Shown here one piece after another: positions 1 through 61,395 of a DNA stretch of 61,395 nucleotides (position 1 is its first letter; each line of letters begins with the position of its first letter). Location: contig CALVKD010000002.1 of NCBI GenBank assembly GCA_944332525.1, positions 1 to 61,395 on the forward strand. The letters run 5' to 3'. The translations under genes were made by a program, and so were the position numbers. The DNA is from an uncultured Bacilli bacterium. GTDB taxonomy: Bacteria > Bacillota_I > Bacilli_A > RFN20 > CAG-449. The notes under the pieces were generated by a model. The model ran no database searches, was not told the origin of the DNA, and saw only the letters and a program-made list of their open reading frames with translations.

Positions 1-74
1 TTTTGTTTCTCTCCATTTAAGTATCTTTTTACCATTTCAATTTTGAATACTTCTGGATATTTATTGTTTTGCAT
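1..74 (-). CDS. partial CDS (first 24 codons, continues off the left edge): HTH protein resembling IS3-family transposase OrfA
   Basis: There is an ATG at 72-74 on the minus strand preceded by AGGAGG. The translation MQNNKYPEVFKIEMVKRYLNGEKQ resembles the KYxxEFKxxxVxxYLxGE N-terminus of IS3/IS150-group OrfA proteins. Only 24 aa are visible. Confidence 0.35.
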   Translation of the reverse strand, partial: MQNNKYPEVFKIEMVKRYLNGEKQ

Positions 75-185
75 TTAAAATAGCCTCCTTTTGAGGCTAT
101 TCTCTTCTTTATTTCTTTCTTAGTCTAGTAGGGCATATCTTTGACGCTTACATTAAGATAACATAATCCCAAAAGATAACTAAAA

Positions 186-217
186 ACAAAAAAACTACAA
201 CGCTTAAGCATTGTAGT
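186..217 (-). terminator. intrinsic terminator downstream of tRNA-Gln
   Basis: A 7-bp stem pairs ACTACAA (194-200) with TTGTAGT (211-217). On the minus strand it is followed by a U-run (A-run 188-193 on the plus strand). Confidence 0.6.
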
Positions 218-230
218 TAATCTTTATAAA

Positions 231-306
231 TGGCTGGGGAAGTAGGATTCGAACCTACGCATAACCTGGTTCAGAGCCAGGTGACTTACCGCTTGTCCAT
301 TCCCCA
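231..306 (-). tRNA. tRNA-Gln (anticodon CUG), CCA encoded
   Basis: The reverse complement reads TGGGGAATGGACAAGCGGTAAGTCACCTGGCTCTGAACCAGGTTATGCGTAGGTTCGAATCCTACTTCCCCAGCCA. The acceptor stem is TGGGGAA/TTCCCCA. The anticodon stem is CCTGG/CCAGG with loop CTCTGAA, giving anticodon CTG. The T-arm is GTAGG-TTCGAAT-CCTAC. The sequence closely resembles Bacillus tRNA-Gln. Confidence 0.93.
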
Positions 307-347
307 AGAGCAATATAAATAATATCACTTTAAGCCAAAAAATAAAG

Positions 348-533
348 TTATTTTGTTAAGAATTGATTTTTTTCACTATCGTAATAATATCCAGCATTAT
401 TAAGAATTTGATTAATCTCATCTTCGCTTTCATCTAAATCATCGCATAGTGATGATAAACTATCGTAATAATCCCGTAACTTAGTATTGATAACACTTAG
501 TAGTACCATTGGATTTTTTGGTAAATTATTCAT
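348..533 (-). CDS. DUF4250 family small protein
   Basis: This 61-aa ORF carries the signature DPMVLLSVINTKLRD...LCDDLD...Y.YD...NQF that is typical of DUF4250. Confidence 0.75.
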   Translation of the reverse strand: MNNLPKNPMVLLSVINTKLRDYYDSLSSLCDDLDESEDEINQILNNAGYYYDSEKNQFLTK

Positions 534-1665
534 AGTTTTTCTTTAAATCCTCCTTAGTTATATAAAAGAGCCGTCTTTTCCGAACTTTTGGGGCATCGTA
601 TCTTGACCACTGACTCTGTACTTTCAAATTATCCTCTAATTCCGGACCAGTTTCTGCATACTTAATATGATGCTTAATACAAGTTTTTAGTATCTCATAG
701 ATGAGTAAGCCATTAATTCCTAAGCCTTGTAGCTGTGGTTTTACACCAATTAATAACATATCAATAGTATCGTTTTTTCTTAAAGCTCTTAAGAATGGGA
801 TAAATCCCCATGGAAATAATTTGCCATGGCATTGCTTACTAGCCTTGCCAAGTGATGGAACAACAACAGCAAATCCGACAACCTCATCATTTTTATCTTT
901 AATAATCGAAATATAATCAATATTCAATAAAGGAAAAAATTCACCTAATGTATATTGCACTTGCTTTTCGTTTAATGGAACAGTTCCATATAATTCTGCA
1001 AAAGCATCGTTATATATTTTAAAAGCTGGCATTATATAAGGTTCTAATTCGCGGTGTTTTTTAACTTTAACCACTTTATACCCTTTTCTCATCACTAAAT
1101 TAGCAATTTTTTCTAATCGCGGATCCATCTCAGATGGTAAGTTTAAACAATACTCATTCCAGTCGACCATTTTTGAAAAACCGAGTTTTTCAAGATGAGT
1201 CCTATAATAAGGATAGTTATAATATGTAAAAAATAAATTGCAGCGATCAAAGCCTTCAATTAACATACCTTCTTTATCGCAATCGGTAAAGCCATTAGGT
1301 CCTTCTAAATCATAAGCCCCTTTACTTTCCATAACTTCTAAAACTTTGGAAAATAAAGCTTTTGTAACTTCAAAATCATCTATAACGTCAAATGCCCGGA
1401 ACCGTAATCTTTTTGTATTGAACTTTCTATCCGCAGGAGGATTTGTTATCACTCCGATTCTTCCAACAATTTTCTTATCTTTATAAGCTAAAAATGCAAG
1501 ATATTCACATTCTTCCAAATTTGGATTCTTTTTAGGATTAAATTCCTTCATCTCGTCGCTATAAAGAGCAGGCACAAAATATGGACAATTTTTGTAAAGT
1601 TTAATAGGAAAAGTTACAAAAGCTTTTCTAAGAGCCTTTGATGTGACTTCTTTGACTATAATCAT
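526..1665 (-). CDS. GNAT-superfamily N-acyltransferase-like protein
   Basis: I placed the start at the internal ATG at 1663-1665, which is preceded by GGAGA. The ORF-track start at 1716 has no RBS. The roughly 380-aa family has an acetyltransferase-like C-terminal half (IGVKPQLQGLGINGLL). Confidence 0.6.
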   Translation of the reverse strand: MIIVKEVTSKALRKAFVTFPIKLYKNCPYFVPALYSDEMKEFNPKKNPNLEECEYLAFLAYKDKKIVGRIGVITNPPADRKFNTKRLRFRAFDVIDDFEVTKALFSKVLEVMESKGAYDLEGPNGFTDCDKEGMLIEGFDRCNLFFTYYNYPYYRTHLEKLGFSKMVDWNEYCLNLPSEMDPRLEKIANLVMRKGYKVVKVKKHRELEPYIMPAFKIYNDAFAELYGTVPLNEKQVQYTLGEFFPLLNIDYISIIKDKNDEVVGFAVVVPSLGKASKQCHGKLFPWGFIPFLRALRKNDTIDMLLIGVKPQLQGLGINGLLIYEILKTCIKHHIKYAETGPELEDNLKVQSQWSRYDAPKVRKRRLFYITKEDLKKNYE

Positions 1666-1722
1666 AAATATCTCCAAACCCCAAACAATTATAGGCAAAA
1701 AAGTAATTTTTAACAATAATCT

Positions 1723-2142
1723 TTAAATTTTTACTTGAAAATGCTGATGGCAATTTGGACAATCGACGCCATGTTTCCCTTTTTTGTTCGGCAAACGTAT
1801 TTTTTTACTGCAATAAGGACACTCAGCTAAAACGTGAGCGTGATCATCTTTAATCAATGTTACTTTAACAGTTTTAACTTTCATCTTTTGAGATTTTTGA
1901 TACATCGACATATCTTTTCCAATCAATTTTAAAAAGAAGAAAGCGAAGCGCTGAGCTTCATTTTGTCTTTTTTCAACGTTAGTCGATAAATTTCTAAATA
2001 ATCCATAAATGAAAAACGGCAAAGCGATTCCGGCCGTTATAAAGAAATATGGATAGGAAATAAATAGCGAAATTATAAAGAGAATCGCCGCAAAAATATA
2101 ACAAACAATCGAAATGAGGTCATTTCCGTTTCTTTTCTTCAT
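1723..2142 (-). CDS. membrane protein with C-terminal zinc-ribbon
   Basis: It has two N-terminal hydrophobic helices and a C-terminal CPYC...x14...CPNC zinc-ribbon motif. An AGGT RBS is present. It lies 13 nt downstream of the J-domain gene. Confidence 0.6.
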   Translation of the reverse strand: MKKRNGNDLISIVCYIFAAILFIISLFISYPYFFITAGIALPFFIYGLFRNLSTNVEKRQNEAQRFAFFFLKLIGKDMSMYQKSQKMKVKTVKVTLIKDDHAHVLAECPYCSKKIRLPNKKGKHGVDCPNCHQHFQVKI

Positions 2143-2155
2143 ATTTACCTACTTT

Positions 2156-2773
2156 CTAAAATATAGTGCACTGAACAAGCATAAATATCAATAAGATAAT
2201 CATTACAAAACCTGTTGCTGAAATTCCAGCCTGCGAAGCTCTTTGACGTCTCTTCAATTCATCCATCTGCGCTTGATAAGATGGCAGTTTACTTTCTAAT
2301 CTCTGTTTTGAAGCAATATACACTGGATCATTTTTTAAGCGAATCGCTTGATTAATAAATTCAATCGCACCAGGTATATTATTAAATTGTTCATAGAGAG
2401 CAGAAGCATAATAATACCAGCGATGGTCGCGGTTACGAATTGCATTCATATATTGAAAAGCCATGAAGAAATTGCCTGTTCTAAGAGCTTGATCAAGGGC
2501 TTGGTAATATCTCTCATCACCAGTTGCATTTTGTGAATAAGCGGATTGAGCATATCCTTGACTTTGACTTGAGCTATATTGAGAATATGACATACCTTGA
2601 GCGCGCATCTTTTTTATTTCATCATATGCACAGTTGATTTCAACCATCTTTTTTGCTGCTTCAGGAGAAGGATTAACATCTGGATGATATTTTTTTGCTA
2701 ACGCTTTATAGGCTTTAGAAAGTTCTTCATCGCTACAATTTTCACTAACATTAAGTATTTGGTAAGGATTCAT
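2156..2773 (-). CDS. J-domain (DnaJ-like) protein with C-terminal membrane anchor
   Basis: The N-terminus is a J-domain (NPYQILNV...YKALAKKYHPDVNP). The middle is TPR-like and the C-terminus has a TM helix (FVMIILLIFMLV). I placed the start at the ATG at 2771-2773, which is preceded by GGAGG. Confidence 0.8.
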   Translation of the reverse strand: MNPYQILNVSENCSDEELSKAYKALAKKYHPDVNPSPEAAKKMVEINCAYDEIKKMRAQGMSYSQYSSSQSQGYAQSAYSQNATGDERYYQALDQALRTGNFFMAFQYMNAIRNRDHRWYYYASALYEQFNNIPGAIEFINQAIRLKNDPVYIASKQRLESKLPSYQAQMDELKRRQRASQAGISATGFVMIILLIFMLVQCTIF

Positions 2774-2982
2774 TTTAACCTCCATCAATCTAGTAAAATA
2801 GTAAAATTATTTAAACTAATTTTAAATAAAAAACAAATAATTTAATTTTTTAATATTGTTAAAATATGAATTAATATTTTAATTTATTCGCGTGATAGCG
2901 CTTACAGCTGAAATAATGATAAAAGCAACTAAAATACCTTATAACTTTGCATAAACTCGTTTACAATAACATTGTTGAAAAC

Positions 2983-3127
2983 GGTCATATAAATTCAAAG
3001 ATATGGTTTGAAAGTTTCTACCTGGTTACCGTAAATAACCAGACTATGCCAATTCAATCAATTTTTTTGGTTTTCAACATGATGGAATTGGTTTTAGAAA
3101 TAAGGCGATGTTTCTAAAACTTTTTTT
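2983..3127 (+). promoter_or_regulatory. purine riboswitch, guanine/hypoxanthine class (C74), with terminator expression platform
   Basis: The aptamer at 2983-3050 reads UAUAAAUUCAAAGAUAUGGUUUGAAAGUUUCUACCUGGUUACCGUAAAUAACCAGACUAUG. It aligns almost base-for-base with the B. subtilis xpt guanine aptamer. J3/1 is AC, the specificity C. It sits upstream of a purine permease. Confidence 0.92.
3091..3127 (+). terminator. riboswitch-controlled intrinsic terminator
   Basis: A 10-bp stem pairs GTTTTAGAAA (3091-3100) with TTTCTAAAAC (3111-3120). It is followed by TTTTTTT (3121-3127). Confidence 0.85.
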
Positions 3128-3168
3128 ATTTTCATTGACCGGGTTCATCTGAAAGAGAAAGGGAAATT

Positions 3169-4611
3169 ATGAGTTTTTCAGAATCATCATTCGCTAAAAG
3201 GCTCGATTCATTCTTCCACATCAGTGAAAGAGGATCGAAATTCTCCACCGAAATTATCGGCGGACTCACCACATTTATGGCGATGGCCTACATTCTTATG
3301 ACTAATGCTGGTATGTTCCAAGACATTCCAAATGCAACAGCATCATACAATGCCATCTACATCGCTACTGCAATCTCGGCGATTATCGGAACCGTCTTGA
3401 TTGGTCTCTTATCAAAGTTACCTCTCGCTCAAGCGTCAGGTATGGGCTTAAATGCCTTCTTCGTCTATACCGTTTGTGCAGGCTTAGGATTTACTTATGC
3501 TAATGCCTTAGTCATGGTTCTTATCGACGGCATCATTTTTATCATTTTAACCGTTACTGGTCTAAGAGAAATAATCTTTGCTTCAATTCCTGACTGCGTT
3601 AGAATTGCTATTCCTGCAGGTATTGGTTTATTCATCGCTTTCCTCGGCTTACAAAATGCTGGTATCGTCGTCGCTGATGCTTCTACAAAAGTTAATCTCG
3701 TTTCGATGAACTTCTTAAACGGCGCAACTTGGGGTGAAGTAATGCCTATCTTAGTTACATTCTTCACTATTATCATTATCGCCATCCTCTCGCATAAAGG
3801 ATTAAAAGGCGCTGTCATCATCGGTATTCTCGGTGGTGCTATTCTCTACTACATCTTAATGCTCACCGTACCTGGTGGATATGACGGATTAATTTCTAGC
3901 GGAACTTTCCAATTAGAAAATCCATTTAACGCTTTTACTGACTGGGGTACTGAATCTGTCGGTAAAGTCTTTACTGATGGCTTCAATTTCTCAGCTTGGA
4001 TTGAAGCAAATGGTGCAGGTAACTTCGTCTTAACCTTAGTTACAACTTCTATCGCTTTCTGCTTAGTTGATATGTTCGATACTTTAGGTACATTATATGG
4101 TGCTTGTGCCCGTGGTAACTTATTAACTGAAACAGGAGATATTCCTAATATTAAAGGTGCAATGCTCGCAGATGCTATTGCCACTACTACAGGTGCTATC
4201 TGCGGTACTTCAACTGTTACTACTTTCGTTGAATCCTCATCCGGTATTGCCGCTGGAGCAAGAACAGGCTTATCAAGTATGTTCACTGCTTTATGCTTCT
4301 TCGTAGCAATGTTCTTAGCTCCTATCGCTAAGCTCATTCCTACATGCGCAACTGCAGCCTGCCTTATCTATATCGGCGTCTTGATGATGAACTGCGTTAA
4401 GAACCTCGATTGGCTCCAACCAGCTGTCGCTGTTCCTTCATTCCTCACCATCGCTATGATGCCATTTACCTACTCTATTTCCTATGGTATTGCCTTTGGT
4501 TTAATTTCTTACTTATTCATCAATTTATTCTCAGGCAAGATCAAAGAAATCAAGATTGGTACTTGGGTCATCACAATCTTATTCGCCGTCATGTTCTTCA
4601 TGACTCACTAA
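3169..4611 (+). CDS. NCS2/AzgA-family purine permease (guanine/hypoxanthine permease, PbuG/PbuO-like)
   Basis: This 480-aa polytopic protein has an N-terminus (FKLxERGSxxxTEIxGGxTTFxxMAYI) and overall pattern typical of AzgA-type permeases. It is controlled by the guanine riboswitch. Confidence 0.88.
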   Translation: MSFSESSFAKRLDSFFHISERGSKFSTEIIGGLTTFMAMAYILMTNAGMFQDIPNATASYNAIYIATAISAIIGTVLIGLLSKLPLAQASGMGLNAFFVYTVCAGLGFTYANALVMVLIDGIIFIILTVTGLREIIFASIPDCVRIAIPAGIGLFIAFLGLQNAGIVVADASTKVNLVSMNFLNGATWGEVMPILVTFFTIIIIAILSHKGLKGAVIIGILGGAILYYILMLTVPGGYDGLISSGTFQLENPFNAFTDWGTESVGKVFTDGFNFSAWIEANGAGNFVLTLVTTSIAFCLVDMFDTLGTLYGACARGNLLTETGDIPNIKGAMLADAIATTTGAICGTSTVTTFVESSSGIAAGARTGLSSMFTALCFFVAMFLAPIAKLIPTCATAACLIYIGVLMMNCVKNLDWLQPAVAVPSFLTIAMMPFTYSISYGIAFGLISYLFINLFSGKIKEIKIGTWVITILFAVMFFMTH

Positions 4612-4637
4612 TAAAATTATTCATCGCCAATAATAAA

Positions 4638-4664
4638 ATCCAGTCATCATTTGGCTGGATATTT
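4638..4664. terminator. possible bidirectional terminator between the permease gene and topB
   Basis: A 6-bp stem pairs ATCCAG (4638-4643) with CTGGAT (4655-4660). It is flanked by A-rich and T-rich runs. The stem is weak. Confidence 0.4.
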
Positions 4665-6824
4665 TTATTTGTCATGATTTTTATTTGTTTCATTATTATC
4701 AAAGACAAAATGAAAATTTACATACTTATCTTTGAAATCAGCTTTTAACGTAGCTTTATATTGATTACCAGTTTTCTTAGAAACTAAATCATCGAAAGTT
4801 ATTTCACCTTTAGTAAAAATCTCTTTAGCAATCTTATTATTTATTTTTTTATTAAGAGAAGCAAAAAGGTGATTATCTTTAAAAAGGGAAAGCGAACAAG
4901 CTGAATTAACACAGCGGTATCCTTTTTCGCTGATTGCAATCGGATAAGAACAACGCGGGCATTTACAAAGGGTATGAGCTTTATCAACCTCAAATATTTT
5001 TGGAGGGAAACCAATCGCTGCATTATTATCTATTTGATTAAATAATGAGCTTATTTCTTCTTCAGCTACTTTAACCGCATCATCAATAGTAATTTCCTTA
5101 CGGTAAACTTTCTTTAATGATTTTCCAAGCAACGCTGTCTTTTTCTTGGCTAGTAGCAGATTAAGCGCAGTCAAAGTCTCAACATAATATTTTCCCATCG
5201 GTTCTAGTTTATAGGTATTATCTTTTAATGAGATATAACCCTGCTTGACCGCATTATCAATAATTGTTGATCTCGTCGCTTCAGTTCCTAATTCAATACC
5301 TTCAAAGACCGCTTTATAGTCTTCATCATCACTTTGATTATCGTCATTGTCTTTTTTCTCCAATTGTTCGCGGAAAGGATTTTTTAAAAAATTATTGAAA
5401 CTTTCAACCGAATAACGCTTTGGAGGTTTGGTTTCTTTTTCTAAAGGAGCAAAATTAATCATTACTTCATCACCTTGATTTAATTTCGGTAATATTTTCT
5501 CCTTACGTTCTCGTTCATCAAAAACCGTCCAGCCCGGAGTAATCACTGTCTCACCATTTAAGCGAAAAACTTCTCTTTTACCTAAAGATATTTCCATATT
5601 TGTCTTCGCGACAACACACATCTCCGAGGCAAAAACTGCAAAGAAACGATTAACAATTGTTTTATAGACCTGATATTCTTCTTCGCTTAAATCGCTTTTC
5701 TTAGGAATTTTATATGTCGGAGTCAAGGCTGAATGCGATTCAATTTTGCTATCGTCAAAAATAAACTTATTATCCTTAAAGTTAATTTTAACTCCGAGTT
5801 TTTGAAAAGAAGCAATAATTTCTTTAAATTTACCTTTTTCATTAGTCGCTAAATATTCCGATGGAGTACGCGGATAAGAAACATATCCTTTTTCATAAAG
5901 CGACTGAACAATTTTTAAAGAATGTTCCAAGCTCATCTTGTACTTTTTGCCTAGTACGCCTTGTAATTTACTAAGCGAAAAAAGTCTCGGTGAAGGAATT
6001 GTTTTATTTTCTAAGGAAATCTTCGTCACATAGGCTTTTTCACCATTATAAATATCTGCAAGAGTTTTAGCTTGATCTAATTCGTCGGCTTTGAATTCAA
6101 CTTTGCTAACTAATTCAACAACTTCTCCATTGGTCTTTTCTTTGCTTGAAAGAACATAATATTTTTCCTTTACAAAGTTAATAATCGACATCTCTTTATC
6201 ATAAATCGCTTTAACGATTGGTGAAATAACCCTGCCTACTCTTAAAAGGGTATGGCTTTTAATTGAAGCTAAACGGGTTAGATTAATTCCATATAACCAA
6301 TCGATATAGGTTCGAGCATAACCTTCAAAAGCCAGATTGTCATAATAAGAATCATCTTGCAGTTTACTTAACTCTTCTCCGATAGTCTTTTTAGTTTGAT
6401 CAGGCATCCATAACCGTTTAATCGGTTTACTATTTTTTATCGCGTAGGAAACAATAATTCTCACGATGATTTCACCTTCGCGATCAGAGTCCCCAGCATT
6501 GATGATCATTTCAACATCTTGACGATTTATTAAATCGCGAATAATCTTAAATTGTTTAATTATTCCATCATCGTGCGATAAACCAAAGCGAAATTTTTCT
6601 GGATAAAACGGAAGATTATCCAAAGTCCAGCGATACTTTTTTTCTTTATCGTAATCCGGAAGATATTGTTCGACATCATACAAAGTAAAAAGATGGCCAA
6701 AAGCATAGGTAATTAAATAATCACCTATTTCATAATAACCATCATTTCTTTTTTCTTTACCTTCGATAGCTGCTAATATATTTCGCGCTAAAGAAGGTTT
6801 TTCAGCAATAATCAGTTTATACAT
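4665..6824 (-). CDS. topB: DNA topoisomerase III (type IA) with C-terminal zinc-ribbon
   Basis: This 719-aa protein has a TOPRIM N-terminus (LIIAEKPS...DSDREGE) and the active-site region (YVSYPRT). The C-terminus carries CPRC...C..SC. Confidence 0.9.
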   Translation of the reverse strand: MYKLIIAEKPSLARNILAAIEGKEKRNDGYYEIGDYLITYAFGHLFTLYDVEQYLPDYDKEKKYRWTLDNLPFYPEKFRFGLSHDDGIIKQFKIIRDLINRQDVEMIINAGDSDREGEIIVRIIVSYAIKNSKPIKRLWMPDQTKKTIGEELSKLQDDSYYDNLAFEGYARTYIDWLYGINLTRLASIKSHTLLRVGRVISPIVKAIYDKEMSIINFVKEKYYVLSSKEKTNGEVVELVSKVEFKADELDQAKTLADIYNGEKAYVTKISLENKTIPSPRLFSLSKLQGVLGKKYKMSLEHSLKIVQSLYEKGYVSYPRTPSEYLATNEKGKFKEIIASFQKLGVKINFKDNKFIFDDSKIESHSALTPTYKIPKKSDLSEEEYQVYKTIVNRFFAVFASEMCVVAKTNMEISLGKREVFRLNGETVITPGWTVFDERERKEKILPKLNQGDEVMINFAPLEKETKPPKRYSVESFNNFLKNPFREQLEKKDNDDNQSDDEDYKAVFEGIELGTEATRSTIIDNAVKQGYISLKDNTYKLEPMGKYYVETLTALNLLLAKKKTALLGKSLKKVYRKEITIDDAVKVAEEEISSLFNQIDNNAAIGFPPKIFEVDKAHTLCKCPRCSYPIAISEKGYRCVNSACSLSLFKDNHLFASLNKKINNKIAKEIFTKGEITFDDLVSKKTGNQYKATLKADFKDKYVNFHFVFDNNETNKNHDK

Positions 6825-6844
6825 ATTAATAATTATAACGCATT

Positions 6845-7384
6845 TTAACGATAAACAATTAATGTCCGAACATTATCATAGACTCTTTTCATCAAATCAT
6901 CTTTTGTAATGACATAATAAAGGAAGAATTTTTTATTATTATTTAAGAAATGTTTAAAATGCAATTTTAGAAGAACTACTTCATCGACTTTAATGCCGCT
7001 GAGGCGTTCATTTTCATAGAGGATCATAAAATCTTTGTGATGATGATGCGTGGTAAAATTGATTTTATATTCTTTTTGATGGAAGGAAAAACCCTCATTA
7101 AAAGCAATTCTTTCCAAATTATCGGCATTATCGAAATCACGATATACAACTTTTCCTTTCATATCTTTTAGTGAAATAAAAAAGTATAGTAACCCTTTAG
7201 GAGGGAGATAAACTGAATTAATTTTTTCACGGATATCGCTAAGATTAATTTGACAAACGAAAAAGTCATCGTCTTGATAAGAATTATCCATTTGATAAAA
7301 ATCTGGGTCACCAAAAAAACAGCTGCGTCCAAGCGGCGAAACTTTCTTTTGTTTTTTTAGTTCAAGGCAAAGATATGTTTTCAT
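6845..7384 (-). CDS. YwqG/DUF1963-like protein
   Basis: This 179-aa protein has the pattern FFGDPDF...CQINLSD...LPPKGLLYFF, which resembles the DUF1963 core. The assignment is tentative. Confidence 0.45.
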   Translation of the reverse strand: MKTYLCLELKKQKKVSPLGRSCFFGDPDFYQMDNSYQDDDFFVCQINLSDIREKINSVYLPPKGLLYFFISLKDMKGKVVYRDFDNADNLERIAFNEGFSFHQKEYKINFTTHHHHKDFMILYENERLSGIKVDEVVLLKLHFKHFLNNNKKFFLYYVITKDDLMKRVYDNVRTLIVYR

Positions 7385-9334
7385 CTATTTCACCATCCAA
7401 TAATTTGCAAATTCGTGAGTGTCAAAATAATTAGAAGTCATGATTAAATCAAGATGAGCTTGTTTAGAAAGAATTTTTCTAGTTTCACTTAGAAACTGAT
7501 TTTTATCTTGACCTGACTTGAATTTACGATAAATTGTCTCTCCATCTAAAGATAAATAAAATTCATTAAAGCAAACCGATAATTCATCAGAATAAAAGGA
7601 ATAGACACCATCTTCACTCTTATTAAAAAGCGATTCACCGAGATGAAATGTTGGATTGTAGTCCACATTTAATAAATCTAGCATAGTCGGTAATAAATCG
7701 TAAGGGGAGGAAAAGATTTCGTAGCAATTTGTACCATATTTACTGAAATATGTTTCTTCTAACAAGGGATTTTTCAAAAATAAAGTTGTCGTATAGATAT
7801 CGCTATAGAGTTTATCTTCGCGGTTAGCTAAAAGCTGATTAAGGCATTCACCATCATTTCCCGGATAATAAATATCGTGATCACCAAACAAAATAAATAA
7901 TGTGTCATCCATTTTTCCGGCTTCTTCAAAGCTTTGAAAAAGATTTCCTAAAGCTTTATCAAAATCCATTGCGCTCATCATATAAATATCGATACAAGAA
8001 GCATTAATCGGGCTTGTTTCCTCTAATGGATTTATAAAGAGATCGTTTTCTTTTGCATAATTTAATTTTTCACCATATTTTTGATATAATTCATCAGCGT
8101 TCTTACGGTCTGAATACGGTCCATGCATGGATAGAGATGTATAAAACGCATAAAATGGCTCATCGCTATTTAAGAGAACATCGCTCACCAATGGTAATGT
8201 ATCGCAATCAGAAATATAATCGCCGTCCCAAGACCAAATCGGATAATCTTCACCATATAAATCTTCATGAAAATAACAGTGTTCAAAACCTAATTTAGGC
8301 ATTAATATCTCGCGGTCGTAAATATCTCTGTCCATACCTGGTAGTGAACTAGTATCATGAAAATAATATGTTTCATAATCATCTTTTAATATTTCTGTAG
8401 CAGAATAAGGCAAATTATAACTATAGCGTTCAGGTAAAATACCTATTGATGGAGCAGATCCGGTTATGCCGATAAATTCTGTCATATTAGTCTTATTTTT
8501 AGAATAATTGTTCATGCAATAAATCGCATCTTTCGTTAATTGATACATATTCGGAGTTAAATATTCATTAATCATGAAATCATCACCTGTTTCAATCATA
8601 ATTGTAAAAACATTTTTTCCTTCAAGTAATCCGGTAAAATCATTTTCACGTTGTTTTTCCTGAGTAAAAAAATCTTTCATCGATTCTTCTGACGGCAATT
8701 TTTCTCCAAAAAGCAAATAGCTTATCTCTTGTAAATAGTAAGAATATGTTCCGTACTCAGAATAATTATGGCTCCGAAGAACAGATATAATCGAATCCCC
8801 ATAAAAATCATTAAGAACATTTTTAATTGTCCCAAAAGATAAAGTATAAACGGCCGCCATGGTCATAACCGGCAGCAAGGCTAGAGATTTACTTAATTTC
8901 GGATAATTCTTCTTTCGAAAAAAGAAGTTAATTAAAATTAAGCAAATAATGCTAAGAACATATAGTGATACAATTACTGCGATAAAAGTAAAATCGAAGT
9001 AATCAGGATTATTGATGACGCTCATACCTTGAGAGGCAATAGCTAAATTATAGAGAGAAAAAATTGCTCCGAAATTTTTATAAAATGTTCCGTTAGCCAC
9101 AACTAAAACGGCAGTTACTAAATTCAAAACGCTTAAATATACGATATCTAAATAACTTTTTTTGAAAAAGAAGATGACAGAGGCAAAAGCAAGCGATAAA
9201 AGAAAATCTAGAATAAAATAAGATGGCAAAAATAATCCGAACATCTTTTCAAAAATAATTACTTGAAATATTAGAAAAAACACTAAATAACAAAGTATTT
9301 CAGCAAATTTTTTGACATTTAAAAACGCTTTCAT
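7385..9334 (-). CDS. LTA-synthase-family (LtaS-like sulfatase/phosphoglycerol transferase) membrane protein, paralog 1
   Basis: It has five or so N-terminal TM helices and an extracellular alkaline-phosphatase-superfamily domain. The LtaS-like metal and nucleophile motifs are IMIETGDD, KNKTNMTEF and FGDHD. Confidence 0.75.
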   Translation of the reverse strand: MKAFLNVKKFAEILCYLVFFLIFQVIIFEKMFGLFLPSYFILDFLLSLAFASVIFFFKKSYLDIVYLSVLNLVTAVLVVANGTFYKNFGAIFSLYNLAIASQGMSVINNPDYFDFTFIAVIVSLYVLSIICLILINFFFRKKNYPKLSKSLALLPVMTMAAVYTLSFGTIKNVLNDFYGDSIISVLRSHNYSEYGTYSYYLQEISYLLFGEKLPSEESMKDFFTQEKQRENDFTGLLEGKNVFTIMIETGDDFMINEYLTPNMYQLTKDAIYCMNNYSKNKTNMTEFIGITGSAPSIGILPERYSYNLPYSATEILKDDYETYYFHDTSSLPGMDRDIYDREILMPKLGFEHCYFHEDLYGEDYPIWSWDGDYISDCDTLPLVSDVLLNSDEPFYAFYTSLSMHGPYSDRKNADELYQKYGEKLNYAKENDLFINPLEETSPINASCIDIYMMSAMDFDKALGNLFQSFEEAGKMDDTLFILFGDHDIYYPGNDGECLNQLLANREDKLYSDIYTTTLFLKNPLLEETYFSKYGTNCYEIFSSPYDLLPTMLDLLNVDYNPTFHLGESLFNKSEDGVYSFYSDELSVCFNEFYLSLDGETIYRKFKSGQDKNQFLSETRKILSKQAHLDLIMTSNYFDTHEFANYWMVK

Positions 9335-9409
9335 AATCCCTCTTTATATTAAGATATTATATATAAATTTATTTTTTTTGATAAGTACTCTTTATCAATT
9401 TGAATTATT

Positions 9410-11395
9410 TTAAGGCATAAAATCTTCATAATTATGCGTTGAAAAATAATCTGTGGTCAAAATTGTGTCGAGATAACTCTGTTTTTCTGCAACCGCGGCA
9501 ACAGCATTGAGGAAATCTTCAATCTTTTCACCATAGCTATTAAAAACGCGGCTGATTTTATTTTCAGCAAAAGCCCAATAATAATTATCAAAAAATGCTG
9601 ATAACTCAATTGAGAAGAAAACTTGAACATCTTCCATCTGCTTGCTGAAAAGGCTATTACCAATATAGAAATTTGGATTATATTCAATACCTAAGAGATC
9701 TAAAACTGTTGGAACAATATTATATGGTGAAGCAAGACGGGTATAAATATTTGTATGATATTTATCAACATAATAGTCAAGTAAATCATCATTTTTAAAG
9801 AATAGAGTTGTTGTATAGATATCCGAATAGTATTTATCTTCTTTGTCATGACGAGAAATTAATTGATTTAAGCATCTTCCGCTATAGCCAGGATAATACA
9901 TATCGTGGTCGCCATAGATAACAAATAATGTATCATCAAGCTTTCCCTCTTCCTCAAATCTTTCAAACATTTGACCTAACGCTTTATCAAAATCCATCGC
10001 GCACATCATATAAGTATCAACGCATGGAGCATCAATAGGAGCATATATTTCTATTGGATTACGCCAAAGATTATTTTTCTTTGCATATTCTAATTTTTCA
10101 CCATACATCTCTTCTAATGTCTCTTGATTAGCGCGATTCGCGTAAGGACCATGCATTGATAATGAAGTATAAAACGCGAAAAATGGTTCATCGCTTTCAA
10201 AGACTTTTTCTGTTACAATTGGCATAGTTAAAGAATCAAAAGTATAATTACCGGACCAATCCCACATCGGATAATCTTCGCCATATAAATCTTCGTGAAA
10301 ATAACTATTATCAAATCCGAGTTTCGGCATTAAAAGTTCACGGCTATATAAGTCCATATTATGTTCTGGTGCAAAGCTAGTATCATGAAAATACATCGTG
10401 TGGTAATCAATATTATTTAACTGGCTAACTAAGGAATATGGGAGATTATAATCATAACGGGAAGGTAAAACACCAGCTGTAGGAGCAGATCCAGTTAAGC
10501 CGATAAATTCCGAGATATTAGTTTTATTTTTTGAAAGAGTATCTTCACAATATAATGAATTTTGTGTCAAAGCATACATATTCGGCGTGAGATATTCATT
10601 TATCATCAAATCATCGCCGGTTTCAATCATAATGACAAAAACATTTTTTCCTTCTAAAAGCCCGGTAAAAGAATTTTGATAATCGACATTTTGTTTAAAA
10701 TAATCTATCATTTTTTGTTCATCCGGTTCAGGTGCCCCATTAAGAAGGTAATCTAGTTCTTTAATATAATAAGACATCATGCCGTAACGCGAAAAATTAT
10801 CATTTTTCGAAATAGTAATAATGTCATCAACCGAACTACCAAAACCATCATCGTTGATTGAATACATAGAAAGGGTATAACTTCCTAATAAGCAAACTAT
10901 TAATCCCAGCGTTAAAAATGGATGACCTTTCACGCGTATCTTGTTTCTTACTAAATCATGTGATTGGTCGATTTTAAATAACACCTTGTTAATAAAAAAT
11001 AACGATGCCACAAATAGTCCATAGATAAAGACAATTAGTGAAAGTAAGGCGAAGTCATAATAACTCGGATCACCAGCAATCGCGGCACCATGATTAAAGA
11101 ACGACAAGTTTAACAATGAAAAGATTGTTCCAAAATTGCGATAGAACATACAATTTGCACCAACTAAGACTGCAAATAACAGCATAAGCGCATCAAGATA
11201 AATATAATCGAATATTGATGATTTGAAAAAGAAAATTGGGCTAGCTAAAAAAGCTATTAAAAGCAAATCGCAGAAAAAATAAGTCGGGACAAACTCATGA
11301 AAAATATATGCGTATTGAATCACTTGCAAGATAATGTAAAAAAAGATGAAAGTGATATATATAGCCGATTTTCTAAAAAACAAATTCTTAATCAT
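9410..11395 (-). CDS. LTA-synthase-family membrane protein, paralog 2
   Basis: It is colinear with 7385-9334 and shares long identical stretches with it (FTGLLEGKNVF.IMIETGDD.MINEYLTPNMY, FYTSLSMHGPY, YGDHD). Confidence 0.75.
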   Translation of the reverse strand: MIKNLFFRKSAIYITFIFFYIILQVIQYAYIFHEFVPTYFFCDLLLIAFLASPIFFFKSSIFDYIYLDALMLLFAVLVGANCMFYRNFGTIFSLLNLSFFNHGAAIAGDPSYYDFALLSLIVFIYGLFVASLFFINKVLFKIDQSHDLVRNKIRVKGHPFLTLGLIVCLLGSYTLSMYSINDDGFGSSVDDIITISKNDNFSRYGMMSYYIKELDYLLNGAPEPDEQKMIDYFKQNVDYQNSFTGLLEGKNVFVIMIETGDDLMINEYLTPNMYALTQNSLYCEDTLSKNKTNISEFIGLTGSAPTAGVLPSRYDYNLPYSLVSQLNNIDYHTMYFHDTSFAPEHNMDLYSRELLMPKLGFDNSYFHEDLYGEDYPMWDWSGNYTFDSLTMPIVTEKVFESDEPFFAFYTSLSMHGPYANRANQETLEEMYGEKLEYAKKNNLWRNPIEIYAPIDAPCVDTYMMCAMDFDKALGQMFERFEEEGKLDDTLFVIYGDHDMYYPGYSGRCLNQLISRHDKEDKYYSDIYTTTLFFKNDDLLDYYVDKYHTNIYTRLASPYNIVPTVLDLLGIEYNPNFYIGNSLFSKQMEDVQVFFSIELSAFFDNYYWAFAENKISRVFNSYGEKIEDFLNAVAAVAEKQSYLDTILTTDYFSTHNYEDFMP

Positions 11396-11466
11396 ACAAA
11401 AAGCAATTAGAATACTTTCTAATTGCCATTTTAATTGTTTTATAAAAGATTACAAGCAGAAATAAA

Positions 11467-12897
11467 TTATTTATTTATTTCTCTTTCAAACTTAGACATA
11501 TCCAAATGTTCGTCGATTACAATTAATTCTAAATTATAGAGATTTGCGAGCATTTTTATCTCATCTAAGCTTACTTGAGTAGTAACTACAGAGTGATGAG
11601 CTCCGCCAGCTAGTAACCAAGCCTTTACCCCATCTTTAAATGTCGGTCTAATCTTCCACATAATTGATGCGACAGGTAAATTAGGCATTGGATCTTCTTC
11701 TTTGATTAAAGTGATGGCTTGAGCTATAAGACGGAAATGCGTACCTAAATCAATAAGCGATAAAGCATATCCATCTCCCTGCGTTCCTTCAAAGACTAAT
11801 CTAGCTGGATCTTGTTTTCCTCCAATTGATAATGGATGAACCTCAATTTTTGGAGTTGATTCAGCAAAACGCGGCGAGACCTCTAACATATGTGCGCCAA
11901 GAACGCATTCTCTTTCAAAATCATAGGTATAATCTTCCATAAAACCTGTCGCACCTTTTCTTCCTTCAGCAAGTTTCATGATAACTGCATCAAGAGCGGC
12001 TGTTTTCCAGTCACCTTCTCCGGCATAGCCAATACCTTCATCCATCAAGAGTTGAGTTGCTAATCCCGGCAACTCTTCCATTCCGTATAAGTCTTCAAAA
12101 GTATTTGAGAATGCTGAAGCTTTATGTAATGCAAAGAATTTTTTCATCGCGAGATAATATTTGATTTGCTCGTTTACCGCGTGGATGTTTTCTGTATTCA
12201 AAATATATTTTTTAGTTAAAGCATGAAAAGTGGATTCAACTTCATCGTCAGTAATTTCGGCCACCTTGCTAACTAAATCGCCAACTGCATAAGTATTGCA
12301 GGACCAGCCTAAGACAATCTCTGCTTCAACCTTATCACCTTCAGTTACTGCGACATCGCGCATATTATCACCGAAACGCACAATATTGAGGTGTTTAGAA
12401 AACTTATAAGCGCGAATTACATCAACCCAAGACTGAATCTTTTTTAGCACGCTAGAATCTTGATAATATCCAATTGCGATTTCCCGATTTATATGCATTC
12501 TCGTCAAAATAAAACTGTGTTCTTTATCGCCATGCGCCGATTGATTTAGATTCATAAAATCCATATCAATTGTTGGATAAGGTATTTCCTTATTAGCTTG
12601 AGTATGCAGATGAAGATATGGTTTTTGAAGTAATTTTAGTCCTCTAATCCACATTTTACTCGGCGAAAAAGTATGCATCCAAGCCATTACACCGATAACA
12701 TCATCATCGTAGTTTGCTCTTTTAATAATGGTTTCAATAGCTTCGCTAGTCGTGCAAAGATCTGTTACAATAATCTCGACATTTTTTAAATGAGCATTAA
12801 AATAACTAGCAATTTTTTCAGCATCATTTCTAACTTTCAATAATGCATCATCCCCGTAGAGAAACTGACTACCTGTCAAAAAATAAATTTTATCCAT
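11467..12897 (-). CDS. araA: L-arabinose isomerase
   Basis: This 476-aa protein has the N-terminus FLTGSQFLYG and AraA-wide similarity (MEDYTY, GAHMLE). It has an AGGAGG RBS. Confidence 0.9.
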   Translation of the reverse strand: MDKIYFLTGSQFLYGDDALLKVRNDAEKIASYFNAHLKNVEIIVTDLCTTSEAIETIIKRANYDDDVIGVMAWMHTFSPSKMWIRGLKLLQKPYLHLHTQANKEIPYPTIDMDFMNLNQSAHGDKEHSFILTRMHINREIAIGYYQDSSVLKKIQSWVDVIRAYKFSKHLNIVRFGDNMRDVAVTEGDKVEAEIVLGWSCNTYAVGDLVSKVAEITDDEVESTFHALTKKYILNTENIHAVNEQIKYYLAMKKFFALHKASAFSNTFEDLYGMEELPGLATQLLMDEGIGYAGEGDWKTAALDAVIMKLAEGRKGATGFMEDYTYDFERECVLGAHMLEVSPRFAESTPKIEVHPLSIGGKQDPARLVFEGTQGDGYALSLIDLGTHFRLIAQAITLIKEEDPMPNLPVASIMWKIRPTFKDGVKAWLLAGGAHHSVVTTQVSLDEIKMLANLYNLELIVIDEHLDMSKFEREINK

Positions 12898-12910
12898 AAC
12901 TTTTTCCTCC

Positions 12911-13774
12911 TTATTTCAAAATAAAGTTAATGATATTTTTTGCACTTTTTAACGCCAAATCTATTTTCGGTGTAATTTTATCGCCGTCATGATATTTTCT
13001 GAGATATAACTCAATATAGCCATGCACTGCATCGGTATGTTCAACAATATAATCTACTCCACCGCTTTTTAACACTTCTTCAAACCTTAATCCGTCTTGC
13101 CTTAATCGATCATTATCAGAAATAATTAAATATGTTTTTGGTAATTTTTTTGCTTCTTCACCGCTTAGATAATTTGGTGAAACAAGGGGATTTTTTCTCT
13201 TTTCATGACCAGGGCAATAACGTTCTTCAAATTCCGAAAGTAATCGATTGGAAAAATTATATGGCTCTTTATAACGTTTAGACATTGGTAGGTATAACTC
13301 GGTATACGGATAGTCTAAAATCATCTTCTTAAACTTATAATCATTCTCGCGATTTTTTTTAATCACCATCGCGGCAGCTAAGTTGCCTCCCGCTGAATGT
13401 CCTATAATAATGATGTTATTTTTGTCAATGTCTGGATATTTATTTAAAATATACTTTATCTGCTCATCAATTTCTTCCAGTTGAACCGGAAAATGTTTTT
13501 TGTAGGATAATGAATAATCTACCGCAATAACATGCATTGATGTTTTTTGATTTAAAAGGAAAGAAAAGCAGTCTTCATCTAATGATGTTCCGTAACAAAA
13601 TCCCCCTCCATGGATATTGACGATTAGACCGCCTTTCCCCTTTGCGTAAAGTAAATCAAGATGAGTTTTTTTTAAATATTCTTTTTCTAGATGGCAGAGG
13701 AGATGTTTTCTTCTTTTTCTTTTAAATAAATCTGCTCCCTGCAACGGAGAAAATAATGTCGCAATATATTTCAT
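12911..13774 (-). CDS. alpha/beta hydrolase (HSL-type esterase/lipase)
   Basis: It has the HGGGF oxyanion motif and the GHSAGG nucleophile elbow. It overlaps the upstream gene by 4 nt (ATGA). Confidence 0.8.
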   Translation of the reverse strand: MKYIATLFSPLQGADLFKRKRRKHLLCHLEKEYLKKTHLDLLYAKGKGGLIVNIHGGGFCYGTSLDEDCFSFLLNQKTSMHVIAVDYSLSYKKHFPVQLEEIDEQIKYILNKYPDIDKNNIIIIGHSAGGNLAAAMVIKKNRENDYKFKKMILDYPYTELYLPMSKRYKEPYNFSNRLLSEFEERYCPGHEKRKNPLVSPNYLSGEEAKKLPKTYLIISDNDRLRQDGLRFEEVLKSGGVDYIVEHTDAVHGYIELYLRKYHDGDKITPKIDLALKSAKNIINFILK

Positions 13775-16035
13775 TGATGATCACCTTGTCCATAATAAGC
13801 ATTCTTACCATGCTTACGGAAATAATGTTTATCTTGAATATATTTGTTAGCTTCTTCTATCTTAGGCGAAAGCGTCTCACTTAGGTACGCCATCTTGGCC
13901 ACCTCCTCTAAAACCACCGCGTTTTCTACTGCCTTCGCAGCATTTTTAGCAAAAGTGAACGGTCCATGATTTTTTAATAAGATTGCACCCATTGCCTGAG
14001 GGTCAAGATTGTATCGAGCAAAGTATTCAACGATAACTTTACCTGTATTTTTCTCATAGTCTTCATCAATCTCTTCTTTGGTGATAGTTCTCGCGCATGG
14101 TATTGAACCATAAAAATAGTCAGCATGCGTCGTTCCATAGCATTTAATATCTTTTCCAGCTTGACAAAACGCTACTGCAAAAGTTGAATGAGTATGGACG
14201 ACTCCTCCTATTTTTTCAAAGGCTTTATATATTTCTAAGTGCGTTTTTAAATCAGAAGATGGCTTTAATTTTCCTTCAATTACCTTGCCATCTAAATCAA
14301 CAACCACAATATCATCAACTGTCATCGTTGAATAATCAACTCCGCTTGGTTTAATGGCTATAACACCTTTTTCGCGGTCAATTTCACTTGCATTTCCCCA
14401 AGTAAGAACGACTAAGTTATGTTTTACTAAATCGAGATTTGCACGGTAAACGCGCTCTTTTAATTCTTGATATGGTGAATCACTAGCCGATGGTAAGACA
14501 AAATTCTTTTCAACATTTAAATAATTTTTGAATTGATCTAAATATTTCAAATACTGCTCGCGGCGAGATAAATCCGGGTAGGTAATTGTCTTTTTTTCTT
14601 CATTGAAAACTTTATTATTTAAAAAGTCTTCTAGCGACATATCGCGGTAAAAATAATATCTAGCTAGCAAAGCCATTCCGTATGGTCCACCTTCATTAGC
14701 GTGCTCGTATGTGATTAAAGGTGTATTAAACGCAGAAGCCAATAATGAAGCTATAACATTTTTAGTTTTAAATAATCCTCCATGACCAACTAATGCATCA
14801 ATATTTACATTTTCTTTTTTAAGCGGCTCCATCCCAATTGAAATAACATTGAAAGTCGAATATAGCATAGATAAAATAAATTCACTTAAGGAAAATTTAT
14901 CATCCTTCTCTCTGATTACCATCGGTCTTCCATCTTCAAAGGTAAGTATTGGCTCGCCGGAGAAGAAATTATAATTATAAACTTTGACATCATCTTGATA
15001 TTTCATAGCTTCATTAAACAATGAAGAATAACGTTCATCAGCTTTTCTTTCAATATTATTAACTTTGTCATACTCTTTAAATAAATTTAACCACTTATTC
15101 AAATCACTAGAGCAATTATTGGCATGGACCATCGCTGTCGGTTTTCCTTCTGGCGTTGCGACAATGTCGAGAGAATGATAGTAATTTTTTAATTTATTTT
15201 CCAAAACTACCATTAAGAAAATTGATGTTCCAACAGAAATATTACCTTTTCTTTCTTTTAAAGAGTTAGTAGCAACCATTCCCGTTCCAGCATCGCCTTC
15301 AGGAGGCACTAAAACCGCACCTGGTTTTAAATCACCTTGAGGATCGAGATAAAGCGCGCCGCTTTCAGTTAATTTTCCAGCCTCTTCACCGCAGAGAAGA
15401 ATCTTTGGCAAAAGCATTTTAAGGGAAAAGTGATAAATTTTATTTTCTTCAGTATTTTCAAAAAGAGACATCATCTTCTCATCGTAATCATGACCATTCA
15501 AAGGAAACATTCCTGATGCTTCACCGACTCCTAAAACAAAACATCCTGTTAAAAGGTAATGAATATGGCCGCTTAAAGTCGTCAATTTATCTAACGATTT
15601 AAGATGTTCTTCTTTATCAATCATCGCTTGGTAAAGATGAGCAATCGACCAGCGTTCTGGAATATTAAATGAAAACAATCGAGAAAGTTTAGCTGCGGCA
15701 ATAGAAGTATTAGTATTTCTCCAAGTTCTAAAGCGTGATAATGGTTGATAGTTTTTATCAAGCGGTAAATAACCATGCATCATCCCCGAAATACCAATTG
15801 ATTTAATATCAGTTAAAGTCTTTTTCGTCTTAAGAAAATAGTTTTCCTTAAGATTATGGTATGCTTCTTGAATTTTACTTGTAATCACCTCATAACGATA
15901 GGTATATAGATTATCGATTAATTCGTTTTCCCAATCAGAAAAACCATTGCAGACAACACCTTCATCATTTAATAAGACGCATTTAATTCTAGTAGATCCT
16001 AATTCAATTCCTAAATAGAGATTATCTTGAACCAT
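13771..16035 (-). CDS. fusion protein: FGGY-family sugar kinase (ribulokinase-like) plus L-ribulose-5-phosphate 4-epimerase (AraD)
   Basis: Residues 1 to about 520 are an FGGY kinase (LGIELGSTRIKCVL). Residues about 530-754 align with E. coli AraD (LTWGNASEIDRE...IKPSGVDY...HTHSTFA...GTTHADYFYG...KHGKNAYYGQ). It has an AAGGTGG RBS. Confidence 0.85.
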   Translation of the reverse strand: MVQDNLYLGIELGSTRIKCVLLNDEGVVCNGFSDWENELIDNLYTYRYEVITSKIQEAYHNLKENYFLKTKKTLTDIKSIGISGMMHGYLPLDKNYQPLSRFRTWRNTNTSIAAAKLSRLFSFNIPERWSIAHLYQAMIDKEEHLKSLDKLTTLSGHIHYLLTGCFVLGVGEASGMFPLNGHDYDEKMMSLFENTEENKIYHFSLKMLLPKILLCGEEAGKLTESGALYLDPQGDLKPGAVLVPPEGDAGTGMVATNSLKERKGNISVGTSIFLMVVLENKLKNYYHSLDIVATPEGKPTAMVHANNCSSDLNKWLNLFKEYDKVNNIERKADERYSSLFNEAMKYQDDVKVYNYNFFSGEPILTFEDGRPMVIREKDDKFSLSEFILSMLYSTFNVISIGMEPLKKENVNIDALVGHGGLFKTKNVIASLLASAFNTPLITYEHANEGGPYGMALLARYYFYRDMSLEDFLNNKVFNEEKKTITYPDLSRREQYLKYLDQFKNYLNVEKNFVLPSASDSPYQELKERVYRANLDLVKHNLVVLTWGNASEIDREKGVIAIKPSGVDYSTMTVDDIVVVDLDGKVIEGKLKPSSDLKTHLEIYKAFEKIGGVVHTHSTFAVAFCQAGKDIKCYGTTHADYFYGSIPCARTITKEEIDEDYEKNTGKVIVEYFARYNLDPQAMGAILLKNHGPFTFAKNAAKAVENAVVLEEVAKMAYLSETLSPKIEEANKYIQDKHYFRKHGKNAYYGQGDHQ

Positions 16036-16128
16036 AAATTACCACCTTTAAGTTTATAATAGGTCATTTTTTGCTAAATCAAAGAAAATTAATCGCTTTC
16101 TTTGGCAATTTATTGCTATATTATAGTT

Positions 16129-16992
16129 ATGTTAGCGCGTTATGAAAAAAGAATATTTAAAAACGATCTTCGTGTTTGGTGTGGTAAATATCTCAATTTA
16201 AAAAATATTTCGCATTACCATGATGAAATCGAAATCATCTATGTCAACTACGGAAAGGCGACTATTTTTATTAATGAAACATTTTTTACCATTGAAAACG
16301 GACAATCTTTTTATGTACCTCAAGGGACAATCCATAAGATAATCGCCGATAATTCATCTTTGATTACGACATTTATTATTTCACCTGATTTGAATCAGCA
16401 TTTATTAAAATATCAACCTACTAACTTTTTATTAAGTAAAAATTACTCATTAAATTCTCTTTACGATCTGTATATTGATGAACTAAGAAGGCAAAACCCC
16501 TTTTTTAAAATGCGAATTGAAAATGAATTTATAGAAAAAATAATTGAAATTTTTCGTCAAGAAGGATATCAAAAATGCCAAACAAAATATAATAGCGATT
16601 ATTTATTACTAAAAAATATTTTAAAAGAAATTGAAGATAATTATCAAAAAATTACTTTTTCAGCAATCTGCGAAAAATTTTCATATTCACCATCGCACTT
16701 TTCCCGTCTATTTGAAAAGATAACCGGTTTGACATTTACTTCTTATCTATCATATATTCGAATTAAAAAGGCCATTGAATTAATCAAGGAAAATAAATAC
16801 TCATTCACGGATATTTCCTCTTTAAGCGGATTTTCTTCAATAAGAAATTTTAATAGAGTATTCAAAAAGCTCACTTCGTATTCACCGAAAAGTCTGCCTC
16901 AGGATTATGAATTAAATAATATAAAAATAAAACTCTTCCCAGAGGCATTTGATCCAACCGAGAAGAGTTCAGTATTAATAGATAATTATTGA
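16129..16992 (+). CDS. AraC-family transcriptional regulator (cupin sensor plus HTH)
   Basis: The C-terminus is an AraC-type double HTH (SPSHFSRLFEK...GFSSIRNFNRVFKK). I chose the first ATG (16129), because the ORF-track start at 16102 is a TTG. It is divergent from the ara operon. Confidence 0.8.
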   Translation: MLARYEKRIFKNDLRVWCGKYLNLKNISHYHDEIEIIYVNYGKATIFINETFFTIENGQSFYVPQGTIHKIIADNSSLITTFIISPDLNQHLLKYQPTNFLLSKNYSLNSLYDLYIDELRRQNPFFKMRIENEFIEKIIEIFRQEGYQKCQTKYNSDYLLLKNILKEIEDNYQKITFSAICEKFSYSPSHFSRLFEKITGLTFTSYLSYIRIKKAIELIKENKYSFTDISSLSGFSSIRNFNRVFKKLTSYSPKSLPQDYELNNIKIKLFPEAFDPTEKSSVLIDNY

Positions 16993-18158
16993 TTATTGCT
17001 ATTTGCAAGGTCTTCAGCGAGAGCTTTAATGTTACCGCGGACAACATGGTTAATCGCCGAACGGATAGTTACGCCTTCACCGATATAATTAATATCTTTT
17101 GAATTAACTAAAAGATCTTTCATAACCTTGTTAGCCATTGGTCCCCAAGAACCATTTTCAATAAGAGCAACATTTTTCTTTTGAAAATTTCTTTCAGTTA
17201 AATTTTCGATAAAGTTTCTAACGCAAGGGAAAAGTCCGTTATTATAGGTTACCGAAGCAAGAACGAGATTTTTATGAGCAAAGGCATGAGAAACAGCCTC
17301 ATGGACATCATCTCTAGCTAAATCGAAGAGATAAACTTTCTTACCAAGTTTTTCTAATTCTTCTTTTAAAAGCAATACTGCTTCTTTAGTATGTCCGTAA
17401 ACAGAGCCATAAGCAATTGTAACATCATTATCTTCGCTATCATAATTAGCATAGGTGATATAGTCTTTAATATACGGAGTTAAATCGCCTTCAAGAAGAT
17501 TGCCGTGTAAAGAGCAAATTTTCTTGATATCTAGTTTTAATGCCTTATTTAAAAGATTTTTAACTTGTAATCCAAATTTACCAACGATTCCGATATAGTA
17601 TCTTCTGCTTTCATCATGGTAATTTTCAATAGCATCATAAGTACCAAAGCGGCCAAATGCATCTGCAGAGAAAAGAATTTTTTCATTAGTTTCATAGCTC
17701 ATCATTACTTCTGGCCAATGGACAAATGGAGCACCGATAAAATGTAATGTATGATGTCCGAGTTCTAAGACATCACCTTCCTTTATTACTTTTACGTGTT
17801 TGACGACATTTTCATCTTCTGGGAAGAAATTTCTGAGCATTGCAAGTCCCTGAACCGAAATAAGAATATTGACATCAGGATAGAAATTGACAATCTCCGC
17901 AATCAAAGCTGAGTGATCAGGCTCCATATGATGGATTACGAGATAATCAAGTGATTTATCACCTAATGAAGATTTTATATTGTTAATAAATTCATCTTTA
18001 AAATTGATATCGACGGTATCGAGAAGACAAGTTTTATCATCGAGAATCAGATAGGAATTATAACGCATACCGAATGGTACTTTATATTGTCCTTCGAATA
18101 AATCGATATTTTTATCATCGACGCCGACGTTGATAATATTGTTACTGACTTTAATCAT
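16986..18158 (-). CDS. FprA-family flavodiiron protein (metallo-beta-lactamase plus flavodoxin domains)
   Basis: It has the HHMEPDHS diiron motif and a C-terminal flavodoxin-like domain (TIAYGSVYGHT). Confidence 0.85.
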   Translation of the reverse strand: MIKVSNNIINVGVDDKNIDLFEGQYKVPFGMRYNSYLILDDKTCLLDTVDINFKDEFINNIKSSLGDKSLDYLVIHHMEPDHSALIAEIVNFYPDVNILISVQGLAMLRNFFPEDENVVKHVKVIKEGDVLELGHHTLHFIGAPFVHWPEVMMSYETNEKILFSADAFGRFGTYDAIENYHDESRRYYIGIVGKFGLQVKNLLNKALKLDIKKICSLHGNLLEGDLTPYIKDYITYANYDSEDNDVTIAYGSVYGHTKEAVLLLKEELEKLGKKVYLFDLARDDVHEAVSHAFAHKNLVLASVTYNNGLFPCVRNFIENLTERNFQKKNVALIENGSWGPMANKVMKDLLVNSKDINYIGEGVTIRSAINHVVRGNIKALAEDLANSNNQ

Positions 18159-18237
18159 AAATTAACCTTCTTTCCGCGTCTATTATACAAAAGTTTGCTC
18201 TATTTTAAACTAATATTTTAAAAAACGGTGATAAAGG

Positions 18238-20040
18238 TTATTCGGCAGCATTAGCAAATTGCGAATTGTATAGTTCAGCATAGAATCCTTTTTGTTCCAT
18301 AAGTTCTTTATGCGTTCCTTTTTCAACAATATTTCCATCGCGCATAACCAAGATTAAATCAGCATTTTTAATCGTACTCAAACGATGAGCAATAACAAAA
18401 GAGGTTCTTTTTTCAGTGAGTTTATCCATCGCATTTTGAATCAATATTTCAGTTCGAGTATCAACTGAAGATGTAGCTTCATCAAGAATTAGCATTGGAG
18501 CGTTTTGAATCATCGCTCTAGTAATCGTCAATAACTGCTTTTGCCCGGCAGAAATAGATAAGTTCTCATCGAGAATCGTATTATAGCCATGCGGTAATGT
18601 CTTAATAAAATGATGAACTCCACAGGCTTTTGCAGCTTTAATCATAACTTCATCAGAAACGTTATTATTATATTTTAAGTTATCTCTAATCGTTCCGTTG
18701 AACAGCCATGTATCCTGCAAAACCATTCCGAAGAGTGAATGAACATTTTCCCGGGTTAAATCACTAGTCTTGATTGAATCAATCGCGATATATCCAGAAT
18801 TTAATTCATAAAACCTCATCAGCAAATTTACTAAAGTCGTCTTGCCAGCTCCAGTTGGACCAACAATAGCTACCTTCATTCCAGCTTTAACTTCTAAAGA
18901 GAAATCCGGAATAATAATTTTATCGCTTGTATATCCAAAACGGATATGTGAGAAAGTGACATCGCCTTTTAATTTTGCTGGATCGAGATATGCTGTCTTA
19001 GTTGATTCATCGCTAACTTCCGTCTGATTGAGAAATTCAAAGACTCTTTCACTTGCCGCGGATGCTTGTTGAAGATAATTATTGCATTGGGCAATTTGAC
19101 TTAGAGGATTTGAGAAAAGTCTAACATAAATCATAAATGCTGTAATAACACCGATATCGATTTGCTTATAAAACATCAATACAGCTCCGACAACGCAAAC
19201 TGCAGCAAATCCTAAATTACCGATAAAAGCCATAATAGGCTGCATTAAGCCTGAGAGAAATTGCGATTTCCAATCGGTCGAAAAGAGTTTATCATTTATT
19301 TTCTTAAACGATTTTTCATTTTCCTCAATTCCATTAGAAACTCTAACGATTGAGTGGTTGGTATATATTTCCTCGACTTGGCCATTTACTTTTCCTAAAA
19401 TTATTTGTCTAGCTAAGAAATATTTCTGCGATTTTTTCATAATTAAAATCATTAAGATAAATCCGATACAAGTAGAAATAATCGCAGTAAACGCCATGAT
19501 ATAATTAGTAACAAACATCATAATTAGGCAGCCAAAGAGCAAAGTAATTGATGAAAATAATGGAGCAATTGAGCTATTAAGCGCTTGGCTAATCATATCA
19601 ACATCATTGGTGATGCGGCTTAGAATATCACCAGTTAAAGTTCCATCAATATATTTTAATGGCACTTTGTTGATTTTAACATTAATATCTTGTCTTAATT
19701 TTTTACTAACCTTATTAGTAATAATCGACATAATTAAATGTTGAATATAGTTTAATAAAGCCGATGAGATATAAAAAATCATCAATAAAATACAAATTTT
19801 TACAACTTCTTCAATATTAATTGCTCCGGCAAGAATACCAGATGAAATAAGGTTAGTTACTTTTTCAATGTAAGAAGGTCCAGCGATCGAAAATACTGTA
19901 CCTATAACGGCAAAGATAATTGCAACCACCATAAATGGAACAAATCTTTTGCAGTAATTAAGAAGCTGCTTCATCGCTGATAAAAACGAACCATTTCTGC
20001 TCTGCGATTGAGCTTGCTGATGCATCATCATTCTAGGCAT
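18238..20040 (-). CDS. ABC exporter, fused permease/ATPase (heterodimer subunit B)
   Basis: It has six TM helices plus an NBD with Walker A GPTGAGKTT, signature SAGQKQ and Walker B ILDEATS. Confidence 0.9.
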   Translation of the reverse strand: MPRMMMHQQAQSQSRNGSFLSAMKQLLNYCKRFVPFMVVAIIFAVIGTVFSIAGPSYIEKVTNLISSGILAGAINIEEVVKICILLMIFYISSALLNYIQHLIMSIITNKVSKKLRQDINVKINKVPLKYIDGTLTGDILSRITNDVDMISQALNSSIAPLFSSITLLFGCLIMMFVTNYIMAFTAIISTCIGFILMILIMKKSQKYFLARQIILGKVNGQVEEIYTNHSIVRVSNGIEENEKSFKKINDKLFSTDWKSQFLSGLMQPIMAFIGNLGFAAVCVVGAVLMFYKQIDIGVITAFMIYVRLFSNPLSQIAQCNNYLQQASAASERVFEFLNQTEVSDESTKTAYLDPAKLKGDVTFSHIRFGYTSDKIIIPDFSLEVKAGMKVAIVGPTGAGKTTLVNLLMRFYELNSGYIAIDSIKTSDLTRENVHSLFGMVLQDTWLFNGTIRDNLKYNNNVSDEVMIKAAKACGVHHFIKTLPHGYNTILDENLSISAGQKQLLTITRAMIQNAPMLILDEATSSVDTRTEILIQNAMDKLTEKRTSFVIAHRLSTIKNADLILVMRDGNIVEKGTHKELMEQKGFYAELYNSQFANAAE

Positions 20041-21806
20041 TATAATTCCTCCTTATCTAGCTGTGAAAGTGCTATTTCTTGATAAACTTTACAGTCTTTT
20101 AATAATTCTTCATGAGTTCCTTTACCGACGATTTTTCCTTCATCTAAGACGATAATTTCATCAGCATTTTTAATTGTTCCAATTCTTTGAGCGACAATTA
20201 TTTTTGTCGTATCTTTCATTTTTTCATTTAGAAGTGTTCTTACTTTCAAATCGGTTTTATAATCAAGCGCGGAGAAAGAATCATCAAAAATTAAAATTTC
20301 TGGTTTTCTAGCAAGAGCTCTAGCAATTGACAATCTCTGCTTTTGGCCTCCTGAAAGATTTTTTCCGCCTTGTTCAATAATATATTCTTCTTTGCCCGGT
20401 TTGCTATTAACAAATTCTTCTGCTTGAGAGACGTTAAGCGACTGTAAAAGATTTTCTTCATCTTCATCTGCTAATGATTGACCATAGAAAATATTATCTT
20501 TGACACTGCCGTTAAACATGATGGATTTTTGAGAAACATAGCCAAAACGATTATAAAGATTTTTAAATGTATAATCTTTTAAATTTACACCATCGAGTAA
20601 AATTTCTCCTTTATCCGGATCATAGAAACGGACAGCGAGATTAACCAAAGTAGATTTTCCTGAACCAGTCGCTCCAATAAACGCTAAAGTTTTTCCTTTT
20701 TCAACTTTAAAGGAGATATTTTGTAAGACTTCCTCCTTACCTTCTTCTTTTTCATCATTATATGAGAAGGAGACATTTTTGAATTCTAGTTCACCTTTTA
20801 ATTCAGTTTCACCAGAAAATTGACCTTCTTTAATATCGACTTTAGTGTTCAATACTTCATTGATTCTCTTGGCGGAAACCATTGCTCTTGGAACAATCAT
20901 AAAAATTGCTACCAGCAATAAAAATGCCATTACAACTTGCATTGCATATGAAGAGAAAACAATCATATTAGAAAAGATATTTTTTTGCGATTCTAACGAA
21001 GTTGCATCATCGATTGTATAAGCTCCAATCCAATAAATAGCTAACGATAAACCATTCATAATCAACATCATAAACGGATTTAAAATCGCCGTTGCCAAAG
21101 ATGTAAATAAATTATTTTTAGTTAAATCAGCATTAACTTTTTCAAACTTATTTAATTGATAATTTTCGGCATTAAAAGCCTTAATAACTCTTAAACCAGT
21201 TAAATTTTCACGAGAAACACCATTCACCGCATCGGTAAACTTTTGAACTTTTCTAAAACGAGGTAAGCATAAAGAAACAATTATAGCCAACACTGTAATT
21301 AAAATACCAACAGAAATTCCGGTTGCCATTACCCAACCAGTAGTTCCTTTATCAACAATTTTTAAAATTGCTAAAACTGCAGTAATTGGTGCTCTAACCA
21401 TTACTTGCATACCCATAGCGATTGTCATTTGCATTTGGGTAACATCATTAGTAGTTCTAGTAATTAAAGATGCAGTCGAAAAATTATCTATCTCGCTTTG
21501 TGATAGCGATAAAACTTTGCTATAAAGAGCATATCTCACATATTTAGCAAAATTTGATGATAAAACTGCAGATAAAAATCCAACAATTGCTGAAATTATT
21601 CCGCTTCCTATCGCGCACAAAAGCATTTTTATGCCTGGTAAGGCGACATCGGAAAGCTGAAAATTCGCACTATAAAACAGATTAGTTAAATCAGACATAT
21701 AATCTGGTAATTTAAGATCTAACATAACTCCACAGACAATTAAGATAATTGCAACTATTAATGCTAAGTAATCTTTTGTCTTTAGATATTTAAATAATCT
21801 GAGCAT
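20040..21806 (-). CDS. ABC exporter, fused permease/ATPase (heterodimer subunit A)
   Basis: It has Walker A GATGSGKST, signature SGGQKQR and Walker B IFDDSFS. It overlaps the downstream partner by 1 nt. Confidence 0.9.
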   Translation of the reverse strand: MLRLFKYLKTKDYLALIVAIILIVCGVMLDLKLPDYMSDLTNLFYSANFQLSDVALPGIKMLLCAIGSGIISAIVGFLSAVLSSNFAKYVRYALYSKVLSLSQSEIDNFSTASLITRTTNDVTQMQMTIAMGMQVMVRAPITAVLAILKIVDKGTTGWVMATGISVGILITVLAIIVSLCLPRFRKVQKFTDAVNGVSRENLTGLRVIKAFNAENYQLNKFEKVNADLTKNNLFTSLATAILNPFMMLIMNGLSLAIYWIGAYTIDDATSLESQKNIFSNMIVFSSYAMQVVMAFLLLVAIFMIVPRAMVSAKRINEVLNTKVDIKEGQFSGETELKGELEFKNVSFSYNDEKEEGKEEVLQNISFKVEKGKTLAFIGATGSGKSTLVNLAVRFYDPDKGEILLDGVNLKDYTFKNLYNRFGYVSQKSIMFNGSVKDNIFYGQSLADEDEENLLQSLNVSQAEEFVNSKPGKEEYIIEQGGKNLSGGQKQRLSIARALARKPEILIFDDSFSALDYKTDLKVRTLLNEKMKDTTKIIVAQRIGTIKNADEIIVLDEGKIVGKGTHEELLKDCKVYQEIALSQLDKEEL

Positions 21807-21930
21807 TATAAAATCCTCCTTGTGAGTTATGTTACATATTTAGCAAAAGTTTTGTCAATATTTATTTACTATAAATATTTATTTACATTTTTTACATCTT
21901 TATTTATAATCTCGTTAAGGGAGAAAAAGC

Positions 21931-22368
21931 ATGAAAGAGGAGCAAATAAGAATTTTTTTGGAAGAAATTTTCCAAATAATGCCAAAATATAAGCAAAAGG
22001 TGATGACTCCGCCAATGTTCGAAGGGAAAAAATTATCTCTTTTGCAGCATATATCTACAATCATCTTAAATGATCACGAGCCATTAACTTTGAATCAATT
22101 AAGTGAATTAAATAATATTTCAAAACAACAAATGTCAAAAGTTGTTGAAAGTTTACTAAATTTAGAGTTAGTTAAGAGAGAAATAGATCCAAATAATAGG
22201 AGGCAAATTCTTCTTTCATTAAGTAAAAAAGGAAAAGAATTTATTAGGAAGTTAAGACAAGAGCATTTTGAACAATTAAAAACCTCTTTAGAGAAATACT
22301 CAGAAGAGGAGCTAATATCTATTAATCATCATATTAAAGCCATTGGAGAAATACTTTCTAGCAAATAA
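21931..22368 (+). CDS. MarR-family transcriptional regulator
   Basis: This 145-aa protein has a winged-HTH core (LNQLSELNNISKQQMSKVVESLLNLELVKRE.DPNNRR). It is divergent from the ABC exporter pair. Confidence 0.8.
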   Translation: MKEEQIRIFLEEIFQIMPKYKQKVMTPPMFEGKKLSLLQHISTIILNDHEPLTLNQLSELNNISKQQMSKVVESLLNLELVKREIDPNNRRQILLSLSKKGKEFIRKLRQEHFEQLKTSLEKYSEEELISINHHIKAIGEILSSK

Positions 22369-22415
22369 ATAAAATATTTAATTTTTTATATAAGATACTA
22401 TTTTGAGGAGGCACT

Positions 22416-23204
22416 ATGTCTGCGATTACTGTAACTATTATATCTTTATGTATTATTTTTGCTGGAACTACTTTAGGTTCAGCACTTGTTTTCTTTTTTA
22501 AAAAGAGTTTTTCAAATAAAACATCAAACATTATTCTCGGTTTAGCATCTGGTATCATGATTAGTGCTGCTATCTTCGGCCTTCTTTTACCATCAATTGA
22601 ACAAGGGAAATCAATATATAATAACTTAGCAGTTCTACCAGTTGTTGGCGGATTTATCCTCGGAGGTTTATTCTTGACCTTGATAGATTTATTAGTTCCT
22701 CATTTTCATAAACATTCTGGAGAAGAAGAAGGCTTAGATAGCAAATTATCTAATCAAACCAAATTTTTCTTAGCAGTCACAATTCATAATATACCGGAAG
22801 GTTTAGCTGTTGGCTTCGCCTGCGGAATGGCTCTTTCGACAAACAATAACGCCTTAATCTTTAGTGCATTATCGCTAGCTATCGGTATTACAATACAAAA
22901 CTTTCCAGAAGGTGCCGCGGTTTCTATTCCGTTATTAGAAGAAAATGTCAGCAAGGGAAAGGCATTTACATATGGAGCTCTTTCAGGATCTGTTGAACCC
23001 ATTTTTGGTTTAATTGGCGTCTTCATTTCTACACAGTTAGCGATATTCTTACCATGGCTTCTGGCTTTTGCTGCTGGAGCGATGTTCTATGTTACCATCG
23101 ATGAATTAATCCCTTCTTCGAGAAAAGGTAATCATGGTCACTATGGTCTTTGGTCATTTATGATTGGATTCTGCGTAATGTTAGTTTTAGAGCTCGTTCT
23201 TTAA
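22416..23204 (+). CDS. ZIP-family metal (zinc) transporter, ZupT-like
   Basis: It has eight TM helices and the motifs HNIPEGLAVG and QNFPEGAAV. It has a GAGGAGG RBS. Confidence 0.85.
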   Translation: MSAITVTIISLCIIFAGTTLGSALVFFFKKSFSNKTSNIILGLASGIMISAAIFGLLLPSIEQGKSIYNNLAVLPVVGGFILGGLFLTLIDLLVPHFHKHSGEEEGLDSKLSNQTKFFLAVTIHNIPEGLAVGFACGMALSTNNNALIFSALSLAIGITIQNFPEGAAVSIPLLEENVSKGKAFTYGALSGSVEPIFGLIGVFISTQLAIFLPWLLAFAAGAMFYVTIDELIPSSRKGNHGHYGLWSFMIGFCVMLVLELVL

Positions 23205-23222
23205 TAATTAGATTAAATTAAC

Positions 23223-23247
23223 AATCCGGTTAAATCCGGATTTTTAT
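23223..23247 (+). terminator. intrinsic terminator after the ZIP transporter gene
   Basis: A 7-bp stem pairs AATCCGG (23223-23229) with CCGGATT (23236-23242). It is followed by a T-run. Confidence 0.7.
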
Positions 23248-23318
23248 TTATCTTTATTAATAGTTCTATAGACTAAAATAATTATATAGCATATACTATT
23301 TATAAGGAAGTGAATCTT

Positions 23319-23735
23319 ATGAATAATGAGCAGGAATTTATTTCTGAATTAATCACAATGACAAAACTAGAAGGCATTAATTATCTAACGACTTTTCTTT
23401 CAGGTGAAGATGCTGTCTTACGCTGCATTTTTTTTAATAAAGGTATCTCGCCACAAGAATTAGCACATATGCTGAATGTTACAAAAGGCCGCATCAGCGT
23501 TCTTTTAAGAAATCTTACTAAAAAAAATTATATTGAAATGAGCATAAATAAAGAAGATCATCGAAAAGTTGACCTTGAGTTAACATCAGTCGGTTTAAAT
23601 TATTTTAAAAGTATCGGTGAAAAGGCCGAAAAATATTTTGATATCCTCTTTGAAAGGCTAGGCAAAGAACAAACCGAACAGTTGATTGCCATGCTAAAAA
23701 AAATCAATCAGGTGATGAAAGGAGTAACGTTATGA
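23319..23735 (+). CDS. MarR-family transcriptional regulator
   Basis: It has a winged HTH (PQELAHMLNVTKGRISVLLRNLTKKNYI). I chose the ATG at 23319, which is 8 nt after AAGGAAG. It overlaps the ABC ATPase start (ATGA). Confidence 0.75.
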   Translation: MNNEQEFISELITMTKLEGINYLTTFLSGEDAVLRCIFFNKGISPQELAHMLNVTKGRISVLLRNLTKKNYIEMSINKEDHRKVDLELTSVGLNYFKSIGEKAEKYFDILFERLGKEQTEQLIAMLKKINQVMKGVTL

Positions 23736-24433
23736 GTTTTATTGAATTTAGCCACGTTAATAAAATTTATCATATGGGCGATACCGTTGTTAAAGCTAAC
23801 GACGATGTCAATTTTACAATTGATGAAGGAGAATTCGTTGTCGTTGTCGGTCCTTCAGGGGCTGGTAAAACTACGATTCTCAATATCCTCGGAGGAATGG
23901 ATACTTGCACAGACGGAATGGTGAAAGTCGGAGATAAAATTATTTCTTCGTTCAAAGAAAAAGATTTGACGCTTTATAGAAGAAATGATGTCGGATTTGT
24001 CTTTCAATTTTATAATCTAATGCCCCATCTAACCGCAAAGGAAAATGTTGAATTAGCTAATGAAATTGTCAAAAAACCGCTTGATACAATTAAAACTCTA
24101 GAACAAGTCGGATTAAAAGATCGCATGAATAATTTTCCATCACAATTATCTGGAGGTGAACAGCAAAGAGTAGCAATCGCAAGAGCAATTGCTAAAAATC
24201 CTAAAATACTTCTCTGTGATGAACCAACTGGCGCACTCGATTATGAAACAGGAAAACAAATTCTTAAATTGCTGCGCGAAGTATCGAATAAAATGCATAA
24301 AACAGTTATTATCGTTACCCATAACCTTGCATTTACAAAATTAGCTGACAAAGTTATCGAAATACGTAATGGCCATATCCAAAGCGAAATCAAGAATCAG
24401 GATGTTATGAGCATTGATGATCTTGTCTACTAG
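23732..24433 (+). CDS. ABC transporter ATP-binding protein (MacB/LolD/FtsE type)
   Basis: It has Walker [10 protein letters not shown], signature LSGGEQQR and Walker [12 protein letters not shown]. Confidence 0.9.
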
Positions 24434-24445
24434 GAGGGATCGTTT

Positions 24446-27352
24446 ATGAAAAAAACATTTATTCGTTCTTTTTTCAAAAATATCATTCATAGTTTATCGC
24501 GTCTTCTGTCTATTATTTGCATAGTGATTCTCGGTGTTGGATTTTTAGTAGGATTACTTACAAGCGCACCTAATGTCGAAAATTCGATTGACCATTACTA
24601 TGACCAATATAATGTCTCCGATATCGATATTATGTCAACTCTTGGTGTCGACGAAAAAGACAAAGAATTTCTATTAGAAAATATTGACGAAATTGAAAAT
24701 ATCAAACTTGAATCGCGTAATGATATGTACGTTAGATATAACAATGATACTCTCGTTGCAAAAGTTATCGACTATGATTTTGATTCCGTCATTAACAAAA
24801 TTGAATTAAAAGAGGGTCGTCTTCCGGCAAACGGGGATGAAATAGTCGTTAACATATCTAACAACTGGCTTTTAAATTTAAAAATTGGTTCAGTAATTAC
24901 AATTGATAATCATCGATATACAATCGTTGGAAAAGTTCTTGATCCTAATTATTTTGACAAAGCCAAAGTCACATCATCATTGGGCAAAGGATATCTAGAA
25001 GCTGTAATTTTCCGTGATGCTAAATATGTTGATATTGAATATTACACCGATATCTTTATCACTGTTAAAGGCGCAGAAGAGCTGGATGCTTTTTCTAGTC
25101 GATATGATAATTTGATTTCAAACGTCACAACACAGATTGATAATCTCAAAGACGAAATCAAAGACTACAAATTTCAAGCTATCCTCGAAGAAATTTACTC
25201 ATCAGTCTATCAAATAGTCTATGAAGAAACTAGTCAAACAGTTTTATCCGAAGCTCAAAACGCAGCCAAAGAGCAAATTACATCTCTCATCCAAAGTCAA
25301 GTGCAATCATCAGTAACATCATCCATAGAAAAGCAAATAACTGATGAAATAACTACTGGAATTAGAGAACAGCTTATTGAGCAAATTAAACAAGCTCAGC
25401 CTAATCTCACAGATGAAGAGGTCGAATCATTAGCCGATCAACAGATGGCATCCGAAAGTATTTCACAAACAATTTCTTCATTAGTTTCTCAGCAAATGAA
25501 TACTCAAGAAACTAAAGATTTAATCGCTTCAACAGTTGCAGAACAAATGCAATCAGATGAAACTATAGCGGCAATTAACTCTCTCTATGAAAGTCAAATT
25601 GCTAGTGAAACATTTCTTTCCCAAGTTAATACTGCTATTGAAAATGCGATGAAAAGCGATGATGTTGTCAAAGTTATAAACGATACAGTTGATGAGCAAT
25701 TTAACGAAAATGTCGATGAAGAATCCTTTATGTTAATCGTTCTCGACCGTCAATATTATCAAGCTTTCCGTTCCATTCAAGAAAACGTTAACAAGATTAA
25801 TGTTATCGCCTTAATCTTCCCAGTATTCTTCTTCTTAGTTGCCGCATTAGTTGTTTTGACAACTATGACTAGAATGGTCGAAGAAGAAAGATTACAAATC
25901 GGTACTTTGAAATCGCTTGGTTATACTCGCGGAGCGATTATGGCTAATTATATCGGATATGGTCTATTTTCATCGGTATTCGGAGGATTACTCGGCGTTG
26001 CATGCGGAGTCTATATTCTCCCATCAATTATTTATAATATCTTTAACGCTAATTATCTCTTACCGCCATTTGTCATGACATTCTCCTATCCATCAATTCT
26101 TTTATCATTCTTCTTGATGGTTATTATCATTTTATTAACTACCATCTTAACTGTCGGAAAAACATTAAAAGAGAAACCTTCTGATTTGATGGTAAAAAGA
26201 GCTCCGAAACCTGGTAAAAAGATTTTATTAGAACGTGTTCATTTCATTTGGAATCATCTAAAATTCAAGAATAAATCTGCTTTAAGAAACGTCTTCCGTT
26301 ATAAGAAGCACATGATTATGACGATTGTTGGAGTCGCCGGATGTTCAGCCTTGCTCGTCTGCGGATTCGGTATCAAAGATTCTTTTGATGACATGGTTAT
26401 CAATCAATATCAAGATGTATTACGTTATCAATTATCCGCGTCGGTTGCTGACACAAATAAAGACATTGAAATTCTTATCCCATATGAAAAAACTTCCGTG
26501 GCTATCGAGTCAGCCTATCTAAATGATAAAGATGATACTCGCTATGATTTTTCATTGGTAGTTACCGCTGACTTGAATGCTTTAAAATCTTATGTCAGTT
26601 TAGAAAATGTCAACTATAGCAGCGATTCGATTATCGTCTCAAAGCAATTAAGCGATAAAATATCTGATGATAAAACATTTACGTTAATCGACCAGGGCAG
26701 AAACGAATATAAGCTAACATATAGCAATGTAATGACAAACTATCTCGGCAATTATGTTTTTATCACATTAGAGAACTATCAAAAGATTTTTGAAAAAGAT
26801 ATCACTCTAAACACTTTTTGGATCAAAATACCATCTCTTGATAATGATTTAAAAGAAGAAATAGCCCAAGCATTGCTTGATGATACGAATGTTACTTCCT
26901 ATGAATTTACTAGTGATACACAAAAGACATATCAAGATACTTTTGAAAACATCGGCACCTTAGTCTACTTCTTAATTATTTGTTCTGGAGCATTAGCCAT
27001 CATTGTCATTTATAACTTAACTAATATCAACATCATTGAAAGAAATAAGGAAATAGCGACTTTAAAAGTTCTCGGTTATAAGCGGATGGAAGTTGCAAAT
27101 TACATCTATAAAGAAACCTTTATTCTTACTACTTTAGGTATATTAGTCGGATTATTAGTTGGTTTCCTCCTCCATCAATTCATTATGTTCAATGTCGATT
27201 CGCCTGGTGTAATGATGTATCGGGGAATTAGATGGTATTCCTATATCTATTCAATTTTATTATCTTATCTCTTCTTAATTATCGTCGATGTCCTTCTCTA
27301 CTTTAAACTAGAAAAGATTAAAATGGTTGAATCATTAAAATCAGTCGACTAA
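24446..27352 (+). CDS. FtsX-like ABC transporter permease with two FtsX domains and large extracytoplasmic regions
   Basis: This 968-aa protein has an N-terminal TM, then a roughly 410-aa external region. Next comes a 3-TM FtsX block (LKSLGYTRG). That is followed by a second external region and a second FtsX block (LKVLGYKRMEV). Confidence 0.85.
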   Translation: MKKTFIRSFFKNIIHSLSRLLSIICIVILGVGFLVGLLTSAPNVENSIDHYYDQYNVSDIDIMSTLGVDEKDKEFLLENIDEIENIKLESRNDMYVRYNNDTLVAKVIDYDFDSVINKIELKEGRLPANGDEIVVNISNNWLLNLKIGSVITIDNHRYTIVGKVLDPNYFDKAKVTSSLGKGYLEAVIFRDAKYVDIEYYTDIFITVKGAEELDAFSSRYDNLISNVTTQIDNLKDEIKDYKFQAILEEIYSSVYQIVYEETSQTVLSEAQNAAKEQITSLIQSQVQSSVTSSIEKQITDEITTGIREQLIEQIKQAQPNLTDEEVESLADQQMASESISQTISSLVSQQMNTQETKDLIASTVAEQMQSDETIAAINSLYESQIASETFLSQVNTAIENAMKSDDVVKVINDTVDEQFNENVDEESFMLIVLDRQYYQAFRSIQENVNKINVIALIFPVFFFLVAALVVLTTMTRMVEEERLQIGTLKSLGYTRGAIMANYIGYGLFSSVFGGLLGVACGVYILPSIIYNIFNANYLLPPFVMTFSYPSILLSFFLMVIIILLTTILTVGKTLKEKPSDLMVKRAPKPGKKILLERVHFIWNHLKFKNKSALRNVFRYKKHMIMTIVGVAGCSALLVCGFGIKDSFDDMVINQYQDVLRYQLSASVADTNKDIEILIPYEKTSVAIESAYLNDKDDTRYDFSLVVTADLNALKSYVSLENVNYSSDSIIVSKQLSDKISDDKTFTLIDQGRNEYKLTYSNVMTNYLGNYVFITLENYQKIFEKDITLNTFWIKIPSLDNDLKEEIAQALLDDTNVTSYEFTSDTQKTYQDTFENIGTLVYFLIICSGALAIIVIYNLTNINIIERNKEIATLKVLGYKRMEVANYIYKETFILTTLGILVGLLVGFLLHQFIMFNVDSPGVMMYRGIRWYSYIYSILLSYLFLIIVDVLLYFKLEKIKMVESLKSVD

Positions 27353-27381
27353 AAAAGGTGTCCTTCGCGGACATCTTTTTA
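27351..27381. terminator. bidirectional intrinsic terminator
   Basis: A stem pairs GGTGTCC (27357-27363) with GGACATC (27369-27375). It is flanked by an A-run on one side and a T-run on the other, between convergent genes. Confidence 0.75.
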
Positions 27382-28134
27382 AATATTTAAATTTAGCTCA
27401 ATCGGGCAGTGATCTGACCCCATAATATCCGTATGGATAATGGACGATATCAGTTTATCTTTCAAACCTTCATCAATAATAAAATAGTCGATTCGCCAAC
27501 CAGCATTATTTTTTCTTGCGTTAAAGCGATAACTCCACCAAGAATATTCGACTTGCTCAGGATGCAAGTAGCGATAAGTATCAATATACCCTTCGCTTAA
27601 TAAAGCGCTGAAAGCCGCTCTTTCTTCATCGGTAAATCCAGCGTTATGGTGGTTAGTCGCTGGATTTTTAATATCTATTTCTTCATGGGCGACATTTAAA
27701 TCACCGGCATAGACAACATGCTTTTTTGCCTTTAAAGAATTTAAGTAGTCAACTAGATTTTTTTCAAAGTCTAAACGGAAATCAAGTCTTTTTAGGTTCT
27801 CTCCAGAATTAGGGACATAACAAGCGACATAGTAAAAATTCTCAAATTCTAAAGTAATAACTCTTCCCTCTTCATCATAAAGATTATCTGTTAAACCATA
27901 ATGAACGGATAAAGGATTAATTTTTGAAAAAACTGCGACCCCAGAATAACCTTTTTTAACTTTAGAATTCGTGTAAAATATCTGATATCCTTCTTTTTGC
28001 AATGGGAAAATGTCATCGGAGAGTTTAGTTTCGTTTAAAGAAAAGATATCTGCGTTTAAATCATCAAATGTATTTTCAAAATCTTTTTTTAAAATAGCTC
28101 TTAAGCCATTTACATTAAATGAGACGAATTTCAT
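27379..28134 (-). CDS. xth: exodeoxyribonuclease III (AP endonuclease)
   Basis: It has the pattern MKFVSFNVNGLRA...LNETK...GDLNVAH...SDHCP. I chose the ATG at 28134, which is preceded by GAGGAA. Confidence 0.9.
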   Translation of the reverse strand: MKFVSFNVNGLRAILKKDFENTFDDLNADIFSLNETKLSDDIFPLQKEGYQIFYTNSKVKKGYSGVAVFSKINPLSVHYGLTDNLYDEEGRVITLEFENFYYVACYVPNSGENLKRLDFRLDFEKNLVDYLNSLKAKKHVVYAGDLNVAHEEIDIKNPATNHHNAGFTDEERAAFSALLSEGYIDTYRYLHPEQVEYSWWSYRFNARKNNAGWRIDYFIIDEGLKDKLISSIIHTDIMGSDHCPIELNLNI

Positions 28135-28234
28135 AATTAGTTTCCTCTTCCATATCATAGTTAATTTTAAAATTTTGGTAAATATAAATTATTTATCTTT
28201 ATAATTTATTGGCTAAGTGTAAAATTTTAGTTGT

Positions 28235-28825
28235 ATGAAAATGTGTTTAAAACTTTTCTGGATATTTTTTAAGCTCGGATTATTTACTTTTGGTGGTGGA
28301 TACGCGATGATACCTCAGTTAAAAGAGATAATCGTCGAAAAAGAGCATTTTTTAACCGAAGATAAAATGATGGAAATAATCGCGATTGCTGAATCTACAC
28401 CTGGTCCATTAGCGGTTAATTCAGCGACATTTGTCGGATATCAACAAAAAAAGATTTTAGGTGCCTTTTTTGCTACTTTAGGCGTTGTTTTACCATCCTT
28501 AATTATCATTTTTATTATTTCCTTATTTTTTGATACTTTTATCGCGAATAAATATGTCGCATACGCTTTTTCTGGAATCAAATGCGCGGTAGCTTTTTTA
28601 ATAATTAAAGCTGCAATTGAAATGTTTATAAAATTAGAAAAAACAGTTTTTAATATAGTAGTTTTTCTTGCTGTTTTTATAGCCATGTTGCTATTAGAGC
28701 TTTTTGCTATTTCATTTTCATCTATTTACTTTATTTTAATCGGAGGCTGCTTAAGTATTTTTATCTACTTAATCCTCTATTTTAAGAATAAAAGCAAAAA
28801 TAAAAATGAGGAGGAGAAGAAATGA
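28235..28825 (+). CDS. chrA: chromate transporter family protein (short CHR, half 1)
   Basis: It has the motif FGGGYAMIP...ESTPGPLAVNSATFVGY. Confidence 0.85.
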   Translation: MKMCLKLFWIFFKLGLFTFGGGYAMIPQLKEIIVEKEHFLTEDKMMEIIAIAESTPGPLAVNSATFVGYQQKKILGAFFATLGVVLPSLIIIFIISLFFDTFIANKYVAYAFSGIKCAVAFLIIKAAIEMFIKLEKTVFNIVVFLAVFIAMLLLELFAISFSSIYFILIGGCLSIFIYLILYFKNKSKNKNEEEKK

Positions 28826-29397
28826 TTTATTTAACTCTCTTCTTTGAATTTCTAAAAATCGGTTTATTCACCTTTGGCGGAGGCTATGCCATGATTCCTC
28901 TGCTGAAAGAAACAATTGAGGAGCATAACTGGATGAGCGAAGAAACATTTTATTCTTTTATCGGTGTCTGTGAATCAACGCCTGGTCCAATCGCGGTTAA
29001 TATGGCGACTTATGTTGGATCTGTTCAGGGAGGTATACTCGGATCCATCTGCGCGACTATCGGAGTAGTCTTACCTTCATTTATCATCATTGTTTTAATC
29101 GCTGCTGTCTTTGCAAAATTATTACAAAATAAAATTGTTAACGCCTTTTTAAAAGGAATTCGGCCAGTTATTATCGCTTTAATTTTAGAAGCCGGAGTTA
29201 TCATGCTTATTAAGAATTTCGGATTTGTTAATCTTGAAACTTTTAGTTTTGATTACATTTCCTTAATTATTACTTTCTTGATACTAATTATTTATTTTAT
29301 CTATCGTTTTGCCTTTAAAAAAAGCCTCGGAACGATACCTTTGATTATCTCTTCCGCGGCTTTGGGTATTATTGTAAATATAATATTTAACCATTGA
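28822..29397 (+). CDS. chrA: chromate transporter family protein (short CHR, half 2)
   Basis: It has the motif FGGGYAMIPLL...ESTPGPIAVNMATYVG. It overlaps half 1 by 4 nt. Confidence 0.85.
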   Translation: MIYLTLFFEFLKIGLFTFGGGYAMIPLLKETIEEHNWMSEETFYSFIGVCESTPGPIAVNMATYVGSVQGGILGSICATIGVVLPSFIIIVLIAAVFAKLLQNKIVNAFLKGIRPVIIALILEAGVIMLIKNFGFVNLETFSFDYISLIITFLILIIYFIYRFAFKKSLGTIPLIISSAALGIIVNIIFNH

Positions 29398-29701
29398 TCA
29401 TTAATAAAACAAAAACAATTACAATCACAACAAGCAAGTAAAAAGCAACTGAAGCGATACCTAATAAAATAATAACTTTATCATCACGCGCGATATTCTT
29501 TCGATTTAAATAACCTAGAATTAATCCATAGAAAGGAATAATCGCGGAAAGAATAATTTGATAAAGCGGCCATTTTTCTTTTAGTTCTAATGGTGAAATA
29601 AATGAAGTATTTTTTAATGATGGATCATTATCAAATCCGCAGAAGGGGCAGATTTTTTCATCGTCTTTAAGTCTTGCTCCACATTTTTTGCAATATATCA
29701 T
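29387..29701 (-). CDS. zinc-ribbon domain membrane protein
   Basis: The N-terminus has CKKCG...x12...CPFCG, followed by two TM helices. It has an AGGAG RBS. Confidence 0.65.
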   Translation of the reverse strand: MIYCKKCGARLKDDEKICPFCGFDNDPSLKNTSFISPLELKEKWPLYQIILSAIIPFYGLILGYLNRKNIARDDKVIILLGIASVAFYLLVVIVIVFVLLMING

Positions 29702-29710
29702 ATTTTGCTC

Positions 29711-30328
29711 CTAAAGAAGTTCTTTCTTTAAATAAATTGAATCTTGTTCAGTAATCTGTCTAATAACTTTGCATGGATTACCGCATGCCAATGAATGTGG
29801 AGGGATGCTTTTAGTAACAACGCTTCCCGCCCCAATAATAGAGCCCTCGCCTATTGTTACTCCTCCAACAATCGTAACATTACCGCAAATCCAGCAGTTA
29901 TCACCGATATGAATTTCTTTGCCATATTCTTTATCGGTTACACGATGTTTTTCATTAATATAATAAGCTCTTTCCTGAGGTAAAAAAGGATGCATAGGAG
30001 TTAATAAAGAAACATTAGGACCGCAGAAAACATCATTTCCAATAATGACTTTAGCAACATCTAGACATGTAAAATTAAAATTAGCGTAGAAATTCTTTCC
30101 AGTAAAAATATTTATTCCGTAATCGAAAAAAATTGGTCCTTGAAGATAGGTATTTTCTCCGCGATTAGGCATCAAAACATCAAGAATTTCTTTTCTTTTC
30201 GTATCTTCTTCATCATATGTATGATTATAATCAAGGCAATAATGATGCGCTCTTGTTCTTAACAAAAGCAATTCATCATCATTAGGATCATAAATCTTAT
30301 TTGCTAACATCTTTTCCTTTTCAGTCAT
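29711..30328 (-). CDS. maa: sugar O-acetyltransferase (maltose/galactoside O-acetyltransferase family, left-handed beta-helix)
   Basis: It has the Mac-type N-terminus (MLANKIYDPNDDELLLLRTRAH) and hexapeptide repeats (IGDNCWICGNVTIVGGVTIGEGSIIGAGSVV). Confidence 0.85.
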   Translation of the reverse strand: MTEKEKMLANKIYDPNDDELLLLRTRAHHYCLDYNHTYDEEDTKRKEILDVLMPNRGENTYLQGPIFFDYGINIFTGKNFYANFNFTCLDVAKVIIGNDVFCGPNVSLLTPMHPFLPQERAYYINEKHRVTDKEYGKEIHIGDNCWICGNVTIVGGVTIGEGSIIGAGSVVTKSIPPHSLACGNPCKVIRQITEQDSIYLKKELL

Positions 30329-30478
30329 AATAAACCTCTTATATATTTTTATCTTATAACAAAATAAATTATAAATAAAGTTAAGAACATAAACTTTCTA
30401 ACCGGACAAAACATGTCCTCACATAATTAAGTTTTTATCGATTATAATAACTTTACTAAGAAACCCTTAGTAAACAAA

Positions 30479-31034
30479 TATCGTTCTTTGAAAATTAGTT
30501 TGTTACACCTCGGTGCAGGCATCTTGTGCGATGGCCGAGGCGTGGCCTTGATAATCTCTTCTGCGGGATACTGCAGATGTAGGTGAGACCTTGAGGAAAC
30601 AAAAAGGTATCCGCATTAACAAATGCGCTGAGGTCAATGTCGCTGAATGTTGTTCGATGTAAATGTCTTCTCATCAGGCGCGATAAGAGGCTCCATAGTG
30701 ATATGTCCCGCGTCAAGAAGCAAGCCTGAGAAACTTGTTTCTTCGCTCTCAACTAAGCGTGCGACTTGATGCTAAGTAATTAGCTATAACTGTTTGAGAA
30801 GGATTGAGTAGCAGAATGTCCATGTTTGCAAATTAAGGAATTTGTATGCGTATAGCTGAAGCTCTGTGAAAGTTGGATGATGATTTAGTTCATCCCGTTG
30901 TCCGGTTTATCCCATTTTGGAAGTTTAAAGGTAGCTCCTTTAGATTCAGCCCAACGTGAACGTGCATGAATAACAGATTACAATAAATTCAGTAGGGTGA
31001 AGATCCGTAACATTCTAATTTTCAGGGAACGATA
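30479..31034 (+). ncRNA. large (about 555 nt) highly structured non-coding RNA of unassigned family (ROOL-like in size and context; family not verified)
   Basis: This protein-free region is clearly more GC-rich than its flanks. An 18-bp closing helix pairs 30479-30496 with 31017-31034 and includes 3 G-U pairs. There are many internal helices, for example 30508-30513/30535-30540, 30563-30571/30607-30614, 30715-30724/30734-30743, 30875-30880/30890-30895 and 30926-30931/30937-30942. A TATAAT box lies at 30445-30450 upstream and an intrinsic terminator lies immediately downstream. Confidence 0.6.
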
Positions 31035-31038
31035 AATT

Positions 31039-31063
31039 AGTTACCTTAATGGTAACTTTTTTT
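31039..31063 (+). terminator. intrinsic terminator ending the structured RNA
   Basis: A 7-bp stem pairs AGTTACC (31039-31045) with GGTAACT (31051-31057). The loop is TTAAT and TTTTTTT follows. Confidence 0.8.
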
Positions 31064-31078
31064 ATGAAAAAAATCCTC

Positions 31079-31270
31079 TCAAGAGAGGATTTCTATAATT
31101 GATACATTAAATACTTCACTTATTCTTTTAATCACCGCGAGAGAAGAAGTGCCAATGGTTTCGAAGCGGCGAATTTGTCGTTCACTATAGCCGAGAAGAT
31201 TACCCATTTCAACTTGAGTGATCTGGTTGATTAAACGAATATTTTTTATATTTTGTGCTATTTTTTCCAT
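31079..31270 (-). CDS. XRE-family HTH transcriptional regulator (small, stand-alone)
   Basis: It has the HTH_3 pattern IKNIRLINQITQVEMGNLLGYSERQIRRFE. I chose the ATG at 31270, which is 7 nt after AGGAGGG. The ORF-track start is a TTG two codons upstream. Confidence 0.8.
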   Translation of the reverse strand: MEKIAQNIKNIRLINQITQVEMGNLLGYSERQIRRFETIGTSSLAVIKRISEVFNVSIIEILS

Positions 31271-31487
31271 CTTCAATCCCTCCTTTTTTAGGACAAAAAA
31301 ACAAAAGAAAAAATTCTTTTTAGAAATATTAATATGTTCTTTAGTCAGTGAATGAATTGTACCATATAAAATAAATATTGTAAAGATATTTTTTTACTTT
31401 TTTACATTGGTAATTGTACTAAGATTGTTAAGTTTTATAAACAAATTAATTAATTATTAAACTAATAAAAAAGAGTCTCCTTTTTAA

Positions 31488-32863
31488 TTACTTAACGTTA
31501 GCGGCTAAAACACTTGCATATTCAAGTAACAGCAAATATTTTTCAGTATTACTCATTATGCCTAGATCAGCAGTTACTTTTTCTATTCCATTGGCAACAG
31601 TATTATTTGAAAATTCAACTCGAGTTTTTAAGAACTCTAATTTTGTTTCAGTAGATAACGTTGTATCATTTACCCAGCCCTCATGTAAACTAATAAATCC
31701 TAAAGCTTTTTTCACATTATTATTTCTAATAATCAACTTACCTGTTCCAAGATTAACTGCACTAGGTTTATCCAATGTAATTTGGATTGCATTATCTTTT
31801 CTTTCATTTTTATTAGTTTCAATTACACTTAAGTAAAATTCGTTATTTTCAATGATTCTATCTCTATCATTTCCCGGCATCATAGTGTTAATTGATTTTG
31901 TAGAATTCATTATTTTATTATTTCTAATTTCATATGAAATATCAGGCGCTGTAGCGGTAATAGCATTGTTATCCTTGATATTATAGAATTGGCAACCATC
32001 AACTACGTAATGTGCTCCACCATTTAATGTTAAAGTACAATTAGCAAAATAAACATTTTTAATAATAACATTATATTCTTCAGTATAGTTTAAATTAATT
32101 CCACCACTTCTATTATCTTTATTATAATAGTTGGAAGCATAATATTTATTTTCAATTGTTATTGTATTTCCAGATTGTTCTATATGATTGCTTGGCACTA
32201 CAAATGAAATGTCTGTAAAAAATTTAGAATTTTCAGAATCACTATCGATAGCGACACTAGTAGAATCACCAACACCTTTAGTTGTAGTTTCAGGTACTAT
32301 ATATGGTCCATTGATCAAATTTAATTTAGTAATATTTTCAAGATATGCTTCATCTTCCAATTCAAACAAATTATTATTTAAATCAAAAGTGTGTTCAGCA
32401 CTAGAAGTCTTAGCTAATGATGACTTTAATGTTACTAGGCTTAATAATGCATAATTGTATACTCCAGTTTGTAATCTTCTATCATCTGGATATACTGCCC
32501 ATAATTCTACGTCACTTGTATAATTAGCTGGGAATTCAATAGTTCCAGAATCTCTGTCTAATAATACAGTAGACACATTCTTTCTATCATAAGCAAACAC
32601 ATATGATTTCGAACTTGTTTTAAAATGATTAGAATTAATACCATTTTCCTCGATTAAAGTTACAAGTTTAGGCAATGTAATATCATCATCTAAAGTATGT
32701 TCAGCTTTTAATAAGATATTATATTGAGTGCATAGTTGTTCGTCTACAGATTTATTTGCCTTCTCTGTGAATGACAAACCGATACTGTGGCTAAAATAGC
32801 TAAAATAGCGATAACCACCAAAAGTTCTACAAGAGTAAAACCTTTTCTTCTGTTAGCTTTCAT
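31488..32863 (-). pseudogene. prepilin-type N-terminal cleavage/methylation domain protein with parallel beta-helix body, interrupted by a 1-nt frameshift
   Basis: An ATG at 32861-32863 (AGGAGG RBS) encodes MKANRRKGFTLVELLVVIAILAILATVS..., a class III signal peptide. This reading frame stops after 39 codons. The 429-aa ORF (31488-32777) continues in the -1 frame with ...SFTEKANKSVDEQL, a typical post-helix pilin sequence. It then carries PbH1-like repeats. Confidence 0.7.
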
Positions 32864-33051
32864 AACAAAAAATTCCTCCTTTTAAAGCAGTTTCATTGTA
32901 TTTACTCATTATTTTTATTGTCAATATAATTGCATAAAAGTATATTAAATTATATTTTTATCTATCTATTTTCTTACTTTATTATATATTAATATATATT
33001 ATTATAAGATACCATTTTAGAAATTTATCTATATATTATTATATTTATCTA

Positions 33052-33083
33052 ACAAAAAAATCTAGCTTACTTTAAAGCTAGAT
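33052..33083 (-). terminator. intrinsic terminator of the RNase gene
   Basis: A 9-bp stem pairs 33060-33068 with 33075-33083 and embraces the stop codon. A U-run follows on the minus strand (A-run 33053-33060 on the plus strand). Confidence 0.7.
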
Positions 33084-34452
33084 TCTCTCTTTTAACATCG
33101 ACATATGAAGTAGGTGGATATTTTGGATTATACTTATCATGCTTTCCACCACCGGTTTCATTACCGAAGATTTTACCCCAACCATTTTCATAGTTAAGAT
33201 ATTCTTGGAAATCATTATAATGATTATAAGTATAGAATACGTACCTATCTTCAAAATTAGTAATCGGCTGATGGCTTTCCGTGCGACGTGAGAAAACAAT
33301 TCTAGCAGCACCGCGATCAATATAATAACCATTATTATAAATTGAACTAATATGTGAACTTGTTCTCGTTCCAGTTGTACCAATATCGATTTCATAATAA
33401 TATAAATCACCACCGCACCCTTGGATCCGCGGTAATTCTGGTTCATAAGGATACTTATCGGTATCACCAGAGAAAGTAGAAAGGTTTAATCTTAAATATT
33501 CTCCCCATGGTGATGCTTCTGGATCCATTTGTTTACTTTCGACATAGTTAGCTGGAATTTCTCCAAAAGCATAAACATATGCTGCAACATCTTCTAATGT
33601 GATATATGCTCCGTCACGATAAATTTCTTTAACGACTTCACCATAACTATTAACGACATAATAGGTATCTCCGTCTTCTGAGAATAACTCGCTGCTATTT
33701 TTTATTAGCTTTCCACCATCTTGAGGTTGATAACGGCTAATTTCTGGTTCTGGATCAGGAACTGTTATTTCTCCCGACATTAAATAATGTTCGCTTCTGA
33801 GCTTAGCATCATAAGCAGATGTCGCGACATGATAATTTTCGTAAAATTCATCAACATCAATATTGTCGTAAGGATCCGTGTCGGTGATTTCAATAGTTAT
33901 TACATTGCTAATGACATCATCAAGGACTGCATAGATTGATGTCGTTCCAGCTTTAACTGCGGTAATTTTATCACCGCTTATTTCTAATAATCCTTCATAA
34001 TTAGTCTCTTCAATTTTAACTTCTCCAACATAAGTTGAAGGTGTAACTTCATAAGAGGCAAAGACTGATTCACCGAGATTTAAAACGTTCTTTGATAAAG
34101 TTAAAGAAATGCTTTGAATTTCTTGGCTTTCAATAACTGTTAATTTAATTGAATCTTCATGTGATCCTGCTTTAACGCTTATTGTTGTCTCTCCTGGTTT
34201 TAACGCGCGAATTGTTCCCTTTTGATCAATGGTTGCAACCGAAATATCACTTGAATAATATGATAAGGTTAAAGATGAATCATCGCACCGAACAGATAGT
34301 TGATAACTTCCCCCTGCTAACAAGGTTAAATCATCATCGACAATACTTAAAAAAGTATCATGTTGCCCAAAGTTAATTTGGCAAGAGTTTAAGCTTATTA
34401 CTGGTGCTAGTAAAAGCGGAAATAATAGTAAGGTTTTTAAATGTTTTTTCAT
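33067..34452 (-). CDS. secreted lipoprotein: two Big_2 Ig-like domains plus C-terminal barnase-family (microbial N1/T1-type) ribonuclease domain
   Basis: It has a lipobox signal peptide (LLAPVISLNSC) and Big_2 signatures (ATIDQKGTIRALKPGETTISVKAG). The C-terminus aligns with barnase: LEDVAAYVYAFGEIPANYV matches FDGVADYLQTYHKLPDNYI. YYEIDIG carries the equivalent of catalytic Glu, RGAARIVFS is present, and YTYNHYNDF carries the equivalent of catalytic His. Confidence 0.7.
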   Translation of the reverse strand: MKKHLKTLLLFPLLLAPVISLNSCQINFGQHDTFLSIVDDDLTLLAGGSYQLSVRCDDSSLTLSYYSSDISVATIDQKGTIRALKPGETTISVKAGSHEDSIKLTVIESQEIQSISLTLSKNVLNLGESVFASYEVTPSTYVGEVKIEETNYEGLLEISGDKITAVKAGTTSIYAVLDDVISNVITIEITDTDPYDNIDVDEFYENYHVATSAYDAKLRSEHYLMSGEITVPDPEPEISRYQPQDGGKLIKNSSELFSEDGDTYYVVNSYGEVVKEIYRDGAYITLEDVAAYVYAFGEIPANYVESKQMDPEASPWGEYLRLNLSTFSGDTDKYPYEPELPRIQGCGGDLYYYEIDIGTTGTRTSSHISSIYNNGYYIDRGAARIVFSRRTESHQPITNFEDRYVFYTYNHYNDFQEYLNYENGWGKIFGNETGGGKHDKYNPKYPPTSYVDVKRENLALK

Positions 34453-34623
34453 ATAATATCACTTAATGTGAATTATACACGTATATAAGTTATTTGAAAA
34501 CCCTTAAATGATATTTATGCCATTTGTGAATAAATTATTTTTCTATCCTCAGCAAACAATGTATCTCGCAACAAAAATTAATATGATATAATGATAATAA
34601 TAAATTATATGGAGGATTTTGTT

Positions 34624-35181
34624 ATGAGAAAAAGTTTAGGTGCTAAACCTTATTTATTTCCAATGCCAGTTTTAATGATTGCTACTTATAATGAATACGG
34701 TAGCGTCGACTGCATGAATGCTGCTTGGGGAGGCACAGCTGATTATGAAAAAATTGCTATCTGTCTCGATAGCAGTCATAAAACTACGGATAATATCATC
34801 AGAAATAAAGAATTCACAGTTTCTATCGGCGTTAAGGAATATGTAACAGAATGCGATTATTTAGGTATCGTCTCGGGAAAGCAAGTTAAAGACAAATTTG
34901 CTAAATCTGGATTTCATGCCATTGATAGTGAAAAAGTTCACGCTCCGACAATTAAAGAATTACCTTTGACTTTAGAATGCACACTTGACAGAATCACTGA
35001 AGAAGAAGGATTAATGATTGGTAATATCATTAATGTTACGGTTGATGATTCAATTTTAACCGATGGCAAAATCGACATGAAAAAATTTCATGTCATCACC
35101 TTTGATCAAGCAAATAATACTTATATTGAATTAGGTGAAAAAGTAGCCGATGCTTTTAAAATCGGATTGAAACTTAAATAA
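34624..35181 (+). CDS. flavin reductase-like (FMN-binding split-barrel) protein
   Basis: It has the pattern PYLFPMPVLMIATYNEYGSVDCMNAAWGG. I chose the ATG at 34624, which is preceded by GGAGGA. An extended -10 TGATATAAT lies at 34583-34591. Confidence 0.75.
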   Translation: MRKSLGAKPYLFPMPVLMIATYNEYGSVDCMNAAWGGTADYEKIAICLDSSHKTTDNIIRNKEFTVSIGVKEYVTECDYLGIVSGKQVKDKFAKSGFHAIDSEKVHAPTIKELPLTLECTLDRITEEEGLMIGNIINVTVDDSILTDGKIDMKKFHVITFDQANNTYIELGEKVADAFKIGLKLK

Positions 35182-36542
35182 TGCCTATGAACAACATTAG
35201 ATATGATGTCTTTATTTCTTTTAAAAATACCGATAAAGACAATAATCCTACCGAAGATAGCCAAATCGCAGCAATTCTTTATAAAGAATTAGAGCAGCGT
35301 GGCATCAAAGCTTTTTTTAGCAATGTCAGATTATTTCAATTTGGCGAAGCCGCCTATAAAGAGGCCATTGAAAAAGCCCTTGATGATAGCAAGGTTCTCG
35401 TAGCAATTGCAACAAGCGATGATTTTTTAAATAGTAAGTGGGTTAAATATGAACGCGAATCCTTCCATGAAGATATTTTAGCTGGGCGAAAAGAACATGC
35501 TTATATCGTTCCTTATATAAAAAATATCAACGTAAATGCTTTGCCTCGTTCACTAAGAGGCTATGAAACATTTCAAATTAATAATAATGTTGAAGAAGTG
35601 GTGATGTTTATTATCGCTTGCCTCAAAAAAAATAACGAATACAAAGAAAAAAAATTTGAAAAGTCATTAACTACCGGTAAAAATGTCTCGACCTACGACC
35701 CTACTAAAGGCAAAGAGTTGAAACGATTAAAAATTCAAAGTGATAATACCCGTCCGGCCGATATGCTTGCAATCGAATATTGCCTTAAAAATTTACCGCA
35801 CAAAGATAAAATATATATTCTTGATGCAGGATGCGCCTATGGATATGTAACTTCTGATCGATTTTCCAAAATCGAAAATGCCTTTACTTTAGGTGTAGAT
35901 ATTTCAAATAAATGCTTAGAATACGCACGAGAACATAATAATTCCGATAATATAGTTTATGAATATCTTGATTTAGAAAACGAAGATTTTGATGATAATC
36001 TCACTTCCTTAATGGAAAAGTATGGCATTGATAAATTTGATATTATCTTTTCTTCATTGGTTATCCATCACTTAAAAAACCCAAACCGTTTTTTAAGAAA
36101 AATTCGGAAATATCTTTCTAAGGATGGTTTTATTATTTTAAGGGGTTCCGATGACGGATCCATGGTTAGCTGCGGAGATGACGGATTAATTAACAAAATC
36201 ATCGATATGCACGTCAAAACAGATGGTATCTCTGACCGTTTTAACGGAAGAAAACTCTATGGTCAGCTAATTGCCTCGGGATATAAAAATATCAAAATGA
36301 TGTCTTATATTAAGGATACGTCGTCTCTTGATATAGACGAAAAAGAAAATGTGTTTCTTGAAAGATTTGCTTACCGTAAAAATTATCTTCAAAACGCTTT
36401 AGAAAAAGATCCGTATAATATTGAAAAAAAGAACGCTTTAGAAGCTATGGTCTATGCGCTTGATATGCTTGAAAACAAATTTTCTGAAGAATCTTTTTGG
36501 TATAGCGAAATTGATTTTGTCGCTGTAGCTAAAAGAGTTTAA
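35181..36542 (+). CDS. TIR domain fused to class I SAM-dependent methyltransferase
   Basis: Residues about 7-140 form a TIR domain (YDVFISFKNTD...VLVAIATSDDFLNSKWVKYE, putative catalytic E91 at 35451-35453). Residues about 200-340 form the methyltransferase (motif I ILDAGCAYGY, then FDIIFSSLVIHHL, then GFIILRGSDDG). The start overlaps the preceding stop (TAATG). Confidence 0.75.
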   Translation: MPMNNIRYDVFISFKNTDKDNNPTEDSQIAAILYKELEQRGIKAFFSNVRLFQFGEAAYKEAIEKALDDSKVLVAIATSDDFLNSKWVKYERESFHEDILAGRKEHAYIVPYIKNINVNALPRSLRGYETFQINNNVEEVVMFIIACLKKNNEYKEKKFEKSLTTGKNVSTYDPTKGKELKRLKIQSDNTRPADMLAIEYCLKNLPHKDKIYILDAGCAYGYVTSDRFSKIENAFTLGVDISNKCLEYAREHNNSDNIVYEYLDLENEDFDDNLTSLMEKYGIDKFDIIFSSLVIHHLKNPNRFLRKIRKYLSKDGFIILRGSDDGSMVSCGDDGLINKIIDMHVKTDGISDRFNGRKLYGQLIASGYKNIKMMSYIKDTSSLDIDEKENVFLERFAYRKNYLQNALEKDPYNIEKKNALEAMVYALDMLENKFSEESFWYSEIDFVAVAKRV

Positions 36543-36554
36543 AAGAGGTGACAT

Positions 36555-39431
36555 ATGCAGATAGTTATTTTAATTTTAGCAATTTTGATACCGATAATCT
36601 TTATTGTCTTTTTCACGTTTAAAAACACTAAATATAAAACTTATTGCAACAATACATTTTTACTTGTCACATTATTTTTATTATCATTCTTTATTTTCTT
36701 TTTATCAGGCCTAATTAACCATGAAGATATTGGCGATTTAATCTTCTCACCGATTTTTAAAGCGATTAGCATGTTTGCTTTAGGTAACAGTGTTGAGGAT
36801 TTAAATTATACTTTCCAAGGCTATCCATGGATGTACGATACATATAAGGTTTTAATTATTTATATAGATCAATTAATATGTTTGTTATCCGTTTCATTAG
36901 TTATCCTTACTACCTTCATTAAAACCTTACGCGCGAAGATGTTTAACTTTGGAAAAAGCATTAAGTCTCTCCCGTATATCTTTGATTTAAGAAATAAGAA
37001 AAGATGCGTAAAAAACGTCGTTTATACCGATTTACCTTTTGACGATATCGATTATTTTTTAAAGAAGCTTAAGAAAATTGACGGAATGGTTTTAAAGGTT
37101 GTCGTTTTGCTTTCTTCAACGAAAACTGATAGGGCTGAACATTTAACCGATATCTTAAAAATTAACGGCTATGATGTCAGCAATGAATATTTATCGGTAA
37201 CTTCATTAAGAAAAATGATTTTTGCTCCTAACGGCAAGGTTAACGTTTATTCATTATTTTATCGAGATGAAGACAACATTGAATTTGCAAAAATTGCTTT
37301 AAAACTCTGTAATAGCAAAGCGATGAAAAGAAAAATTTCTAAGCAGCTTTTAAATTTTTATGTTAGCTATCAAGATGAATCATATAATAGCAAGCTCGAC
37401 TTTTCTAAAGAAAGCAATGGTTGCATCCAACTCGTCAGCGAATACGATTGGGCTGCGACTAAATTTGTTTTCTATAATCCTTTGACGAGAATTCTTGATT
37501 TAGGAACATTAAAAGAAGATAAATATGCTTTTTTAAAGAAAATAGCTAATCCACCTCAGCTCCATGTTCATTTCTTCGGCTTTGGTAATATTTCTCGTAG
37601 TTTATTAAACAAAATGTTCCCAAATTATCAACTGCCTTATAAAGATAAAAAAGTTATTTATCATATTTTAGATACTGAAGGCAAAAATCTCTGTTCGTCG
37701 TATCTTTCGCAGTTTGATGCTTTCAACAGCTTTTTTAAAAACAAAGAAGAATATCTTGAGCAGAGAAGTTTTGCCGATGCTTTTATTGGATATGATATTG
37801 ATTTAAATAAAGAAGATCAGATTAGAAAATACATCACTGATGTTATTTTGCCGTCATTAAAAGATAACCAGCAGCACATGATAATTATTGCTTTAGGTGC
37901 CTCATTTATCAATCTTACCTTAGCGATGAATGTCCGTCGAATCATCAAAAACTATTCATCAGCATTTAATATTGATTTAAAAGCTAAATCATTTAAGAAA
38001 TCTTTAATTGTTTATCCATATATCAAAGAGAGCAACGCCTTTATGGCAAACCCTCTTTACTATGGCAGCTTTATTAATGAAATAATGTCTAAGCGCGCGA
38101 AGGATACTATTCCTTCAACAAAAGAAATTGTAAACATACTTGCAAAAACTAACAATCATGGTCATGGTGATCACTTATTTGACTATGGAAAAGATTATGA
38201 ATCGTCTCGACTTTATGTTTTTGATGTTCAAGCAGATGATGTTACATTAAAAGAATGCTTTGCCAAGAAAGAAGATTATCATCTTTTTCAAAAGACTTAT
38301 AAAAATCTTAATCCTTTAAATTTCCTTAAGCATTTAAGGCGTGCAACCTATATTTTAGAATCTATTCCTATTGTCGCTTTTGGACGCGGGGGATATCTTC
38401 GCGATGAGCTCTCGGATCATATCCGCGATTTAGCAGCTATGGAAAACTTCTCTTATATGCCAAAAAGCGATATTCAAAAAATTAAAGAAAGCTACGAGAA
38501 AAAGCATATTAAAATATCCGACTACCAAATCGCCCTTCAGCTTTGGAATAATTCATTAAACCATTATTTGCAAATGACTAATATCGGCTCAATCTTATCA
38601 TTACCTTATAAACTCGGATTATTCGGCTATAAGTTTAAGATGAGCGAAAATTTAAAAGAAAAGGATAACTTGTCCTTGCATAATCAAGAAGTTATAGAAT
38701 CAATCAATTATTCTTTACGTCAGCCATTTAATATTAACAAAGACACTGAAAGCAAAGATCTTCAATTATCCTTGACAAAAAAAGATTTGAAACCTATCTT
38801 TTCAGAAAAATTTCTATCGACTTATCAAGGCGAAACAATTACTTATAATTTATTAAGAAGTCATTTTCTAAAGGTTTATAAAAGTGAATATCTCACTTTT
38901 AAAAAGAATATTGACAAATTTAAAGAAAACAATCAAGGCGATATCTCATTATTTACCGATTTGTACGCCTTGACATATGACTTAAACAGAATTATTAATC
39001 CATATGCTTTAATTATCCGTAACATTGAACATAATCGTTGGTATGTATTAAATGCCGAAGCAGGAATCGTTCCTTTAACGAAAGAAGAAATTGTATCCGG
39101 AATGAAAAAAAGTCCAGACGGCCTACGCCATCGCTGCATGACCAGTAATGAAGGACTCAATGAATTAGCCAAACTAACCATTCGCTTCAAACTTAGCGAA
39201 AAGGAAACCGATCAAAACAAAGGTAAGGTTGATGAATTAATAAAATTTGCATCTTTAGAAGAATTATTACATCATATTGAAACTTCGCCTAGCAATGTAT
39301 TAAAGGATATCTATAAACTCGTCTATTATAATGATATCTCATCATTGACTTCATTAAATGAAAAATTAAGTGTCGGAAACAATCAAAAAGTTATTTATTA
39401 TTTCAAAAATAAAGGTGGAATCAAACTATGA
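36555..39431 (+). CDS. 958-aa membrane protein of unknown function (4 N-terminal TM helices, Rossmann-like cytoplasmic region, C-terminal EHxRW motif)
   Basis: It has an AGAGGTG RBS. The TM helices lie in residues 1-130. A glycine loop VHFFGFGNISRS lies at about 37573-37600. The C-terminal motif NIEHNRWYV...LRHRCMTSNEGLNEL lies at about 39021-39140. I could not assign a confident family. Confidence 0.7.
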   Translation: MQIVILILAILIPIIFIVFFTFKNTKYKTYCNNTFLLVTLFLLSFFIFFLSGLINHEDIGDLIFSPIFKAISMFALGNSVEDLNYTFQGYPWMYDTYKVLIIYIDQLICLLSVSLVILTTFIKTLRAKMFNFGKSIKSLPYIFDLRNKKRCVKNVVYTDLPFDDIDYFLKKLKKIDGMVLKVVVLLSSTKTDRAEHLTDILKINGYDVSNEYLSVTSLRKMIFAPNGKVNVYSLFYRDEDNIEFAKIALKLCNSKAMKRKISKQLLNFYVSYQDESYNSKLDFSKESNGCIQLVSEYDWAATKFVFYNPLTRILDLGTLKEDKYAFLKKIANPPQLHVHFFGFGNISRSLLNKMFPNYQLPYKDKKVIYHILDTEGKNLCSSYLSQFDAFNSFFKNKEEYLEQRSFADAFIGYDIDLNKEDQIRKYITDVILPSLKDNQQHMIIIALGASFINLTLAMNVRRIIKNYSSAFNIDLKAKSFKKSLIVYPYIKESNAFMANPLYYGSFINEIMSKRAKDTIPSTKEIVNILAKTNNHGHGDHLFDYGKDYESSRLYVFDVQADDVTLKECFAKKEDYHLFQKTYKNLNPLNFLKHLRRATYILESIPIVAFGRGGYLRDELSDHIRDLAAMENFSYMPKSDIQKIKESYEKKHIKISDYQIALQLWNNSLNHYLQMTNIGSILSLPYKLGLFGYKFKMSENLKEKDNLSLHNQEVIESINYSLRQPFNINKDTESKDLQLSLTKKDLKPIFSEKFLSTYQGETITYNLLRSHFLKVYKSEYLTFKKNIDKFKENNQGDISLFTDLYALTYDLNRIINPYALIIRNIEHNRWYVLNAEAGIVPLTKEEIVSGMKKSPDGLRHRCMTSNEGLNELAKLTIRFKLSEKETDQNKGKVDELIKFASLEELLHHIETSPSNVLKDIYKLVYYNDISSLTSLNEKLSVGNNQKVIYYFKNKGGIKL

Positions 39432-40327
39432 TTTGTCAGAGAGAAATTCTTTTTGCTCAAGAAGTTCTAAGAAGAATTGCGCAGCAAAAATTTAATATCT
39501 GCTTCATTGGAGAAACTGAGACAAACAAAGAATTATTTAAATATTTTTTATCCGCGAACCTCTGTCTTTTTCACGATGAAAAAGTATATTTTAATGGTAA
39601 AATGTATAAAGAAATAGTTGCTAAGTTAGAAAAGATTTCGACGCTTATTTTATTAAAATATCAAGAGATATCTTCATTAAATGAACTTCCTCAAGGAACT
39701 TATATTTTTTCAGGAGGTGAACATATCTTAGAAAATGAATATAGGTTTGTTATTTATGATACAAGCAACTTAAATCGTTATTTTTTAAAAGATTATGACG
39801 CTTTAATCCGATTAGATGACAGCATTCATGAAATAGTTAAAACAGTCTTAGATAGTAAAAGCAAAGATATTAAAGACTTACAAATTTTGTTACCAACAAA
39901 TCATAATTTAACAAACGATTATTCTTTCCATTATATTTTTTCCGATGTTCTTTATCTCTATGTAGAAAAGTATCTAAAAGCTACCTATCAAAAAAGTGAA
40001 TTTTCGCAGATGCTACAAAAGATTCTATCCTTATGCGGCGAAGAATTATATCTTTATATTTTTAATAATTATCTTAACGAATCGCCATTTGCTTTTTTAA
40101 GCGATATTGAACATCAAAGATGGATGATTAGAACGCTTCTTTATGATGCAGATGATATCTATGAAAGAAAAAGGCACCTATTTGTATCTTTCAAAGATTT
40201 ATATTTATCATTAACTAAGATTTCTAAAGAAACCATTGATTATTATCAAGATGATATCTTAATTTATGATTTTCTTGATGTAGTCGCCGCGGGAATTGTA
40301 TCTTTAAAAAATGATAACCTCATTTAA
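39428..40327 (+). CDS. 299-aa protein of unknown function sharing the EHxRW...RH motif with the upstream gene
   Basis: It overlaps the upstream gene (ATGA) and has an AAGGTGGA RBS. The motif DIEHQRWMIRT...KRHLFVSFKDL lies at about 40103-40200. Confidence 0.65.
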   Translation: MICQREILFAQEVLRRIAQQKFNICFIGETETNKELFKYFLSANLCLFHDEKVYFNGKMYKEIVAKLEKISTLILLKYQEISSLNELPQGTYIFSGGEHILENEYRFVIYDTSNLNRYFLKDYDALIRLDDSIHEIVKTVLDSKSKDIKDLQILLPTNHNLTNDYSFHYIFSDVLYLYVEKYLKATYQKSEFSQMLQKILSLCGEELYLYIFNNYLNESPFAFLSDIEHQRWMIRTLLYDADDIYERKRHLFVSFKDLYLSLTKISKETIDYYQDDILIYDFLDVVAAGIVSLKNDNLI

Positions 40328-40386
40328 AGATTATTTTCTTGATTTTTTCTCTTCGCGGTTAATAATATTTTTACGAGGCATATACT

Positions 40387-41730
40387 ATGAAATTTATCAA
40401 AGAAAAAGAAATGTTAACATCAGAAGAATTATCTTCTTTACATGAAAAATACGTGAAGAATAACGAGCAAACCATTCTTCGTCACGCATTAAGCAAAAAT
40501 AAAATATCCGATATTTGCTTTGTTAATGAAAGCGAAAAAAATAATGATTTTAAGTTTTCTTTGGAAGTTAAAACTTTGCCGATTTGCAATCAGAAGCAAT
40601 CCGGCCGCTGCTGGATTTTTGCTGGTTGCAATCTCTTTAGAGAAATTATCGCTAAAAAACTTAATCTCGATAATTTTGAACTTTCTCAAAACTATGTCGC
40701 TTTCTATGATAAACTTGAAAAAGCAAATTACGCTTTATCATCAATTATGGAATTGTTAGATAAAGAACATGATGATCGTATTCTCTCACACTTATTGATT
40801 AATGCTGTCGGTGACGGAGGACAATTTGATATGTTTGTTAATCTCATTAACAAATATGGTCTCTGCCCAAAGAAAGCCATGGAAGAAACCTTCCAGTCAT
40901 CAGCGACAAGAGAATCTGATTTATTAATTAATGCTACCATTAGAAATTTTGCTTTCCAAGCCCAAAAACTTTTTAAAGATAAAAAATACGAGGAAATTCA
41001 ACACTTAAAGAATCAAACGATTGAAAAGATTTACAATTTCCTTTCTTCGTGCTTTGGCTTAGTCCCTGAAAAATTCGATTTTGAATATGTCGATAAAGAT
41101 GGACAATATCATCTTGAAAGAGATTTAACACCAAAATCTTTTGTCGCAAAATATCTCGGCGATGAAGTTAATAACTATCAATCGATTACTAATTCACCAA
41201 CTAACGATAAACCTTATTATCTCGCTTATACTATCGATTATTTAGGTAATGTCGTTGAAGGCAAAAAGGTTACTCATCTCAACTTACCGATGGAGAGAAT
41301 TGAAGAATTAATTATTAACCAGTTAAAAGACGGCCAAATCGTCTGGTTTGGCAGCGATGTTTCGTATTACGGAGATAGAGATTCCGGAAAATGGGATGAT
41401 AATGCCTATGATTACCTTTCAGCCTTTAACATGGATTTAAAGTTTGATAAAGGCGGTATGCTTGATTATTATCAATCGGCGATGAACCATGCTATGTGCA
41501 TCACTGGAGTAAACTTAGTTGACGGCAAGCCAACTAAATGGAAAATTGAAAACTCTTGGGGTGATCAACGTGGAGAAAAGGGTTTCTTTATTATGAGCGA
41601 AGATTTCTTTAAAACCTTCGTTTATCAAGCAGTTGTGAATAAAAAATACCTTAACGAAGAAGAAAATAAAGCCTTAGAAAAAGAATTAAAAGTCTTCCCA
41701 ATTTATGATCCAATGGGAACTTTAGCTTAA
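40387..41730 (+). CDS. pepC: aminopeptidase C (bleomycin hydrolase, peptidase C1B)
   Basis: This 447-aa protein has the active-site Cys motif QKQSGRCWIFAGCN and the catalytic His region NHAMCITGV, followed by KIENSWG. Confidence 0.9.
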   Translation: MKFIKEKEMLTSEELSSLHEKYVKNNEQTILRHALSKNKISDICFVNESEKNNDFKFSLEVKTLPICNQKQSGRCWIFAGCNLFREIIAKKLNLDNFELSQNYVAFYDKLEKANYALSSIMELLDKEHDDRILSHLLINAVGDGGQFDMFVNLINKYGLCPKKAMEETFQSSATRESDLLINATIRNFAFQAQKLFKDKKYEEIQHLKNQTIEKIYNFLSSCFGLVPEKFDFEYVDKDGQYHLERDLTPKSFVAKYLGDEVNNYQSITNSPTNDKPYYLAYTIDYLGNVVEGKKVTHLNLPMERIEELIINQLKDGQIVWFGSDVSYYGDRDSGKWDDNAYDYLSAFNMDLKFDKGGMLDYYQSAMNHAMCITGVNLVDGKPTKWKIENSWGDQRGEKGFFIMSEDFFKTFVYQAVVNKKYLNEEENKALEKELKVFPIYDPMGTLA

Positions 41731-41732
41731 TG

Positions 41733-41770
41733 AAAAAAGCTAAGCATATATAGTGCTTAGTTCTTTTTTA
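41733..41770. terminator. bidirectional terminator between pepC and the flavodoxin gene
   Basis: A stem pairs GCTAAGCA (41739-41746) with TGCTTAGT (41754-41761). It is flanked by an A-run and a T-run. Confidence 0.6.
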
Positions 41771-42262
41771 TTTGCTTATCCATTCACGGATTTTATTGTC
41801 GCTAGTATGAGCATCTGTACCTTTTATGGCTAATCCTGACTTAACTTCTGCCGCGGTTAAAGTTTTTATTTCATCTATTGAATGAGATAATCCACTGCCT
41901 TCGTGGCTGCAGAGAGGTTTAATTATTTTATGATGAAAATCATATTTTTCTAAAAATGTTGCAACGATACGCGGAAACGAACCACACCAATTTGGATAAC
42001 AGAGATATATTAAATCGTATTTATCAAGATTAAGTAATGGATTTTTAAACAAAGGTCGTGCATTTTCTTGCATTTCTTTTATCGATTGTCTGACGCATTC
42101 GCGGTAAGTTTCAGAATAGGGTACTTCTGGAACTAATTCATAAACATCGGCATTAGTAAATTTTTTGATGACTTTAGCGATATGTTCTACATTTCCTTCC
42201 TTAATATATCCAACATTATGATTTTCACCACGGTGTGAGAAAAAAACAATTAACGATTTCAT
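41768..42262 (-). CDS. flavodoxin-family protein
   Basis: This 164-aa protein has the N-terminus MKSLIVFFSHRGEN and a flavodoxin-like layout. Confidence 0.7.
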   Translation of the reverse strand: MKSLIVFFSHRGENHNVGYIKEGNVEHIAKVIKKFTNADVYELVPEVPYSETYRECVRQSIKEMQENARPLFKNPLLNLDKYDLIYLCYPNWCGSFPRIVATFLEKYDFHHKIIKPLCSHEGSGLSHSIDEIKTLTAAEVKSGLAIKGTDAHTSDNKIREWISK

Positions 42263-42300
42263 ATTATTGATACCTTTCTATATGATAAACAAGGATATTT

Positions 42301-42675
42301 TTATCGCGATAAGACAATAATTACTACAACAACTGCAACATAACTAACTAATGTTAAGAAAAAGGCGATAAAATTTGCTAATTTTTCTTCAGAAACGAAT
42401 GTTCCAATCAACGACATAACCGTCAAAACTAACTGGGCTATCACACCTTGCAAAAAAGAAGTAACAGCAATTGCAACGCATAGTACTATTCCAACTATAC
42501 CTCCAAAAAAAGAACCAACAGAGTCACCTAAGTGATTAGAAAAATAATAGATTCCGTAGCAAGAAGCAAAAGCAAGTGCAACAATTAAGGCATTTGCTAT
42601 AGCATATGCAATGCGTTTTTTACCTGAGGCACTTCCCATATGCGAAATATGGCTTACAAAATTAAATATTCTCAT
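42301..42675 (-). CDS. small membrane protein (4 TM), unknown function
   Basis: I chose the ATG at 42675, which is 7 nt after GGAG. The protein is hydrophobic throughout. Confidence 0.55.
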   Translation of the reverse strand: MRIFNFVSHISHMGSASGKKRIAYAIANALIVALAFASCYGIYYFSNHLGDSVGSFFGGIVGIVLCVAIAVTSFLQGVIAQLVLTVMSLIGTFVSEEKLANFIAFFLTLVSYVAVVVVIIVLSR

Positions 42676-42804
42676 CTCTTTTCTCCATATATTATCAATC
42701 AATGTCTTTCTACCTTTAAGATAACATATTTTTCAAAAATGTCAAAATATTGGTACAGATGTTAAATTATCTTTATAAATTATTGCTTTTATCAACTTAT
42801 AAGC

Positions 42805-42833
42805 ACAAAAAAGGTATCCGCAAACGGATACCC
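42805..42833 (-). terminator. intrinsic terminator after the giant GH3 gene
   Basis: A stem pairs GGTATCCG with CGGATACC (42812-42832). A U-run follows on the minus strand. Confidence 0.8.
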
Positions 42834-42856
42834 AAACAATCATTAATTAATTGTTT

Positions 42857-45800
42857 TTAATTTTGCTCACTCCAAGTGATATTGTTATCTCCGCGAAGAT
42901 TAAGATACATTAAGTTAGCATTATCGCGATCTTTATCAGTAAGAACTGTTAGGACAATAACGTTTTCACCTTCTTTGAGTTCAACGCAACCAAGATTAAT
43001 TTCAACAAATGTATTCCAGTGGCTGTTGTTCAAAGGTGAAGCCGGTCTCATCGCCGATGATACCATATCAACGCCATTAACATTGATGCTCATGCCGCTA
43101 GTGATTAATCTTCTTTGATCGCGGTAGTTGAATGAAAAAAGTAAATTGACAGTTCCTGCCTTTTCAGCATTAACGCGGAAAGTAATTGTCGCACCTTTAT
43201 TTTGATCAACATTTCCTAATGCACCAGATTGTTCAGTTGACGAGAAATTCTTTGCTCCATTAGTAAGCTCAGCATCGACAGCATTGAAGATATGATCATG
43301 TCCAATGGTATCTTCACCGCATTTGTCTAGGCAGCTAGTCGCTTGACAATCTGGGTCAAGACATTTTCCGCAGACGCTGCACTTATGAGTGCAACCTTCG
43401 TTATTTGTTAATTCTTCATCAGTTTTGAGAGTGATGTAATCAATATTTGTCGCATTATTTGTAGCAGTTAAGACAATTGTATTTTCGCCAGCTTTTAAAT
43501 TAATGCAGCCAATTAAAGTTTCTGAGAAATAGTGCCAAGTATCAACATTAGAAATCGGCATATCAACTCTCGCTGGAGAAGTAACGCTTTCTCCATTAAC
43601 TGTGATTTGGAAAAGATCAGTGAATAATGGTTTTTGATCGCGTTTCATTGAAACAGCTGCTGCAAGAGTTGCAACTTGATCAGCTGATGAATCGACTTTA
43701 AAGGTTAAAGTTGCTCCAGCATTTCCGTTAACATCTTGAGCGAAGTTATCGCGAATGGACGGCATTTTACTATTTCCTGCACCAAATTCTGCGCTTTCAG
43801 CTTCATAACGGTAGTTATATGCTTTATTATCTCCGCATTTAACTTCACATTCAGAATAATCGTAGTCATCATCAAGGCAGCCGCCGCAGATTGGGCACTT
43901 GCTTTCACAAGTATGTTCGGGATAATCTGAAGTGATTTCACCATCAGTAACTAATTTGATGTAATCCATATTTACGCCAATTGAGCCATCATTGCTAATT
44001 ACTTCTAGAGTAATAGTATTTGCTCCAGGCGCTAAGGTGATATTGCCGATAGTGATTTCGGTAAAGCCATACCAGAGATCATATTGATAGATGGAAGCTT
44101 TATTAACAGCAGTTGTTGTTACTTCTTGATCATTGACTGTTATTTTGAATAAATCACTAATCTTGTATTCTTTTATTCTTTGTCCGACTGAAAGGATTAA
44201 TGTTGCTTTAGCGGTATTTTTACTGTTAACATTGAAGCTTATTTTTGCTCCCATGTTTTCGCTGATAGATCCAACATAACCAAGAGTATTATTAGGGGAA
44301 AGAGCTTTTACTCCGTCAATTAATGTTGCATCTTCAGCTTCAAAGCGATAAGTATTCTTTGGTTTTTCACTGATAGTAATTGAAACTTCATCAGTAAATT
44401 CACCATATTTTACAGTAATAACATTATTTTCTAAGGTTAATGCACCTGTTGGTTCATAAGTATAATCGGTAATTTCTTTTCTAGAACCATCTGAGTAGAC
44501 TGCTTCGACTTTCATACCAGTTGCATCGAATTCTTCACCGACAAAATAGCTAGTTTTTGATGGTTGGCTGACAACTTCAATTCCGCTTAAGACAGCATCT
44601 TCGAAGACATCATCTGATAATTCAGCTGGGCTAGTAACTGCGATATAGTCGAAATTGACTAAATCGGCATTAGAGGAAGTTTTAACGGTAAATGTAAGGG
44701 TATTTAAACCTTTGACCAAATCAACGCAACCGAGATTGACTTCGCGAGAAGTAAACCAATCGTTACCATCAGCTCTAATTGTTGGTGAGTTAGGGTCAGA
44801 AGCTTTAATGCGTGATTCTCTATCAAGAACTTCACCATTGAGTTCAACATCAAAAGCATTCATGAAGCGTTTTTCATCAGGTCTAGAGGTAACTGCCGCG
44901 GCTAAATTTGCTCTAACATTATCTTTAGAATAAATGTTGAAAGTTAATTTTGCGCCGAGGTTTTCAGAAAGGTTACCAACTAATACATATTTATCTGTAC
45001 CTTCGTAAACCGATGATTGTTCACCTGTACTTGGCATACCTTTTGTACCACCAGATAAAGTGCTCTTCTCTGCTTGGAAAACAAATTTTTCGCCTGCAAC
45101 TTGACATTTTTCTTCATGTCCAGGATTTGTGCATTCTAAGTCCATGCACCTACCGCAGACTGGACAAATTTCATCGCATTCGATGATAGGTGCAACATAT
45201 TCTAAATCAGTATCGGTTAAAAGTTTAATCTTATCGAGATTGTAACCTGAAGTATTTCCAGTTCCTTGTTGAATTAAGGAAATAGTATTTCCACCTTCAA
45301 CGAGATTAATACAACCTAAGTTAACATCGCTAAAGGTTGTCCACGTTTCACCATCTAAACCATTAGATTTGACTACTGCTTGTGAAGTAAAGGCTGACCC
45401 GTTAACAGAGACATAGACGTTATTTGTATAAATTGTCTCGACAACACGCTTATTAATTCTTACAACAAGCGATGCTGTAGTGTCAGCAGCTGATTTAATT
45501 GTAAATGTTACACCTCCACCAAGATTGTTATTTAATTCACCGATATAAGTGATTCCATTAGTCGTATAAATTTGAGGTCTTTCTTTTCCTGTGACGATTA
45601 ATCCGTCTTCAGCTTCAAATTCATGAGAAGTTAAGCCTTCACCGCATTTAACGCTGCAAGCTTCATCGTCGCATTCAAGATCGAGGCATCCTCCGCAAAT
45701 CGGACACTTTTCGGTGCAAACATGTTTTTCTTCTTCACTTGATCCAGAGCTATCTGAAGTAGTTGGATTGCTTCCAGATGAGGATTGAGAAGAACTGCTC

Positions 45801-48800
45801 GATGATGCTAGAGGTAAAGTTAGAGATAAGACAACAATTGCTACTACGCCAAGGCCTAATAATGAGAACAATAAAATCTTCTTTTTCTTATTATTGCCAT
45901 CATTATCTGGTGGAGTTGTTCCGCCATTTGATCCACCATCGTCACTGGTGACTGTTTTTGATTTACCATCAGTAAATACCTTTTCTGAAATCTTTTTGGA
46001 ATTTAAGATAAATGAAGCAATAGCCATCAATAAGCATAAGGTTAATAAAGTGATTGATACACCTTCACCAACATTTAAAGCAACCTGCCACCAGACAGCA
46101 ACTTTTTGAATGCTAGTATCTTGAGTGACGCCATTCATACAATTGGAATTAAGTTGAGCATAGAGAAGGCGGTGGCATGCCTCTCTTAAAGCTAACATAA
46201 CCGTCGGATTATCTTCATATTCTTTCAAATATGATTCATTTCCTCCACCATCCATCCATAAGTCGTTTCCAGCTAACAAGCCTTCAGCTTTAGCATTTGG
46301 ATTAGTCATATGGTGAACAGAATCAGTTGTACCGGTGCAAGAGTCGGTTTCAACAATTCCATTAAATCCCCATTCATCTCTTAAAACAGATGTTAATAAT
46401 CCGTGATGAGCGCCAGCCCAAATGGTACCAATACGGTTAAATGATGACATTAAGCCGTTCATCTTACCTTCAGTAACAGCCATTTCGAATGGTTTTAAAT
46501 AAATTTCTCTAATCGATTGTTCGTTAGCAAATGTCGCAACACCATAACGATTAGTTTCTTGGTCATTTAAAGCAAAGTGTTTTGTGAAAACAATAACTCC
46601 TTTACTCTGTAATCCTTTAATTTCGCTAGCTAATAATTTTCCCGATAAGAATCCATCTTCCGAGAAATATTCCCAGTTACGTCCTCCATAAGGTGAACGA
46701 TGGATACATCCGCCTGGACCGTAAATACCAGTATATCTAGCATGGAGAATTTCGTGAGAGAAAGCTTCTCCGACTTCTTCAAGCAATGGGGCGTTGAATG
46801 TCGCAGCCATTAAAGTCTCACTTGGGAAAGACATTTGAGTCTTTAAGGTTGGGTTATTTTCTTTTAATCCTGCCGGGCCATCTTTACATTCTGCACCAGG
46901 TGCGCTGACTGAAGAAGCGCCAGCGATATGGTGAAGACCATAGGACATTAAATATTCTTGTTCGCCTTTGCTCATTTGATTGAGTAGGTCATCCCATAAT
47001 TCGTCATCATAATCTTTATCTTTGAGCATGATGAGTTTAAGTTCACCGATAGAAGAAGTAACAGTATCATAGATAGGCATTTCATCTTCTGGATTAGCAA
47101 TAACTTCGTCACCATATTGCATATCGTGAACCATAATATCATTGACGCAGTCAAGAACAACAGGTTCAGGGAATGTATCGTTCCAGTTATTACGGCTTAA
47201 ATAAGTGATGCTTTGATCATCTTTCGTGCCTTCATAAAGATTTAAATCAGTATCGTTGAATTGATTAGAAACTTCTTTATTAGTATAAGGAGATGTTTTA
47301 TAGGTAGTAAAATCATCTTTATCCACTGTAACTTTATAAGTTGCTCCATCTACATATGAACCAACGATATCATCTTTCAAAGAGTCATCTTTTTCGACAA
47401 TAATATTATTGATTGCTTCATGAGCATCACTAGCCATCGTGAGATAATAGTCACCTTTTTCTAAAATGTAACTACCTTCACCATAAGCGTCATATGTTTT
47501 AAATTCATATGGATCAACTTCGACAGTAACTGTCGCACTTTCACCTTTTTCTAATTTTTCACTCTTAGCAAAACCGACGAGTTCAACCGAAGCTTTTTCA
47601 ATATTATGCTCCTTGTCATATTCAGTATATGGTTTTTGTAAATATACCTGCATGACATCTTTACCGGCATAATCACCGACGTTAGTTGTGGTGAAAGATA
47701 ACTGATAATTACCATTAGGAAGTTCAGTCATCTTATAGTCGCTGCGTTCAAATTCAGCATAAGATAAACCATATCCAAAAGGATAGCTAACTTCATTTTC
47801 ATAATCCCAAGTTGCACCAGTTGTGGCACCTTTGCTTCCGGAAGCTTGTCCCTGATTTAAAATAGTATCTTCATAGCGAGTTTCATAATAGCGATACCCA
47901 ACGTAGATACCCTCTTGATAAGTAACATATTTAATATTGTAACTAGCGTATGTTTCTTTACCTTGGTTATCAAGATCAGGTAATTCAGAGGAATATTCAT
48001 TCCAGGTGAAATCACCAAAATTCTGTTGAGAAGGTATTGAATCATTATCGTAAACAAAAGTATCAGATAAGTGTCCTGAAACAACATAATCGCCGCGTCC
48101 AGATAAAACAGCCGCGATTTGCTTATATGACATTGTTCCGCCTAAACCGACATAAACAATTCCGTCAACATTGAGTTTTGAAAGATTTTTAAATTGTAAA
48201 GCATTAGCCGAATTGATTAATACAACGACTTTTTTTACTTTACCTTCATCTCTTAATTTAATTAAATTTGTAAGAACATCAATTTCATCATTAGTTAAAT
48301 CTAGATAATTCTTTTCATCTGCGAAGTCATCTTTGTCAGATGGAGTGATGTCATAATGTTCACCAGCGACACGAGAAATAATCATGACCGCGGCATCATT
48401 ATAATTTGAGATAGTTTTATCAACTGTGCTAGAAACCTCAGAATATGGGGCTTCATTAACCGCTTGACGGTTAGTTCTCTTATAAGTTTGAGCGAGCGAT
48501 GAATATTGGAAAAATAAATCCATATTTAAGCGAAGATTATATTCGCTAAAGGCAGTGTTCATTGTTCCATCTGGTGTTACGCTCATCGATCCTGAACCAT
48601 CACCTAAAAAGACATAATTGGCTGATGAAATACCAAATAGAGAGACCCCTGCATTTTCTTTTAATGGCAAGGCATCATTGTTTTGGAGCACGACGCTTCC
48701 TTCAACAGCAGCTTGTAAAGCTTTCTCTTTTGAATTTGCACGCATGGCCTCATCATCATAGGACCCATTTTTCATAAAATCAGATTTAAAGTATTCTGAA

Positions 48801-48985
48801 TCTGTTTCTGAGCCACTTGTATCTGTTTGAACATATGGATTAGTATGAAACATACCATTAATTGCTGCTTCATACTTGTTTGCAAGAGGATTACCAACAA
48901 CGAAAATAGTTGTTAAAATTCCAAAAAAGACGCTTGCGAGAACCCAAGACGATCTAGTAAACAATGGTTTCAACTTTTTATTCAT
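42857..48985 (-). CDS. 2042-aa membrane-anchored glycoside hydrolase family 3 enzyme (domain-permuted) with C-terminal array of CBM6/35-like modules, one Ig-like domain and Cys-rich linkers
   Basis: GH3 C-domain motifs come first (VLQNNDALPL, YPFGYGLSY). An Fn3-like region follows (VMQVYLQKP). The GH3 barrel comes after that (KHFALNDQETNR, SFNRIG, GIVETDS). There is an N-terminal signal anchor and two further TM helices (DNA about 45795-46075). Five repeats of the type FEAEDxxL...NxDYIxL are present. It has a GGAGGTG RBS. Confidence 0.85.
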   Translation of the reverse strand: MNKKLKPLFTRSSWVLASVFFGILTTIFVVGNPLANKYEAAINGMFHTNPYVQTDTSGSETDSEYFKSDFMKNGSYDDEAMRANSKEKALQAAVEGSVVLQNNDALPLKENAGVSLFGISSANYVFLGDGSGSMSVTPDGTMNTAFSEYNLRLNMDLFFQYSSLAQTYKRTNRQAVNEAPYSEVSSTVDKTISNYNDAAVMIISRVAGEHYDITPSDKDDFADEKNYLDLTNDEIDVLTNLIKLRDEGKVKKVVVLINSANALQFKNLSKLNVDGIVYVGLGGTMSYKQIAAVLSGRGDYVVSGHLSDTFVYDNDSIPSQQNFGDFTWNEYSSELPDLDNQGKETYASYNIKYVTYQEGIYVGYRYYETRYEDTILNQGQASGSKGATTGATWDYENEVSYPFGYGLSYAEFERSDYKMTELPNGNYQLSFTTTNVGDYAGKDVMQVYLQKPYTEYDKEHNIEKASVELVGFAKSEKLEKGESATVTVEVDPYEFKTYDAYGEGSYILEKGDYYLTMASDAHEAINNIIVEKDDSLKDDIVGSYVDGATYKVTVDKDDFTTYKTSPYTNKEVSNQFNDTDLNLYEGTKDDQSITYLSRNNWNDTFPEPVVLDCVNDIMVHDMQYGDEVIANPEDEMPIYDTVTSSIGELKLIMLKDKDYDDELWDDLLNQMSKGEQEYLMSYGLHHIAGASSVSAPGAECKDGPAGLKENNPTLKTQMSFPSETLMAATFNAPLLEEVGEAFSHEILHARYTGIYGPGGCIHRSPYGGRNWEYFSEDGFLSGKLLASEIKGLQSKGVIVFTKHFALNDQETNRYGVATFANEQSIREIYLKPFEMAVTEGKMNGLMSSFNRIGTIWAGAHHGLLTSVLRDEWGFNGIVETDSCTGTTDSVHHMTNPNAKAEGLLAGNDLWMDGGGNESYLKEYEDNPTVMLALREACHRLLYAQLNSNCMNGVTQDTSIQKVAVWWQVALNVGEGVSITLLTLCLLMAIASFILNSKKISEKVFTDGKSKTVTSDDGGSNGGTTPPDNDGNNKKKKILLFSLLGLGVVAIVVLSLTLPLASSSSSSQSSSGSNPTTSDSSGSSEEEKHVCTEKCPICGGCLDLECDDEACSVKCGEGLTSHEFEAEDGLIVTGKERPQIYTTNGITYIGELNNNLGGGVTFTIKSAADTTASLVVRINKRVVETIYTNNVYVSVNGSAFTSQAVVKSNGLDGETWTTFSDVNLGCINLVEGGNTISLIQQGTGNTSGYNLDKIKLLTDTDLEYVAPIIECDEICPVCGRCMDLECTNPGHEEKCQVAGEKFVFQAEKSTLSGGTKGMPSTGEQSSVYEGTDKYVLVGNLSENLGAKLTFNIYSKDNVRANLAAAVTSRPDEKRFMNAFDVELNGEVLDRESRIKASDPNSPTIRADGNDWFTSREVNLGCVDLVKGLNTLTFTVKTSSNADLVNFDYIAVTSPAELSDDVFEDAVLSGIEVVSQPSKTSYFVGEEFDATGMKVEAVYSDGSRKEITDYTYEPTGALTLENNVITVKYGEFTDEVSITISEKPKNTYRFEAEDATLIDGVKALSPNNTLGYVGSISENMGAKISFNVNSKNTAKATLILSVGQRIKEYKISDLFKITVNDQEVTTTAVNKASIYQYDLWYGFTEITIGNITLAPGANTITLEVISNDGSIGVNMDYIKLVTDGEITSDYPEHTCESKCPICGGCLDDDYDYSECEVKCGDNKAYNYRYEAESAEFGAGNSKMPSIRDNFAQDVNGNAGATLTFKVDSSADQVATLAAAVSMKRDQKPLFTDLFQITVNGESVTSPARVDMPISNVDTWHYFSETLIGCINLKAGENTIVLTATNNATNIDYITLKTDEELTNNEGCTHKCSVCGKCLDPDCQATSCLDKCGEDTIGHDHIFNAVDAELTNGAKNFSSTEQSGALGNVDQNKGATITFRVNAEKAGTVNLLFSFNYRDQRRLITSGMSINVNGVDMVSSAMRPASPLNNSHWNTFVEINLGCVELKEGENVIVLTVLTDKDRDNANLMYLNLRGDNNITWSEQN
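43319..45718 (-). repeat. four copies of a 25-residue Cys-rich module inside the GH3 gene, each preceding a CBM-like repeat
   Basis: The modules lie at 45644-45718 (CTEKCPICGGCLDLECDDEACSVKC), 45104-45178 (CDEICPVCGRCMDLECTNPGHEEKC), 43835-43909 (CESKCPICGGCLDDDYDYSECEVKC) and 43319-43393 (CTHKCSVCGKCLDPDCQATSCLDKC). Each is exactly 75 nt from the first Cys to the last. Confidence 0.9.
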
Positions 48986-49238
48986 GATTGCTCACCTCCT
49001 TTGGATAACGTTTTTTCTTCACAAAATAGAAGACTAGGGAAACGACTAACCCGATTAATGCGATGACAGCTACGATAAATAAGAGTATCTGCCACCACGA
49101 AGCAAATGGTGAAACTACATCACCAGTTTGATTGGCGACAGATGCAAAGACATAATATATCCCAAAAAATGCTGCAAAAGCATAGAAAGCGATAATTGCA
49201 CTGACGCCGAAGAAAATACCAAATGGTATCTTTTTCAT
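48978..49238 (-). CDS. 86-aa membrane protein (3 TM), co-transcribed with the GH3 gene
   Basis: It has a GGAAGGAA RBS and is hydrophobic. Its stop overlaps the GH3 start by 8 nt. Confidence 0.6.
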   Translation of the reverse strand: MKKIPFGIFFGVSAIIAFYAFAAFFGIYYVFASVANQTGDVVSPFASWWQILLFIVAVIALIGLVVSLVFYFVKKKRYPKEVSNHE

Positions 49239-49319
49239 GGTGTTTTCCTTCCTTTCTTATGCGGCCATTTTAAAAAATGTCTTAAAAAATGATAACGCTT
49301 ACATCGTATTTGGTAGTTC

Positions 49320-50654
49320 TTAATTCCTATTCGGTAAAGGAATGATGATATTCAATGTAAAAATGCTGTCTTCACCTAAAATAGTTAAATCACCATTATA
49401 AGATTCGGTTAAATAACGGATACTTTTAATTCCAAAGCCATGAAATCTGCCATCATTTTTAGTTGTTAACGGCATTCCATTTTCATCAAATTTAACATCA
49501 TCAGCATACGAATTTTGAACTGTAATATTAATCATGTTTCCAAATTGAGTAATCTTTAAAGAAATCATCCGCTTTTCCGAATCATCTATTTTCATGCAAG
49601 CCTCAATTGCATTATCAAGAGCATTACCAAATAGGGAATAGATAGTATTTGTATCAATAAAATTTAAAAGTTCCCCATTCGCGACAATTGTTAACGAAAT
49701 ATTTTGTTTTTGACAGATTAAAGATTTTTCTGTTAATACAATGTCTAATGCTTCATTCCCAGTTTTAACAATTGAATCATAGATGCTGATTGATTTTTCC
49801 ATTTCATTGACGATTGAATCATCTAATTTCTTACTTCGGCCAATTTTCCTAATTGTATAACGCATGTCATGGCATTTCATATTAATCATATCAATGTTTT
49901 CTTTAGATAACTTATATTGCCTGCTTTGCTCATCGAGCAATTTATTCAATAGAGTAACTTCACCTGCTAATTCTTCATTTAAAAGTAAAGTAAATTGTCC
50001 ATATAAAATAAGTAAGCAACAAATAGATGTAGCTATTTGATTTATTAGCATCGCTTTAAAAGACATATCCGAATAAACGACCACAGAATTCAAAACAATA
50101 TCGGCGATTAATCCCGCGGCTAATAAAAACATCATCGTTACCGATTTTATTTTCATCTCTTTATTCTTTTTTATTTTTCTTCCGTAGATTTTAAATAAAA
50201 TAACATAGCAAGTAAAATAACACAATATCCAGACTAAGATTAAAAAAGCAGTTTCTAAATTCCATCCCCAAGGAATGTCGTCATCGCCATACATTCCTAA
50301 AATCGGGCTGCGAGTTTGCATTAATATTCCAAATACGATATTGGTAATTTCATACGCGAAGTGCTGAATAGTATACCCAGCTAATGCGCAAAAAAGGACA
50401 TTAATAAATTTTGTATCATAAGTAAACATTAACAATGGAACCGAAATAAAGAAAAGCACAAAAAACATTAATGAATTCGAAACTGCATTATTTACAGTAA
50501 TTGGATAAATGCTCGCAACAGCAATTAAAACAACCCAAGAAAAGATTAAACGAAGAGGATAGTAGCTTCTTTTCTTTAAATGTATCGTCAGTAAAAATTC
50601 TGCTATAATAATTTCAATAATAAATATAACTTTGTATATTTCTAAAGACGGCAT
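49320..50654 (-). CDS. AgrC/LytS-like sensor histidine kinase (GHKL, HATPase_c_5 type)
   Basis: It has six or so N-terminal TM helices and a phospho-acceptor region CHDMRYTIR. The C-terminal ATPase has NALDNAIEA and GFGIKSI. Confidence 0.8.
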   Translation of the reverse strand: MPSLEIYKVIFIIEIIIAEFLLTIHLKKRSYYPLRLIFSWVVLIAVASIYPITVNNAVSNSLMFFVLFFISVPLLMFTYDTKFINVLFCALAGYTIQHFAYEITNIVFGILMQTRSPILGMYGDDDIPWGWNLETAFLILVWILCYFTCYVILFKIYGRKIKKNKEMKIKSVTMMFLLAAGLIADIVLNSVVVYSDMSFKAMLINQIATSICCLLILYGQFTLLLNEELAGEVTLLNKLLDEQSRQYKLSKENIDMINMKCHDMRYTIRKIGRSKKLDDSIVNEMEKSISIYDSIVKTGNEALDIVLTEKSLICQKQNISLTIVANGELLNFIDTNTIYSLFGNALDNAIEACMKIDDSEKRMISLKITQFGNMINITVQNSYADDVKFDENGMPLTTKNDGRFHGFGIKSIRYLTESYNGDLTILGEDSIFTLNIIIPLPNRN

Positions 50655-50655
50655 A

Positions 50656-51366
50656 TTATTTACCTATTAAATAATTATTTAAGTCATGTAAAAAAGTTGA
50701 ATGTTTAGCTCTTGAGACATTTAGCAATTCGCCGCCCACCTCAACTTGAGTCGGAAATAACTTGGTAACATAACGTAAATTAACTAAATAGCAACGATTG
50801 CAAAGCGAAAATGATTTTGCCGGAAGCAGAGACATTATTTTATCTAATGTACCAGTGGTTTTAACATCGCCATTCAATAAATGGAAAATTATTGAATGCG
50901 ATATTACTTCGACATATTTAATATTTGATATTTTAATTTTAAACTTTCCAGTCTTATTACTAATCCATATTTCTTTATCAATTCTTTTATCTAATTGCTT
51001 TATTGCTAAAGTCAATTTTTTTTCAAAAGAATAATACTGAACTGGTTTTACGATAAAATCAAAAGCTTGAACTTCATAACCCTTAACAGCATATTGAGCC
51101 ATATTGGTCACAAAAATAACCATGACATCACTATCTCTTTCACGGATTCTTTTAATTGCATCTAAACCATTCATATCAGGTAATTCAATATCCATAAAAA
51201 TAATATCGAAATTACCATTATAACCATTTAAAAAGAGTGATGAGTTAGGATATGATTTTACCTGCATTTCAATTTTCGACTCATCTTGATATTTTTTTAA
51301 ATAATCAACTAATCTTGCATTAGCTATCTGATCGTCTTCAACGATAGCAATTCTTAAATTTTCCAT
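50656..51366 (-). CDS. LytTR-family response regulator (REC plus LytTR DNA-binding domain)
   Basis: The REC domain has IAIVEDD...IIFMDIELPDMNG. The LytTR C-terminus has IKYVEV..H...FHL and R.YLVNL. Confidence 0.88.
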   Translation of the reverse strand: MENLRIAIVEDDQIANARLVDYLKKYQDESKIEMQVKSYPNSSLFLNGYNGNFDIIFMDIELPDMNGLDAIKRIRERDSDVMVIFVTNMAQYAVKGYEVQAFDFIVKPVQYYSFEKKLTLAIKQLDKRIDKEIWISNKTGKFKIKISNIKYVEVISHSIIFHLLNGDVKTTGTLDKIMSLLPAKSFSLCNRCYLVNLRYVTKLFPTQVEVGGELLNVSRAKHSTFLHDLNNYLIGK

Positions 51367-51382
51367 TCCTGTAATTGGTTAC

Positions 51383-51411
51383 ATATTAGCAACAGAAATA
51401 TCTTTTGTCAA
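51383..51411 (-). promoter_or_regulatory. sigma-70-type promoter for the LytTR/kinase operon
   Basis: On the minus strand the -35 is TTGACA (51406-51411), the spacer is 17 nt and the -10 is TAATAT (51383-51388). The -10 lies about 15 nt upstream of the start codon. Confidence 0.55.
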
Positions 51412-51489
51412 ATAATAATCCTTTTAGTTTCCTGAAAAAAATAGATACAAACAATTATTAAAACTAAAAAAACGCATATTTTTTTTAAT

Positions 51490-52119
51490 TTATCTGATAA
51501 CAATATTTTTTCTATTAGATTTTTCAATACTGATTTTTGATTCAAAAAGAAGCAAATAACGCGTAGCCTCAATTCTTTTACCAAAGGTAACAAAGAAAAA
51601 TTGATCGCACGATTCCCAAATAAAGACCCAGGCGAAGATTTCAATAACTTCTTGGAAAATAAAATTTATCTTAAACCATTGTAGTAAACCATAAATACAA
51701 TATGTCATCATTCCAGTTATTAAAAGAGCTAAGCCCACAAATTTTGTTCTTCTCAATTCCTTTTTTATTTCAGTATGTTTAACCGCATAATGAAAATATA
51801 TTAATTTTTTTATTTTCTCAATTTCATTTTCATCCATTCTTTCATCAACAATTAATACTAGATGAATATCATAAGTCTTCTTAGCCAGCTTAAATGATTC
51901 TTCAAGAAAATCAAAAATATCATCGCTAAGCATGGTTTGATTTGAATAAGGTTTATAAACATCACCTTCCGTCAAATCTAAAGTAATCGTGCTAATTTTT
52001 TTCTCATCATCATTTTCAATATTATAGAAATGTTCAACGCTTTGATTAGAAAGTTCTTTGTACATTCTTTCAGCTGATTTTTTCGCGTGTTCTCTTTTCT
52101 TTAAATAACCTTTAAACAT
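51490..52119 (-). CDS. 209-aa protein with two C-terminal TM helices, unknown function
   Basis: It has an AGGAGAAG RBS. I recognised no family. Confidence 0.55.
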   Translation of the reverse strand: MFKGYLKKREHAKKSAERMYKELSNQSVEHFYNIENDDEKKISTITLDLTEGDVYKPYSNQTMLSDDIFDFLEESFKLAKKTYDIHLVLIVDERMDENEIEKIKKLIYFHYAVKHTEIKKELRRTKFVGLALLITGMMTYCIYGLLQWFKINFIFQEVIEIFAWVFIWESCDQFFFVTFGKRIEATRYLLLFESKISIEKSNRKNIVIR

Positions 52120-52222
52120 AATCTTCTCCTAAACTCATCAACCTCTTTGTTTAAATGATAATTGATTAATAATGAAAACTTAAGTAAAACAAATGTTCTA
52201 GCAAAACGTATCTAGATATTTA

Positions 52223-53035
52223 TTATTTAGAAAAGGCTAAATCAATAGCTTTGTATTCATTGAATTTTTTAATTATTGATTTAATATGGCATCCATCTTT
52301 ATCATCAGGTAAAAACTTATATAAATTATCTAAAATTGATTCATCTATATCTTTGTAGTAGGCTTCGGCAATACTGCAAGATATCGCGGCTGTGGTATCG
52401 CAGTCGCCTCCAATAGAAATCGTGGTTCTTAAACAGTCTTCAAAAGACGATGAAATTAAAAAGCAGAAGATTGCTTGAGGAATAGTTTTTTGACAAGTTT
52501 CATTGAAGCGATAATGTTTTTTCAAGTCTTCATATTCGAAATTCAGATTATAGTATTTTTCTGCATATTGCTTAATAAACTCTTTACTCTTTCCTTTACG
52601 CGCGTAAAATATGCACATCGCAGTTACTTCCGCGCCTTTTAATCCCTCTATATGGGAATGGGTCACTTCGGTAATGGCTTTTGATATTCTTTTGACCTCT
52701 TCTTCATCTTGACAATACCAGCCAACAGGAGAGATTCTCATTGCTGCTCCATTGCCAAAGTTATGATAAGATTCTCTTTCATCGCTAAATAACCAATCAA
52801 AAAAGTGTCCACCATAACCGCGATCTGGATATGCTCTTTCCCATTTTTTAAAAGTATCAATTATTTTATCCTTATCATCGTAATAATGCTTTTGCATTAT
52901 TTCAGCGACCGCTAAAGTCATAATTGAATCATCTGTTAAAAAAGAATTTTTTGAAAACAAAGGAAAGTCTTTACTTCGAACATTATTAAATTCATATACT
53001 GAACCGACAGTATCACCAATAATTGCGCCTAACAT
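52223..53035 (-). CDS. ADP-ribosylglycohydrolase family protein
   Basis: It has the N-terminus MLGAIIGDTVGSVYEF followed by LTDDSIMTLAV. It also has GNGAAMRISP and GGDCDTTAAI, which are metal-site motifs of the ARH/DraG family. Confidence 0.85.
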   Translation of the reverse strand: MLGAIIGDTVGSVYEFNNVRSKDFPLFSKNSFLTDDSIMTLAVAEIMQKHYYDDKDKIIDTFKKWERAYPDRGYGGHFFDWLFSDERESYHNFGNGAAMRISPVGWYCQDEEEVKRISKAITEVTHSHIEGLKGAEVTAMCIFYARKGKSKEFIKQYAEKYYNLNFEYEDLKKHYRFNETCQKTIPQAIFCFLISSSFEDCLRTTISIGGDCDTTAAISCSIAEAYYKDIDESILDNLYKFLPDDKDGCHIKSIIKKFNEYKAIDLAFSK

Positions 53036-53086
53036 AATTAAACCTCTTATAGTTATTATATAGCAAATAAACTACAAATTGCTTAA

Positions 53087-53114
53087 ACAAAAAAATCTGC
53101 TTTATTAAGCAGAT
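53087..53114 (-). terminator. intrinsic terminator
   Basis: An 8-bp stem pairs ATCTGCTT (53095-53102) with AAGCAGAT (53107-53114). A U-run follows on the minus strand. Confidence 0.7.
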
Positions 53115-53286
53115 TATTCTTCCTCAATCATATCGCGAAAGCGCGGCTCAATATTAATAGAAGTATCATCACTAAAGTCTATGAAAAGAAAAAAACAGGA
53201 TTCATCGTTTGCTCTGTCTTAACAGTTATTTCGCTTGCCTCCTATTTATTAGTGTTTATTCTATAATTAATTTATTATCGTATTTA

Positions 53287-53934
53287 TCAATACTTATTTA
53301 ATAACTTAACTTCTTCAATTATTGTTTTAACTTGGTTTATATCTTTTAAAGGATAAACTATATAATTTTTTTCTAATGTTTTGATGATGACTTTACCTGA
53401 TGGCCAATAGCCATGGGTTTTAACATCAATTGAGATTATTTGATTATATTTTATTTCTCTTTTACCGGCGATAGTTTTAATTCGTATATCATAGTCGTTA
53501 TATTCAATTAATACTTTACTTGTAGGAAAAATTGAGATAAATAACATATATATTAACTGAAGACCTTTAATACCTATAAGAATGTTATAGATGATAACCG
53601 GAATAATATCTGAATTAGCAGTTAAGATATTTAACCCAATATCCACGAGAATTATTATTAATAAAGAAACTGAGTATAAAAGTATATAGCCATAATGTTT
53701 AAAACCAACCGGCTTGTATTCTAAGTTTTTATCTTGATCATTACTATCTAATAAATAATTCATGCTTACTTTAAATTCTTTTGAAATTAAACGTAAAACA
53801 TCAATTGATGGATAGCTAAGGTCTCTTTCCCATTTAGAGACTGCCTGCCGAGTAACATATATTTTATTTGCCATTTCATCTTGAGACAAATTGTTCTCTT
53901 GACGGATGGCTTTTATTTTTTCACTTAAGTTCAT
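53287..53934 (-). CDS. XRE-family HTH protein with two TM helices and a small C-terminal beta-rich (PH-like?) domain
   Basis: It has the HTH_3 N-terminus IKAIRQENNLSQDEMANKIYVTRQAVSKWE and hydrophobic helices at residues about 85-135. It has an AGAGGAAA RBS. Confidence 0.75.
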   Translation of the reverse strand: MNLSEKIKAIRQENNLSQDEMANKIYVTRQAVSKWERDLSYPSIDVLRLISKEFKVSMNYLLDSNDQDKNLEYKPVGFKHYGYILLYSVSLLIIILVDIGLNILTANSDIIPVIIYNILIGIKGLQLIYMLFISIFPTSKVLIEYNDYDIRIKTIAGKREIKYNQIISIDVKTHGYWPSGKVIIKTLEKNYIVYPLKDINQVKTIIEEVKLLNKY

Positions 53935-54137
53935 AACATTTCCTCTTTAAGAATATTGTAAATATATGTTTCTTAAAAAGCACGCGACTATTGGTTTCTA
54001 TAATGAATAAAATAAAAGTACAATATTGCAAATATTTATTATCTAAATAATTTTTATGAGAGTTGTTAGAAAAATTGATTTTTGTAATATTACATTGTTT
54101 GCATAAGTATACGAAATATAAATTTACACACGAAATT

Positions 54138-55040
54138 CTAAATATCAAGTTTCAAATCGTTTTTAGTTATTTTTATTTCTTTAAGAATTCTTGATTTAAA
54201 ATTTTTAGGAATTCTAATTTTTAAAATATGATCTTCATTTAATTTTGGATTTTGAATTTCATGAATACCAATATTATAAAATGGTGCTTTAAGAGTTGAT
54301 GGATATATTTTATGACAATAATTAGCACCATTATAAAATGCACTTCCACAATAAAATAATGAACCCTCTTGACTCACTAGTCTTCTATTTTTCCTTTCTT
54401 TATCATAATCATAAATTACCATAAATCCGTATGGCAAATAAGCAGCTATGTCACAGCAAAGATTATTTATTCTATCATGGTTTATTTCTGGATACTTCTC
54501 TTTAAAGTACTTATCTTCCAATAAGCGACTAGCTAATGCTTTATTTTCTATAATTTTATCGTCAATAATAGAAAGGTAATTTATAATGCTAGTGCTAATC
54601 CACTCTGATTTATGTGGAAAATATTGACAAATATATATCGCTCCATCCATATCATCACTAATTTTATTTTTATCTATATCATAACAAGCAAAAAATAAAG
54701 CCACTTTTATATTTGAAGTAAAATCTATTCCTCTGGTTGGAATACCATAATGTTGGGCAAAAGGTATTATTTGATTAATTTCTATATTTGCGTGATTAAG
54801 TACAGAATACAATAAAATTTCATTTTCTGAATATTTTTGTGGTGTTCTATTTATGCTTGGAATCAAATTCCAAGCATAATTCATTTGACCTCTAAAAAAT
54901 AAATAGAATTGAAATGGATTAAACTCATCGTATTTACCTTTATATATTTCATAATGTGAAAAATATCTGTCTATTGTACTTTTTAAAGTATCCAAAATAT
55001 TAAGTGAATTAATAAAAATATTTTTAGAAATTTCAATCAT
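54138..55040 (-). CDS. FRG domain protein
   Basis: It has the motifs FFRGQMNYAWNLIPSINR and AQHYGIPTRGIDFTSN, which match the FRG domain signature (FRGQ...L.PS..R and AQHyG.pT..lD.T). Confidence 0.75.
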   Translation of the reverse strand: MIEISKNIFINSLNILDTLKSTIDRYFSHYEIYKGKYDEFNPFQFYLFFRGQMNYAWNLIPSINRTPQKYSENEILLYSVLNHANIEINQIIPFAQHYGIPTRGIDFTSNIKVALFFACYDIDKNKISDDMDGAIYICQYFPHKSEWISTSIINYLSIIDDKIIENKALASRLLEDKYFKEKYPEINHDRINNLCCDIAAYLPYGFMVIYDYDKERKNRRLVSQEGSLFYCGSAFYNGANYCHKIYPSTLKAPFYNIGIHEIQNPKLNEDHILKIRIPKNFKSRILKEIKITKNDLKLDI

Positions 55041-55077
55041 TTAAGTTTCATTTTTTTGTTTTATTTTTCAAATAAAT

Positions 55078-55449
55078 TTAATTTATATAAACAAAGGACT
55101 GAGGAGCAGATTTAATTCCAAAATCAACTAACTCTTTTGGCTGATCATATATTTTTACATTTCCCAATTTATATGCATAGGCAATTTGTTTCTTATAAAA
55201 ATATTTATCAAAATACTTTTTGCTAATTCCTGCCTCTGAATTAGTTTTTATCCACAATTCTTCTGGTGGTAAAATTAAAACTTCCAAAATATCAACTTCA
55301 GCAACAACTTTTTTTATTGGCATCGTTTCATAAATAAGAAGCTTATCAATATTATATTTAGCAACTATTTTTCTATATTCATACTTTTTTGTCCCATTAA
55401 GTATGTTTGTTACATGTTCAGGGTGAATAGATATAACAATTCTTTTCAT
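55078..55449 (-). CDS. ASCH domain protein
   Basis: This 123-aa protein has MKRIVISIHPEHVTNILNGTKKYEYRK, a typical ASCH (PUA-like) N-terminus. It has an AAGGAG RBS inside the upstream gene's last codons. Confidence 0.7.
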   Translation of the reverse strand: MKRIVISIHPEHVTNILNGTKKYEYRKIVAKYNIDKLLIYETMPIKKVVAEVDILEVLILPPEELWIKTNSEAGISKKYFDKYFYKKQIAYAYKLGNVKIYDQPKELVDFGIKSAPQSFVYIN

Positions 55450-55453
55450 ATAT

Positions 55454-57307
55454 TTACTCCTTTAAAAATAAATCATATAAACTCCGAGGTATCTCATCAA
55501 AAGGTCTAGGTCCTTCATCATAATTATACAAATTCCGTTCTATTAATTCATTTAAAAGAATTTTATTGGTATATGGCTTATATGTAATTAATTTTATCAC
55601 GGTTCTATATTTTTTGTTATTGTAAAAACAAGTTAATTGATCTTGATTGAATACAGACTTATTTTTGCACTCATTAAGATATTTTTCAAGTGTATCTGGC
55701 TTGATAATTTCTTCTAAAACTGCTAATCCACTACAGACAGAAGAATATTTTTTGGGATATCTTTCACCTATTCTATATATTACTATCAAATCACCAGGTT
55801 TAGGTTCCATTTTATGGGTGCCACTGACATATATCTTTTCCAATGAATATAAATGTCCTTTATTACCCATATAAAGTGACATGTCCTCATTTTTTAAAAT
55901 TGAATCAGGAAATAATTCTGTATGATATTCAGGATTAATTGGCAACATAAACATTTTAAAATCATTTTTGATATTAGGAAAATTATATTTAACTGATTTT
56001 TCAGGGTTATATTCATTTAATTTTTTTACATATACTGATTCATCGCCATTAGATGTTTTTTTTATTCCATATTTGTAAAATCCCCATTGTTTGAAAATAT
56101 CTCGTAAAGCATCTATTTCAATTCTTTTATTTTCGAATAAAGTAACATAAATTTCATCAGCATGAATATTTAAAGCATTATCAAAAATTATCTTTAAAAA
56201 TCTTTCACCTAATCTAAACCCAGAAACTTCATTATCAATTTTAAACGTTCCAACCTTTAATCTTTTTAGTGGTTGGAGCGCTGGAATAACGCTTAGATAA
56301 TCTTTTTCATCGTCAAATTCAGTTTTAATATACAAAAAGCCATGTATATGATTATCTTTTTTAAAAACATAAGCTTCGTCATTATTTTTTTTACAAAACC
56401 AATCTTCAAATCCAGGATAATCCAATTTGAGAGTATCGAAAAATGGGTCATTCAAATTAATAGTTCCAAATTTTTCTTTCCTAATTGATAATACATTATA
56501 TTCAATTTTTTCTGGGAATAACTTTTCAACATTTTTTAAATATTCATCTGTTGAAATAACTTGGTTTCTAATATATAATTTTTCAGCTTTTAATAGTATT
56601 TTTTTATCTTGCGTTATAAGTAAATCAGCAATACCAGAATAAACTTGATATAATATATTATTATCTATAAGACTATTATCATCAGTTGAAAAATTTTTCA
56701 TTACATTGTTAAAAAAAACATCACTAATCGTTGTTGGTATGATTTTTTCATAAGCATTTAACTTTATATTCATTCCTCGTCTTATCTTTATATCGCCATG
56801 TTTTTCTAACTCTGAAATTGTGTCTGGATGAATTAGTTTCCGACAATTTAAAACATCTAGCCATTTATAGACATTGCTTACTTCAAACGAAACATTATCA
56901 TAACTTTCTCGATGAATAATGATGTTGGTATCTAGAAGAACTCTCAAATTTCTGTAATTTAAACTCATTGGTTTAATTCCAATTTTCAAAATACCTTTAC
57001 TATTCATCAAACTCTTACTATAAATCCTATAGCATATTTTCAAAGCATCTTGAAAACAATTACACTGCCCTTTAAAATCATCATTCCAAGAATCGACAAT
57101 TGCATCTTCAAAATTATCATACATTTTCACAGATGTAACCTTAACATTAACATAATCTAAAGCATTCTGATTCGATATTATAGTAATTCTATCGCCATTA
57201 CAAATCTTACTTCTTTCTTCATCATATAGACGATATTCAAATTTTTTTTCACAGTTTCTTATTAACTCTAAAAACTCAGGTTTTATTTTAAATCTATAAT
57301 GTTTCAT
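55454..57307 (-). CDS. multidomain protein: ASCH - PIN nuclease - GNAT-like - C-terminal PUA/ASCH-like domain
   Basis: Residues 5-110 form an ASCH domain (FKIKPEFLELIRNCEKKFEYRLYD). Residues about 120-255 form a PIN domain (VLLDTNIIIHRE...LITQDKK). Residues about 290-430 are GNAT-like (HGFLYIK...GFRLGERFLKIIFDNA). The C-terminus has PKPGDLIVIYRIG. I chose the ATG at 57307, because the ORF-track GTG at 57319 is less likely. Confidence 0.6.
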   Translation of the reverse strand: MKHYRFKIKPEFLELIRNCEKKFEYRLYDEERSKICNGDRITIISNQNALDYVNVKVTSVKMYDNFEDAIVDSWNDDFKGQCNCFQDALKICYRIYSKSLMNSKGILKIGIKPMSLNYRNLRVLLDTNIIIHRESYDNVSFEVSNVYKWLDVLNCRKLIHPDTISELEKHGDIKIRRGMNIKLNAYEKIIPTTISDVFFNNVMKNFSTDDNSLIDNNILYQVYSGIADLLITQDKKILLKAEKLYIRNQVISTDEYLKNVEKLFPEKIEYNVLSIRKEKFGTINLNDPFFDTLKLDYPGFEDWFCKKNNDEAYVFKKDNHIHGFLYIKTEFDDEKDYLSVIPALQPLKRLKVGTFKIDNEVSGFRLGERFLKIIFDNALNIHADEIYVTLFENKRIEIDALRDIFKQWGFYKYGIKKTSNGDESVYVKKLNEYNPEKSVKYNFPNIKNDFKMFMLPINPEYHTELFPDSILKNEDMSLYMGNKGHLYSLEKIYVSGTHKMEPKPGDLIVIYRIGERYPKKYSSVCSGLAVLEEIIKPDTLEKYLNECKNKSVFNQDQLTCFYNNKKYRTVIKLITYKPYTNKILLNELIERNLYNYDEGPRPFDEIPRSLYDLFLKE

Positions 57308-57430
57308 TTCTCCCCTCACTATTTATTCAACCCATCATTAAATATATAATCTATTAAGTATTGATTTATTTCAATATAATTGTTATCAGTAGTTATATTA
57401 AAAAAATTTATAATTAAAAACATACACTTT

Positions 57431-57892
57431 TTATCTTTTCCACGATACATTATTTTTTAATTTAATAAGGTTAGTAATTACTAAATCTATATTATCAATC
57501 CAGTAAACAGTAATTTTGCTATGATTCTTTAAAATAACTTTTAAATGCCCCGCATTCCAATTAAAAAAGCCTCTATCGAATTTGATGTAGTCAAAGTAAT
57601 CGATATCATCCCATTTTACAATTTGCTTATTAATGATAATTAGATATTCTCTATTATATTTTATTAATTCAATCTGCGGATGATGTTTAATATAGAAATA
57701 CATAAATGCACAAAATATTCCTAGAGAAAGAGATATTATAGCAATTAATAACGCTGCTAAATCAAAACCATTAATTATAAGAAGAATAGACATTACTACG
57801 AAGACTAAAAAGAAAGCAATTGAAACAATTATAAGTGATGTAATACCTTCTTTAGTGCGATAAGCAATAGTCTTATATTCACCATTTCCCAT
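57431..57892 (-). CDS. 153-aa membrane protein (2 TM) with a C-terminal beta-rich (PH-like?) domain
   Basis: It is a hydrophobic hairpin followed by a domain resembling the C-terminus of 53287-53934. It has no clear RBS. Confidence 0.45.
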   Translation of the reverse strand: MGNGEYKTIAYRTKEGITSLIIVSIAFFLVFVVMSILLIINGFDLAALLIAIISLSLGIFCAFMYFYIKHHPQIELIKYNREYLIIINKQIVKWDDIDYFDYIKFDRGFFNWNAGHLKVILKNHSKITVYWIDNIDLVITNLIKLKNNVSWKR

Positions 57893-57944
57893 TGGTACAA
57901 TTATATCACAAATATATCGTTATTTTGATGACGTATTAGATATT

Positions 57945-59324
57945 TTAATAGAAATCATCTAATGAAAAGCAGGAGAACTTAGCTCTATCAACATCGCTTT
58001 CAAACCCATTTTTAGAAATAAACCCTAATTTATAGAACCCTATTTCAAGGTTTTTTGTTTGATATATTTCTTCATTTACTACATCTAGGCCTATCTTACT
58101 ATTAGTAAACTTGCATTCATAAGAAATATATCCCTTTTCATCTAGGGTTACTATATCAAATTGACGATTAACTTTGTTTTTCTTATCATTATAAAAATAA
58201 GTTCCAATATCCATAATCGGTGGCATAATTTTTCCTGAGAAATTCATTCTTAATAAAAATTCCTTGCTGATACTCTCAAATTTACGAGGCAGATAAATAG
58301 TCTTGAAATTTTGCTCAACAAATTGATGATAAAAGTATGTCGGATTTATTCTCATTAACGAATATGGCGATAAAGCAATAAAGCTATAATAAAAGTCAAT
58401 AAAATTATCTTTAAAGCGAAAGAATGATAACTTGCGATTACTTTTATCATTTATCGGGGTGTATTTTTCAATAATATCCATTTCTTGCATTTTTTGTAAT
58501 AAATATTTAGGATCGCTCTTATCGTATTGTTTCAAGCAGGCAATTAAATCGCTTTGCTTAGTTTTACCATTAGAAATAAACCTTATCGCATCATTAAAAT
58601 TAGAAATTCTATTTGTTTCTTCTAAAATCATTTGATTTAATTCCATTTCTAAAATTGAATCTTTTTTTACGATTAGATTAATGATATTGTCAATTATTGT
58701 TTTAGAAGTATCAATCAAACTATTGAAGTAAGGCAATCCACCAAAAACCGAATAAGCGATCAATTTATCTTCGTTGCTATAATTTGGATAAAAAAGAGCA
58801 GATTCATAATAATCAAATGGTCTAATAAATAATATATGATTGAATCTTCCATAAGAATGCGAGCCGTATTCCATCATTTTTTCCATTAATCCTACATAGC
58901 TTCCCGAAATAATTAATTTCATCTGCGATTTTTCTTTATAGAGATCAATTGCTGAAGCTAGATAAGATTCAATAGCAAAATCTTTTTCGAGCAAGAAAGT
59001 AAATTCATCGATGATAAGGATAATTTTTTTTCTTTCGGATAATTCAAAGGCAAACTCAAAAAAACTATTAAAATCTTTGAACTTGATGTCGCTTAAAGAA
59101 AGCATTTTCAAAAAAATAGAACTGAGCATTTCTAGATTAGATTCTAAAGAGACTCTTTTACATTCATAATGAATGATTATTGCATCACTACAATTTTTAA
59201 GGGCTTCATTAATGATCGCGGTTTTACCCACTCTTCTCCGACCATATATTAAGGCACTTTCCATTTTATCTGTTTTAAACATCTCTTGAAGTTCTTCAAC
59301 TTCTTTATTTCTGCCGATAAACAT
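57945..59324 (-). CDS. AAA-type ATPase of the Arch_ATPase/DUF234 family
   Basis: It has FIGRNKEVEELQ...IYGRRRVGKTA (Walker A) and IIDEF (Walker B). The C-terminus resembles DUF234. It has an AGGAGA RBS. Confidence 0.8.
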   Translation of the reverse strand: MFIGRNKEVEELQEMFKTDKMESALIYGRRRVGKTAIINEALKNCSDAIIIHYECKRVSLESNLEMLSSIFLKMLSLSDIKFKDFNSFFEFAFELSERKKIILIIDEFTFLLEKDFAIESYLASAIDLYKEKSQMKLIISGSYVGLMEKMMEYGSHSYGRFNHILFIRPFDYYESALFYPNYSNEDKLIAYSVFGGLPYFNSLIDTSKTIIDNIINLIVKKDSILEMELNQMILEETNRISNFNDAIRFISNGKTKQSDLIACLKQYDKSDPKYLLQKMQEMDIIEKYTPINDKSNRKLSFFRFKDNFIDFYYSFIALSPYSLMRINPTYFYHQFVEQNFKTIYLPRKFESISKEFLLRMNFSGKIMPPIMDIGTYFYNDKKNKVNRQFDIVTLDEKGYISYECKFTNSKIGLDVVNEEIYQTKNLEIGFYKLGFISKNGFESDVDRAKFSCFSLDDFY

Positions 59325-59476
59325 ATTTTTCTTCTCCTAATTTTATTATACCTATATTTTTTGACAAATCAATTTATCGTAAATTAATTTACCAAATATT
59401 TTTATCAAACAAAAATTTGATAACATTAGTCAAGCATAATTTATTAAACATTAGATAGTATCTTTTCCCACAAGTT

Positions 59477-60094
59477 TTGGCTCACAATATTTTTCACTAT
59501 TTATTCTCAAAAGAAACTAATTTAATTTCTTTGAATGACTTCCCATATATTCGAATAATAAGTCCAGGGATTATGAAATTTGATGGTCAAAAGGCTTATA
59601 TTGCTACAGCGGATGTTGAAGGTACTAAAATTAATTATAATGCACCATTAATTGCATTTGAAAAGCGTGAAAGCCGCGCAAATATGCAACCTATAGCAAA
59701 TAGCGTTTGGTTTGCTAAAATGAAAAATTCTATAAAACACATTAATGTTACTAAAGATGATAGTAATTTTATTGAAAATTATGTTTTTTCAACTGGTTTT
59801 TTAGGATTAAAATGTAAAGACATAGCTTTTGAATATTTAATTAATTATTTAGAGCTTCCTTATTTTGAAAACACAAAAGACTTATTATCCCATGGTGCTA
59901 CTCAACAAAGTATTAATAACGAAGACTTAAAATTATTTAAAATCCATATACCATCAAAAGAACAACTTGAGTTTTTTCATAACAAAACAACGTTAATCTA
60001 TTGTTGCATATCTAAAATTAGCCAAATAAATAATAAATTGATTAATTTGAAAGAGAAGATTTTGCCATTGTTGATAAACGGTCAATTACAATAA
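59477..60094 (+). CDS. hsdS: truncated type I restriction-modification specificity subunit (single target-recognition domain plus C-terminal conserved helix)
   Basis: This 205-aa ORF ends in ...LINLKEKILPLLINGQLQ, which is characteristic of HsdS. The ORF opens with TTG and has no RBS. It is half the length of a normal HsdS and convergent with the full hsdS. Confidence 0.6.
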   Translation: MAHNIFHYLFSKETNLISLNDFPYIRIISPGIMKFDGQKAYIATADVEGTKINYNAPLIAFEKRESRANMQPIANSVWFAKMKNSIKHINVTKDDSNFIENYVFSTGFLGLKCKDIAFEYLINYLELPYFENTKDLLSHGATQQSINNEDLKLFKIHIPSKEQLEFFHNKTTLIYCCISKISQINNKLINLKEKILPLLINGQLQ

Positions 60095-60119
60095 TTTTAA
60101 AGATAAAGAAATTAAAATA

Positions 60120-61337
60120 TTATGTTAATTGTTGATTAATAAGCAAAGGCAACAAAGTATTTTTTAATAGTAACAGTTTTTCGTTAAGTAAGCTAATGTC
60201 ATATATTTTTTTATAAAAAGGTCGTATATATTCACTATATTTTTGCAGTATATCGTAAGGTGGAATAAGCAAATAGGAATGCTCAATTGCATTTTTATTT
60301 ATGTGCTTTTGACAATTCCCTGTTGATGTTTTTTCATACAACTCAATTAAATTTTTAACGCATGGATATAAATAGCCAGCTTCAAAAACATCATTTTCTT
60401 CGATTCCAACGACAGATTGATTTGCACACGAATCAATAGCTAATATACTAACGCGAATATTACCTGTAATTGATACTAATATTGTTCCTTTTTTCATTAA
60501 TTTGGTTGCTGAATATTTCAAACCTAGATTTGAAATTTTTAACTCACTTTTTGTTATTGGAAAATGAGCAATCTCACCTGAATTCAACCAATTTATATCA
60601 CCTTTCCAATATTCTGCTATCTTTGTTGATGGAGTGCCGCCTAATATAATGTTACAGACTTCTGAAATTTTTTTAACTTTCCAATTTAAAGGAATTTTTC
60701 GATTTAAATTTTTATTATAAATTAGATCAGACTTAAAATTTGGAATCTTATATTGAATAAACCAATAGTTATATATTGCTTGTGTCAAAACTTGTAATCT
60801 TTTGACGATGACATTATTATGACTAATTTGGATGTCAATTGAAGATAATATAGATACAATTTTGTTTTGAATTTCTAATGGTGGTAAATCGATAGTAACA
60901 TCATAAATATCTTCAGGGGATATATTACGTTGCTTAGTACCGCTTGCTCTAGCTTCTAATTGTTTTTTTACACTTTCTAAAGCCAAAGCATAATGTAAAT
61001 AATATTTATTTACTTTGTTTTCATCGCAAATAATTTTACCTACACGTTGATTTAAAACAAATTTGAAGTCCAATGAAGGCGGTATTAATGCAGTATTTCC
61101 AAATAGACCTGCAACTTGTTCTGTTAAAGGTATAACTAGGTCATCTTTACTTAAAATGAATTCTTTAGGGAAACTACCACTATAGTAAGTAGCTTTAGCG
61201 TCGTTCATTTTAAAAGTATTATTTTCACTAAAATTGCCTAATGTAACCAATCGGAAATAACCTTTATTTACATAGTTTTTACTTTTGAAGGCAAAGCCAT
61301 GCTTAACTTTTAGTATGCTTCCAAGCTTAACCAACAT
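60120..61337 (-). CDS. hsdS: type I restriction-modification specificity subunit (two TRDs)
   Basis: This 405-aa protein has a central conserved helix (LEIQNKIVSILSSID) and a C-terminal helix (LLLLKNTLLPLLINQQLT). It has a GGAGGG RBS. Any hsdM would lie beyond the right edge. Confidence 0.85.
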   Translation of the reverse strand: MLVKLGSILKVKHGFAFKSKNYVNKGYFRLVTLGNFSENNTFKMNDAKATYYSGSFPKEFILSKDDLVIPLTEQVAGLFGNTALIPPSLDFKFVLNQRVGKIICDENKVNKYYLHYALALESVKKQLEARASGTKQRNISPEDIYDVTIDLPPLEIQNKIVSILSSIDIQISHNNVIVKRLQVLTQAIYNYWFIQYKIPNFKSDLIYNKNLNRKIPLNWKVKKISEVCNIILGGTPSTKIAEYWKGDINWLNSGEIAHFPITKSELKISNLGLKYSATKLMKKGTILVSITGNIRVSILAIDSCANQSVVGIEENDVFEAGYLYPCVKNLIELYEKTSTGNCQKHINKNAIEHSYLLIPPYDILQKYSEYIRPFYKKIYDISLLNEKLLLLKNTLLPLLINQQLT

Positions 61338-61395
61338 TGTAAATCCCTCCGTTTTTAGAGAAATTTAAAGTTGGTTTAAAAGACTGTAACTTTTG

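Follow-up and report, generated by a model that had tools for sequence, protein, structure and literature searches.

The stretch of DNA that we analysed (61,395 nt from an uncultured Bacilli bacterium, hereafter the window, with positions counted from its first letter) contains, between maa and a small XRE-family gene, a 750-nt gap that is best explained as holding a stand-alone chromosomal gene for ROOL RNA (Rfam RF03087), a reading that we hold with a probability of roughly 0.9. Searching the whole window against Rfam with cmscan at gathering thresholds placed ROOL at 30485-31025 on the plus strand with 193.6 bits (gathering score 99.1; E 4.5e-42), and the match ran over model positions 1-574 of 574 and was not truncated. 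An E-value-mode search of 30300-31300 returned the identical match. The whole-window matches at gathering score were ROOL, a purine riboswitch and a tRNA, with no others. Within 30300-31300, other Rfam families gave just three weak matches of chance level at E up to 1, all over the terminators, and the covariance models of GOLLD, OLE, raiA, RNase P and the group II intron found no match at gathering score in the window. A sequence-only reading of this region had proposed a large ornate non-coding RNA on the plus strand, most likely ROOL, and had named a comparison with Rfam as a check. That comparison returned full-length ROOL at about twice the gathering score with no rival family, and the proposal is backed as well by the covariation, the purifying selection and the absence of any conserved open reading frame, all described below. 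The alternative offered at the same time, a new large RNA class, found no support.

ROOL is a known RNA family (Weinberg et al., 2017, PMC5737381) that has been studied by cryo-EM (PMC12286853, PMC12990946), and the locus adds to it a divergent-subfamily copy in an atypical stand-alone context. At 556 nt, compared with a family mean of 581 nt, the window RNA shares with the family the motifs GGGAUAC, UAUAAC, AGUAGC, CUGAA..GUGAAA.UU, GGUAGCUCC..UCAG and GUAGG..GAAG..CC, as well as a P1 stem enclosing the molecule, a variable linker, complementarity between L8 and J8/6 and a palindromic L18 loop. It differs in having its own promoter, leader hairpin and terminator, in lying outside a tRNA array or prophage, and in its association with an XRE gene and with a palindrome at the promoter. 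GOLLD resembles it as a large ornate RNA of bacteria or phages whose cages consist of RNA alone, and which has a variable internal linker, sometimes with a tRNA; however, it is unrelated in sequence and fold, is larger, forms 10- to 14-mers, and its model found no match here. The coordinates of the features discussed are collected in Table 1.

Table 1. Features of the ROOL locus and its surroundings, in window coordinates.
Feature	Position	Strand	Description
tRNA-Gln (CTG)	231-306	minus	only tRNA of the window
maa	29711-30328	minus	gene flanking the gap on the left
Perfect palindrome GGACAAAACATGTCC	30404-30418		candidate XRE operator; adjoins the weak ROOL -35
Weak -35-equivalent TCACAT	30419-30424	plus	18-nt spacer
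Alternative -35 hexamer CACATA	30420-30425	plus	17-nt spacer
-10 box TATAAT	30443-30448	plus	predicted ROOL promoter; ends 36 nt before the Rfam start
Leader hairpin	30452-30474	plus	UUUACUAAG / CUUAGUAAA, 9 bp; lies after the predicted start site and before P1
ROOL RNA with full P1	30479-31034	plus	RF03087 match covers 30485-31025
P1 5' strand	30479-30506	plus	pairs with 31007-31034
85-aa antisense ORF	30495-30752	minus	TTG start; no conservation
L8 loop UGAGA	30727-30731	plus	complementary to UCUCA 30747-30751
J8/6 bases UCUCA	30747-30751	plus	partner of L8
Variable linker	30817-30861	plus	loop closed by 30811-16/30862-67
Hairpin loop UAGCU	30932-30936	plus	palindrome AGCU; assigned to L18
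P1 3' strand	31007-31034	plus	same evidence as the 5' strand
Intrinsic terminator	31039-31064	plus	7-bp stem (31039-31057), 5-nt loop, seven U
XRE-gene terminator	31069-31094	minus	hairpin and U run, -11.7 kcal/mol
Small XRE-family HTH gene	31079-31276	minus	probable true start ATG 31270 (63 aa)

The region is richer in GC than its surroundings, as had been noticed from the sequence (0.40-0.43 over 30400-31000; most flanking windows have 0.23-0.30). For the plus strand, the folding energy is -182.2 kcal/mol (z -5.27), which none of 100 shuffles equalled, and the minus strand folds less well (z -2.81). The longest inverted repeat of the region pairs the two P1 strands over 28 nt with 86% Watson-Crick pairs, and forms a 26-bp stem made up of 20 bp, a 2x2 internal loop and 6 bp. 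A closing helix of 18 bp, 30479-30496/31017-31034, had been drawn by eye as enclosing the whole element; it is real, is present in the minimum-free-energy fold, and constitutes the outer part of ROOL P1. This helix overruns the ends of the Rfam model because the model takes in only the inner 16 bp of P1. The window P1 is 12 bp longer than that of the model, and long P1 stems proved to be general. Since de novo RNAalifold prediction on the MAFFT alignment did not recover the outer P1, owing to the variable length of P1 and its misalignment by MAFFT, P1 was assessed instead by duplex energies, which need no alignment, and by an ungapped comparison of anchored sequences. Across 13 ROOLs, cognate ends gave a mean duplex energy of -35.7 kcal/mol compared with -16.2 +/- 5.8 kcal/mol for non-cognate ends, and the cognate duplexes contained 25-32 contiguous bp in most ROOLs. 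In the anchored alignment, 159 of 234 cells were paired, a value that was not reached in any of 1000 partner permutations. These two results establish that a long P1 is general in ROOL; every homolog tested had one, with differing sequences. Covariation in P1 of env-120 has been published for pairs 1-659, 3-657 and onward.

Mapping of the Rfam model pairs to the window left 118 of 146 canonical, and some window helices may differ from the model, since the other 28 pairs are non-canonical. For the test of covariation, 10 subfamily ROOLs were aligned with MAFFT, unaided, and the Rfam structure and the extension of P1 were then placed on them; counts from MAFFT alignments of this kind are under-counts. 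In this alignment 72.1% of cells paired, compared with 38-47% when partners were slid, and 95 pairs had changed on both sides, with none of 500 shuffles reaching the observed values. De novo RNAalifold prediction on the same 10 sequences gave 110 pairs, and compensatory changes were present in 77. Two helices, 30657-65/30966-77 and 30913-22/30951-59, fitted poorly in the Rfam register, and RNAalifold found both in a shifted register. The multi-junction consensus structure of ROOL is thus backed by covariation in ten related ROOLs. Six local helices had also been drawn from the sequence, and five of them coincide with Rfam consensus helices. The sixth, 30563-71/30607-14, was rejected: it competes with the consensus hairpin that has the conserved GGGAUAC in its loop, and it lacks covariation, its paired fraction being equalled in 362 of 500 shuffles.

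We searched for relatives of the window RNA in several collections. A pattern built from ROOL motifs matched once in the window (0 expected) and in more than 120 IMG/VR viral contigs. Similarity detected by blastn between the window RNA and 97 viral ROOLs was confined to the conserved core, and phage and plasmid collections contained no blastn match to the region. Seven loci were found in a genome scan. A DNA pattern specific to the subfamily matched 6 contigs in a metagenome scan and 0 viral contigs, and Rfam detected full-length ROOL in all loci from the genome and metagenome scans. One relative, L123, is a MAG contig of an uncultured Bacilli bacterium that is ~95% identical to the window overall; another, L124, is a rumen Firmicutes MAG whose ROOL is ~70% identical to that of the window. 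The window and nine relatives scored 164-222 bits with the Rfam model, whereas the tRNA-array ROOLs tested scored 350-383 bits, and on account of this score of about half, the window ROOL belongs to a divergent subfamily.

Several ROOLs were found in association with tRNA or tmRNA-like genes. In L132, a tRNA-Arg (UCU) gene (7915-7988) lies inside the variable linker of the ROOL (7573-8159), and the viral ROOL L011 has a tRNA-Phe in its linker. Embedded tRNAs have been described for GOLLD; no mention of tRNAs embedded in ROOL was found in the literature searched. Genes resembling tmRNA adjoin ROOL in four phage or tRNA-array loci (L086, L115, L126 and L133), and a tRNA lies within a few hundred nt in 41 of the 97 viral ROOL regions.

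Upstream of the window RNA, the presence of a TATAAT box had been reported correctly, and its position was 2 nt off (30445-30450 instead of 30443-30448). The box has no good -35 element, and it was not reported by a consensus promoter scan. The best -35 hexamer, CACATA, matches TTGACA at 2 of 6 positions, and the equivalent hexamers are weak in other XRE-linked loci too. Seven of eight independent subfamily homologs have a sigma-70-type promoter (10-12 of 12 positions) with a -10 box ending 16-43 nt before the Rfam start. The leader hairpin folds at -7.7 kcal/mol (z -5.75), a small hairpin is seen by eye at the equivalent position of most subfamily homologs, and such a structure presumably stabilises the 5' end. 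At the other end, scanning and folding both recovered the strong intrinsic terminator that had been noted 4 nt past the closing helix; it folds at -8.4 kcal/mol, and the sole difference from L123 there is in its loop. The gene, which stands alone, is flanked by this TATAAT box on one side and by the terminator on the other.

The window ROOL is located outside a tRNA array and outside a prophage, two settings that are frequent in the family but do not define it. The sole tRNA of the window, and thus the nearest, is 30 kb from the ROOL, which does not form part of a tRNA array, and there are no phage structural genes among its neighbours, which are ordinary chromosomal genes. Copies of ROOL outside prophages are on record in the literature. 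Elsewhere in the window, a purine riboswitch aptamer (Rfam RF00167, 80.7 bits; 2965-3066, plus strand) lies upstream of a 480-aa ORF (3169-4611). A segment adjoining the XRE gene (31392-33021) is a strain-variable insertion, with ~29 nt in its place in L123, and the 429-aa ORF within it (31488-32777) had no match in Pfam, PHROG or PADLOC. Further along, a fusion of a TIR domain and a methyltransferase (35181-36542), with a weak match to PDC-S66 of PADLOC, is followed by proteins of 958 and 299 aa without a family match, and the stretch 35181-40327 may be a defence island.

Cryo-EM of the env-120, E. faecalis and L. salivarius ROOLs has shown that the RNA alone builds a hollow cage (PMC12286853, PMC12990946), made of eight chains or, for the L. 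salivarius ROOL, of six (PMC12990946). Kissing loops and A-minor contacts hold the solved cages together, and the variable linker is disordered in their interior (PMC12286853, PMC12990946). Two of these contacts can be examined in the sequence of the window RNA. The kissing contact between L8 and J8/6, which is intermolecular by cryo-EM and forms bridge B4 (PMC12286853), has its complementarity kept, at 4-6 Watson-Crick bp, in all 10 subfamily members. This complementarity occurs in three covarying versions (UGAGA/UCUCA, GGAA/UUCC and GGAUA/UAUCC), the Rfam consensus at this site being UGGCA/UGCCA. The self-pairing kissing loop L18 joins the half-shells as bridge B6 (PMC12286853). From the order of the stems and the env-120 positions (PMC12286853, Supplementary Table 3), we infer that the hairpin 30923-30946 is P18/L18, and its stem (30923-31/30937-46) is conserved with covariation. 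The variable linker, taken as the distance from AGUAGC to CUGAA as a proxy, measures 43 nt compared with a median of 51 nt (22-86) in the 97 viral ROOLs, and could not be aligned across the subfamily. By analogy with the solved ROOLs, the window RNA should form an RNA-only cage. A transcript of ~0.6 kb would fold into a flat multi-junction monomer, and monomers would assemble into a protein-free, dihedral, hexameric or octameric hollow cage through inter-subunit contacts that are kept in the sequence, namely UGAGA/UCUCA of L8/J8-6 and the palindromic AGCU of L18.

The stop codon of the XRE gene, at 31079, marks the right-hand end of the gap. The XRE protein matched Pfam HTH_3 (PF01381) with 25.1 bits against a cut-off of 23. 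All its matches to curated NCBIfam subfamilies were far below their cut-offs, and its only PDB match was the HTH domain of PezA (E 1e-7). Among small XRE/Cro-type repressors and HTH antitoxins, the nearest curated models are the RstR phage repressor and the N-terminal domain of PezA. The neighbour of ROOL is like such regulators in being a lone HTH_3 domain of 63-65 aa, and in the presence of a promoter-adjacent palindrome with a half-site spacing of 10 bp, typical of dimeric XRE regulators. It is unlike them in that its predicted target is the gene for a large structured RNA and not a lysis/lysogeny or toxin gene. The protein contains the motif LGYSERQ(I/Y)RRFE, and homologs 47-54% identical (E 2e-18 to 6e-20) are encoded in L124 and L134, in both cases directly upstream of ROOL and on the same strand; the 1.15 Mb of ROOL loci contained no further occurrence of the motif. 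A search with the single XRE sequence retrieved three near-identical proteins only, and a profile of three XRE genes retrieved 55 homologs. Nine contexts of XRE homologs were picked by protein identity alone, and their contigs were then scanned with Rfam. ROOL was present in six of the nine. In five of these (L136, L138/139, L140/141, L142 and L152/153) it lies 77-115 nt downstream of the XRE gene, and in L151 it is 1.7 kb downstream, with two inserted genes between. The XRE-linked ROOLs include the divergent type as well as a more canonical type (300-307 bits). A plasmid collection gave no match to the XRE protein or to an XRE-linked ROOL of the canonical type. A gene for a DUF2130 protein recurs just downstream of ROOL in L136, L138, L140 and L141, and L140 has three more palindromic boxes between the two.

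The palindrome GGACA-N5-TGTCC at 30404-30418 is the only site in the 61-kb window with no more than one mismatch to that pattern. In each of the nine XRE-linked loci, the Rfam start of ROOL is preceded at 51-81 nt by a palindrome of the form GGACA-N5-TG(T/A)CC. The box pattern turned up in just one of ~120 tRNA-array or viral ROOL loci. The distance from the end of the palindrome to the start of the -10 box (TATAAT or TAAAAT) is a constant 23-24 nt in the nine loci, with a weak -35-like hexamer in between. The half-sites are 10 bp apart from centre to centre and degenerate as GGWCA, and because of this spacing and degeneracy the box is better suited to an HTH protein dimer than to a hairpin in RNA. 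Reading the box as an RNA hairpin with one compensatory change was rejected, as it places an A-A clash in the stem in five loci; the fixed spacing to the -10 box also counts against it. A perfect complement of 10 nt between the promoter box and the ROOL interior (30400-30409/30898-30907) was likewise rejected, being unconserved in L124 and within chance expectation. The upstream region of the window XRE gene itself contains a half-site only.

The adjacency of the XRE gene to ROOL is probably not incidental, and these comparisons of sequence suggest that the XRE protein controls the ROOL promoter. We predict that the protein would bind GGACA-N5-TGTCC, at a position abutting the weak -35 element and centred near -43, where it could either activate transcription in the class-II manner or repress it. 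We tentatively propose, at not quite even odds, that ROOL is the regulated cargo of a dedicated two-gene module composed of the XRE gene, GGACA-N5-TGTCC and ROOL in gut and rumen genomes of the Bacilli type. Whereas the ROOL family itself is known, the link to an XRE gene and a palindrome is new; no paper linking the two was found in the literature searched, which did not include the primary cryo-EM papers of Wang et al. and Ling et al.

The claim of XRE control is limited by the gene order in the window, by the three XRE-homolog contexts in which the Rfam scan did not find ROOL, and by shared synteny. The window XRE gene is downstream of ROOL and convergent with it, and in eight other loci it is upstream on the same strand. 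A competing explanation, to which we give an appreciable but minority chance, is that the ROOL is real and constitutively expressed and that the XRE gene and the palindrome are not a regulatory pair, the box serving another factor, the divergent maa promoter, or as a structural hairpin or cruciform. The placement of the window XRE gene and the three contexts without ROOL speak for this explanation, as does the fact that small XRE genes are very common. In L134 (4262-4312), L136 (2735-2790), L138 (2738-2785) and L140 (2738-2790; all coordinates approximate), moreover, the palindrome is inside a long perfect inverted repeat, whose arms of 11-18 nt are wholly different between loci and covary, a pattern more like a hairpin than a protein site; these arms are absent in the window. 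Against a chance association, XRE-ROOL pairs are spread over five or more distinct gene neighbourhoods and involve two ROOL subtypes, although several of the XRE-positive loci share synteny and are not independent. The fixed distance between the box and the -10 element in nine loci also argues for a regulatory pair, and the GGWCA half-sites and the central A-A clash are easier to reconcile with a DNA site than with an RNA hairpin. ROOL keeps its box in L151 despite the two genes that separate ROOL from the XRE gene there, and in L147, which has an XRE gene and no ROOL, boxes are found both before and after the XRE gene, indicating that the box follows this gene.

Turning to the RNA itself, we compared the window with L123. 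The ROOLs are 99.1% identical (5 of 556 positions differ), whereas the flanking coding genes are 94.0% (maa) and 90.4% (XRE) identical. Two of the five differences are in the variable linker, one is at an unpaired position, and the two at paired positions keep pairing (G-U to A-U, and A-U to G-U); the change of A to G at 31034 retains the pair with U30479 as G-U. The window ROOL is thus under strong purifying selection as an RNA. This makes it very unlikely that the locus is a decaying, non-functional relic of an old prophage or tRNA island, an idea that could be entertained from an Rfam score half that of canonical ROOLs, the 28 non-canonical model pairs, the lack of a tRNA array or phage genes nearby and the strain-variable gene next door. 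The whole subfamily has similar scores and shows covariation, and the promoter, leader hairpin, terminator and kissing-loop complementarity of the window copy are intact.

The gap contains no credible ORF, as had been pointed out, the antisense ORF of 85 aa being the only sizeable one. No conserved open reading stretch was present among ten homologs, in which positions and frames vary, and the longest in L124 is 46 codons compared with 85 in the window. A cis-regulatory leader or riboswitch, or a small-protein gene such as the antisense ORF, for which the long intergenic region and the open stretch of 85 codons on the minus strand might speak, is extremely improbable, given that a terminator comes straight after the region and the neighbouring gene beyond it runs convergently, which leaves nothing downstream to regulate, that the open stretch is not conserved among the 10 homologs, and that the ROOL model is matched over its full length.

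ROOL is one of the few natural RNAs known to build a closed cage from RNA alone. That a host-chromosomal, stand-alone ROOL is under selection away from tRNA arrays and prophages speaks for an advantage to the host. As a working guess, the cage could sequester or encapsulate a macromolecule in a regulated manner, under a condition that is sensed via the XRE switch. An extra copy of ROOL is of modest interest, and the part of this locus that merits follow-up is the module of XRE gene, box and ROOL. If true, the module would imply that production of the cage is switched rather than constitutive, and it would give ROOL its first genetic handle, providing a regulator and, through the regulator, the inducing condition. 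An XRE regulator with a palindrome at a fixed position could in this way help to reveal when the ROOL cage is made.

Follow-up and report, generated by a model that had tools for sequence, protein, structure and literature searches.

A TIR-methyltransferase fusion beside an RyR-like membrane protein: a probable undescribed TIR signalling module in an uncultured Bacilli bacterium

Organization of the locus

The window analysed here is the whole 61,395-nucleotide stretch of DNA from an uncultured Bacilli bacterium (GCA_944332525.1, CALVKD010000002.1:1-61395). Between positions 34,624 and 40,327 it carries four plus-strand genes, whose predicted coordinates were borne out. They encode a flavin-reductase-like protein, a fusion of a TIR domain to a SAM-dependent methyltransferase (TIR-MTase), a 958-aa membrane protein and a 299-aa soluble protein. 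The features are listed below with the evidence for each.

34584..34592, plus strand: extended -10 promoter element TGATATAAT, putative promoter (sequence read)
34624..35181, plus strand: flavin-reductase-like gene, 185 aa (PF01613, E 2.4e-12)
35181..36542, plus strand: TIR-MTase fusion, 453 aa (Pfam TIR_2, TIR and Methyltransf_31/12/11/23/25)
35451..35453, plus strand: codon of E91, putative catalytic glutamate in the motif W87-V-K-Y-E91-R (alignment)
35823..35843, plus strand: MTase motif I, SAM-binding glycine loop DAGCAYG, aa 215-221 (alignment)
36555..39431, plus strand: membrane protein, 958 aa (hydropathy, AF2 secondary structure, family search)
37569..37604, plus strand: glycine-rich loop HFFGFGNISRSL, aa 339-350 of the membrane protein, start of the second Rossmann-like domain (family alignment)
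38997..39194, plus strand: RyR-repeat-like domain core, aa 815-880 of the membrane protein (hhalign)
39428..40327, plus strand: soluble partner, 299 aa (orthologue, fusion and motif comparisons)
40109..40123, plus strand: EHQRW motif of the 299-aa protein, aa 228-232 (family alignment)
40387-41730, plus strand: pepC, aminopeptidase C gene (PF03051, E 8.7e-150)
41738..41762, plus strand: first terminator-like hairpin downstream, 3' of pepC (terminator scan)

The gene junctions are as described in the original prediction: the stop of the flavin-reductase-like gene overlaps the TIR-MTase start at TAATG (35179-35183), a 12-nt spacer (AAGAGGTGACAT) lies immediately 5' of position 36555, and ATGA at 39428-39431 is the overlap of the 958-aa gene stop with the 299-aa gene start. 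The extended -10 box predicted upstream exists, although it had been placed one base too far to the left; it is followed after 32 nt by the ATG at 34624, with a GGAGG ribosome-binding site at 34610-34614. No terminator-like site was found on the plus strand from 34600 to 41738, and since the first hairpin comes only after pepC, the operon transcript may include that gene. The flavin-reductase-like gene is probably co-transcribed with the TIR-MTase gene. Neither flanking gene is conserved across contexts. pepC does not accompany the module elsewhere, and a flavin reductase is absent 5' of the three following genes in L001, L009 and L010; in L029, a Flavin_Reduct gene lies two genes from the TIR-MTase gene on the opposite strand. 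As a correction to the original prediction, the flavin reductase is not counted as a conserved part of the module.

The TIR-methyltransferase fusion

Both domains of the predicted TIR-class I SAM methyltransferase fusion score above their Pfam thresholds (TIR_2 PF13676, 38.1 bits vs a cut-off of 28; TIR PF01582, 30.4 bits vs 21.3; Methyltransf_31 PF13847, 58.7 bits vs 27), and the fusion is real. The TIR domain occupies aa 8-150 and the MTase with its C-terminal lid aa 175-453, and a low-confidence linker (aa 154-171) lies between them. Sequence matches of the TIR part in the PDB include RUN1, AbTir and IL1RAPL2. E91, originally proposed as the TIR glutamate, is invariant together with W87, Y90 and R92 among 16 homologues of 54-80% identity, and a glutamate at the W+4 position is also kept in a TIR-MTase that is 34% identical (L018). 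In the MTase, residues D215, G217, C218, A219, Y220 and G221 and the motif LDxGCAYG are likewise invariant in 16 sequences.

The AF2 model of the fusion (pLDDT 79.7) gave small-molecule methyltransferases as its best Foldseek matches, among them 3mgg (E 2.8e-15, target-normalised TM-score 0.74), with JHAMT, RebM, TmtA and the phosphoethanolamine methyltransferase PfPMT as further matches. Among known folds, the MTase comes closest to O-, N- and S-methyltransferases of small molecules, with the sugar O-methyltransferases RebM and AtmM among them. As modelled, the MTase is of the class I small-molecule type, with a predicted Rossmann-like fold and a substrate lid.

TIR-MTases constitute a conserved family of patchy distribution. 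The search (5.8 billion searched) returned more than 373 full-length clusters at 90% identity; relatives are 53-68% identical among the 120 matches listed, with Bacilli and Clostridia MAGs represented. Viral contigs, phages and plasmids contain no member of the family.

The membrane protein, its soluble partner and the RyR-like domain

In the 958-aa protein, TM helices (aa 1-134) are followed by two Rossmann-like regions (approximately aa 150-275 and 333-492) and a helical stretch, and an RyR-like domain lies at the C terminus. Four N-terminal TM helices had been predicted; hydropathy and AF2 show three clear hydrophobic segments and a fourth segment that is amphipathic. The predicted Rossmann-like glycine loop held up: H339, F340, F341, G342, F343, G344 and I346, and thus the HFFGFG core, are invariant in the close family, and G342 is nearly invariant in the broad family. 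In the AF2 model, which is poor (overall pLDDT 49.6), this low-confidence region forms a strand (335-341) and then a helix (348-354). As had been anticipated, Pfam, NCBIfam and PADLOC searches yielded no match to the 958-aa or the 299-aa protein. The membrane protein belongs to an unnamed family (170 clusters in the representative search) in which TM helices at the N terminus precede two Rossmann-like domains, with an EHxRW domain at the C terminus. The 958-aa protein itself was found in just two GTDB species. A relative (P0184) has a sub-threshold TrkA_N match (E 8e-4, 20.2 bits vs a cut-off of 23.8), and the best Foldseek match of the low-confidence 958-aa model is weak, to the DMI1 RCK gating ring 7vm8 (E 6.9e-4, TM-score 0.16-0.25). 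No Pfam ion-channel or TrkA_N match was found for the window protein.

The 299-aa protein combines a degenerate Rossmann beta1-loop (FNICFIGETETN) with a C-terminal EHQRW...KRHLFVSFKDL domain, in which E228, H229, Q230, R231 and W232 are invariant throughout the 299/318-aa family. An orthologue located beside a 923-aa homologue of the membrane protein is 34% identical to it (E 2e-43). Pairwise similarity between the 299-aa and 958-aa proteins is weak (BLASTP E 0.039), yet three observations indicate that it does not arise by chance and bear out the proposed common motif. EHxRW is nearly invariant in 53 diverse members of the 958-aa protein family; a 1407-aa protein (P0130) is a natural fusion of a 958-like module to a C-terminal 299-like module, with profile positions 19-286 of the 299 family aligning to its residues 1139-1396 (E 4.4e-9); and the N terminus of the 299-aa protein aligns colinearly with the second Rossmann beta1-loop-alphaA of the family (E 0.002, low probability). 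From these comparisons the 299-aa protein appears to be a paralogue, in reduced form, of the cytoplasmic part of the membrane protein.

The motif had been likened by eye to the RyR repeat, and profile tests upheld this resemblance at a level below the Pfam threshold. The domain core contains EHNRW (H826, W829), G837, K852, H859, C861 and L868, and the H, W, G, K, H, C and L positions are matched in RyR repeats. Hhalign comparisons with RyR repeats gave probabilities of 72% (E 3.4e-5), 34% (E 4.4e-4) and 48% (E 1.8e-4), all three in an identical register. The hhalign score of 26.1 is about 8 sd above that of column-shuffled controls (mean 9.6, sd 2.1, maximum 15.9 in 150 shuffles), and a reverse HMM search was weak but above decoys. 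Pfam RyR (PF02026, gathering score 27.4 bits) did not match the window proteins; among relatives it gave sub-threshold scores in 4 of 22 domain segments (14.2-16.5 bits, E 0.005-0.05), and P0184 reached E 0.053, also sub-threshold. As regards the four-helix repeat fold, the region is helical in the AF2 model, at a pLDDT of 30-50.

According to two 2026 preprints, phages encode RyR-domain proteins that use the same HxxW and K...H residues to bind or cleave 2'cADPR, 3'cADPR and cADPR; the preprints ask whether RyR-type domains are natural receptors of TIR-made signals (PMC13232231; 10.64898/2026.06.04.730250). The action of these phage proteins on TIR-made cADPR isomers provides a concrete reason for regarding the membrane protein as a candidate nucleotide sensor. 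H826, W829, K852 and H859 correspond in the alignment to H129, W132, K147 and H154 of RyR Tad, and the spacings from H to G (+11) and from K to H (+7) are equal in the two proteins; three close relatives have N or S in place of H859. No counterpart of the RyR Tad K170/D171 pair (RyDEP D117) could be placed in the EHxRW-domain alignment.

The same residues bear on a very unlikely reading, in which the RyR-like proteins are not effectors and instead limit the signal: like phage RyDEP and RyR Tad, they would break down or sequester the TIR product, for self-protection or switch-off. The catalytic H75 of RyDEP aligns with the nearly invariant H826 (PMC13232231), D927 downstream of EHxRW is nearly invariant, and the soluble 299-aa protein lacks an obvious output domain. 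However, the catalytic aspartate of RyDEP has no aligned counterpart, and a 958-aa protein with TM helices and two Rossmann-like domains is much more complex than a sponge or glycosidase would have to be. Moreover, most TIR-MTase genes have no RyR-like neighbour, so self-protection is evidently not required.

Genomic contexts, proposed mechanism and comparison with known systems

Linkage was evaluated in 12 distinct TIR-MTase genomic contexts. The gene adjoins, and is translationally coupled to, one for a member of the 958-type membrane family in three of them, each from a different lineage, and stands without a partner beside housekeeping genes in the other nine. The first partnered lineage comprises the window and L011. 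The second (L001, L009, L010 and L012) has flanks that differ from those of the window, and its proteins are 80% (TIR-MTase), 50% (membrane protein) and 34% (small partner) identical to those encoded there. In the third (L018), the 34% identical TIR-MTase gene lies 3 nt downstream of the gene for a 670-aa family member from a distant branch of about 700 aa, in reversed order relative to the window. The expected co-localisation of the trio elsewhere was thus found in the second lineage (L001, L009 and L010). The three-gene core originally proposed reduces to two conserved genes, those for the TIR-MTase and the membrane protein; the 299-aa gene occurs in only two of the three lineages with a partner. 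Since both families are rare, adjacency by chance is very unlikely.

It is nevertheless conceivable, though unlikely, that the genes are not functionally wired. The TIR-MTase would then be autonomous, for instance an NADase with an MTase-like domain serving as a sensor of SAM or of a phage factor, or an enzyme of small-molecule biosynthesis, and the 958/299 pair would be an unrelated membrane complex that lies beside it in some lineages. The nine contexts in which the partner is missing agree with this and indicate that the TIR-MTase is evidently able to work without an adjacent one. In L029, a relative with shared synteny elements, ABC transporter genes directly follow the TIR-MTase gene, an arrangement suggesting that the 958/299 pair behaves as an insertable cassette, and 958-aa relatives at 30% identity (L002, L003, L028) accompany entirely different genes in an operon without a TIR gene. 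Arguing for wiring, on the other hand, the adjacency recurs in very distant branches of both families, with reversed order and a 3-nt spacer in L018; the gap between the TIR-MTase and membrane protein genes is short (12 nt in the window, 3 nt in L001), with the 299-type gene overlapping the upstream stop; and a TIR product and an RyR-type ligand domain are a mechanistically matched pair (PMC13232231).

Taken together, we conclude that the locus is probably an undescribed TIR signalling module. Our main reading, to which we assign a probability of about 45%, is a Thoeris-like module with a new kind of receptor, which is RyR-like. The analysis shows the identities of the domains, the conserved catalytic and ligand-type residues, the recurrent adjacency of the genes and the natural fusion; the chemistry, ligand, output and biological role are inferred here as follows. 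The TIR domain, with E91 as the catalytic residue, would convert NAD+ to an ADP-ribose-derived small molecule, and the fused MTase may methylate this product or regulate the TIR domain as a control domain. The C-terminal RyR-repeat-like domain of the 958-aa protein would read the TIR-derived molecule, and binding would alter the membrane assembly, formed by TM helices and two putative RCK/TrkA-N-like Rossmann domains, with ion flux or loss of membrane integrity as the outcome. The 299-aa protein probably acts as an accessory or regulatory subunit bound to the membrane protein. The role of the module is most likely abortive-infection-type phage defence or another stress response.

Location in a defence island, which had been envisaged, was not found. 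The neighbours are transporter, peptidase, flavodoxin, purine and aromatic amino-acid genes, and no defence genes were detected near the locus or in the sampled contexts, a small sample. PADLOC models did match a neighbouring ABC ATPase, in a generic P-loop manner. Given the solo contexts, the TIR-less relatives and the lack of a defence island, we can only infer a defence role. A somewhat unlikely alternative keeps the same wiring, a TIR-MTase product read by the RyR-like membrane protein, and places it in ordinary physiology, for example as an NAD-derived messenger through which redox, NAD or SAM status would set ion flux or the state of the membrane. Housekeeping or transporter genes flank every context, P-type cation ATPases adjoin solo TIR-MTase genes in L006 and L015, and the window has a translationally coupled flavin reductase gene and L029 one nearby, all of which would fit such a function. 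So would the absence of the family from viral contigs, phages and plasmids, and the identity of 53-68% among listed matches, which is unusually high for a defence gene. Yet the spread is patchy (373 clusters at 90% identity from 5.8 billion, and two GTDB species for the 958-aa protein), so that the module looks accessory rather than core, and the partner genes diverge much faster than the TIR-MTase (50% and 34% vs 80% identity), as is usual for defence effectors. To our knowledge, all characterised prokaryotic TIR enzymes act in conflict systems (Yirmiya et al. 2025, 10.64898/2025.12.03.692087), which also counts against a physiological role.

In the main reading, the operon puts an RyR-like domain on a host membrane protein beside a TIR enzyme, the layout expected of a native receptor. 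If true, this would be a new effector class for TIR signalling, and the fused small-molecule methyltransferase raises the possibility of a methylated ADP-ribose-type messenger. The module would offer a simple bacterial system for asking if cADPR-like molecules act directly on RyR repeat domains, and it gives a first functional lead for the approximately 170 clusters of TM, Rossmann and EHxRW proteins.

Like Thoeris systems (types I-XI), the locus joins a gene for a TIR protein with a catalytic-type glutamate to an adjacent, translationally coupled gene for a TM protein, one that includes a candidate nucleotide-binding domain. Several of the Thoeris effectors are likewise membrane proteins, and type X combines TIR with an ion channel, its signal being still unknown (10.64898/2025.12.03.692087). 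The locus departs from Thoeris in the SAM methyltransferase fused to its TIR domain and in a candidate sensor that is RyR-like rather than SLOG, Macro, caspase-like, DUF2270, DUF6650 or SLATT; moreover, its surroundings are not those of a defence island, and the TIR-MTase gene stands alone in most contexts. In agreement with the prediction that the partner set is not of the ThsA type, PADLOC models for ThsA, ThsB and other Ths proteins matched none of the four proteins. The accessible portions of the text and supplements of the systematic survey make no mention of RyR, PF02026, TrkA or methyltransferase, and our searches found no published description of a TIR-MTase/RyR-like membrane protein module. 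Other TIR fusions in PADLOC resemble the TIR part (PDC-S66, E 5.6e-8; SAVED-TIR, 0.01; PycTIR, 0.013), but the match is limited to aa 5-101, and these systems have neither an MTase domain nor partners of the 958-aa/299-aa type.

In RCK/TrkA-N channels (MthK, CASTOR/POLLUX/DMI1, BK/Slo1), too, a TM segment at the N terminus precedes two Rossmann-like alpha/beta domains, and 7vm8 (best) and Slo1 are both among the Foldseek matches of the low-confidence model. The 958-aa protein differs from them in lacking a demonstrated pore or selectivity-filter signature and in its C-terminal RyR-like domain, which the channels do not have; a model pLDDT of 49.6 is too poor to claim the fold. With phage RyDEP (mycobacteriophage DyoEdafos gp78) and RyR Tad (Pectobacterium phage CB1 gp68), both of them anti-Thoeris proteins with an RyR domain (PF02026), the domain of the 958-aa protein has in common HxxW, the glycine at H+11 and K-x6-H-x-C...L. 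Here, in contrast, the domain is host-encoded, sits in a 958-aa membrane protein and a 299-aa Rossmann-like protein, falls below the Pfam threshold and has a loop longer by 8 residues, and its proposed role is signal reception and not destruction.

Animal cADPR/ryanodine receptor signalling (SARM1 or CD38 product, Repeat12) similarly pairs a TIR-type enzyme with an RyR-repeat-type domain on a membrane protein (PMC13232231; 10.64898/2025.12.03.692087). The part in common with animal RyR channels is the repeat core of about 45 residues, the membrane and Rossmann parts being unrelated, and direct cADPR binding by animal R12 is itself unproven. A bolder proposition, toward which we are doubtful, is that the TIR enzyme and RyR-repeat membrane protein are an ancient ligand/receptor pair in which a new, possibly methylated, ADP-ribose-derived messenger made by the TIR-MTase gates an RCK-like channel directly, via the RyR-like domain of that channel. 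Such a pair would be the prokaryotic counterpart, possibly the forerunner, of animal cADPR/ryanodine receptor signalling, and the source of phage RyDEP and RyR Tad.

Organization of the operon and its surroundings

ORF calls place four plus-strand genes where the original prediction had put them:

34624-35181, plus strand, flavin-reductase-like gene
35181-36542, plus strand, TIR-MTase, a 453-aa fusion of a TIR domain and a class I SAM methyltransferase
36555-39431, plus strand, gene for the 958-aa membrane protein
39428-40327, plus strand, gene for the 299-aa protein

The junctions also agree with the sequence as predicted: TAATG (35179-35183) joins the flavin reductase and TIR-MTase genes, a 12-nt spacer containing AGAGGTG precedes the 958-aa gene at 36555, and ATGA (39428-39431) joins the last two genes. 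The extended -10 element TGATATAAT occupies 34584-34592 upstream of the flavin-reductase-like gene and is shifted one base rightward from the position first assigned to it, and the observation as a whole is confirmed. No terminator-like hairpin was found on the plus strand until 41738-41762, beyond the aminopeptidase C gene (pepC), and a single transcript may therefore extend from the flavin reductase gene to pepC. The window has a G+C content of 31.7%, and the genome record nearest to it is that of an uncultured Bacilli MAG.

The flavin reductase and pepC were ruled out as members of the system because neither is conserved as a neighbor in the other lineage that carries the TIR-MTase, 958-aa and 299-aa genes (the trio). 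The flavin-reductase-like gene (34624-35181) overlaps the TIR-MTase start and was not found in that other lineage (the L001 group of loci); at locus L029 a flavin-reductase-like gene (3218-3868) lies on the opposite strand, two genes from a solo TIR-MTase that is 64% identical. Its presence near TIR-MTase may reflect leftover synteny or a loose redox link.

A defense island is not recognizable around the locus. Genes within about 12 kb on either side encode a ZIP transporter, ABC transporters, an exo/endonuclease-phosphatase family protein, an acetyltransferase-like protein, a Big_2/ribonuclease-like lipoprotein, PepC, a flavodoxin, a 2042-aa glycoside hydrolase and an Agr-type two-component pair, and PADLOC matched only a generic ABC ATPase in this neighborhood. 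An antiviral role for the locus is unproven. Several of the minus-strand neighbors have features of their own. The 2042-aa protein (42857-48985) starts with a signal or TM segment and contains a glycoside-hydrolase-like region, after which come about five Cys-rich repeats (e.g., C-x-x-K-C-P-I-C-G-G-C-L-D-x-x-C...C-G), each followed by a carbohydrate-binding-like module; such repeated Cys-rich linkers are unusual. Just past this gene lies the Agr-type pair (49320-51366), a GHKL histidine kinase of the HATPase_c_5 type and a LytTR response regulator. A 429-aa protein (31488-32777) without a Pfam match is N/T-rich with a beta-helix-like composition, and next to it a 461-aa lipoprotein (33067-34452) combines Big_2 with a C-terminal region weakly matching barnase-type ribonucleases (PF00545, E 8.6e-4); this lipoprotein is possibly a nuclease or toxin that is secreted.

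The TIR-methyltransferase fusion and its genomic partners

Pfam recognizes both halves of TIR-MTase above threshold: TIR_2 at residues 10-132 (38.1 bits), together with the TIR model, and five class I methyltransferase models over residues 203-371. NCBIfam gave only distant matches to BioC, UbiG and CmoB-type enzymes, and searches of PDB sequences matched small-molecule methyltransferases and the TIR domains of RUN1, AbTir and IL1RAPL2. With 16 homologues as input, AF2 gave a fairly confident model (pLDDT 79.7), whose closest structural matches belong to the small-molecule O-, N- and S-methyltransferases (3mgg, JHAMT, TmtA/GtmA, phosphoethanolamine methyltransferase and the sugar O-methyltransferases RebM and AtmM). 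The family comprises at least 373 clusters at 90% identity, and the 120 homologues listed share one common architecture and 53-97% identity with the window protein. Because neither the TIR motif W87-x-x-Y90-E91-R92 nor SAM motif I, D215-x-G-C-A-Y-G221, varies in a 16-sequence alignment, both halves look catalytically competent. PADLOC matched the TIR part alone, to the candidate single-gene model PDC-S66 (E 5.6e-8), and no Thoeris model matched the protein; nor does it have a relative in IMG/VR viral contigs.

Twelve distinct genomic contexts of TIR-MTase were sampled. In three of these a member of the membrane protein family is the partner:

Context 1: the window and L011
Context 2: L001, L009, L010 and L012; trio kept, with 3-nt and overlapping junctions
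Context 3: L018; TIR-MTase 34% identical to that of the window, starting 3 nt after the stop codon of a 670-aa protein gene

The flanks of the second context are unlike those of the window, with purA, purB, hpf and ApbE upstream and AAA_14 or AraC downstream. The 670-aa protein of L018 is a full-length member of a distant, ~700-aa branch of the membrane family (E 2.7e-63 with the broad family profile; E 1e-18 with the profile of its C-terminal domain), and here the gene order is reversed relative to the window and a 299-type gene is missing. The expectation that the three genes co-occur elsewhere was borne out in a second lineage with other flanks, and not in L018 or in the nine partnerless contexts. 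Two independent adjacencies of TIR-MTase and the membrane family are very unlikely to have arisen by chance, because the families are rare, distant branches of each are involved and the coupling is tight.

In the other nine contexts TIR-MTase is solo, next to lspA-rluD, pcp, aromatic amino-acid genes, ruvX-like genes, mini-RNase III, ABC transporters, P-type ATPases and others, and no EHxRW protein (carrying the C-terminal motif common to both partners) was found within the flanks. The link to the membrane protein is clearly facultative. The many solo copies favor the view that TIR-MTase and the 958-aa and 299-aa proteins are not wired together at all, which remains as an alternative. We regard it as likely that TIR-MTase and the membrane protein are functionally linked, and the original interpretation is partly supported. 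Such wiring could instead serve a physiological rather than antiviral role, an alternative that also remains and is favored by the housekeeping contexts and by high conservation. Cation P-type ATPase genes directly adjoin solo TIR-MTase genes in two unrelated contexts (L006, 8471-10987; L015, 4683-7424, minus strand), which could be coincidence or hint at a connection with ion homeostasis.

Relatives 30% identical to the 958-aa protein close a different, TIR-less operon of co-directional genes:

L002, 1-11111; L003, 1-11090; L028, 495-9532: TIR-less operon with a 958-aa relative

It also encodes a weakly DO-GTPase2-like protein of about 700 aa, a transglutaminase-like 336-aa protein, a domain-less protein of about 880 aa and a protein of about 1000 aa with Flg_new repeats. 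Possibly this operon represents another system, unrelated to the first, in which the same membrane or RyR-like module is employed.

The membrane protein, its small partner and the RyR-like domain

The 958-aa protein has no match in Pfam, NCBIfam, PADLOC or PDB sequences, and PDB searches with profiles of its family and of its C-terminal domain returned nothing useful. Close relatives are very rare: they form five clusters among 5.8 billion, and of 185,579 GTDB representatives two species, both of them uncultured Bacilli, carry one. When 1.84 billion representative proteins were searched with a profile, the family widened to 170 clusters (E ≤ 0.001), mostly of 650-1000 aa. Searches by tblastn with the 958-aa protein against phages, and with its relative P0184 against plasmids, found nothing. 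Three to four hydrophobic helices at the N-terminus precede two beta-alpha-beta Rossmann-like domains (about residues 150-275 and 333-492), the second of which opens with an invariant HFFGFG loop, then a helical region and the C-terminal domain, EHxRW...K...H-x-C-x-T-T-x-x-G-L. Among 53 diverse members, F304, G342, Q359, G610, Y634, E825, H826, R828, W829 and D927 are near-invariant. The AF2 model is poor (pLDDT 49.6, six homologues only); its best Foldseek match is the DMI1 RCK gating ring (7vm8, E 6.9e-4), with the Slo1 gating ring and NeuC also among the matches, and these likenesses are weak leads. In P0184, TrkA_N (E 8e-4) and RyR (E 0.053) match in the expected order, both below threshold.

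Between hydrophobic segments 2 and 3 (residues 61-82; window 36735-36800) the close family conserves F-(A/T)-L-(G/S)-N, which loosely resembles the GN-containing filter of CASTOR/POLLUX/DMI1 channels. As a possible pore or selectivity motif, 'FALGN' was rejected, being missing from the L018 protein.

The 299-aa protein retrieved only near-identical relatives in a word-indexed search, and its orthologue (34% identity, E 2e-43) is the 318-aa gene that follows a 923-aa homologue elsewhere. In L002, a 336-aa gene lying upstream of the 1036-aa relative was considered as a counterpart but is not one; it is weakly transglutaminase-like. Residues 21-51 (FNICFIGETETN...) align weakly with beta1-loop-alphaA of the second Rossmann-like domain of the 958 family and residues 166-234 with the region ending in EHxRW, the two alignments being colinear; the protein probably represents a reduced paralogue of the cytoplasmic module found in the membrane protein. 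The strongest link between the two is P0130 (1407 aa), a natural fusion of a 958-type protein followed by a 299-type module that covers positions 19-286 of the 299-family profile (E 4.4e-9 among 154 sequences; BLASTP E 3e-6). Such a single chain argues that the two proteins work jointly, probably as a complex. P0130, which comes from the representative library and has no locus, has one EHxRW motif near residue 970 and a second near residue 1344, and it may be a handy single-chain construct for structural study.

The resemblance of the EHxRW region to RyR repeats, first spotted by eye, holds moderately. PF02026 (RyR) is the sole Pfam family to match more than one of 22 C-terminal segments of the 958 family, and it matches four (best E 0.005; profile positions 20-72 of 91), all below the gathering score. 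The domain was also compared by hhalign with alignments drawn from the cADPR sponge RyR Tad (gp68 of Pectobacterium phage CB1), PDB RyR repeats and eight further phage RyR-domain proteins. The same 43-46-column alignment was returned each time, with probabilities of 72% (E 3.4e-5), 34% (E 4.4e-4) and 48% (E 1.8e-4) against three RyR alignments. Against a score of 26.1 for the real alignment, 150 column-shuffled RyR alignments scored 9.6 +/- 2.1 (maximum 15.9) and a reversed one scored 9.8. A reverse search of the 958 family with a small RyR-core HMM gave only 1-7 bits, weak yet above decoys.

In this alignment H826, W829, G837, K852, H859, C861 and L868 of the 958-aa protein correspond to H129, W132, G140, K147, H154, C156 and L163 of RyR Tad, with identical spacings from H to G (+11) and from K to H (+7). 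Mutating H129/W132 or K147/H154 of RyR Tad weakens 3'cADPR binding ~100-fold (10.64898/2026.06.04.730250), and the RyDEP equivalents H75, W78 and H100 touch the ligand, H75 being catalytic (PMC13232231). H859 is replaced by N or S in three close relatives, and a counterpart of RyR Tad K170/D171 (RyDEP D117) could not be placed in the domain. From these comparisons the EHxRW domain is probably a true RyR-repeat homologue. Conservation of the RyDEP-type histidine favors a further alternative that remains, in which the RyR-like proteins degrade or sponge up a signal.

A candidate TIR signaling system compared with known systems

Prokaryotic TIR enzymes convert NAD+ to ADPR, cADPR isomers, His-ADPR or N7-cADPR, and the molecules made switch on adjacent effectors in Thoeris systems (10.64898/2025.12.03.692087); phage RyR-repeat domains either cleave such TIR-made molecules or bind them at nanomolar affinity (PMC13232231; 10.64898/2026.06.04.730250). 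We propose that the TIR domain of TIR-MTase would make an NAD-derived molecule and that the fused small-molecule methyltransferase would methylate it, a ribose hydroxyl being one conceivable site by analogy with sugar O-methyltransferases; alternatively, the methyltransferase half may act in regulation or sensing. The RyR-like domain of the membrane protein would bind the product, its Rossmann/RCK-like domains and TM helices would turn binding into ion flux or membrane damage, and the 299-aa protein would serve as an accessory subunit or buffer. We put this specific model, a TIR-MTase signal read by an RyR-like receptor, at a probability of about 0.45.

No mention of a TIR-methyltransferase fusion, or of a host RyR-domain partner of a TIR, was found in the searchable literature. 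In the available portions of a systematic TIR survey, the text and supplements hold no RyR, TrkA or methyltransferase entry, and a TIR-attached methyltransferase and an RyR-like sensor are absent from its 29 putative types; the pipeline left out standalone TIRs (Yirmiya et al., 10.64898/2025.12.03.692087). We classify the locus as a form of TIR signaling whose candidate receptor family has no name yet. Should the RyR-like domain prove to be the natural receptor for what a TIR makes, bacterial TIR signaling would be linked to the question of cADPR and the ryanodine receptor in animals. The proteins nearest to the sensor domain, RyDEP and RyR Tad, differ in being small, soluble and viral anti-Thoeris proteins. 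The nearest system is Thoeris, whose logic is alike in that a TIR protein is paired with a ligand-gated effector encoded next to it, often a membrane protein; no Thoeris model matches this locus, however, and here the TIR carries a methyltransferase and the candidate sensor is an RyR-like domain.

Follow-up and report, generated by a model that had tools for sequence, protein, structure and literature searches.

Do the five minus-strand genes that crowd against type I restriction-modification (R-M) genes in this uncultured Bacilli bacterium form one defence system, or is the functional unit smaller? A sequence-only reading of the window (the whole stretch of 61,395 nucleotides analysed here) had proposed that all five make up a multi-component RNA-acetylation defence operon. 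Its account of the layout was borne out: an ORF check of the window recovered the five minus-strand genes, all in the same orientation, where it had placed them, and they do occupy the most AT-rich part of the window. G+C content is 24-27% across 54-61 kb vs ~30-39% in the rest, and the four lowest-G+C 1-kb bins are those at 54-58 kb. As described, the genes adjoin hsdS, of which two copies are present. The features of the locus are as follows.

54138-55040, minus strand: FRG-domain protein, outside the conserved pair; single-gene defence candidate PDC-S15 (Pfam, PADLOC).
55078-55449, minus strand: 123-aa stand-alone ASCH protein, GevA-like partner, PADLOC PDC-M11B (profile, synteny).
55454-57307, minus strand: 617-aa ASCH-PIN-GNAT-EVE protein, GevT-like predicted effector, PADLOC PDC-M11A; start at ATG 57307.
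56963-57307, minus strand: N-terminal ASCH domain of the 617-aa protein, aa 1-115 (Pfam, PDB, Foldseek).
56513-56950, minus strand: PIN nuclease domain, aa ~120-265 (PIN-only model, family Pfam matches).
55973-56500, minus strand: GNAT-like acetyltransferase domain, aa ~270-445 (Foldseek, invariant residues).
55457-55960, minus strand: C-terminal EVE (PUA-like) domain, aa ~450-617 (Pfam in homologues, RefSeq label).
57431-57892, minus strand: 153-aa protein with two hydrophobic segments (2-TM), outside the pair (sequence).
57945-59324, minus strand: ATPase_2 + DUF234 ATPase, outside the pair; single-gene defence candidate PDC-S27 (Pfam, PADLOC).
59477-60094, plus strand: half-length hsdS with one target-recognition domain (PADLOC Specificity_I 3e-15).
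60120-61337, minus strand: full-length type I R-M specificity subunit hsdS (Pfam Methylase_S 3e-32; PADLOC Specificity_I 4.3e-67).

The largest ORF opens with a GTG (55454-57319), giving 621 aa; an ATG at 57307, preceded by the ribosome-binding site (RBS) GAGGGGAG, gives 617 aa (55454-57307, stop codon included), which is both the length originally read and the length on record for this protein in the searched collection (P0001). Its final codons contain AAGGAG, followed by TAA, 4 nt and the ATG of the small ASCH gene, exactly as had been noted, and this placement and spacing suggest that the small ASCH gene is translationally coupled to the big gene. The FRG gene begins after a further 37 nt, one fewer than the 38 nt first counted. 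No terminator-like site was seen on the minus strand between 59324 and 54138, so in this genome a single transcript may span all five genes. The half-length hsdS is convergent with the full-length copy, and inverted repeats between the two are weak. The window stops 58 nt past the full-length hsdS, and the R-M system is therefore visible only in part.

The domain assignments made from the sequence also held. The N-terminal ASCH domain matches Pfam ASCH (1.5e-4), PDB 1s04 (PF0455; 3.4e-8) and, by Foldseek, 2z0t (2.6e-9, TM 0.87). Of the GxKxxExR motif it keeps K21, E24 and R26, with Cys19 instead of the motif glycine, and resembles the small ASCH protein in its first 26 residues only, a stretch that includes this motif. 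With an AlphaFold model of the PIN region alone (pLDDT 87), Foldseek returned PIN-type nucleases with few exceptions; the best matches were the RNases Utp24, VapC, SMG6 and HARP (4e-4 and weaker), and the list also holds DNA-acting relatives, namely Exo1 and the PcrIIC1-Cas9 complex. No Pfam PIN model matched the window's own protein above threshold; PIN_3 matches nine and PIN_4 six of 20 family members, and the three aspartates D126, D215 and D234 are kept without exception in homologues down to 25% identity. The GNAT-like domain, before which stands an invariant DYPGFxxWF motif, lacks the canonical Q/RxxGxG/A motif and matched no Pfam GNAT model by sequence; Foldseek places it at ~1e-5 to Naa60, PaiA, Ard1 and many other GNATs, and viral GNATs were also matched. 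The C-terminal module, read as PUA-like, is more specifically an EVE domain: Pfam EVE (PF01878) matches 11 of the 20 family members (1.3e-5 at best, the window's own copy falling below threshold), a full-length homologue (P0095) has a precomputed EVE match, and a homologue on a Rhizobium plasmid is labelled 'EVE domain-containing protein' in RefSeq. In the GNAT and EVE domains, too, many positions stay unchanged in homologues as distant as 25% identity, and the window copy keeps every family-invariant residue. The full protein was modelled at pLDDT 86 and pTM 0.79, and more than 4,400 homologues were found.

The remaining gene products were likewise as read. The small protein is an ASCH protein (Pfam ASCH 3.4e-5), the FRG protein carries its domain (Pfam FRG 4.2e-16) and the ATPase, described as Arch_ATPase/DUF234, matches ATPase_2 (5.5e-18) and DUF234 (5.9e-10). 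The 2-TM protein had no Pfam or PADLOC match, with STM3941_fam as a weak, sub-threshold hit.

The sequence-only reading did not recognise the system and proposed a PADLOC run, which identified it. PDC-M11A matches the big protein (1.9e-147, aa 126-620) and PDC-M11B the small ASCH protein (3.7e-39), the two genes being adjacent and in the same order as in PDC-M11; the only other PADLOC match of the pair was a marginal one to pAgo (E=0.025). The FRG protein and the ATPase fall separately into PDC-S15 (1.5e-23) and PDC-S27 (4.6e-36). The architecture is thus already catalogued, not only as PDC-M11 but also in the literature and in GenBank. Bell et al. (2020, BMC Biol 18:159; PMC7641849), crediting Iyer et al. 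(2013, NAR 41:7635), describe (PIN)-GNAT-EVE operons, nearly always with an ASCH gene, as predicted toxin-antitoxin modules often found near type I R-M genes such as HsdRMS. The PIN-GNAT-EVE fusion, the separate ASCH gene and the proximity to type I R-M or defence genes are common to these operons, the window and its relatives. In GenBank, Escherichia phage PhiR47_2 (PV340567.1, 2025) carries a 'GevT toxin' and 'GevA antitoxin', names that are depositor annotation only. The GNAT-EVE part of the big protein is 40% identical to GevT (E=5e-57) and the small ASCH protein 42% identical to GevA (E=3e-32); gene order is the same, and the genes overlap or are tightly coupled. GevT differs from the window protein in its length of 357 aa, in lacking the PIN and N-terminal ASCH domains and in being prophage-borne. 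Together, these matches establish by homology that the pair belongs to the PDC-M11, '(PIN)-GNAT-EVE + ASCH' or GevT-GevA family. The PDC-M11A profiles (357-501 positions) start at window residue ~125 or later and leave the N-terminal ASCH domain uncovered, and the passages of Bell et al. on these operons mention no such domain on the large protein (PMC7641849). This extra ASCH domain is the pair's sole architectural departure from the description given there. Our literature search found no experimental paper on the GNAT-EVE + ASCH pair family and no reported phenotype for PDC-M11, which is a computational candidate.

How many of the five genes belong to this family's unit was decided by comparative genomics. 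Among 18 related bacterial and archaeal loci (25-62% identity to the window protein), 17 have the big gene and the small ASCH gene side by side, as does a lambdoid phage; as a rule the two genes are tightly coupled or overlap. Homologues of the FRG, 2-TM and ATPase genes occur in none of these 18 loci, and none of the window's other four genes was found in 18 loci with ATPase homologues. The co-occurrence search that had been suggested therefore upheld the small ASCH gene as a partner and not the FRG gene. The module comprises two genes rather than five: the conserved unit is an effector-first pair, and the genes for the FRG protein, the 2-TM protein and the DUF234 ATPase share its AT-rich defence island as independent neighbours.

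This absence of co-occurrence largely refutes the five-gene operon, which we now hold to be very improbable. Its genes are co-oriented, closely spaced and uninterrupted by a minus-strand terminator-like site, and an accessory ATPase is indeed found in some (PIN)-GNAT-EVE operons, but the one that Bell et al. report as frequent there is AAA_17 (PMC7641849), as seen with the pair in one relative (L002), and not the ATPase_2/DUF234 type. The window locus has no AAA_17 gene, and PADLOC lists its FRG and ATPase genes as single-gene candidates. What stands of the earlier proposal is a defence-linked module of an acetyltransferase, PUA-like domains as readers or erasers and a PIN nuclease, which agrees with published predictions and with ASCH biochemistry; its five-gene extent does not stand.

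The biochemistry comes from relatives of the small ASCH protein. Its closest solved structure is ZmASCH (ZMO0922, PDB 5GUQ; 4e-6), which itself matches PDC-M11B at 3e-29 and so falls in the same ASCH subfamily. Family invariants comprise GxKxxExR, kept from phage to archaea and shared with ZmASCH, and Y40, W66, Y83 and P116. Y40, K46 and S118 align with ZmASCH Tyr47, Lys53 and Ser128, which are required for nucleic-acid binding and cleavage in an enzyme that cuts ssRNA, not ssDNA (PMC5615036). Deacetylation of ac4C-tRNA by TthASCH, EOLA1 and TRIP4 requires the Lys and Glu of GxKxxExR. In vitro, tRNA was deacetylated by each of the 19 ASCH proteins assayed, ZmASCH among them; no decrease in ac4C was seen with ZmASCH in vivo (bioRxiv 10.64898/2026.02.27.708502). 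ZmASCH is an orphan, its gene having no adjoining GNAT-EVE gene in Zymomonas, and both of its activities were measured in vitro. The ac4C amidohydrolase YqfB, also an ASCH protein, has Thr where the motif has Glu. A GevA-like ASCH domain also occurs fused to ribosomal protein L22 (NCBIfam PRK12279).

Such fusion, and the general action of ASCH proteins on tRNA ac4C, could be taken to indicate housekeeping turnover of RNA modifications with no role in conflict. The distribution of the pair makes this barely credible. The family is patchy across bacteria, archaea and temperate phages, and the window copy sits in an AT-rich island. Its neighbours vary and are mostly defence genes, encoding R-M systems, TIR/ThsB, NERD and SRA-type domains and Schlafen/AlbA_2. 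Moreover, the pair is carried on prophages and plasmids, with the phage version found in 275 of 5,426 E. coli genomes.

Seven of 15 distinct arrangements have R-M genes directly next to the pair. In three relatives (L010, L015, L016) the big gene and small ASCH gene are followed by hsdR or hsdM at gaps of ~10 nt, which suggests that pair and hsd genes share one operon, and in another (L018) the pair is attached to a type II system. About half of the 15 arrangements have no R-M genes nearby, and the link is thus frequent rather than obligatory. In PhiR47_2, gevT and gevA lie directly after cI, in the rexAB slot, with no R-M nearby.

This association raises the possibility of a guard resembling PrrC, in which the effector would be held inactive on the type I R-M complex and released by a phage anti-restriction protein, stopping translation through tRNA acetylation and cleavage. 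The prrC gene sits within the EcoprrI hsd operon, and PrrC and RloC are translation-targeting suicide effectors in or near hsd operons; the three relatives with ~10-nt gaps are placed likewise, and the window pair lies next to hsdS. This variant of our preferred explanation, differing in its trigger, is nevertheless doubtful. Half of the arrangements lack R-M, any function of the phage copies must be independent of it, and PADLOC found no homology to PrrC or RloC in the pair.

In a proposal that Bell et al. trace to Iyer et al. (2013), the pair is a DNA-modification accessory of R-M and not a toxin-antitoxin system. The GNAT domain would acetylate a DNA base, the EVE and ASCH domains would read modified DNA, and the PIN domain would act as a DNase on wrongly modified or hypermodified foreign DNA; the module would be a modification-dependent, type IV-like arm of the adjacent type I system. 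In prokaryotic defence, EVE domains mostly serve type IV enzymes as readers of modified DNA, and HTH-ASCH and HsdS-ASCH fusions point to DNA, because of which Bell et al. suggest that the ASCH protein of such operons, which they hold to bind modified DNA, may be a regulator (PMC7641849), a role distinct from RNA deacetylation. The tight attachment to hsdR/M/S, or in L018 to a type II system, and the Exo1 and PcrIIC1-Cas9 matches fit this proposal too. However, acetylated DNA bases are not known to us from bacteria. The PIN domain has its top matches among RNases, the measured ASCH activities are on ssRNA and tRNA, and phage GNAT-EVE + ASCH pairs annotated as toxin and antitoxin exist without R-M. 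We therefore regard the accessory role as unlikely.

We consider it likely that the pair is a PDC-M11-type module in which a latent effector is restrained by the small ASCH protein, with the other three genes independent. The 617-aa protein would be the toxin: its EVE and extra N-terminal ASCH domains would anchor it to a modified nucleic-acid base, the GNAT domain would acetylate a target, either a nucleobase amine (e.g. cytosine N4) or aminoacyl-tRNA, and the PIN domain would cut nucleic acid. The GNAT fold, by Foldseek, is that of TacT-type toxins (TacT, AtaT, ItaT), which have no sequence relationship to the big protein and differ in being single-domain proteins of ~170 aa with an RHH/DUF1778 antitoxin upstream, a gene absent from the window locus. 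Restraint would most likely come from hydrolysis of the acetyl mark by the small ASCH protein, an eraser antitoxin comparable to DarG, or alternatively from its occupation of the same nucleic-acid site. By analogy with DarTG, where a modifying enzyme is paired with a neighbour able to reverse or block it, such a writer/eraser mechanism with an acetylating GNAT and a deacetylating ASCH is plausible; the resemblance is one of logic without sequence relationship, DarTG consisting of an ADP-ribosyltransferase (DarT) and a macrodomain protein (DarG). Infection by a phage, or breakdown of the neighbouring R-M system, would tilt the balance towards growth arrest. Overall, sequence comparison places the pair in a widespread, already catalogued family of predicted toxin-antitoxin-like defence modules.

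A sequence-only reading had placed five co-oriented minus-strand open reading frames in the most AT-rich part of the window, and all five were found as described. They are listed here with the two hsdS genes that follow and with their best matches to PADLOC candidate-system profiles (PDC).

Genes of the AT-rich island and the adjoining hsdS genes
54138-55040, minus strand: FRG gene, 300 aa; PDC-S15 (single gene), 1.5e-23
55078-55449, minus strand: small ASCH gene, 123 aa; PDC-M11B, 3.7e-39
55454-57319, minus strand: large-protein open reading frame, 621 aa counted from GTG; PDC-M11A, 1.9e-147
57431-57892, minus strand: gene for a protein with two hydrophobic segments (2-TM), 153 aa; no PADLOC match
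57945-59324, minus strand: ATPase gene, 459 aa; PDC-S27 (single gene), 4.6e-36
59477-60094, plus strand: half-length hsdS
60120-61337, minus strand: second hsdS, full

The first start codon of the large open reading frame is a GTG, but GAGGGGAG precedes the ATG at 57307; starting there yields the 617 residues previously proposed, and the protein is recorded at the same length in the searched collection (P0001). The junction of the large and small ASCH genes reads ...AAGGAG TAA atat ATG, confirming both that the ribosome-binding site of the small ASCH gene falls within the last codons of the large gene and that 4 nt separate the two. The spacing between the small ASCH and FRG genes, put earlier at 38 nt, measures 37 nt. 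G+C content is 24-27% over 54-61 kb against about 30-39% in the rest of the window, the four lowest 1-kb bins being those of 54-58 kb, in agreement with the AT-richness reported for the island. Scans for promoters and terminators carry no information in DNA this rich in A and T: 59 promoter-like sites were counted where chance alone would give 68.

The ATPase gene, 0.15-2 kb away from the hsdS genes, separates both of them from the large and small ASCH genes. The hsdS genes are convergent, with 25 nt between them, a layout that recalls phase-variable type I loci. The inverted repeats linking them are weak (21-32 nt, 72-82% complementary), so a phase-variable hsdS shufflon was not established. 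No recombinase gene, hsdM or hsdR was seen near 59477-61337 up to the end of the window, which stops 58 nt past the second hsdS and thus leaves hsdM and hsdR out of view. On the downstream side of the island, positions 52223-53934 (minus strand) encode an ADP-ribosylglycohydrolase (Pfam, 1.9e-35) and an XRE-type HTH protein; the C-terminal half of the latter is hydrophobic, and its HTH part resembles the PADLOC HTH_VI, RmrA and control-protein profiles.

To define which of these genes belong together, tblastn with all five proteins was run on 18 related loci, 9 from genomes and 9 from metagenomes, surrounding close relatives of the large protein. The small ASCH gene lies immediately 3' of the large gene in 16 of the 18, and in 17 when an actinobacterial locus (L008) is included, where it was recognised by eye from the motifs GRKxVEFRR and PPQSF. 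The FRG, 2-TM and ATPase proteins were detected by tblastn at none of the 18, and conversely the other genes were all missing from 18 metagenome loci carrying ATPase homologues. Conservation thus extends to the large gene and the small ASCH gene alone, hereafter the pair. These data overturn the earlier view of 54138-59324 as a five-gene RNA-acetylation defence module: the expected co-occurrence is borne out for the small ASCH gene and fails for the FRG gene, absent from all 18 loci, which leaves a two-gene pair and three unrelated neighbours. The FRG protein and the ATPase are two unrelated single-gene defence candidates in the same AT-rich defence island.

The large protein had been read as a string of ASCH, PIN, GNAT and C-terminal PUA-like domains. 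Pfam applied to the whole protein matches only the N-terminal ASCH domain (1.5e-4), for which the PDB sequences PF0455 and PH0355 were also retrieved (3.4e-8); the PIN and EVE segments of this copy both fall under the Pfam threshold. As PIN, GNAT and EVE escape detection from this one sequence, we used family-wide Pfam scans and structure prediction. An AlphaFold model built from a family alignment of 32 homologues (mean pLDDT 86, pTM 0.79) retrieved ASCH proteins (2z0t, 2.6e-9, TM 0.87) and many GNAT acetyltransferases (about 1e-5) from the PDB with Foldseek. The alignment was then divided by domain for separate analyses of the PIN and C-terminal segments. Pfam detects PIN_3 in 9 and PIN_4 in 6 of 20 family members, and a PIN-only model (pLDDT 87) matches almost exclusively PIN-type nucleases, including Utp24, VapC toxins, SMG6 and HARP RNase P. 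The C-terminal segment is assigned to EVE in 11 of 20 members (best 1.3e-5). Searching PDB sequences with profiles made from the PIN and C-terminal sub-alignments gave no meaningful match. All four domain calls are thus upheld by the Pfam family scans, AlphaFold and Foldseek, with the refinement that the C-terminal module, previously termed PUA/ASCH-like, is PUA-like and more precisely an EVE domain. Among members down to 25% identity, the PIN domain keeps its aspartates D126, D215 and D234 without exception, and a DYPGFxxWF motif, the GNAT core with its G363/R365/E368 loop and several residues of EVE are likewise invariant; the copy in the window retains every family-invariant residue. Such conservation argues that the domains are functional.

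This architecture belongs to a described class. Bell et al. 2020 (PMC7641849) set out exactly such a (PIN)-GNAT-EVE class and credit Iyer et al. 2013 with its earlier description. In their account, almost all of its operons encode an ASCH protein, the PIN-bearing form often stands beside type I R-M operons, the GNAT-EVE form without PIN is often found in prophages, and the operons are predicted toxin-antitoxin systems, none of which had then been characterised experimentally. Our data reproduce each of these points. A phage pair bears names of its own: in the lambdoid phage PhiR47_2 (GenBank PV340567.1, 3983-5411) the depositor annotates a 'GevT toxin' (357 aa) and a 'GevA antitoxin' (125 aa). 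Identity amounts to 40% between GevT and the GNAT-EVE part of the large protein (5e-57) and to 42% between GevA and the small ASCH protein (3e-32). Our literature search found no paper that uses the Gev names or tests PDC-M11, the sole mention of PDC-M11 being a strain inventory. The sequence-only reading is therefore sound in its domains and its general idea of defence, and mistaken both in the extent of the module and in treating it as unrecognised, given its place in PADLOC (PDC-M11), in PMC7641849 and in PV340567.1.

Comparison with known systems leads to the same assignment. As in the PDC-M11/'GevTA' module, a GNAT domain is followed by a C-terminal EVE domain (by the PDC-M11A match, Foldseek, the family EVE hits and the identity to GevT), and a separate ASCH gene occupies the same operon (by the PDC-M11B match, the 4-nt gap and the 17/18 loci). 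PIN stands N-terminal to GNAT, as in the host-encoded, R-M-associated subclass, and type I R-M or other defence genes are close by: two hsdS lie here and, of the 15 distinct arrangements that include the window, 7 place R-M genes beside the pair. VapBC systems, in contrast, couple a single-domain PIN toxin to a DNA-binding VapB (AbrB, RHH, PhD or HTH), whereas the PIN fold here is one of four domains and its partner is an ASCH protein without a VapB-type domain. TacAT/AtaRT/ItaRT systems feature a GNAT toxin of about 170 aa and an upstream RHH/DUF1778 antitoxin; here the GNAT domain is embedded in a 617-aa protein, the partner is a downstream ASCH protein, and there is no match to Pfam Acetyltransf or DUF1778. 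Type IV EVE-reader enzymes fuse EVE to HNH, PD-(D/E)XK, PLD, GIY-YIG or McrB, unlike the PIN and GNAT effector domains found here, and PMC7641849 likewise places the (PIN)-GNAT-EVE class under toxin-antitoxin-like systems rather than type IV enzymes. The locus is an additional member of a computationally catalogued, experimentally uncharacterised family; the AT-rich defence island that holds it adjoins genes for type I R-M specificity subunits.

When 1.84 billion representatives were searched exhaustively with a profile, 738 clusters at 50% identity (E<=1e-30) were assigned to this family; they fall into three architectural classes.

Architectural classes of the family, by approximate length
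About 355 aa: GNAT-EVE; query matched from about 275
About 500 aa: PIN-GNAT-EVE; query matched from about 122
About 620 aa: ASCH-PIN-GNAT-EVE; query matched full length; class of the protein in the window

The longest class is abundant among close relatives of the large protein. Its extra N-terminal ASCH domain is covered by none of the PADLOC M11A profiles and receives no mention in the available sections of PMC7641849; relative to the description in those sections, it is the architectural difference of the protein studied here. Within the GxKxxExR octapeptide of this domain, K21, E24 and R26 are present and Cys19 replaces the Gly kept by at least 90% of the family, so the catalytic competence of this copy may differ from that of its relatives. 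Recent duplication of the small ASCH gene was considered as its origin. The two align over their first 26 residues, motif included, and no further; this short alignment and their different closest structures (PF0455/PH0355 and ZmASCH, respectively) led us to reject that origin.

tblastn of phage records located GNAT-EVE homologues in lambdoid E. coli phages, SopEPhi, Lactobacillus prophages and the IFa insert of psiM100. In Methanothermobacter phage psiM100 (AF301375.1 / NC_002628.3, 8182-9534), this 'inserted fragment IFa' (ORFC/ORFD) encodes a PIN-GNAT-EVE homologue with 28% identity over residues 109-561 (E=5e-28). The gevT/gevA pair of PhiR47_2 lies directly downstream of cI, the slot of rexAB in lambda. 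Of 5,426 complete E. coli genomes, 275 (5%) carry its DNA with >=99% identity, always on the chromosome, where RefSeq names the products 'hypothetical protein' and 'ASCH domain-containing protein'.

Across the 18 related loci, the neighbours of the pair are variable and mostly defence genes. Three loci (L010, L015, L016) carry hsdR/hsdM/hsdS directly downstream of the pair with gaps of about 10 nt, two (L008, L009) carry hsdM and hsdS upstream, one (L004) has hsdM at a distance of 2 kb, and in another (L018) the pair is followed by a type II R-M system. ThsB/TIR genes follow the pair in L011, and a Schlafen/AlbA_2 protein and AAA_14 ATPases are encoded close to it in L014. Further features were observed at individual loci. 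In a methanobacteriotal locus (L003, 7961-10221), a second, separate GNAT gene (Acetyltransf_1, 6.8e-9) sits between two GevA-like ASCH genes just downstream of the PIN-GNAT-EVE gene. In L002, an AAA_17 ATPase gene (6440-6979, 1.4e-13) lies two genes upstream of the PIN-GNAT-EVE gene, fitting the accessory ATPase reported in the literature, and an HNH_5 endonuclease gene (10168-10980) lies downstream. The PIN-GNAT-EVE homologue of a Methanosarcinaceae locus (L004, 8001-9491) is probably a pseudogene, since it contains two in-frame stop codons.

Recent work reports that 19 of 19 ASCH proteins tested remove N4-acetylcytidine (ac4C) from tRNA in vitro, that deacetylation requires the Lys and Glu of the GxKxxExR octapeptide, and that ZmASCH, a member of the PDC-M11B family, is among the proteins with ac4C deacetylase activity in vitro (bioRxiv 10.64898/2026.02.27.708502). 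ZmASCH is also described as a Mg-dependent ssRNA nuclease that binds ssDNA without cleaving it; nucleic-acid binding needs Tyr47, Lys53 and Ser128, and cleavage also needs Tyr47 (PMC5615036). Among solved structures, our searches place ZmASCH closest to the small ASCH protein; it matches the PDC-M11B family at 3e-29, and the counterparts of its Tyr47, Lys53 and Ser128 in the small ASCH protein are Y40, K46 and S118. An alignment of 21 small ASCH sequences from phage, bacteria and archaea leaves G19, K21, E24, R26, Y40, W66, Y83 and P116 invariant. The small ASCH protein shares the fold and the putative catalytic Lys and Glu/Thr of GxKxx(E/T)xR that mark YqfB-type/GKER-type ac4C amidohydrolases. 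ZmASCH was also considered as a direct experimental proxy for the pair and dropped: its gene ZMO0922 (Zymomonas mobilis locus L019, 6001-6447) is an orphan with no GNAT-EVE neighbour, the 375-aa upstream neighbour having no PADLOC match and no similarity to the large protein or GNAT-EVE proteins, so the ZmASCH data apply to the small ASCH protein by homology only. The small ASCH protein additionally matches the C-terminal 120 residues of NCBIfam PRK12279, a '50S ribosomal protein L22/unknown domain fusion protein', at 5e-14, far below the cut-off of that model. The match implies that some organism has a fusion of a GevA-like ASCH with ribosomal protein L22, a hint of a connection to the ribosome or RNA.

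PIN, GNAT and both ASCH domains all conserve putative catalytic residues, coupling between the two genes is tight, and the pair is associated with R-M and other defence genes. We infer that the pocket of the small ASCH protein is a working one, base-binding and hydrolytic, rather than a mere protein plug, and that a writer/eraser pair is the most economical model. Under this model the GNAT-EVE effector would acetylate a nucleic-acid target chosen by EVE, assisted here by the N-terminal ASCH domain; PIN would contribute cleavage; and the small ASCH protein would reverse or block effector action until infection or R-M failure shifts the balance. As to the target, PMC7641849 attributes a proposal of DNA base acetylation to Iyer et al. 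2013, and its authors themselves draw attention to fusions of ASCH with HsdS and HTH, which point to DNA.

Extending the writer/eraser model, a joint reading that we consider rather improbable takes the pair as an acetylation-based immune switch, the whole unit guarding the adjoining R-M system. The GNAT-EVE effector would place an acetyl group on a nucleobase, such as N4-acetylcytosine in tRNA, mRNA or DNA, and the mark would either be toxic itself or act as a flag for PIN cleavage. The role of dedicated eraser antitoxin would fall to the GevA-like ASCH, and in the four-domain variant the built-in ASCH, of a different subfamily, would serve as the effector's own reader or proof-reading module.

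For the window, the practical result is that a 'five-gene system' is corrected to a known two-gene candidate. A specialist is unlikely to be surprised by the locus; our literature search found no published mechanism for its family. The family is large, spans bacteria, archaea and temperate phages, and has been a conflict system by prediction since 2013. With the 2026 identification of ASCH domains as ac4C deacetylases, the writer/eraser hypothesis becomes testable for the first time, as a scheme in which an eraser (ASCH) opposes an acetyl writer (GNAT) and EVE and PIN serve as reader and nuclease. If true, the immune switch would be, to our knowledge, the first known immune mechanism based on reversible nucleic-acid acetylation.
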